Below are positions 1 through 24,640 of a stretch of 24,640 nt of DNA, one piece after another (position 1 is the first letter of the stretch; every line of letters starts with the position of its first letter). The stretch comes from a virus (lineage: Duplodnaviria > Caudoviricetes): positions 1 through 24,640 of the IMG/VR virus record IMGVR_UViG_3300035235_001285; one strand, given 5' to 3'. The notes under the pieces are model-generated. The model had not been told where the DNA came from. It did not search any database and worked only from the letters and a program-made list of their open reading frames with translations. A program made the translations under genes and the position numbers.

Positions 1-12
1 AAATGTAAAGGA
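1..12 (-). promoter_or_regulatory. -35 element (TCCTTTACA) of the next promoter, truncated by the window edge
   Basis: aaatgtaaagga is identical to the -35 block of several other promoters and sits immediately after the stop at 13-15. Confidence 0.55.
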
Positions 13-1068
13 TTAATTCATAAAAGATTCTAATGAAGTAGTACCACCATTATGTAGATGTCTAATAATCTTATCTACGTCATGAGTAGCAATACGTCGT
101 TTACTTATCTTTTCAGGCATTTTAAGCAGATCTGTGTATATACCATATTGGCATAAAGCAACTTCTGCTGTATATGTAGTTAATTCTGTTTGCTCAAATG
201 TATAAACCTTTTGACCAGAAACTTCAATATTGTGCCAGTACTTATCAAAGTGTAGTTTACCAAAGATCTTTTCTTGATTTTCACGTAACCATACAACTCT
301 TTCTCCTGGAGGAGCAATGCTATTTGTAACCTTAGGCATAAGCATTTTAAGAGTTTTCATACATCCTGGGCCAGGTATACAAAATGGCTCATCATGTGTA
401 AATGATATTTTTGGATTTGTTGATTGATCAGTTCCACCATGATAACCATAGTAAGCACCAATGCCTTCTTTAGAACAAAGTATTTCAACACATTCTTTTA
501 AAGTTTTAGAATTAAGTATTCTATCAACAGTACCATCAGTAATCCAACCAGCAAGCCAATGTATCATATTGATAGCGTGTTTATCTCTACCTTGTGATAC
601 TGCATAGTTATTGGCTGCTGATTGTAAAGAAGTGTGTAACTCAGTTTTAGACCAAATACTATACCCAATAGCTTTAGCTTTATCTAAGTTACTTCTTAAG
701 AACTTATTGTAGTCTTCATCATGTAATACACGTTCAAAATCAGTATATGCTTTCTTAGGATCCATTTCAGCATTAAGTACTCTATGGCAATCTCTACCAC
801 CATAAAAGTGAGTAATGACAAAATTCAATACTCTACTAGCATCTGAAATATTTGGATTAGTTGAAAGGTTACTTGCCATATAACGAAGACGATCATCCAT
901 AGTTACATTAGGACCAAAGTATTCAGTCTCAGCTTGTATAGCAATATCATCATTATTAAATGTTTTACTTACACCTGCACGGTAATCAAATCCTTCGATT
1001 ACTCTTGTCCAAAAGTAGTAAATATCTTCTGCTACTGACTTATCAATGTATGGTTCAAGGTTAGCCAT
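13..1068 (-). CDS. aGPT-Pplase / amino acid:DNA transferase-like protein (HhH fold, '5hmdU DNA kinase helical domain' family), putative DNA hypermodification transferase
   Basis: 351-aa ORF with motifs in the order typical of aGPT-Pplase clade 1: N-terminal D.AI...EYF.....DDR, HhH-like GIGAYYGYH..TD, FCIPGPG, and C-terminal EVALCQYGIY (cf. E..LCE..KY). Last gene of a base-modification operon. Confidence 0.62.
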   Translation of the reverse strand: MANLEPYIDKSVAEDIYYFWTRVIEGFDYRAGVSKTFNNDDIAIQAETEYFGPNVTMDDRLRYMASNLSTNPNISDASRVLNFVITHFYGGRDCHRVLNAEMDPKKAYTDFERVLHDEDYNKFLRSNLDKAKAIGYSIWSKTELHTSLQSAANNYAVSQGRDKHAINMIHWLAGWITDGTVDRILNSKTLKECVEILCSKEGIGAYYGYHGGTDQSTNPKISFTHDEPFCIPGPGCMKTLKMLMPKVTNSIAPPGERVVWLRENQEKIFGKLHFDKYWHNIEVSGQKVYTFEQTELTTYTAEVALCQYGIYTDLLKMPEKISKRRIATHDVDKIIRHLHNGGTTSLESFMN

Positions 1069-1487
1069 TAGAACAAATCAAGATCCATTTGATCGGTTTC
1101 ACTAGATTTAAAATAATGTCTTACATTCTCCTTTTCAACTAAGTTATGTTGTAATAGTACTACATTAATATGTGGCATCATTTTACGAATAATCTCAGCT
1201 TGTATAGGATCATCTTCATAATGTATTCCAAATCTCATTCCTGATTGCTCTAGGTAGAAAAGAGTCTGGCCTTTATGGCGGCCAGAACTCTCTCTTGTCT
1301 TTTGATCAAACGGTGTACTATTGTAATATACGTTATTAGTTATACCTTTTGATTTAAGCATAGCTTCTGTTTCAGGTTGCTCTTCTTTAGAACGACCAGT
1401 AATGATAATATCGTTTTTACTAGGATAAACTCCATCGAATTTATCCATAAAAATTACACCATCTATATCAAAAGAGTTTTTAAACAT
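1068..1487 (-). CDS. HAD-superfamily phosphatase (capless type)
   Basis: Motif I FDIDGV, motif II ITGR, Lys in HKG, motif IV YEDD. Start moved to ATG 1487 (GGAG RBS at 1497-1500; overlaps the MIPS stop). Confidence 0.8.
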   Translation of the reverse strand: MFKNSFDIDGVIFMDKFDGVYPSKNDIIITGRSKEEQPETEAMLKSKGITNNVYYNSTPFDQKTRESSGRHKGQTLFYLEQSGMRFGIHYEDDPIQAEIIRKMMPHINVVLLQHNLVEKENVRHYFKSSETDQMDLDLF

Positions 1488-2772
1488 AGTCAGTTTCTCC
1501 TGCTTGGAATGTGTATGCAAGATTTTTAGCCAAAGGTTTGTTGCTAAACAACTGTGGTTCAGTTAGTTTAGTAATTTCTCTTTGAGCTAGCATATCACAC
1601 TCATATTTAGACTCATCGGTCTTAAGCTGAAGAGGTGGTGTTTTCTGAGTCCAAGCAGAAGGACCACGAAGGTAACCTACAATGCCCATTTCAGATGCTA
1701 CCTTACAGAATCGAATAGCTGAAATTACAACACCACCTGAGTTAGGCGAATCTTGTACTTCCATACGAGCTGTAAGAGTATAACGTGCACCAGCAAAACC
1801 ATAAGCAACAATATCAAAGTTAGCAATCTTTTGATCACTACCAATGTAATCACCACCAGGCTTTTGCTGTACAGTAAGCGAAGGACCTGCAAACAAAGTC
1901 ATACCAGCAGTAGATGTATCCCTTACATGGTTTTGACCTTTCAACACGTTTTCTTTAGATACATGCTTATTCTTCAATCGCTCTTGTTTAGCCATATTCA
2001 AAAAGTCTGTATTTGCTGTACGTCCTGTACGAATATGCTCTTGACCTTGAGTAGATCCTGCAGCCATATTTGTTTGAATATGCTGAGTGACCATAAGACC
2101 AGAGTCTAGCATTGCACCTTGAAGTACTTCAGATAAACGAGATGCACCCCAAGCTGATCTCATATCAGAACCTACAATTGTAAGACCTGCATCGATAAAC
2201 TTTTGTTCAATCTTCTTAGTTTCTTTAGTAGAAATAAGAGTTGGAATACAATTCACAAAGTGACATCCAGCTGAAATTGCAGCATCCATATAGAACTCTG
2301 AAGCTCTTTCAGATCCAACTGGTAGATAGTTAATAAGAACATCAACACGTTCTTTAACCAATAGTTCTACAATGTCATCAAAAGAAATATGACTCTGTGC
2401 ACCAGTTCTAAATGATACCTCTTCAGGATACTCTAACATATGTGGTGCAACACCATCATACTCAGGACCTGAATGAACCATTGCTCCTGGTTTAATAGCA
2501 CCATATCCATTTGAAGTATCATCAATTGATGCAACATGGTTCATAGCACAATTAGGATCTGCCCTTAAAGCTTCAGCCAATGGACGGTTTACTTTACGCC
2601 TATCAACATCAAATCCAATTACAAATTCCATATCACCTGACTGATAGCCACCAATATCTTCATACATCAAACCCACTTTATCTTCTGGGTTTTCATTATA
2701 ATATTGAACACCTTCAACCAATGCTTTAGCACAGTTGCCAGTTCCAATAATCCCGACTTTAATTTTTTCCAT
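1480..2772 (-). CDS. ino1: myo-inositol-1-phosphate synthase (bacterial/archaeal Ino1 type)
   Basis: Rossmann motif VGIIGTGNCA, DVLINYLPVGSE, FVNCIP, NTDFLNM, K..SK, DQK, DSPNSGGV and KTPP match Ino1 blocks. AGGAG RBS upstream. Confidence 0.9.
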   Translation of the reverse strand: MEKIKVGIIGTGNCAKALVEGVQYYNENPEDKVGLMYEDIGGYQSGDMEFVIGFDVDRRKVNRPLAEALRADPNCAMNHVASIDDTSNGYGAIKPGAMVHSGPEYDGVAPHMLEYPEEVSFRTGAQSHISFDDIVELLVKERVDVLINYLPVGSERASEFYMDAAISAGCHFVNCIPTLISTKETKKIEQKFIDAGLTIVGSDMRSAWGASRLSEVLQGAMLDSGLMVTQHIQTNMAAGSTQGQEHIRTGRTANTDFLNMAKQERLKNKHVSKENVLKGQNHVRDTSTAGMTLFAGPSLTVQQKPGGDYIGSDQKIANFDIVAYGFAGARYTLTARMEVQDSPNSGGVVISAIRFCKVASEMGIVGYLRGPSAWTQKTPPLQLKTDESKYECDMLAQREITKLTEPQLFSNKPLAKNLAYTFQAGETDYV

Positions 2773-2789
2773 AACTTTCTCCTGTTATA

Positions 2790-3278
2790 TCAGTTTATTT
2801 GAGTGAGTGATTTGACTGGGAGGTCAGAGTAGCTCACATTAGCCTCATCAAACATAAATGAGGATATCGAAGTAGAGTTTTCCCAATGTGGTACCATTTC
2901 TGGATAACACATTACAACTCTAGTTATACCTGTTTGAATAATGCCTTTTGCACATTCATGGCAACAAGGTAAACCATAAATGTAAATAGTAGCATCCTTT
3001 AGTGATACACCATTCCAACTTGCATTGTAAATGGCATTCATTTCAGCATGTACTATATAGTTATACTTAGTTTCTCGATTGTTATATCTCTCCTCTGTAT
3101 CTTTTACACCACGTGGAAATCCATTGTAACCTTGAGCTAGTACTTGACCATTCTCTCCAATAACTACAGCGCCAATTTTCTTAGATGGATCTTTAGACCA
3201 ACTAGAAATTTGACGTGCTAGCTCCATATAGCGTATATCCCATTTATTCGACAAGATGAAAATGCCTTTCATAAACAT
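2790..3278 (-). CDS. cd: dCMP deaminase
   Basis: SKDPS..IGAV, GYNGFPRG, HAEMNAI and PCCHEC zinc motif. True start may be TTG at 3254. Confidence 0.92.
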   Translation of the reverse strand: MFMKGIFILSNKWDIRYMELARQISSWSKDPSKKIGAVVIGENGQVLAQGYNGFPRGVKDTEERYNNRETKYNYIVHAEMNAIYNASWNGVSLKDATIYIYGLPCCHECAKGIIQTGITRVVMCYPEMVPHWENSTSISSFMFDEANVSYSDLPVKSLTQIN

Positions 3279-3903
3279 GTAAGTTTTGTACTTGCCAAGT
3301 GATAAAGCCTGGATTAATACCTAGATCTTGTGATAAAGACTCAAGTACATTTTGTTGCCAAGCATAATCATTCTTATAGCCAAAGACTACATCATTAGAT
3401 CGCATTTGAACTACAGCTTGCAACTCATCGTTACGAACATAATAGGTAACTGCATTAGTACAAATAAAATCATTCTTACCAGCTTCATTGAATTCAACCC
3501 AAATTGAAGGACGTTGGTATATCATTGAAGCTCTACGAGTATCACGGTTTTCTTCTAGTTCCCATAAGACACGTTCATATTGATTGTAAAACTTATCATC
3601 ATAGATAAGATGACCATAGTTAGAATTAATCTCACCATGATCATTTGCTGCATACTGCCAAGCGGCCGGAGCATCTTTATCTGGATGAATATCGTTTACG
3701 TTAGTAGAGCATGAATTGTACCACTCTAACTCGGCTTCAACATAGTCTTGATTAACAGTACCGAAGATCGCCGGTTCATCGGCAAGGAAGGAAGCGCCGA
3801 GAAGCTCAATAGTCTTCTGGCCGGTTCGATCTTCGGTAAAGGCTTCGTCATGTAATTCATCAATGAAGTACTGACGGATATCTGATACAGTATATAATCT
3901 CAT
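3244..3903 (-). CDS. gp42: dCMP hydroxymethylase (T4 gp42-like thymidylate synthase homologue)
   Basis: Closely follows T4 gp42 as recalled: DRTGQKTIELLGASFLADEP.IFG, ELEWY, GEINSNYG, DFICTN (catalytic Cys), MRSNDVVFGYKNDYAWQ (Asp at the dCMP-specificity position), LHVYERHF. Confidence 0.9.
   Translation of the reverse strand: MRLYTVSDIRQYFIDELHDEAFTEDRTGQKTIELLGASFLADEPAIFGTVNQDYVEAELEWYNSCSTNVNDIHPDKDAPAAWQYAANDHGEINSNYGHLIYDDKFYNQYERVLWELEENRDTRRASMIYQRPSIWVEFNEAGKNDFICTNAVTYYVRNDELQAVVQMRSNDVVFGYKNDYAWQQNVLESLSQDLGINPGFITWQVQNLHVYERHFHLVE
3759..3838 (-). other. Predicted structured RNA element (three-way junction) inside the gp42 coding region
   Basis: Perfect 12-bp inverted repeat TACCGAAGATCG (3759-3770) / CGATCTTCGGTA (3827-3838), extended by CCGG/CCGG, enclosing two inner hairpins. 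Confidence 0.6.
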
Positions 3904-4217
3904 TTTTTATCCTTTGATTTGTAGCGATCATCCATTTCAGGATGTTCTTGCATATGTATCATTAAAATCATTAATTGTGTAGTAGCATGGGCAAGGTGAG
4001 ATAGACCAGAGTCTGGATCAATATCTTCACCTGCCCAAAAAGCATTCAAATGACGTTGAATAGAAGAGTATGTACGATTGGCCTGAGTGTTATGACCATC
4101 ATCACGCCAATTGTTATAGCCATACTTTTCAGCACCAAAGCGAAACACTTTAGCAATATCATAAAGCGCTTCAGGTGGGATCAAAGCCATAGGTGGTTTT
4201 TCTTTATCGAATTTCAT
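3900..4217 (-). CDS. dATP/dGTP diphosphohydrolase N-terminal domain family protein (DUF5664-like)
   Basis: KFDKEKPPMALIPPEAL, FGAEKYG.NNWR, RHLNAFWAGEDIDPDSGLSHLAHA signature. ATGA overlap with gp42. Confidence 0.8.
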   Translation of the reverse strand: MKFDKEKPPMALIPPEALYDIAKVFRFGAEKYGYNNWRDDGHNTQANRTYSSIQRHLNAFWAGEDIDPDSGLSHLAHATTQLMILMIHMQEHPEMDDRYKSKDKK

Positions 4218-4410
4218 TTTTACTCCATATTGCTAAAGTAGCTTTACTAGGTACATATACCTCAGTACCAAACCTTTTTGATTTGAAACCATAGTCTTTT
4301 GGAAAAGACTGGCGCGTACGAGAAGACCAGTCACCAGAAGACTTTGGTGATTTGTTAACATTACCATGGCGAGATGGCGCATTGGTGGCTGTATTAAAAG
4401 AGTATGACAT
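4204..4410 (-). CDS. small basic hypothetical protein (68 aa), first gene of the modification operon
   Basis: Strong RBS AAGGAAGGA and a promoter directly upstream; stop overlaps the next gene. Confidence 0.6.
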   Translation of the reverse strand: MSYSFNTATNAPSRHGNVNKSPKSSGDWSSRTRQSFPKDYGFKSKRFGTEVYVPSKATLAIWSKNEIR

Positions 4411-4443
4411 TTGGTTTCCTTCCTTTTATCATTTTATAAGTAT

Positions 4444-4472
4444 ATTATAACACAGTTTATGCGTATTGTAAA
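4444..4472 (-). promoter_or_regulatory. early sigma70-like promoter (TTTACA-N17-TATAAT, extended -10)
   Basis: + strand attata 4444-4449 and tgtaaa 4467-4472, 17-nt spacer, A-tract upstream. Confidence 0.8.
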
Positions 4473-5065
4473 GGACTTTTTTCACTTTTTTGCATTTCTT
4501 TTATGATACCTTCGTTATATACTTGGCACTCACCATCGTATTCAGCCATCTTATGATTATAGTAATGTGACTTATAATTTGAGAATTTAGACTTAGTAAC
4601 ATATTCTCTAAAAGAAGCTGGGTTAATTAACAACCTTGGATAAACTGCAAACCCAGTACCACTTACTACATTAGTAGCAACAACAATATAATCAGGATAA
4701 CCTGCATCATAGTTGCGGATTATCTTATCAACTACATGTGGATTGAATGACCACCAATAAGACTCTAAACTCATCCATTTAATTTCAAAACTGGTATTAC
4801 CTTGTTTGACATCCCAAGCATATGTTTCTCTAATTGTATGATCAAAATCTTGATTGTTTAAATCAGCGTTTGGTAAAGCATTCGCAATTCCAATTTCACA
4901 CGCCATAGAGTTGAACGTATGTCTGTAGATAGTGTCAGAGTTTCGTTTGTCTTTAATTTCATAAGCACGTTTTTGAATTCCTTCATATTGCCATTCAGTA
5001 CGTTTTAAGACACGATCATATTCTACAAATCGTGCGCCGGTTAGATGTGGTTTTAAATTAAGCAT
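4457..5065 (-). CDS. denB: DenB / endonuclease IV-like dC-specific endonuclease (PD-(D/E)xK fold)
   Basis: CEIGIA...RETYAWDV...FEIK and C-terminal VTKSKF..Y align by eye with T4 DenB (AEFFVA...PYTYAWDV...VEVK...VRKSNY). Start moved to ATG 5065, overlapping the upstream stop. Confidence 0.7.
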   Translation of the reverse strand: MLNLKPHLTGARFVEYDRVLKRTEWQYEGIQKRAYEIKDKRNSDTIYRHTFNSMACEIGIANALPNADLNNQDFDHTIRETYAWDVKQGNTSFEIKWMSLESYWWSFNPHVVDKIIRNYDAGYPDYIVVATNVVSGTGFAVYPRLLINPASFREYVTKSKFSNYKSHYYNHKMAEYDGECQVYNEGIIKEMQKSEKSPLQYA

Positions 5066-5990
5066 TTTTATATACAAACTCGATTGCTCGGTCTGCCTCC
5101 TTTTCAAGTGGCCGTGAGTCATACCACTGGCCTGTTTCATTATCAATCTCTTTACAGAGCTCTGCGATCTGGTAAGAAGTAATTGGATAGTTATTACTTA
5201 CTGCATTACCAGCAATAGATACCATAATACGATATAGACCATGATACCATCCTGTTTCGTTAATGGTCTTATATTCTGCCACTAACTTTCTATTTACAAA
5301 TGGACAATCATGATATGATGTCCAATTAATATCTGCTTTATCTGCTGAGTTTTTACGATGCTCAACAATTTGATTTTGTATTTCTTCAGGTAAGCGATCA
5401 AAGAATGTTGCCCCTTGTTTCTTTTCTTGCAATGGATACTTATCAATTAAGGCGTCAGGATCCAGATAACTGCCGTTAGTGTTACTGAATATAAAGTTGT
5501 ATGCACCAGCATATTTGCCTGGGACGTAATACATTCTTGAAAGATCTTTAGTTTGTCGATCTCCGATTGAGTCAAGGAGTGTGTTGAGGGCGTACCAGAA
5601 TTTCTTAATTCTACCTTTTCCAACTCTTCCTTTAAGAGGGAAGACAATTCGAAACTTCGGATGATCACGGGTAGAGCTTGCAGTACTATAACAAACGTAA
5701 TACCAATTACCGTATAGAGAGGCAAGTTCATTTTGTAGGTCTCCTTCAAATTTATGTTCATCAACATCAACTGCAGCCCAGCCAGCCCACTCAATAACAT
5801 TTGCATTTGCACGAGTGGTTTCTGGCATATAGACTGCAGGTGACATCAATGGAGCATCTTTCTTAGATGCAATAGGTCTCTTTGATAATTGATACAGTGA
5901 CTCTTCAAAAGCATCAAAGTTTTTGAATACTAGTCTAGTGTCAGTTCTATTATCATAGATACTTTTAAAAAGTGTAGTCGAGACAACCAT
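5058..5990 (-). CDS. AEP-like primase/primase-polymerase domain protein
   Basis: R...NV...WAAVDVD (DxD), YSTASS...PKFRIVFPL and D...KDLSRMYYVP motifs typical of phage prim-pol domains, plus a helical C-terminal domain. Confidence 0.65.
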   Translation of the reverse strand: MVVSTTLFKSIYDNRTDTRLVFKNFDAFEESLYQLSKRPIASKKDAPLMSPAVYMPETTRANANVIEWAGWAAVDVDEHKFEGDLQNELASLYGNWYYVCYSTASSTRDHPKFRIVFPLKGRVGKGRIKKFWYALNTLLDSIGDRQTKDLSRMYYVPGKYAGAYNFIFSNTNGSYLDPDALIDKYPLQEKKQGATFFDRLPEEIQNQIVEHRKNSADKADINWTSYHDCPFVNRKLVAEYKTINETGWYHGLYRIMVSIAGNAVSNNYPITSYQIAELCKEIDNETGQWYDSRPLEKEADRAIEFVYKNA

Positions 5991-6384
5991 GATTACCTTT
6001 GTGACTTGGTGATTCCCAACCTTCAGGTTTTACCAAATCAGGTAAACCTAGTGGATTAGGTCTTTCAGCCTTTTCGCCAACTTGCTTATTCATATTAGCT
6101 TTTAGTACTTCATCCCAAGCTTTATGGGCATCAACACCAAACGCATCCAATGTACCAATTGCAACAACACATAAATCAATAAGACCATCAACAATCTCTT
6201 CAGGATCATTGTTAGCTACAGCCTGTGTTGTTTCATCTAATTCTTCTTTAATAAATGCAAGACGAAACTCAAGAAACTTACGAAGAGTTTCAGTTTCTAC
6301 ATTCATTAATTTTATGCCCATCCATTGATCAACACCATACTTAGTATGCATGCCCTCAATGTCTTTAGCCCAGTCTTTACTCAT
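5965..6384 (-). CDS. MazG-like / PRA-PH family nucleoside triphosphate pyrophosphohydrolase
   Basis: FRLAFIKEELDE, EIVDGLIDLCVVAIG, AWDEVLKANMNK, KPEGW..P. Start moved to ATG 6384 (GGAG RBS). Confidence 0.8.
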   Translation of the reverse strand: MSKDWAKDIEGMHTKYGVDQWMGIKLMNVETETLRKFLEFRLAFIKEELDETTQAVANNDPEEIVDGLIDLCVVAIGTLDAFGVDAHKAWDEVLKANMNKQVGEKAERPNPLGLPDLVKPEGWESPSHKGNHGCLDYTF

Positions 6385-6408
6385 ATCTTTCTCCATTTCT
6401 TATAGTAT

Positions 6409-6437
6409 ATTATATCACACTTTTGTGTCATTGTAAA
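6409..6437 (-). promoter_or_regulatory. early sigma70-like promoter
   Basis: attata 6409-6414, tgtaaa 6432-6437, 17-nt spacer, TGn extension. Confidence 0.8.
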
Positions 6438-6708
6438 GGAAAACTTTCATAGCTTTTGCAATTACTTTAGGATCTTGTAAAGGTAAGTGAGAACCACCAG
6501 CTCCAGTCCATCCTTCAAACTCTTTATCATAGAATCCTATATTGCATTCATTTGGATTATTATCCTGTAGATCTCTTAATTCATTAGCCCATTCTTGCCA
6601 CTGAAAGTCATCAACAATACAATCATCTTTCTCATAGTAGATATATGAATGAACTAGCATTTGAGATCGCCTTTGGCGTATCTTTTCTTTTATTGTTTGA
6701 TTAACCAA
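6415..6708 (-). CDS. stand-alone protein resembling the N-terminal Ia subdomain of NAD-dependent DNA ligase
   Basis: HSYIYYEKDDCIVDDFQW...ANEL.DLQ resembles the LigA Ia motif (H..YY..d.p.isD.eyD.L..eL). TTG start at 6708 with GGAGG RBS inside the gp43 3' end. Confidence 0.55.
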   Translation of the reverse strand: MVNQTIKEKIRQRRSQMLVHSYIYYEKDDCIVDDFQWQEWANELRDLQDNNPNECNIGFYDKEFEGWTGAGGSHLPLQDPKVIAKAMKVFLYNDTKV

Positions 6709-9256
6709 AGAATGCCTCCAATGTAGCTTGTTCTTCTTGCGACCAGCCAATAGATGTAAGAATAGGTTCAATTGGATCTAGAAAGGTCTTTTGAAACTGT
6801 AACTCATAATCAATGAACTTGTCAAGCTGTAACTCAGGTGGTAAGAAGTCAACAAAAGAGATAACGTTTTCTTTTATTGGGTTTGGCTTCTTAAGATAAC
6901 AGAACTTAACCTTATCACCATTACGAACAGGCTCATACTTATTTGTAAGAGACTTTTCCTTGATAGACTGGTTATGAAGAATAGCACCACGAACATGAAT
7001 AGGTGTACCTTTAGCATAACCTGACTTACGTGTCCACTTATCAATATCACTTACACCACGAGGAAACGCCACTTCATGAGCTGGTAAACTGAAGAAGTGT
7101 TGTTTAAACTGGCGAATAGCATCTTGTGTTTTAGTTTCTGAACCTGTTACAATAACTTTGAAAAGAGCTTTAAGAGCATCACGACATTGAGACGGAGTTG
7201 AAGATTTGATTGCTTCAATACCCATGATCTTAAGTTTAGGTTTAGCATAAGCTACACCTTCATTGTTGTGAACATTTAGAATGTAACGCTTTTTAGCTGT
7301 CCATATACCAATATCAGCAATAGCTTCACGTCCCATTTCCATACGTGGACGAGCACAATCCATTTGATCAAACAGTTTCTTATAAGACTCTTTAATGACA
7401 ACTTCAAAGTTGTCTTGGCAGATCTTATCAAGGAAAGCAACAGGATCTTTTGGCTTAAGCTTATCAACCAATGGACCAAAGTTAACGTATAGCGAATCAG
7501 TATCAATAGCAATAACATAATCTTTGTCTGTGCCAAGTAGCTTATTCATATGATCATTAACAGTGTTTTCAGCAAAACGAATAGCATATTGACCAGACAA
7601 TGTAATAGCTTCAGCCATGGAAATATCGTTATAACGGAACCATTTGTTACCAAGTGCGCCATATAAACTATTCATCATAATCTTAATAGCCATTTGCTGA
7701 TTTTCAAATCGATTCATATCACGTTCAATACGGTAAATATCTTGCTTTTGACTAGGATCAATACCCTGACGTTCTTGTTGAGCGGCAAGCATTTTGTCTT
7801 TAATAATACGACGTTCAGCATAGTAGTCAATAATCAAAGATGGTAGAACACCAATACTATCTTTCTTAAAGTGAACACCATTAGCTGCCATAGAAGTAGA
7901 TTTGTCTGGGTTTTCAGTATTGTAACCACCTAGGCAAGTATCTGGAGTAACACCCATAGTTGTACCTGATACAATAGTTTCAGGTGACATGTTCCACTGA
8001 ACAATAATGTTAGGATACAGTGAATTCAAATCAAAGGACACAACCCAATCATGTAAACCAACTTGTGGAGCTTTAACGTAACCACCAGCAAAACTTGTTT
8101 GATCTTCACCATCAGTTGCACCAGCTTTTATATAGCTAGTGTTACCTGCAATCTTATCAACATTAGGAAATACGTTCTTTTTGGCAAGAGTACGATAGAT
8201 AATAGTATCCCACATCGATGTAGTACCAAATGTATCCATATAGTTAATACCAGCTTTATAGGCAATAGTCATTACCAAAGTAATAAGACCCATCTTATCT
8301 TCAAGGCGATCAACCAATTCAACATCTTTAATATTATAGTCAATAAACTTTTGAAAGTCAGCTTTATACAAACCGTGTAAAGAAGAGTGTTCTTCATAAG
8401 ACAATTTGTTTTCACCAAGTACTACGTGGGAAATATGGTTAAGTGAATATGATTCTTGTGGACCGTATGCATAACCAAACTTCTTAAACATATCCATGTA
8501 ATCAAGTGTAACAATACCATATAACTCATAGGTAGTAAGATCACGACCTTTAAACTTTATAGTACGCTCATTGACATGTTCCCAAGGTGAAAGGCGATTT
8601 GCCTGCCCTTCGCCAAGAACTTTAGTGATACGATTAACCATGTATGGTACATCAAACCCACGTACATTCCAGCCTGTAATTACGTCTGGGCAGTGAGCTG
8701 GTGAATTCCACCACTTAAGGAAGTCAGATAACAAATGCATTTCATTATCCATCTTACGATAAACAACTTCGCAATCTTGCATAATAGACTTTGAGATGTC
8801 ATAATCGCCAAATCCCCAGACAAAGTAGACGTTATCAATATTGTTTTTACAAGCAATAGAGATAATAGGTTGTGCAGCTTGGTCAGGCTCTGGGAAACCA
8901 TTATCAGATTGAACCTCAATATCAATTGAAGTTATGTTAATACGTTCACGATCAAATTCAATTTCATCTTGCCATGTTTCTGCAATATAGGCATTTACAT
9001 AGTTGGTAGAACCATAGATGTTAAAGCTATCAACTTCTTCATATGTTTTTAAGAAGTCACGAGCGTTGCGCATAGTATCAAATAGACGTGGCTCAATTAC
9101 CACACCATCTAAGCTATTAAAGCCAGTTTCAGGCTTTTGAGATTTTACATAAAGCGTAGGCTCGAATTTGATCTTACGCATAACAGGCTGATTGTTTTCA
9201 TAGCCGCGATATAAGAGCTGATTACCGTATCGATTGATAGATGTATAAAATTTCAA
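6701..9256 (-). CDS. gp43: DNA polymerase, family B (T4 gp43)
   Basis: Exo motifs DIEV, GWNV.GFD and YNIKDV; Pol motifs SFDLNSLYP, KIMMNSLYGALG, AIDTDSLY, KKRY. Likely UUG start at 9256, 7 nt after GGAGG. Confidence 0.97.
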   Translation of the reverse strand: MKFYTSINRYGNQLLYRGYENNQPVMRKIKFEPTLYVKSQKPETGFNSLDGVVIEPRLFDTMRNARDFLKTYEEVDSFNIYGSTNYVNAYIAETWQDEIEFDRERINITSIDIEVQSDNGFPEPDQAAQPIISIACKNNIDNVYFVWGFGDYDISKSIMQDCEVVYRKMDNEMHLLSDFLKWWNSPAHCPDVITGWNVRGFDVPYMVNRITKVLGEGQANRLSPWEHVNERTIKFKGRDLTTYELYGIVTLDYMDMFKKFGYAYGPQESYSLNHISHVVLGENKLSYEEHSSLHGLYKADFQKFIDYNIKDVELVDRLEDKMGLITLVMTIAYKAGINYMDTFGTTSMWDTIIYRTLAKKNVFPNVDKIAGNTSYIKAGATDGEDQTSFAGGYVKAPQVGLHDWVVSFDLNSLYPNIIVQWNMSPETIVSGTTMGVTPDTCLGGYNTENPDKSTSMAANGVHFKKDSIGVLPSLIIDYYAERRIIKDKMLAAQQERQGIDPSQKQDIYRIERDMNRFENQQMAIKIMMNSLYGALGNKWFRYNDISMAEAITLSGQYAIRFAENTVNDHMNKLLGTDKDYVIAIDTDSLYVNFGPLVDKLKPKDPVAFLDKICQDNFEVVIKESYKKLFDQMDCARPRMEMGREAIADIGIWTAKKRYILNVHNNEGVAYAKPKLKIMGIEAIKSSTPSQCRDALKALFKVIVTGSETKTQDAIRQFKQHFFSLPAHEVAFPRGVSDIDKWTRKSGYAKGTPIHVRGAILHNQSIKEKSLTNKYEPVRNGDKVKFCYLKKPNPIKENVISFVDFLPPELQLDKFIDYELQFQKTFLDPIEPILTSIGWSQEEQATLEAFFG

Positions 9257-9281
9257 AGTCAAACCTCCATAATGTAAGTAT

Positions 9282-9310
9282 ATTATAACACATCTTGTAG
9301 CAAATGTAAA
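9282..9310 (-). promoter_or_regulatory. early sigma70-like promoter for gp43
   Basis: attata 9282-9287, tgtaaa 9305-9310, 17-nt spacer. Confidence 0.8.
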
Positions 9311-9321
9311 GGATTATTTTA

Positions 9322-9603
9322 CTAAACTATCAATTTATTTGGTGTAATGATTTTTGAAAACATTGTCTGATACTGTTGTTTAAGCTCAGCAACTGGTTCT
9401 ACAACAAACATTACGTTCTTAGAATGTGTTTCAATTCCATCTTTAGCATCTGAATATGCCATGAATGGAGCTAAACCTAATTGATTGTTTTGTGTTGGTA
9501 TTAGGATTGCTACATCTTTAAGAGTGTAGCCTGTAGAAGAAACTTTAGTAGAGCAGATTAGCTCTTCGCCTGTGATTAGACGTACGATTTTAATATTGTC
9601 CAT
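9322..9603 (-). CDS. small conserved T4-like protein (Sm-like fold, IKIVRL.TGEELI)
   Basis: Start moved to ATG 9603 (GGGAG RBS). The motif resembles small proteins found before gp43 in marine T4-like phages. Confidence 0.7.
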   Translation of the reverse strand: MDNIKIVRLITGEELICSTKVSSTGYTLKDVAILIPTQNNQLGLAPFMAYSDAKDGIETHSKNVMFVVEPVAELKQQYQTMFSKIITPNKLIV

Positions 9604-9621
9604 AATATAGACTCCCATGTT

Positions 9622-9653
9622 ATAAAGAATGAGAGCCGCCGGAACGGCTCTCA
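9622..9653 (-). terminator. intrinsic terminator hairpin closing the hsp20 operon
   Basis: TGAGAGCCG-N6-CGGCTCTCA 9-bp stem (9630-9653) followed by TTCTTTAT on the minus strand. Confidence 0.65.
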
Positions 9654-9660
9654 AAGATAT

Positions 9661-9762
9661 TTATTTACCAAGCATAAGGTCTCTAGCTTCGTCAAACTTG
9701 CCGACTGATGCTAACCTATGCGCTTCAAATGATTTTAAGATACTAGCCATGAATGATCTCAT
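9661..9762 (-). CDS. 33-aa small protein (MRSFMASILKSFEAHRLASVGKFDEARDLMLGK)
   Basis: Not in the ORF track. ATGA overlap with the upstream ORF; ends just before the terminator. Confidence 0.55.
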   Translation of the reverse strand: MRSFMASILKSFEAHRLASVGKFDEARDLMLGK

Positions 9763-9893
9763 AGCTTGAATCCCTTCAATTGAAGTTGACGCTGGCGTCT
9801 TTCCAATTCAACTAAGTCGGAAGATTGTGCTAGGTACCTTTCAATAGGACTCATCCTAGTAGTCTTCCACCACCTTTTTAATAGACCAATCAT
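9759..9893 (-). CDS. 44-aa DUF3563-like small protein
   Basis: Not in the ORF track. MIGLLKRWWKTTRMSPIERYLAQSSDLVELERRQRQLQLKGFKL contains an ERYLAQS.DL.ELERR motif; ATGA overlaps at both ends. Confidence 0.7.
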   Translation of the reverse strand: MIGLLKRWWKTTRMSPIERYLAQSSDLVELERRQRQLQLKGFKL

Positions 9894-10117
9894 TGATAGT
9901 CTCTTAATGTTTTAGCATTAAGCTCAGCCGTAAGTGATTCCACTGTATGGCCTCGATACTCACAAATAAGTTGTTCGGCAATCATACGATTAGCAGACTT
10001 TTGTCGACCAATCATATAACCAATCATCATACTCCTGAGAGTGGCTTTAATCGAATTGAGAAATTTCTCAAGTATTTTCCCTGAGAAGTTCAGGCTCTGT
10101 AGTGCTATTGCTGTCAT
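9890..10117 (-). CDS. 75-aa hypothetical protein in the hsp20 operon
   Basis: GAGG RBS, overlaps the hsp20 3' end by 50 nt, coupled to the next ORF. Confidence 0.6.
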   Translation of the reverse strand: MTAIALQSLNFSGKILEKFLNSIKATLRSMMIGYMIGRQKSANRMIAEQLICEYRGHTVESLTAELNAKTLRDYQ

Positions 10118-10547
10118 TATTACTGTCCTCGTAATTAGAATTGATTTTGATTTTACGAGGTCGCTTCTCTTCAGGTAGGACTACTTCTAACTTTACTGCT
10201 AGTATTCCATCCTTCATGTCTGCACCAGTGACTTCCGTGTATTCGCTAAGGCGATACGATTTGTTGAACTTTCGAGCACTAATCCCTTTGTGTACATACT
10301 CTTCCGGCGATCTCCGAGCTGGACGATCTCCTTTAATAGTAAGCACATGGTCTTCTACAGCGATATCAATATGTTCTTCATTAAAACCAGCAACTGCTAG
10401 CTCTACAATGTAGTTCATATTATCGAGTTTAACGACGTTATGTGGGGGATAAGTATCCTTTGCATGGGCGTGAACTTGTTCTAGCCTATCAAAGATGTGA
10501 TCGAAACCTAAAAATGCGTTTCGTGGATATGCGAAATTACCTGTCAT
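10068..10547 (-). CDS. hsp20: small heat shock protein (Hsp20/IbpA family)
   Basis: FLGFD, YPPHNVVK, ELAVAGF, YVHKGISARKF, DGIL, PEEKRPRKIKI (IxI motif). Confidence 0.95.
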   Translation of the reverse strand: MTGNFAYPRNAFLGFDHIFDRLEQVHAHAKDTYPPHNVVKLDNMNYIVELAVAGFNEEHIDIAVEDHVLTIKGDRPARRSPEEYVHKGISARKFNKSYRLSEYTEVTGADMKDGILAVKLEVVLPEEKRPRKIKINSNYEDSNNDSNSTTEPELLRENT

Positions 10548-10606
10548 GTGTTACCTCCTATGACTTAAGCAAGGTTATATTAAGGACCCACTTGCGTGGC
10601 ATCCAC
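10548..10606 (-). promoter_or_regulatory. ROSE-like RNA thermometer in the hsp20 5' UTR
   Basis: mRNA has a GGAU(G)CCAC-GCAA-GUGGGUCC hairpin, then CCUUGCU pairing with AGGAGG (SD) with a bulged G. Confidence 0.6.
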
Positions 10607-10609
10607 AGT

Positions 10610-10617
10610 TATTTATA
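10610..10617 (-). promoter_or_regulatory. T4-type late (gp55) promoter TATAAATA
   Basis: + strand tatttata, intergenic, about 60 nt upstream of hsp20. Confidence 0.75.
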
Positions 10618-10647
10618 CAAGTACTTTATGTACTTGCAATTCTATGA

Positions 10648-11067
10648 CTACTTATTTGTTCCAATATTATACTTGGGACAAAGTTGCCATGAATCCTTAT
10701 CCTTATAAGAAATGATTTTGATTTGTCTTAATGGTGCTTTATCTTTAGCTTGTTCATTGTTGACAATTGTAATCAAACCCCAGTCCGACAATAATGTTGC
10801 AACTGTGTTCCTACGCTCAATATCATTTTCCATAAGATTAGATGGTTTCCCATCTAGTAAAAATAATTCTTTGAAGTGCGTGATAAAATACCTACCTTGT
10901 TTGTGTAGTATATGACAAGATTGATATAGCATATTGTCTTTGCGGGATGCAACTCCAATACGAGTTAATGTTTCACGTACTTTAAGAAAATCATCTGGTT
11001 CATTAAGGATGACTTCCAGCATCATAGCTGGTGTCCACTCCTGTACTTCGTTATTTTGATCTTCCAC
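10648..11067 (-). CDS. regA: translational repressor RegA
   Basis: DDFLKVRETLTRIGVA, LYQSCHILHKQGRYFITHFKELFLLDG, RRN..A.LL.DWGL, W.L.PKYNIG. Confidence 0.96.
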   Translation of the reverse strand: MEDQNNEVQEWTPAMMLEVILNEPDDFLKVRETLTRIGVASRKDNMLYQSCHILHKQGRYFITHFKELFLLDGKPSNLMENDIERRNTVATLLSDWGLITIVNNEQAKDKAPLRQIKIISYKDKDSWQLCPKYNIGTNK

Positions 11068-11431
11068 CTTTATTCACCTTTTGTTTCAATACATTAATCT
11101 GTTCATCGTTTAGTAAGGTGAGAGCTTGGCGAGCTTTTTCATTGCTATAACCATAATATTCTTTGACTGCTTCTAATGACTCAGTCTTATCGGCTTTCAA
11201 CCACTTGCTAAAACGCTTTTGTTTCCTAATTGTATTTATAAGAAAATCGAATTGGAGGCGGTTATCTAAGTGGTGATTGCGATTCATTTCATTAGCCAAC
11301 AAAGCTGTATCATAAAAGTATGATAAACCTCTATTGACCATAAAGGCATTATATTTCTTTTCAGCTTCTTCATCCACCATAAGATCTTTTTTGGTGTTGT
11401 TGATAGCATTTAAATATTCAAACGGATTCAT
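11051..11431 (-). CDS. gp62: clamp loader small subunit (gp62)
   Basis: Y..FMVNRGLS, ANEMN, QFDFLIN.IRK.KRFSKW, VKEYYGYSNEKA; position between gp44 and regA. Confidence 0.92.
   Translation of the reverse strand: MNPFEYLNAINNTKKDLMVDEEAEKKYNAFMVNRGLSYFYDTALLANEMNRNHHLDNRLQFDFLINTIRKQKRFSKWLKADKTESLEAVKEYYGYSNEKARQALTLLNDEQINVLKQKVNKGGRSK
11233..11240 (-). promoter_or_regulatory. possible late promoter TATAAATA inside gp62, upstream of regA
   Basis: Exact consensus, but within an AT-rich coding sequence. Confidence 0.35.
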
Positions 11432-11432
11432 A

Positions 11433-11588
11433 TCAAAACCATCCTAATTTTGTACCATTGTGTGCAATAATAAAGAAGCATGCCACAAGGTGAGTTATAA
11501 CCCAAACTGTTCTTAAGATAGCAGCAATATCGCTTTCTTTCGTATCGCCGATTTTGCTACCAATTGTCTTAGCCCATATTCTCCACAT
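11433..11588 (-). CDS. 51-aa small membrane protein (MWRIWAKTIGSKIGDTKESDIAAILRTVWVITHLVACFFIIAHNGTKLGWF)
   Basis: Not in the ORF track. Fills the gp44-gp62 gap exactly and has one hydrophobic segment. Confidence 0.7.
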   Translation of the reverse strand: MWRIWAKTIGSKIGDTKESDIAAILRTVWVITHLVACFFIIAHNGTKLGWF

Positions 11589-11592
11589 TGTA

Positions 11593-12525
11593 CTAAGCAA
11601 ACTCGACATTAGCCATTAGCTCCGTCATGCATGCAACCATGTTTAATTCATGATCTGCTACAAATGCATTCTTATACTGATAGTCAGCAAGAATAAGAAC
11701 TAGTTGTGGAATAGAATGTGGCTTAGCCATAGTGGCCATATTATCATAAATCATTCTAAAGATTTGTTGTGGTTCAACATCAATGTTATTGGCAACCCAT
11801 GACCTCATACGTTTAAAGTCTTTGTTTTTAAGATGATTAGTTAATTCAGTTTGATCTTGAATTAAAGTAATTGAGGAAGCTTCAATCTTACCAGATACAC
11901 TATAACGTTGGGATTCCCCAAGTACTCTACGGAAATCTGGGAAGTGCTTATTGACAATGCTAGCAACTACAGAAGCTTCAGCATTTACACCTTCATCTTG
12001 TAAAATTGATTGTAACCTAACAAAGAACTTATGTGCAATACCTGCTTTGTGCTCTTTTGGAATAGTAAAGTCATATACTGAACACCTTGAATGAAGTGGT
12101 TCAATGATACGATTCTTAAAGTTACATGTAAGGATAAACCTACAGTTGTTTGAAAACTCTTCAATAAATCCACGCAAGGCAGGCTGGGTTGATTGAGGAT
12201 TAAGATAATCTGCTTCATCCAAAATTACTACCTTATACCCACCTTGCAATGAAACTGAAGATGCAAACTGTTTAATCTTACCACGTAATGTATCAATGTT
12301 TCCTTCTTCAGAACCATTTACTACAATATAGTCAAGACTAAGTTCACTACACAATGCTCGAGCTACGGTGGTTTTACCTGTACCAGCTGTTCCATTAAAC
12401 ATCATGTTAGGAAGCTCACCTGTATCCAGGATCGCTTGGAATGTGTTCTTCATTTCGTCGGTAAGAACACATTCACTTATTGTTTGTGGGCGATACTTTT
12501 CAACCCATAAAAATTCAACACTCAT
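11593..12525 (-). CDS. gp44: clamp loader large subunit (gp44), AAA+ ATPase
   Basis: LWVEKYRP, GTAGTGKT, VILDEAD, LHSRC, FPDFRR. Confidence 0.96.
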   Translation of the reverse strand: MSVEFLWVEKYRPQTISECVLTDEMKNTFQAILDTGELPNMMFNGTAGTGKTTVARALCSELSLDYIVVNGSEEGNIDTLRGKIKQFASSVSLQGGYKVVILDEADYLNPQSTQPALRGFIEEFSNNCRFILTCNFKNRIIEPLHSRCSVYDFTIPKEHKAGIAHKFFVRLQSILQDEGVNAEASVVASIVNKHFPDFRRVLGESQRYSVSGKIEASSITLIQDQTELTNHLKNKDFKRMRSWVANNIDVEPQQIFRMIYDNMATMAKPHSIPQLVLILADYQYKNAFVADHELNMVACMTELMANVEFA

Positions 12526-12553
12526 TTCACATTCCTCATCATTATATAAGTAT

Positions 12554-12582
12554 ATTATATCACATTACTCGGGCTTTGTAAA
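12554..12582 (-). promoter_or_regulatory. early sigma70-like promoter for gp44
   Basis: attata 12554-12559, tgtaaa 12577-12582, 17-nt spacer. Confidence 0.78.
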
Positions 12583-12795
12583 CCCAAAAGTGAATTCTTT
12601 TCCATTTAATATTATGGTAATTTTTTCATCTAATTGCATCCATTCCTTATCATGGCTTTTTGGTTTACAGTATTCTGGCAAACTATCTGAATAGCATGCA
12701 CCACAATCATCTGGAAGTTCGTGAGCAGTTACTGGAGCACAACCAGTAATACTGATCATGGCTCCAGCTAAAATCCTTTTAGCCCATATTGTCAT
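12565..12795 (-). CDS. small exported protein / possible lipoprotein
   Basis: N-terminal KR plus hydrophobic stretch and ITGC lipobox-like motif; CxxC in the mature part; GAGGAG RBS. Confidence 0.55.
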   Translation of the reverse strand: MTIWAKRILAGAMISITGCAPVTAHELPDDCGACYSDSLPEYCKPKSHDKEWMQLDEKITIILNGKEFTFGFTKPE

Positions 12796-13432
12796 TTGGA
12801 ACTAGCTCCTCAAGCTTTAAGTTAATTTCAGACTGATTAGACTCTTCAATCTTAATATCATCTACAGCCTTATCTAATTCTTGAAATGCTTTATTTGATC
12901 TTAGTTTAGAATAAAGCAAACGGTCTTTACGAAGACGGTTTACAATAATCTTATTTGCTTCAAGATCATTATATTCTAGTAGAACAAAAGCACGATATTG
13001 AGTACCATCAGGGAATACTTCAGCTTCAGATACTGCGTAACCTGCAACATCTACATCAGCAATAATATTCTTAGTAACCTTTTCAACTTCATTAAGTGTA
13101 GCTACATCAAGATCGGTAGATCCTACTTTAGCAATAAAGTTTTTTGTTTGTGATCGAACTTTACCGTTGATCCTGTCTGCTAAAGTTGTCTTAGCATTAA
13201 GTACTGCAATATCGTAACTTAACTGTAGATCAGGAGTTACTGCGGTACCCACTGCAAAGATACTTTCGTCTTTTACAGGAATTTTGGTAAACCATTTTGG
13301 CATTCTATCGATTTGCTTTTCAACCATTTCACGCTGTTCTTCAATGACAACAGCTTGAGTGATTTTGCCTTGGCTACTACATGCGCTTAAAGCTAATGCC
13401 GCAAGTGGTAGAGTTAAGAAGTATGTTTTCAC
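12779..13432 (-). CDS. lipoprotein, LPP20-like
   Basis: GTG start after GGAG; MKTYFLTLPLAALALSAC lipobox; P.WF, AVGTA, A..NAK..LA pattern typical of LPP20-type lipoproteins. Confidence 0.7.
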   Translation of the reverse strand: MKTYFLTLPLAALALSACSSQGKITQAVVIEEQREMVEKQIDRMPKWFTKIPVKDESIFAVGTAVTPDLQLSYDIAVLNAKTTLADRINGKVRSQTKNFIAKVGSTDLDVATLNEVEKVTKNIIADVDVAGYAVSEAEVFPDGTQYRAFVLLEYNDLEANKIIVNRLRKDRLLYSKLRSNKAFQELDKAVDDIKIEESNQSEINLKLEELVPNDNMG

Positions 13433-13451
13433 GTTTCTCTCCATAATAAAG

Positions 13452-13973
13452 TTACTTCAATATAGTCACTAGTAACCCAATGCTACTAGTCATGTTTCCA
13501 AAGTTGAATACTCTATTCGACTTTTGTGGAACTGGTTTTGCCCAACCTTTCATAAAGTCTTCAGTCTCAGTAAAATCAATTACTTCGTCTTTTTGACTTA
13601 CTACTACGGGCTTCTCATCTGGAGTACAATCCATGGTTGTAGTACCAGTTAGTATTTCAGGTGAAACAATTTTAATGATATTCTCTTTAGCCCTTACTTC
13701 AGCATGCATACAAGCATTTGTTTCAGTTTGATCAGGACCAAATACGAATTTTCCTTTAGTGTGATATTCAATACCTTCAATTGTTACATTCATTGAAACA
13801 ATACAAGCTCTTGTATCTTCTACGTAAGGAAAAACTTTACGCTGATAATTGGTCATTGACTCAATCTTATGCGTAAAGTTTCCACCTACTTGATGGGTAT
13901 ACTCGCAGTTAGTTGTTGCTAACGTCTGTGTCGATAGGAGTAACCCCGTCGTCAGTATCACCAAGGTCTTCAT
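13452..13973 (-). CDS. secreted/periplasmic hypothetical protein
   Basis: Signal peptide MKTLVILTTGLLLSTQTLA, four Cys, AGGAG RBS. Start 13973 or 13979. Confidence 0.65.
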   Translation of the reverse strand: MKTLVILTTGLLLSTQTLATTNCEYTHQVGGNFTHKIESMTNYQRKVFPYVEDTRACIVSMNVTIEGIEYHTKGKFVFGPDQTETNACMHAEVRAKENIIKIVSPEILTGTTTMDCTPDEKPVVVSQKDEVIDFTETEDFMKGWAKPVPQKSNRVFNFGNMTSSIGLLVTILK

Positions 13974-14154
13974 TATCATTCTCCTGTGGTTGTTCCACTG
14001 GTTGATTTGCTTCAGCAAAGGCTGCAATCCTATCTCGAACTGCTCCTACTGATCCCATTTCATTACCTTTGAATGCTCCTCGTTCAGAACATGCATCAAT
14101 AATCTTTACCATTGATACTAAATCACCAATGTTTAGTTGTGGCGCTTCTGGCAT
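13909..14154 (-). CDS. conserved hypothetical phage protein (IID....RGAF...E...VG)
   Basis: GGAGG RBS, directly after gp45; acidic tail. Confidence 0.7.
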   Translation of the reverse strand: MPEAPQLNIGDLVSMVKIIDACSERGAFKGNEMGSVGAVRDRIAAFAEANQPVEQPQENDNEDLGDTDDGVTPIDTDVSNN

Positions 14155-14155
14155 A

Positions 14156-14839
14156 TTATCCTCCATAGTTAGAAGCCTTTTCCAAAGCGATAAAGTATTC
14201 TACCGCTGTGTTTTCATTAGTCCAACTAGAGATTAGTTTAGACGAAATACGAACATTATAGTCGCCTTGAATAATCTTGAAGTTAGCGATATTAAAGATG
14301 AATCGATATGGGACACTCGCTTGGGGTCCATCGACTGACAGCTCAAAGTTGTTGGCCGTAGCATCTTCCACATCAGTTACCCGAATAGTGATGTGTGCAT
14401 CGCCTGGATTAGCAGTGATGACTACATCGCTAACTCCAAGAGCTGACGCTGCCTTTCGCATTTGGGCGATATTATCGGCAGTCAGCGTAAGTGTAACCTC
14501 AGGGTCCGGCATAGTGATGACCTTTGATGGAGATGTTAAAATGGAAGGATCCGAGAAGTAGTAATTAACTGATTTACGTTCCTGCACAATTTTGACAGAA
14601 TTATAATCAGGTGAGAACTGCAACTCAGGGTCATCAAACATGCCTAGGACTCCGAGGAACTCGTTTAGGTCATAAATACCTAATAGATTGTCGGGGAAAG
14701 TTTCAGCAACTGTGGCGGTAGACATAATGTTTTTTGCCTCGCTCATAGTCTTAATTTCATTTCCACCGTTGAATACGATATTTGAATTGATTGATGCGAA
14801 GTTTTTCAACACATCACGGGTTTCATTAGATAGTTTCAT
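14156..14839 (-). CDS. gp45: DNA polymerase sliding clamp (gp45)
   Basis: MKLS..T..VLKNFASINSNI, GIYDLNEFL, YYFSDPS, YFIALE. Confidence 0.95.
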   Translation of the reverse strand: MKLSNETRDVLKNFASINSNIVFNGGNEIKTMSEAKNIMSTATVAETFPDNLLGIYDLNEFLGVLGMFDDPELQFSPDYNSVKIVQERKSVNYYFSDPSILTSPSKVITMPDPEVTLTLTADNIAQMRKAASALGVSDVVITANPGDAHITIRVTDVEDATANNFELSVDGPQASVPYRFIFNIANFKIIQGDYNVRISSKLISSWTNENTAVEYFIALEKASNYGG

Positions 14840-15216
14840 TATTTAGTATCTCCATTGATTTTCATATTGTAATTAGTATTATATACCATTTGAGGCGAAT
14901 TGTAAACCCCAAAAGTGCATTCAGCCTGACCTTTTTCATAAGGATCTTCTTTATGATCTTCGTCATGTTGATGCAAAGCAATAAGCGCATAGTGTAGGAT
15001 TTTCATAATATCTTTACGGTTTGCACCATCTTTCTTACCATACCTTTGAGCATACTTTAGAACATTACCTAAAGAGAAACCCATACCATGGCCACAGTCA
15101 ATAATGAATTCAGTTGACTGAAATTTATTTTTTGAGTAGTGACCACTGTAAGTTCCATCAATATACTCTTTTAGTTGTTTGATAAGCGAACCTTCGTTAA
15201 ACTTATATTCTACCAT
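14839..15216 (-). CDS. DUF3310-like protein (T7 gp1.7 nucleotide kinase-related family)
   Basis: HYS, F.LGNVLKYAQRYGKK and DIMK..HY signature. Confidence 0.7.
   Translation of the reverse strand: MVEYKFNEGSLIKQLKEYIDGTYSGHYSKNKFQSTEFIIDCGHGMGFSLGNVLKYAQRYGKKDGANRKDIMKILHYALIALHQHDEDHKEDPYEKGQAECTFGVYNSPQMVYNTNYNMKINGDTK
14878..14906 (-). promoter_or_regulatory. sigma70-like promoter for gp45, embedded in the upstream CDS
   Basis: attata 14878-14883, tgtaaac 14901-14907, 17-nt spacer. Confidence 0.7.
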
Positions 15217-16391
15217 TATGTTGATACCTCTTCAATTATTTCGTTAAGTGCATCATGTTGTGCACGTATATCTGTTAGATCTGGTTCGCCATCATTAGTT
15301 GTACCATCCACTTTTTGAAATAGATCAATAAATGCTTCTTTAGTATCTTGATCAAATCTGTTAACACAAAGTTCAATAGCTTTATTTCTATCATTAAAGA
15401 TAGAGTATGTTTGAACAATATGGCAAAGACGTCTTGTAGATACTAGATCATCTACTCCACCATCTTCATATGTCTTACGAATTGTTTCAGACCAAATAGT
15501 AAGTAGGTCAGCAAATTGTTCGTCTTTCTTATTAAACTTATCCATGTGTTTCATTACGATACGCTTTTCAGTACCTGATGTAGGATAAGGTTGTTCCATT
15601 GTAATTGTAAACCTTTCAAGGAAAGCTTCATCAATGATATTGGCTGCTATGAACCTACCATCTTCTGATCCTTTACCTTTAGTGTTTGCAGTAGCCATAA
15701 CGTTAAACCCTGCTTTAGGAGTTACAACTTCACCAGTCTTTTTAATAAGAACAGGCTTACCTTCAAGTACACCTTGAAGACACATGATCTTATTAGAACC
15801 ACGATCAAGTTCATCAATTAAAAGTAATGCACCTTGTTTCATAGCTTTAATAACTGGTCCTTCGGCAAATACTGTTTCGCCACCAACCAAACGGAATCCA
15901 CCAATCAAATCGTCTTCGTCAGTTTCAGGAGTAATTTGAACTCTGATATAATGCTTACCTGCTTTAGCACAAGCTTGCTCAATCATTGTAGTCTTACCAT
16001 TACCTGAAAGGCCGGTGACGTATGTTGGGTAGAAAAGATTAGAGGCAATGATAGCTTTAACATCACTAAAATGACCCCATTGAACAAAATACTTATCTAC
16101 TTCTGGTACAAAAATCTCATCGTTCATAATTGATTGAACGTTAGTTGGCACTATTGATTTCTCCTGGATAGTAGGTTTATTTTGAAAAGGCAAGATTTGA
16201 GCTTGCAAATTATATACGCCATACTTGACTTTAGAACCAAGATCAAAAATCCTGTCTACGTCTTTATGTGCAATACCTATTTGATCAGCTATGATCTTAA
16301 GTTCAGGTTTACGAAACTCAACCCTTGAGGGATAAGTTGCAGCAACCTTTTCGAGCAGAGCTCTTTGTGAGAATGTAAGTTCTTTTTTCAT
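15216..16391 (-). CDS. MoxR-type AAA+ ATPase (phage 'CobS-like')
   Basis: Walker A GLSGNGKT, Walker B LLIDE, ATANTKGKG..DGRF, AFLERF, STRRL. Confidence 0.9.
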   Translation of the reverse strand: MKKELTFSQRALLEKVAATYPSRVEFRKPELKIIADQIGIAHKDVDRIFDLGSKVKYGVYNLQAQILPFQNKPTIQEKSIVPTNVQSIMNDEIFVPEVDKYFVQWGHFSDVKAIIASNLFYPTYVTGLSGNGKTTMIEQACAKAGKHYIRVQITPETDEDDLIGGFRLVGGETVFAEGPVIKAMKQGALLLIDELDRGSNKIMCLQGVLEGKPVLIKKTGEVVTPKAGFNVMATANTKGKGSEDGRFIAANIIDEAFLERFTITMEQPYPTSGTEKRIVMKHMDKFNKKDEQFADLLTIWSETIRKTYEDGGVDDLVSTRRLCHIVQTYSIFNDRNKAIELCVNRFDQDTKEAFIDLFQKVDGTTNDGEPDLTDIRAQHDALNEIIEEVST

Positions 16392-16428
16392 AATATAGTC
16401 TCCATCAATTTTCCATTTTAATAAGTAT

Positions 16429-16487
16429 ATTATATCATACTTTTCAGCAAATGTAAAGGATTATTTTCACTTTCTTTCATTTTATTT
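16429..16487 (-). promoter_or_regulatory. early promoter with UP-element A-tracts
   Basis: attata 16429-16434, tgtaaa 16452-16457. A 23-nt block (16451-16473) is identical to 18761-18783. Confidence 0.8.
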
Positions 16488-16564
16488 TGGTGGTCGCAGA
16501 GAGATTCGAACTCCCGGCCTCTGGTTTCGTAGACCAGCGCTCTATCCAGCTGAGCTATGCGACC
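16488..16564 (-). tRNA. tRNA-Arg (ACG), 77 nt, encoded CCA
   Basis: Complete cloverleaf: GGTCGCA-TA-GCTC AGCTGGATA GAGC-G-CTGGT CTACGAA ACCAG-AGGCC-GGGAG TTCGAAT CTCTC-TGCGACC-A-CCA. Confidence 0.95.
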
Positions 16565-18690
16565 GTCTCGGCGAACTTAACTGCCAATGTCCTATTAGCT
16601 TTCTTTGAACCAGCAAACTTTTTAAATGCTCTAGCTATTTCACCTTTCTTAGCATTATCACGTACTTCAAAATCTTCAGTTGTAGTATCTAATGACTTAC
16701 GATCATTACGAAGTATAAAGTATCTATCGTAACCCAATACATTATCTAATGCAAAGTACTTGTCTTTCATAAACTTTCTACGAGCTAGGTTAGTATCATC
16801 CCATGAAATTTTAGTATTAGCGTTTGATAGAGCATAATTAAAATCATGTCTAGCATTTGCTAAGAAATAACCTGTTATAGATGAGCAATAATGCTTCTTA
16901 AGATTATTAAGTAAAGCTTTTGTTAGCTTAGTATTACTATTAGTTTTTACTAGATTACCCATAATATTGATAGCATATCCTGCACGATTAGAAGAATCTA
17001 TATCTATTTCTTTTTCATGACGTTTAGTGTAAAGTCTACTACCAGCACCATCAGTAAGAAGAACGAAGTTAGTCTTTTGAATATTGTACTTTTTAGTAAA
17101 CTTTTCTATTAAATGAGGCATCGCAATCAAAGCTTCATCCAATGGTGTACCACCCAGCTCTTCAGCTCTTGACTGAGTTGGCCAACATCCATTTTCTAAT
17201 CTATAAGCATTGTTATACATTTGACGAATACATTTATCTTGATCGGCTTTGTTTAATGAAGACGATGCAACAGTAAAGAGTCGAACATCTGTATGATCAA
17301 CATGGCCATAAGGTACTGTCTTTGGATCACCTGCTTCACCACGCCTTGTAGTAAATCCCATGACTTCATACGGAATATTAACCTTACGACAAAACATAGA
17401 AAGTACTACAATTTGCTTTATAACTGAGCTAAGAGTATTATTCATAGATCCAGAATAGTCAACCAACATAAACATACCATGGTTCTTAGCATCTGGAAGG
17501 TTAGTCATGCGCTTAAAAATGTCGTCAGTATATTTGTAAGAATATAGCTTATTAACATCTAGAGAACCAGATCGAGCTGTCTGAGCCCTACTAGATCTCC
17601 ACGCTGCTTTACGCATTTCAAATTCTTTAGACATGATTTGAACAACTTTTTTGTTCTCATTCATAAAATCGGTAAAAGCATCTTCAATCCCAGGACTTCT
17701 ACTATTCCAACGAGGAGTGTGATTAACTTCACTTTCTAGTTTATCTCTAGAAGCTTCAACTTGTCTATAACCTATGATCATATCTTTAAGTTGTGCTTTA
17801 GTAAAGCCATTACATACATCTACCATACGACCATTTTCATCTTGATCTAGTAGCTTATGTTCATTTTCACGGAATGCTTTATCAGTTTGAGAATCATGTT
17901 GATCGTAATCATTACCACCTTCTTCACTTAGCTCTTCTTCGCTTGAGCCATTTTCTTTTTCCTCTTCATCTGAGCTTTCTTGATTTTCAATTGAACCTTT
18001 TTCAATATCATCCATGCTTCTAGATTCAGGATTACTAGTCTCAGGCTTCGTACTAGTTTGTTCCATGTCTTCTTCATTGTGTACTCTTTCCTCTTGATTA
18101 GAGATGGAAGGAGATTGAGCTGGTGTATTTTCTAACGCAAATGCATAAAGCTTTTTACAAGCCTCAAGCACGTCTTCCCAAGTTTCCACTGCAAAGACTT
18201 CATTGACTAGATCCCTTTCAGCAGCTGAAAATTCAACTGTGATGAGTTCACGTAGTTTAGCTTTTAGATTAATTCTATCAATCAAATTTACATAATCAGG
18301 TGTAAGCTCTGGTATTTCATTAACACCAAAGAAATCATCATCATATAATTTTTGATAGCCACGCTTAAAGCATGACACTAAGCCCGGATAACGACGTTGT
18401 ATTAACTTTTCAATTCGAACATCTTCCACAACATTCAGATAGCTACGAGGGCAGCCAGGTATTTCTACCTCTGCGTCGTGCCAACCTTCAGGTGGTGTTT
18501 CTAAAGCGTGACCAACTTCATGTCCGACCAACAGGTCATATACATCCTCAAGGTTAGTCCATAGGGGTAAACCTAGTGTACGCTTTTCAACATCGAAGAA
18601 AGCAGTTCTATAGTTGCCATGAACTATATTAATGTTTTCTTTAGCCAAGAGTTTGGCTAGTATCGATTTTGAGTTATTTACAATCATCAT
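16555..18690 (-). CDS. metallopeptidase-like + vWA (MIDAS) protein, CobT-like partner of the MoxR ATPase
   Basis: HEVGH and NVVEDVRIE at the N-terminus, acidic linker, then VDYSGSM, GGTPL and LTDG vWA motifs. Confidence 0.85.
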   Translation of the reverse strand: MMIVNNSKSILAKLLAKENINIVHGNYRTAFFDVEKRTLGLPLWTNLEDVYDLLVGHEVGHALETPPEGWHDAEVEIPGCPRSYLNVVEDVRIEKLIQRRYPGLVSCFKRGYQKLYDDDFFGVNEIPELTPDYVNLIDRINLKAKLRELITVEFSAAERDLVNEVFAVETWEDVLEACKKLYAFALENTPAQSPSISNQEERVHNEEDMEQTSTKPETSNPESRSMDDIEKGSIENQESSDEEEKENGSSEEELSEEGGNDYDQHDSQTDKAFRENEHKLLDQDENGRMVDVCNGFTKAQLKDMIIGYRQVEASRDKLESEVNHTPRWNSRSPGIEDAFTDFMNENKKVVQIMSKEFEMRKAAWRSSRAQTARSGSLDVNKLYSYKYTDDIFKRMTNLPDAKNHGMFMLVDYSGSMNNTLSSVIKQIVVLSMFCRKVNIPYEVMGFTTRRGEAGDPKTVPYGHVDHTDVRLFTVASSSLNKADQDKCIRQMYNNAYRLENGCWPTQSRAEELGGTPLDEALIAMPHLIEKFTKKYNIQKTNFVLLTDGAGSRLYTKRHEKEIDIDSSNRAGYAINIMGNLVKTNSNTKLTKALLNNLKKHYCSSITGYFLANARHDFNYALSNANTKISWDDTNLARRKFMKDKYFALDNVLGYDRYFILRNDRKSLDTTTEDFEVRDNAKKGEIARAFKKFAGSKKANRTLAVKFAETVA

Positions 18691-18738
18691 TAATCTCCTT
18701 CCAAATTAACGGAAAACATTTAATTTTCCATTATGTAT

Positions 18739-18800
18739 ATTCTATCACAGTTTTCACTGAATGTAAAGGATTATTTTCACTTTTTTGCATTTTTTTTCAA
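18739..18800 (-). promoter_or_regulatory. early promoter TTTACA-N17-TAGAAT with UP element
   Basis: attcta 18739-18744, tgtaaa 18762-18767, long A-tracts upstream on the minus strand. Confidence 0.75.
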
Positions 18801-18812
18801 TTTATATTTCTC

Positions 18813-18851
18813 AGGGACTGGTCCCCAACCGACAGTTCGATCCCAGTCCCT
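18813..18851. repeat. GC-rich inverted repeat with large loop downstream of thyX
   Basis: AGGGACTGG (18813-18821) / CCAGTCCCT (18843-18851), 21-nt loop. Confidence 0.55.
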
Positions 18852-18862
18852 TTGAGTATATG

Positions 18863-19564
18863 TTACTTCACGAAGTCTGTTATCATTGGGAATATCGGCT
18901 CTAGTGCTTTTGCTGACGCCTTTGCTACTTCCATGCATTCTTTTTGTGTTCCATTTCCTGATCGTAGGCTAATGAAATGTGCCCATGATCTAAGGGTACC
19001 ATTCATATACATACGAGAAACAGTCATACCTTCGGGTAACACTGCTCTTGCTTGCTCTTTAGCGATACCATTTTCAATAGCCCATTCATAAGCAACTTTT
19101 GCTGCATTAGTTACTGAGTGCTGACGTCTTTGCCAGTCAGTAATTAATTCTTGTTGTTTGGTATTCAACTGAATATTAGGATCACTTTCGATCTCAATTG
19201 AATTCTGTCTATTCTTAGGATCTTGCAATCGCGCTTCACGAGTTACAAATGCTCCTGCCAGTTCTTTATCTGGGTTAGCATACCGTTGTGAAAACTCTTG
19301 AAAAGAGAATGACCGGTGTCTTAGAATTTGTCTTGCAATATCACGAGTTGTTGTAATTTCTAGACAGGCACTTGCCATTTCAAGTGGCGACCAATGGTCG
19401 TTTTTCATTAAATACTTGATAAGCTTATCAGCTGTCTGTTTATTAGTTTGATTGCCTGGATTAGATACACGTGCTGTGTATGCTACTAGGTCTTGTGTGT
19501 CTTCAACTCCTTGAATACGATATTCTTCGGTTGGAACTGAATGACTTACTAATTTTACTTGCAT
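18863..19564 (-). CDS. thyX: flavin-dependent thymidylate synthase
   Basis: ARVS, HWSPLE, RQILRHRSFSFQEFSQRY (RHRx7S), KEQARAVLP, LRSWAHF..LR, TQKE. Confidence 0.95.
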   Translation of the reverse strand: MQVKLVSHSVPTEEYRIQGVEDTQDLVAYTARVSNPGNQTNKQTADKLIKYLMKNDHWSPLEMASACLEITTTRDIARQILRHRSFSFQEFSQRYANPDKELAGAFVTREARLQDPKNRQNSIEIESDPNIQLNTKQQELITDWQRRQHSVTNAAKVAYEWAIENGIAKEQARAVLPEGMTVSRMYMNGTLRSWAHFISLRSGNGTQKECMEVAKASAKALEPIFPMITDFVK

Positions 19565-21279
19565 TACGCTACCTTTGAAAAGTTATGTTCTTTAACGAAT
19601 TCGATCTTGGATCTGAACTTACCGTCCAGCAAATCACCTTTATGCGATATCACAAATACATTACTATCATCTTCCAATGTTCCAAGTATCTTCATCAAAT
19701 TGTCAATACCATCATGATCTAACGAAGAATCAAAAGTCTCATCTAGTATCAAAAGATTCGTAGAAGTAGAGTTTTTCATCTTTGCAATTTGCCTCCAAGT
19801 AAATAGCAGTGATAAATCGATACGCTGCTTTTCACCTTCAGAAAATGACGCATAGTTAAATGCATCACGATGTCTTGACTTGATCACCTCGTTGAAGTTT
19901 TCATCGAGATTAAACGAAACAAAGAAGTCAAGAACTTGAAGGTATTGATTAACCAACTTGTTCATGACTGGAAGATACTGTTTAATTACTTTTGTTTTAA
20001 TACCAGTATCTTTTAGCATTTCACCAGCAGCATCTGAATAACTCTTCTCTTCCATAAGTCTAAGTTTAAGTTCACCAAGAGTATCACGTTCAGATATGAC
20101 TTCAGCTAGGTCTGCATTTGCTTGACCTAGATCACCTTCGCTTCCAGTAAGTTTATTTATATCAGCTTCAAGTGCTGTGATTTCTCTTTGGCATCTTTCA
20201 ATGGCCATATTATTAGCAGCAATACCAGAATTCAATTCACGTATTTTAGCCATTTCATTATTAATTTCTTCAATGGAAGCTTCTACCTCTGCACCTTCTG
20301 CCGATATCTTATCCATTGCATCTTGTAGTTCCTTTGCCTTACTTTGGGCAGTTTTAAGCTTGTTTTGCCTTAACTCTTCTTCTATGGTCTGGTTGCATGT
20401 AGGGCACTGTTCGTTGTCCTCGTAGAACTTTGCTTCCTTAACTACACCCTGTATTTGCTGTCGAAACTGCCCAGAATAGCCTAAAAGGGACTGTTTTTTG
20501 TCATGAAAGGTTGATAGACTAAGGGTTAGAGGACCTTCTTTTTCTTCAATCACTCTGAATGACTCTGTGTTCATTGATTGTAAAGATACCCATTCATCTC
20601 TGTTCTTGATGACCAGACTCCCTTTCTCGGCAATGGATGCTTCATTAATCTCAGTAATATCCCTTATATACTTCCTTTGCATAGTAATCTTCTCTTTAGC
20701 TAATTCAAGACGGTAATTAGCATCATTGATCTCTTCTTTATTTTTAGAGATCTTATCTTTAAGGATACTATTCATCTTAGAGAATACTTGGATGTCTAAT
20801 AGGTCTTCAATTACATCTCGGCGATTACCTTGATTTAGTTGCATAAATGGTATGAATGATGAAGAACCTAGCACTACAATTTGGTGGAATGATTTGTGGT
20901 TTAATTTCAATATGTTAGTCTCAAGGAACTTTTGATAATCTCTAGCAGTAGATGATTGATTAATCATATTACCATTTTGCCATATTTCAAACTTCCCTGG
21001 ATTAATCCCACGTACAATTTTAAACTTATGTGCACCAACTTCAAATTCAACTTCAACAATAGTATGCTTTTTGTTTATAGTATTGACTAGCTGGTTCTTA
21101 GAGATCGACCGATGGGGTTTACCAAACAATCCAAACGACAGTGCATCAAGTAATGTACTCTTACCAGCGCCATTCTGACCAACCACTAGGGTGGACGGAG
21201 ACTTAACTAAATCAATGTGTGTTATATTATTACCAGTTGAAAGAAAGTTCTTCCAATTTACTGACTTAAATTTAATCAT
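19564..21279 (-). CDS. gp46: recombination endonuclease ATPase subunit gp46 (Rad50/SbcC-like)
   Basis: GQNGAGKS, CPTC zinc hook, FSEGEKQRID, LILDE, ISH. Confidence 0.95.
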   Translation of the reverse strand: MIKFKSVNWKNFLSTGNNITHIDLVKSPSTLVVGQNGAGKSTLLDALSFGLFGKPHRSISKNQLVNTINKKHTIVEVEFEVGAHKFKIVRGINPGKFEIWQNGNMINQSSTARDYQKFLETNILKLNHKSFHQIVVLGSSSFIPFMQLNQGNRRDVIEDLLDIQVFSKMNSILKDKISKNKEEINDANYRLELAKEKITMQRKYIRDITEINEASIAEKGSLVIKNRDEWVSLQSMNTESFRVIEEKEGPLTLSLSTFHDKKQSLLGYSGQFRQQIQGVVKEAKFYEDNEQCPTCNQTIEEELRQNKLKTAQSKAKELQDAMDKISAEGAEVEASIEEINNEMAKIRELNSGIAANNMAIERCQREITALEADINKLTGSEGDLGQANADLAEVISERDTLGELKLRLMEEKSYSDAAGEMLKDTGIKTKVIKQYLPVMNKLVNQYLQVLDFFVSFNLDENFNEVIKSRHRDAFNYASFSEGEKQRIDLSLLFTWRQIAKMKNSTSTNLLILDETFDSSLDHDGIDNLMKILGTLEDDSNVFVISHKGDLLDGKFRSKIEFVKEHNFSKVA

Positions 21280-22337
21280 AAAACCTCACTATTCTGAGCT
21301 TCAACATACAACCCTCTCATTAAGACTTTCATTCTTTCTTTATCCAATTCAGTTTCAACGGCCTCGACATATGAGTCAAGGAGTTCAGTAGTATCTTCAA
21401 CTGAGATACCTTCATCAACTACATTTTCACCAAGATACTCATCAAAGGTTTCTGCAATCTTTAAGTCATGATGATCAATACTTTGAATACGATCAATAAA
21501 CCGATCAAACATAAAATGATCAGTCTTACTTACGACAACAACTTTAACAAACTTATCTATTAGTTCATTGCAATTATAGTTATTATAATCTATTTTGTCA
21601 TCATTGTAAAGGACTTTTTTGAATAGAGTTTGATTAACTCTAACTGGTGTAAGTGATCGATCTTCAGTATCAATAATATGAAAGTACTTAGGATCATTAG
21701 CATCTGCCCACGTAAACTCGAATTGTGAGCCTAGGTAATGTATATTGTCCTGTGCTGATTTAGTATGGAAATGGCCTGACATAACACATTCAAATCGTTT
21801 AAATGTATTCTTACTCATACCATGTGTATTAGTTACACCTCTCATCATTTCAAAGCCTTCAAGCTCTAGATGAGATCCTACCCAGTCAGCATCCACTTTA
21901 GATAAGTACTTCATAGTAGCATCATAGTTTTCATTATTAATCCATGGAATACATGCAATACGTAAACCATCATAGTCTACTACAGTAGGCTTCATAATTA
22001 TGTTAACATTAGTTGTATAGTAACCAAGTAACTCTTTCAATGAGCAAAGGTTATTAGTATTCTTATAGAATACATCATGATTGCCAGGGATAATGTCCAT
22101 AGTAATACCTAGATCTCTCATAGGTTCAAGGAACATTTTCCTATTTTCATTTTGAGCTTTGAAGTTGATAAACTTCCTGTGATCGTAGTAATCACCCAGA
22201 TGCAAGATCTGTGTAATACCATGTTCTTTCAAATATGGAAAGAACTGTTCTTCGTAGAATTTCTTTTGATAATTAAGAAATATGTCTGAGCTATTTCTGA
22301 CACCAGCGTGAGTATCATTCAAGACTGCTATTTTCAT
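21276..22337 (-). CDS. gp47: recombination endonuclease subunit gp47 (Mre11/SbcD-like)
   Basis: NDTHAG, GDYYD, GNHD and GHFH phosphoesterase motifs. Confidence 0.95.
   Translation of the reverse strand: MKIAVLNDTHAGVRNSSDIFLNYQKKFYEEQFFPYLKEHGITQILHLGDYYDHRKFINFKAQNENRKMFLEPMRDLGITMDIIPGNHDVFYKNTNNLCSLKELLGYYTTNVNIIMKPTVVDYDGLRIACIPWINNENYDATMKYLSKVDADWVGSHLELEGFEMMRGVTNTHGMSKNTFKRFECVMSGHFHTKSAQDNIHYLGSQFEFTWADANDPKYFHIIDTEDRSLTPVRVNQTLFKKVLYNDDKIDYNNYNCNELIDKFVKVVVVSKTDHFMFDRFIDRIQSIDHHDLKIAETFDEYLGENVVDEGISVEDTTELLDSYVEAVETELDKERMKVLMRGLYVEAQNSEVL
21582..21610 (-). promoter_or_regulatory. internal promoter within gp47 (would drive gp46-thyX)
   Basis: attata 21582-21587, tgtaaagga 21605-21613, 17-nt spacer, A-tract upstream. 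Confidence 0.6.
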
Positions 22338-22342
22338 TTAGT

Positions 22343-22930
22343 TTAGTTTCCCATGAAGAGTTCAAGGCCTTCTGCTTTGCGCGCCTTTTCTTTCTTCTTT
22401 TCTTCTTTTGCAAATTCCTTTATTGTCGTATCATTAGTACGCACTACAGAGATACGGTCTCTTAACTGATCAACAAAGGCCCTTGTGGTAGAATCAATAT
22501 GACCATCGACATCAGCGCCCATGATAAAATCCTCTATACCAGCTTTTTCAATATACTTAAATTTAATGTCTTGTTGTTTTTTCTCCTTTGCAAGCCTACG
22601 TAAGAATGCATAGTAACATATTTGTGTAAAGTATGCAAATGCATTAGGATTACCAGTACGAGTTGCTGCATCAATATTATAATTAGTAATTGCTTTTAAA
22701 CAGTTTTCCACCGCATCCATTACCATCTCTTCGCGATATGTATAGCGAATAAAATTGGCCTTGTGTGACAAGCCCTGTGCGATCTTTAAAAAGCAAGTTG
22801 CAATATAATCAGTAACAACAGGTAACTGAGTACCATTTGCCTGTGCTTCATTTACGAGTTTTACATATTCAACCACACTTAGCGAAAACTCTTTATTGTT
22901 TACATAATGTGGTTTCTGTTTTGGTTTCAT
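22343..22930 (-). CDS. gp55: late-transcription sigma factor gp55
   Basis: HYVNNKEF, FLKIAQGLSHKANF.RYTYREEMVMDAVENCL, NAFAYFTQI.YYAFLRR..KEKKQ. Start moved to ATG 22930. Confidence 0.95.
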   Translation of the reverse strand: MKPKQKPHYVNNKEFSLSVVEYVKLVNEAQANGTQLPVVTDYIATCFLKIAQGLSHKANFIRYTYREEMVMDAVENCLKAITNYNIDAATRTGNPNAFAYFTQICYYAFLRRLAKEKKQQDIKFKYIEKAGIEDFIMGADVDGHIDSTTRAFVDQLRDRISVVRTNDTTIKEFAKEEKKKEKARKAEGLELFMGN

Positions 22931-22941
22931 ATTAGAGTCCC

Positions 22942-23127
22942 CTAGTTTGGTTTTGGACGATTCCATGGCCATGAGTTGTTTTCCCAAGCCTTGATTAGAG
23001 CCGGGACGTTGATGTTGTATGTAGAGAGATCATCAATATTATCATTTAGGTATTTAATTTGAAGTGTATTAGTTGGGTCAATGATAGATTGAAAATCCCT
23101 ATAGTGAGTTTGTAAGTTTATATTCAT
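22942..23127 (-). CDS. 61-aa hypothetical protein
   Basis: AAGGA RBS; lies between an early promoter and gp55. Confidence 0.55.
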   Translation of the reverse strand: MNINLQTHYRDFQSIIDPTNTLQIKYLNDNIDDLSTYNINVPALIKAWENNSWPWNRPKPN

Positions 23128-23165
23128 ATGTTTTTATTTCCTTTTTGTTTCATTTTAATATAACT

Positions 23166-23194
23166 ATTATAACATACTTTTAACTAAATGTAAA
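23166..23194 (-). promoter_or_regulatory. early promoter for the gp55-47-46 block
   Basis: attata 23166-23171, tgtaaa 23189-23194, 17-nt spacer. Confidence 0.8.
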
Positions 23195-23250
23195 GGAAAA
23201 AGATGACTAAATTAAAATGAAAATAAATTGAAATAAACTGCAGAAAGCCG

Positions 23251-23279
23251 TTTACATTCGCCTAAAACTGTGTTATAAT
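23251..23279 (+). promoter_or_regulatory. divergent plus-strand promoter (TTTACA-N17-TGnTATAAT), antisense to the uvsW operon
   Basis: TTTACA 23251-23256, TG 23271-23272, TATAAT 23274-23279, A-tracts 23213-23237. Confidence 0.72.
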
Positions 23280-23311
23280 AATAGAGTGTTAGGGGAGAGG
23301 GAGGTATACTA

Positions 23312-23713
23312 CTAATGTATCGAGGCTTTCTTAGGTACCATACTCATAAACTGTTCCCATTGTTCGTCACGTAAACCAACAGGTTCTAGTTCATCATCAT
23401 CTTCATCATCAAGTTCATCTTCACGCATACGCAAACACATCCTAATATATCGTTCTTTGACTTCATCTTCAGCCTCAGACTGAGATATTACATGACTAGG
23501 GTTAAGGTTAATCTTACCTCGATTCTTAGCCATTGGAGACCAGTCACTAAAAGCAAATTGATGTCCATCGTTACTAACCTTCATATGGAGAAGCAATGGA
23601 TTTTCTAAACCAATGAGTACTCCTCCAGGTTCTTCATATACTAGAGATATGATTTCATCTCCTGAAGATAATTTGAATAATTGAATATTGATATCGTCTA
23701 AACTGTATGTCAT
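23312..23713 (-). CDS. conserved T4-like hypothetical protein (Sm-like, KLSSGDEII) with acidic tail
   Basis: ATGA overlap with uvsW; motif resembles the gene that follows uvsW in marine T4-like phages. Confidence 0.7.
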   Translation of the reverse strand: MTYSLDDINIQLFKLSSGDEIISLVYEEPGGVLIGLENPLLLHMKVSNDGHQFAFSDWSPMAKNRGKINLNPSHVISQSEAEDEVKERYIRMCLRMREDELDDEDDDELEPVGLRDEQWEQFMSMVPKKASIH

Positions 23714-24640
23714 GGTAATGGTATCTCTATAATATTAAAAGTAAACTGTTCTTTTGTGTATATCTTAATTCGTTCTGCTGCGTGTAATAATGTATAATTC
23801 TTAGAGCTCTTCCAATGTAAGTCATCTGCTATATCATATAGTATAGTACTTTTACCGTTATCGCTCTTTCTCAATCCTCGTCCAATTGACTGTAAAACTT
23901 TGATCTGACTCTTTGAAGGTGAAGCAAAGATAATATTGTGTAGATTCCTAATATTAATACCAGTACTAAAAGTACCCAGAGATGCGACAATGATAGCATT
24001 TTTCTGTTCCTCTGTTATCTTACGAATATGTTCTCTAGTATCTGTATCTGTTTCGCCTGATACATAAAAGATCTTTCTTCTCTTATGTGCTTTCTTAAGT
24101 ATCATATCATATAATGGCTTACCATGTTTTTCTACAAACTGGAATAAAACAAGTGTATTACCATCTTGATCTAAAGCCAAATTAGATATAAAGTTATTAC
24201 GATTTTCGTATCTTACAATCCAATCAATCTCGTCTTGATACTTATATTTATTCACTACTTTACAGTGCTCGTCGCTATATTTCAGTAATAATACTTTAAT
24301 ATCTAACTGTGCTAAGTCATTATTATCCATAAGAGTTTTAGTTGTAGTAACATAAAACGCTGGACCAAACAGCCCTTCTAAAACAAGCTTATGTGTTTGT
24401 GTTCCATCTAAAGTACCTGTTGTTCCAAATCTGTACTCAGCATCTCGCATTTTAGTAAGAATACTAGTAAGTGATTTAGCTTTAAAGTTATGTGCTTCAT
24501 CTCCAAACACAGCGCCATATTGAGAAAACCAAGTCCCTGGAAGTTTGTAAATTGATTGCCATGTAGATATAATAACTCTTGCAGGATTATTATGCTTTGG
24601 TGCACCAGAATATATTCTTTGACATATTGATTCTTCAAAC
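23710..24640 (-). CDS. uvsW: UvsW SF2 helicase (5'-truncated by the window edge)
   Basis: Frame open to the window end: ISTWQSIY, DEAH, TTGT, GTFSTGINIRNL, QSIGRGLR. Confidence 0.95.
   Translation of the reverse strand, partial: FEESICQRIYSGAPKHNNPARVIISTWQSIYKLPGTWFSQYGAVFGDEAHNFKAKSLTSILTKMRDAEYRFGTTGTLDGTQTHKLVLEGLFGPAFYVTTTKTLMDNNDLAQLDIKVLLLKYSDEHCKVVNKYKYQDEIDWIVRYENRNNFISNLALDQDGNTLVLFQFVEKHGKPLYDMILKKAHKRRKIFYVSGETDTDTREHIRKITEEQKNAIIVASLGTFSTGINIRNLHNIIFASPSKSQIKVLQSIGRGLRKSDNGKSTILYDIADDLHWKSSKNYTLLHAAERIKIYTKEQFTFNIIEIPLP

Follow-up and report, generated by a model that had tools for sequence, protein, structure and literature searches.

An uncultured T4-like phage carries a gene cluster that likely attaches home-made inositol to hydroxymethylcytosine (hmC) without the kinase needed by related pathways. 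The window, i.e. the whole 24.6-kb fragment analysed here (24,640 nucleotides), encodes six named genes on its minus strand (Table 1), and the product of one of them, ORF 13-1068, probably makes a cyclitol ether on hmC; an inositol ether on hmC, if true, would be a new DNA chemistry. More tentatively, we propose a complete route in which the hydroxymethyl group would be activated by O-acylation rather than by phosphorylation.

Organization of the gene cluster

The six genes form one tightly coupled operon, as the initial annotation had stated. The dNTP diphosphohydrolase and gp42-like frames overlap by 4 nt (3900-3903), a 17-nt gap separates the dCMP deaminase gene from the synthase gene, the synthase and HAD frames overlap by 8 nt (1480-1487), and the junction of the HAD gene with ORF 13-1068 is TAATG, with a 1-nt overlap at position 1068. 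Two promoters had been proposed to bound the operon, of which the one at its head was retained: the 18 sigma70-like sites in positions 1-5200 are not above the number in shuffled sequences (21.3 +/- 4.1), therefore only the site at 4472-4444 stands out. The other is not an operon end. The window holds its -35 box alone (TTTACA), and in locus L001 (protein 100% identical) the sequence TTTACA-17 nt-TATAAT runs on past the edge and points into two more genes, so that positions 1-12 belong to a promoter lying inside a cluster that extends past the window.

Table 1. Features of the cluster in the window and, for the last two rows, in locus L001
Feature	Position	Strand	Evidence or remark
-35 box of second promoter	1..12	(-)	beyond the edge drives BGT-N/SGNH chimera and C5-methyltransferase-like gene
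HhH-fold aGPT-Pplase clade-1-like protein, predicted cyclitol:DNA transferase	13..1068	(-)	PF18723 51.6 bits, cut-off 25
Small HAD-type phosphatase	1068..1487	(-)	motifs DIDGV, TGRS, EDD; phrog_415 E 3.4e-6
Inositol-3-phosphate synthase, Ino1-type (predicted cyclitol-phosphate synthase)	1480..2772	(-)	PF01658 35.1 bits, cut-off 27
dCMP deaminase	2790..3254 (frame open to 3278)	(-)	PF00383 E 2e-22; TTG start at 3254 inferred
gp42-type dCMP hydroxymethylase	3244..3903	(-)	T4 dCMP hydroxymethylase E 6e-66; 50% identity
dNTP diphosphohydrolase (PF18909)	3900..4217	(-)	E 1.8e-31
68-aa ORF, promoter-to-first-named-gene interval	4204..4410	(-)	ORF list
sigma70-like promoter TTTACA-17-TATAAT, operon head	4444..4472	(-)	11/12 consensus, top of 18 sites
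DenB/endonuclease IV-like ORF (weak), upstream	4457..5092	(-)	phrog_1360 E 3.3e-5
BGT-N/SGNH chimera (T4 beta-glucosyltransferase N-domain + SGNH acyl-enzyme domain)	L001:9098-10129		downstream of second promoter
C5-methyltransferase-like gene	L001:10126-11319		then UvsX

The cluster lies between gene 42 and uvsX, which is the slot of beta-gt in T4. Inspection of the window ORFs, 12 of which were scanned against Pfam and PHROGs, revealed no glucosyltransferase, in agreement with the earlier description. Searches of Pfam and PHROGs gave no relevant match for the 68-aa ORF. The DenB-like ORF is supporting context only; among T4 relatives, according to PMC2993671, the distribution of denB matches that of gene 42.

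The modified base

The initial assignments of the three nucleotide-pool genes, dNTP diphosphohydrolase, gp42-like dCMP hydroxymethylase and dCMP deaminase, all held. The gp42-like protein retains the four residues of T4 dCMP hydroxymethylase, D145, C148, D171 and D179, at the equivalents of D at ThyA position 143, C146, D169 and D177; the diagnostic residues were taken from PMC13326640. On the strength of these residues, hmC is likely the base of modification, as had been proposed. Across the loci, 83 of 101 thymidylate-synthase-like ORFs (not dereplicated) have D at both the 169 and the 177 position. By its residues the gp42-like enzyme makes hm-dCMP, and the phage likely replaces cytosine with hmC; the PF18909 enzyme, a putative dCTPase, would remove dCTP; in relatives its slot is occupied by other small families (DUF1599, DUF6378, MazG).

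The arabinosyl-5-hydroxycytosine system of RB69 and DLP3, as described in PMC13326640, likewise has a phage-encoded donor pathway and a small HAD-type phosphatase adjoining the cytosine-modifying thymidylate-synthase homolog, but its synthases carry D169N, whereas D171 is kept here, and it uses glycosyltransferases and NDP-sugars.

The donor genes

For the inositol-phosphate synthase the signs of Ino1 membership are mixed: besides the Pfam score above cut-off, it matches Mycobacterium tuberculosis Ino1 with E 1e-49 and retains most active-site segments, but its GDDIKS segment is replaced by GSDMRS, a 15-aa insertion is present, and the TIGR03450 score of 208 is below the cut-off of 638. The HAD assignment stands, with a DxD motif I, an S/T motif II and an acidic motif IV; profile support is weak, with no relevant Pfam match for the ORF itself and a match of a relative to Acid_phosphat_B (E 0.0036). 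From these families we predict that the synthase cyclises glucose 6-phosphate and that the HAD enzyme releases the free cyclitol, inositol, from its phosphate. Occurrence of ino1 independently of gp42 and the transferase had been named as evidence against the pathway. The synthase-phosphatase pair does occur without gp42 in cultured phages, yet the three examined carry it within other DNA-modification clusters, which favours the pair being a portable donor module.

The altered synthase motif and low family score, together with a homologous enzyme whose product is a five-membered cyclitol (6k96, E 7e-27), would fit a different decoration of hmC: the group might be some other cyclitol or its phosphate, the bond an ester instead of an ether, or the step might take place on the nucleotide. 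The same can be said of the HAD substrate and of the substrate of a sugar importer in Aeromonas phage 44RR2.8t, both of them predictions, and of a thymidylate-kinase-like gene (E 0.0018) adjoining gp42 in the complete relative G003, an arrangement like that of nucleotide-level arabinosylation clusters. We regard such a decoration as unlikely: the five-ring enzyme trails Ino1 by 22 orders of magnitude, the two partner enzymes are placed on DNA by their clamp-type tails (see below), and a free-sugar importer suits an unphosphorylated nucleophile.

ORF 13-1068 and the search for a DNA kinase

ORF 13-1068 had been described as aGPT-Pplase/AADT-like; profile and structure searches upheld the HhH/aGPT-Pplase fold and the Glu-x3-Cys motif, but not the AADT family. 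The protein is a divergent member of clade 1 (PF18723, HMUDK_hel). Assignment to AADT, or clade 2, was rejected because no PF18724 match was found at E<=0.1, and a profile of the ORF 13-1068 family does not retrieve Cr30 gp123 (E 0.61). The published accounts considered here give no demonstrated activity for any clade-1 protein and no role for ViI gp160 or M6 gp55. A 5-HMUDK identity was rejected as well, as the protein is nearly all helical and has no PF18747 or PF18748 match; these kinases are P-loop proteins (Table 1 of PMC8989533), therefore the Pfam name HMUDK_hel does not make ORF 13-1068 a kinase.

The structure model (pLDDT 93, nearly all helix) matched best to PaMx11 gp46 (8z2m; Z 9.5, rmsd 4.1, 227 aligned), after which came a series of HhH glycosylases. 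The scores are modest: the Foldseek E is 0.17, a queuine salvage hydrolase with a Z of 8.9 comes within 1 of the top match and so ties with it, and values of this size are common for helical models. The pair E302-x3-C306 is invariant in 24/24 phmmer homologs, and E-x3-C is present in 168/168 HhH proteins of the loci, partly owing to the search pattern. Compared by spacing, it is identical to the pair Glu243 and Cys247 of the PaMx11 transferase (PMC11472151). In a tree, the family forms its own branch, separate from RP13 ORF120 and phiMAM1 gp083 (100/100).

Thymidine hypermodification by 5-HMUDK and aGPT-Pplase2/AADT in M6, ViI, PaMx11, PhiW-14 and SH-Ab 15599 (PMC8989533, PMC11472151, PMC13458397) shares with this cluster the HhH-type fold, the Glu-x3-Cys pair and the small-nucleophile donor logic, and in ViI, according to these sources, a hydroxyl nucleophile (serine) is already used, giving an ether. 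Unlike there, the base here is cytosine (gp42 D179) and not uracil, the protein belongs to PF18723 and not PF18724, the polyol donor is phage-made or imported, the partner is an SGNH chimera and no P-loop kinase was found.

A 5hm-pyrimidine DNA kinase had been expected just left of the window; that slot instead holds the chimera and the C5-methyltransferase-like gene. The PF18747 kinase was found in 0/5 related records and is absent from 44RR2.8t too (the RP13 positive control was detected), the PF18748 kinase is absent from G003 and 44RR2.8t (phiMAM1 control, E 9e-118), and tblastn with both control kinases against 276 loci and the window gave only self matches at E<=1. With positive controls working, the P-loop 5-hydroxymethylpyrimidine DNA kinase co-encoded with AADT enzymes was therefore not detected; the complete-genome negatives come from G003 and 44RR2.8t, the window's own genome being a fragment. 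This fragmentary state would leave room for a divergent or elsewhere-encoded kinase that phosphorylates hmC, after which ORF 13-1068 would swap the phosphate for inositol, the route put forward initially. The phosphate swap is the only chemistry shown for the superfamily, and RP13 has genes for a synthase, a HAD protein, an HMUD2 kinase and an aGPT-Pplase. The negatives listed above make this route very unlikely in our view, and RP13, where the chimera was not found (in a search without a positive control; nor does RP13 figure among the 43 records of another search), shows the reverse of the arrangement in the window-phage family.

The chimera and the proposed route

The C-terminal half of the chimera has an SGNH fold (Foldseek E 7.7e-6; Z 14.8, rmsd 2.6, 168 aligned) in which the nucleophile Ser, the Asn of block III and the catalytic His are all in place; GDSH is present in 142/142 and the His motif in 141/142 family members. 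The usual Asp of D-x-x-H is missing, and the invariant E314 is a candidate substitute. Residues 2-96 align with residues 1-97 of T4 BGT (P 77%, E 2e-5; Foldseek 1j39, E 3e-4); the protein was rejected as a T4 beta-glucosyltransferase, as only this part aligns. The BGT Asp100 column is not conserved (D in 8/30, D or E in 20/30). Of the distinct C-terminal tails, those of clamp type, by a pattern defined after the tails had been inspected, number 40/42 for the chimera, 24/35 for the HhH protein (SLESFMN, polymerase-like, in ORF 13-1068) and 24/26 for the C5-methyltransferase-like protein, compared with 0/20 for the synthase (that of the window included), 0/35 for the HAD protein, 0/19 for gp42 and 7/332 for other ORFs, which places both partner enzymes, chimera and HhH, on DNA. 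No acyl donor or acyl-loading partner for the chimera was identified.

According to the proposed route, the chimera would ride the sliding clamp, hold hmC by its BGT N-domain and hand an acyl group, probably acetyl, from Ser157 to the CH2OH group, turning it into a leaving group. Cys306 of ORF 13-1068 would then add to C6 and expel the carboxylate, and an inositol hydroxyl would attack the resulting exocyclic methylene, as AADT enzymes do with serine. DNA that is already synthesised would thus receive the cyclitol at its hydroxymethyl carbon, giving 5-(inositol-O-methyl)-dC, and a FkbM methyltransferase, optional in relatives, may O-methylate the ring. In comparison with T4 hmC glucosylation (gp42, gp56 and beta-glucosyltransferase), the cluster has a similar gp42 with all key residues, the same slot, a retained BGT N-terminal domain and a predicted product of the same mass as glucosyl-hmdC; unlike in T4, SGNH replaces the BGT C-terminal domain, there is no nucleotide-sugar donor and the predicted ether to a carbocycle is no glycosidic bond.

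A C5-methyltransferase-like gene within a cytosine hypermodification cluster is also known from the CmoX carboxymethylcytosine pathway (PMC12783734). A CmoX identity was rejected, because SPPC is replaced by CPCAG (8/8 representatives), and the sole PDB matches are M.HaeIII chains. Neither CmoA nor a ligase turned up in the neighbouring genes that were scanned.

Linkage among relatives

A survey of the HhH protein yielded 160 loci, of which the 60 with >4 kb on each side formed 28 clusters at 90% identity. The synthase and the HAD gene each accompany it in 27 clusters and the chimera in 26, which bears out the predicted gene-neighbourhood linkage across distant phages; FkbM is patchy (15/28). 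One cluster (L107/L108) has a lone HhH protein with none of the partners. This, the altered synthase motif, the modest fold match and the non-conserved BGT Asp100 are points against our main reading.

Inositol might alternatively serve metabolism or the chemistry of the virion or host surface and be just a neighbour, with ORF 13-1068 a glycosylase-like or binding protein, and with DNA containing hmC or acyl-hmC. The glycosylase and queuine hydrolase matches, the lone HhH protein and the sugar-nucleotide genes that adjoin the cluster in some loci agree with this. That the linkage holds although gene order is shuffled and the phages carrying it are unrelated, that the synthase-HAD pair lies within DNA-modification clusters in the three cultured phages examined, and that FkbM is fused to the HhH domain in two loci (L155, L151) renders it improbable to a high degree.

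The corresponding survey of the chimera (80 loci, 25 long-flanked, 20 clusters) found the synthase-HAD-HhH kit in 16/20 clusters; the other 4/20 carry instead what appears to be an amino-acid-type donor kit, made up of a PLP-type enzyme (phrog_7093, E 6e-34) and a different pair of aGPT-Pplase-like proteins (Atlas 0.97). The chimera therefore stays while the donor kit changes.

Cultured relatives

Aeromonas phages 44RR2.8t and 31 (ORF233c and ORF234c) have true homologs of both DNA-acting proteins, share the gp42 signature and yielded no 5-HMUDK. ORF233c of 44RR2.8t is a natural fusion of the chimera and HhH domains (E 4.7e-65), and its HhH domain groups with synthase-linked HhH proteins (96/91, long branch). 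Beside the fusion gene, the synthase and HAD genes give way to a Na+/sugar symporter of vSGLT type (E 3e-103): the 19 Aeromonas records with a long HhH match (H20-H38) are the same 19 with the symporter, and the synthase is in no Aeromonas record.

In Tulanevirus AS-gz, the chimera adjoins a UDP-galactopyranose mutase gene and a glycosyltransferase-like gene, and the genome lacks the HhH partner. Since a glycosyltransferase can act on hmC that bears no leaving group, the chimera may have a tailoring function; the AS-gz copy, sister to that of 44RR2.8t and located at the same locus (100/100), might also be a relic. If the chimera is a tailoring enzyme, ORF 13-1068 would form the same inositol ether by direct displacement of water, and the chimera would O-acylate or de-acylate the attached polyol afterwards. 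There is precedent in C5-methyltransferases, which use a Cys to add nucleophiles to hmC that has not been activated. For many SGNH relatives of the chimera (PatB, OatA, carbohydrate esterases) the substrate is a sugar hydroxyl, and the last step in PaMx11 is an acetyltransferase reaction, according to PMC8989533. We hold this order of events to be somewhat unlikely: characterised aGPT-Pplase2 enzymes require prior phosphorylation, the chimera is near-obligate and in 44RR2.8t fused to HhH, unlike the patchy FkbM, and it is retained over both polyol and PLP-type donor kits.

Returning to activation by the chimera before transfer, the cultured Aeromonas phage with both DNA-acting enzymes fused makes the predicted chemistry open to experimental test. 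The nearest bacterial kin of its symporter lie, at both loci found, in sugar-use clusters without inositol genes, so that 44RR2.8t may attach a sugar other than inositol. Gene 42 without glucosyltransferases, and an undefined DNA modification, were remarked upon in 2010 (PMC2993671).

The predicted modification cluster and its position in the phage genome

The 24,640-base window is the entire record and represents a fragment of a T4-like phage. At its left end, a run of minus-strand genes encodes, in order, a 68-aa ORF, a dNTP diphosphohydrolase of family PF18909, a homolog of gp42 (the T4-type dCMP hydroxymethylase), a dCMP deaminase, an Ino1-type inositol-phosphate synthase, a HAD-type (phosphatase-like) ORF and the HhH protein ORF 13-1068. 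The start and stop codons of these genes overlap or almost touch, in agreement with the tightly coupled operon proposed in the initial annotation. Of the two promoters thought to bound it, the one heading the operon was retained, whereas the one at the left end amounts to a -35 box. The relative locus L001 encodes a protein 100% identical to ORF 13-1068 and shows this promoter motif in full, aimed at two more genes before uvsX, which indicates that the cluster extends beyond the window. In T4, beta-gt lies between gene 42 and uvsX; here the modification cluster occupies that slot.

The gp42 homolog shares 50% identity with T4 gp42 and retains D145, C148, D171 and D179. By the residue rules for the dCMP substrate, for hydroxymethylation versus methylation and for the D169N hydroxylating type, as given in PMC13326640, it is assigned dCMP as the substrate and hydroxymethylation as the reaction, being neither of the methylating nor of the D169N hydroxylating type. 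A dUMP hydroxymethylase and a 5-hydroxy-dCMP synthase were ruled out by D179 and D171. A single match to the thymidylate-synthase family, sharing the three acidic residues, was obtained in each of the related genome records G003 (complete), G001 and G004. Counted without dereplication, 83 of 101 thymidylate-synthase-like ORFs from all loci have D at position 169 as well as at position 177.

Relationship of ORF 13-1068 to the AADT enzymes

ORF 13-1068 exceeds the cut-off of PF18723 and does not reach that of PF18724. Pfam labels PF18723 as a kinase helical domain, but PMC8989533 describes the demonstrated kinases as P-loop proteins and places the transferases with demonstrated activity in clade 2. 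ORF 13-1068 has no P-loop, and its identification as the kinase from the Pfam name alone was rejected. The best match of its structure model (pLDDT 93) was the PaMx11 glycinyltransferase (Foldseek probability 0.92 but E 0.17; Z 9.5, rmsd 4.1, 227 residues aligned), tied with a queuine salvage hydrolase within 1 Z and followed by HhH glycosylases. Residues E302 and C306 are unchanged in all 24 homologs aligned (of 28 matches), with a spacing equal to that of Glu243 and Cys247 in the PaMx11 enzyme, which are the metal ligand and the nucleophile, respectively, according to PMC11472151. Profiles of the HhH protein and of its partner described below gave nothing usable against PDB sequences. Based on the fold match and the common Glu/Cys spacing, ORF 13-1068 probably works like an AADT, though it lies outside the AADT family; the earlier aGPT-Pplase/AADT-like label is supported by PF18723, fold and spacing, but not as membership of PF18724.

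A chimeric protein in place of the expected kinase

A 5hm-pyrimidine DNA kinase had been expected just left of the window. In the relatives, this slot holds a 343-aa chimera. Its residues 2-96 align to residues 1-97 of T4 beta-glucosyltransferase (Foldseek 1j39, E 3e-4), and an SGNH domain (E 7.7e-6; Z 14.8) spans residues 145-330. Among 30 sequences, G155-D-S157-H and H320 are invariant and N204 is near-invariant, and all 142 distinct full-length copies have the GDSH motif. The chimera is widespread: about 980 IMG/VR stretches match its motif, and of the 600 scanned, 573 proved to be relatives. The next gene encodes a C5-methyltransferase-like protein (C5-MT) whose first motif is degenerate (PLIGG), whose PC motif is intact and which ends in a clamp-type tail. 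It was found in 19 of 20 chimera clusters (marine clade), compared with only 8 of 28 HhH clusters; owing to its motif (CPCAG, not the SPPC of CmoX) and to the latter count, its interpretation as CmoX or as a core transferase was rejected.

Known kinases were sought in several ways. No 5-hydroxymethylpyrimidine DNA kinase was found in five related records (searched without a positive control), and the known families were absent from the complete G003 and from Aeromonas phage 44RR2.8t (44RR) in searches that detected their positive controls, RP13 and phiMAM1. The window and 276 loci, searched by tblastn, yielded none, and PF18747/PF18748 were unmatched in the 103 of 190 G003 ORFs scanned by Pfam (core replication and structural ORFs excluded). 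A DNA kinase of an unknown family may be present.

Conservation of the cluster and exchange of the putative donor genes

The HhH-anchored neighborhood survey comprised the best 80 viral and the best 80 metagenome loci (of 180 and 224 confirmed), among which 60 flanked by over 4 kb on either side formed 28 clusters at 90% identity. The linkage seen in the window was borne out: the synthase and HAD genes were each found together with HhH in 27 clusters, the chimera in 26, an FkbM methyltransferase in 15 and a gp42-type or other thymidylate synthase nearby in 13, with shuffled gene order and in widely different phage backgrounds. In two loci, FkbM methyltransferase and the HhH domain form one ORF; the first ORF has 631 aa, and the second, of 981 aa, contains an extra C-terminal part, probably the chimera. 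A lone HhH homolog without any partner was seen in a bacterial-looking contig, adjoining an integrase-like ORF (by eye). In some relatives, optional glycosyltransferase-like genes (BGT-like, GT4, TAGT) interrupt the cluster, which suggests further decoration.

The chimera-anchored survey (best 80 of 573 confirmed loci, 25 with long flanks, 20 clusters) yielded 16 clusters with synthase-HAD-HhH and four in which two other proteins and a PLP-type enzyme stand in their stead. In this swap cassette, two aGPT-Pplase-like proteins flank the PLP-type enzyme, and the three genes together separate gp42/dCMP deaminase from the chimera, whose copies nest within the window's own chimera clade. The family assignment of the two proteins comes solely from the Atlas, which groups both with PF18723/PF18724 clusters (0.97); Pfam gave no match, and hhalign against the HhH family gave P 0.3% and 0.07% (thin alignments). 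The cassette is a candidate for an amino-acid-derived cytosine modification.

C-terminal tails such as the LEAFFG of the polymerase bind the sliding clamp in T4. Using a pattern defined after the tails had been inspected, similar tails were found in 40 of 42 chimera, 24 of 35 HhH and 24 of 26 C5-MT proteins, compared with 0/20 for the synthase, 0/35 for HAD, 0/19 for gp42 and 7/332 for other ORFs. This distribution separates the DNA-acting from the metabolite-making enzymes of the cluster.

A natural fusion in Aeromonas phages

A single ORF, 233c (phrog_17781), encodes both chimera and HhH domain in Aeromonas phages 44RR2.8t and 31, and immediately ahead of it lies ORF234c, a vSGLT-type Na+/sugar symporter. 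The 19 Aeromonas records with a long HhH match are the same 19 that carry the symporter, and none of them contains the synthase. Phage 44RR also encodes gp56, denB and a gp42 with the same residue signature, and its HhH domain groups with the synthase-linked HhH proteins (96/91, long branch). PMC2993671 describes phages 44RR, 31 and 25 as carrying gene 42 without a T4-type glucosyltransferase, the modification in 44RR as unknown and the hmC (hydroxymethylcytosine) modifier as an open question. The importer, located in the usual place of synthase and phosphatase, independently supports the view that the nucleophile is a free polyol, but does not identify it as inositol in 44RR: the closest bacterial relatives of the symporter (48% identity) belong to sugar clusters. 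Both loci found contain FGGY kinase, fucose-isomerase-like, MFS, PTS and glycosidase genes and no inositol genes, and they gave no support for the symporter as an inositol carrier.

Related gene sets in other phages

The synthase was found in 19 phage records. In the three examined (RP13, Cr30 and Mendera), HAD adjoins it amid modification genes, and the chimera is absent. Ralstonia phage RP13 carries the pair near clade-1, AADT-like and HMUD2 kinase genes. By eye, the thymidylate-synthase homolog of this phage resembles a dUMP hydroxymethylase, and the phage is a candidate for inositol-thymine by a kinase route. In Caulobacter phage Cr30, a dNTP pyrophosphohydrolase, an AADT (PF18724, E 1e-52), a TAGT-like gene, synthase and HAD form one run, and the only thymidylate synthase match in the genome is of the canonical type. 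Stenotrophomonas phage Mendera has the pair in a cluster with folE, QueC and a QueE-like gene and no thymidylate-synthase-family gene in its genome, and is a candidate for a cyclitol-bearing 7-deazaguanine. A distant chimera homolog lies between ribonucleotide reductase genes in Tenacibaculum phage PTm1, whose genome has no HhH match.

Proposed route

From the observed enzyme families, conserved catalytic motifs, linkage, fusion, tails and absence of known kinases, we infer the following route. Hm-dCTP would take the place of dCTP, the synthase and HAD would yield free inositol, and the chimera would acylate the hydroxymethyl group via Ser157, creating a leaving group. Cys306 would add to C6 as the carboxylate leaves, and an inositol hydroxyl could then attack the methylene, by analogy with serine in ViI. 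We consider a cyclitol ether on hmC rather probable. The whole route, acyl activation included, is a possibility against which the balance leans somewhat, and a broader proposal is more tentative still: a kinase-free branch in which a clamp-riding chimera O-acylates hmC and clade-1 aGPT-Pplases install interchangeable nucleophiles, giving the first cyclitol-bearing base, in hundreds of environmental phage contigs. The nucleophiles would be home-made inositol here, imported sugar in 44RR2.8t and amino-acid-type groups in the swap cassette.

Acyl activation is favored because the superfamily needs a leaving group, because the chimera occurs where the kinase is absent (in RP13, the kinase is present and the chimera absent) and because the chimera is kept when the donor genes change and is fused to the transferase in 44RR. 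Alternatively, the chimera could be a tailoring enzyme rather than the activator, which we regard as unlikely. Two points weigh against activation: no acyl donor was identified, and in Tulanevirus AS-gz, which lacks HhH, the chimera is retained at this locus next to a UDP-galactopyranose mutase and a glycosyltransferase-like gene, which would fit tailoring. The AS-gz chimera is sister to the 44RR copy (100/100), which fits a leftover. The AS-gz-type locus is itself a candidate galactofuranosyl-hmC system, and Erwinia phage FBB1 carries the AS-gz-type transferase (69%) but gave no chimera match.

The literature searched, which covered few subscription papers and not Iyer et al. 2013, contained neither an inositol-bearing base nor a description of the chimera. 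The parts derive from known systems, T4 hmC and AADT chemistry; the predicted product would be a new base, made possibly by a new activation step. New here are the absence of kinases in controlled searches, the interpretation of the partner as an SGNH protein, the swap cassette and the fusion of the enzymes in a cultured phage. The predicted base would carry a carbocycle in ether linkage. As its mass would equal that of glucosyl-hmC, surveys relying on mass alone would assign it wrongly, and defences specific for glucose might fail to recognize it. If true, the route would assign the aGPT-Pplase clade-1 family its first function and activate hydroxymethylpyrimidines by a new chemistry. It further supplies a concrete, testable answer to what modifies hmC in 44RR, 31 and 25, and the predicted chemistry can be tested in cultured 44RR2.8t.

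Locations of the features discussed (window positions unless a locus is named)
Feature	Location	Strand	Remarks
Promoter heading the operon	4472-4444	minus	11/12 consensus
-35 box	1-12		only this part of the second promoter lies inside the window
Polymerase	6701-9262		the operon lies downstream of this gene, of a gene resembling primase and of a weak DenB-like ORF
C5-MT	L001:10126-11319		
Swap cassette	L212:3696-6791		also L204, L205, L217-L221, L256
FkbM-HhH fusions	L155:711-2606, L151:1331-4276		
Lone HhH homolog	L107:7980-9020		
Inserted glycosyltransferase-like genes	L013:6299-7321, L037:8031-9236, L130:2713-3975, L116:6459-7310, L246:780-1619		
ORF234c-233c, symporter then natural chimera-HhH fusion	L258:7405-11385		44RR2.8t
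UDP-galactopyranose mutase, glycosyltransferase-like gene, chimera	L259:4780-8044		AS-gz; homologs in phage 25, phiAS4, IME13
RP13 gene set	L161:2811-14538, L178:1156-2202		
Cr30 gene run	L163:5901-11257		
Mendera cluster	L162:8098-13624		
PTm1 distant chimera homolog	L260:7968-8987		
NAD-ligase N-terminal-like domain	6415-6771		PF22745
DUF3310 protein	10068-10547		
Small heat-shock protein	14839-15216		candidate, by eye
AAA ATPase and partner	15216-18690		candidate, by eye
ThyX-type thymidylate synthase	18863-19564		candidate, by eye

Other genes in the window

Elsewhere in the window, the NAD-ligase N-terminal-like domain stands alone, the candidate AAA ATPase has a vWA-type partner, and the candidate ThyX-type enzyme would supply dTMP.
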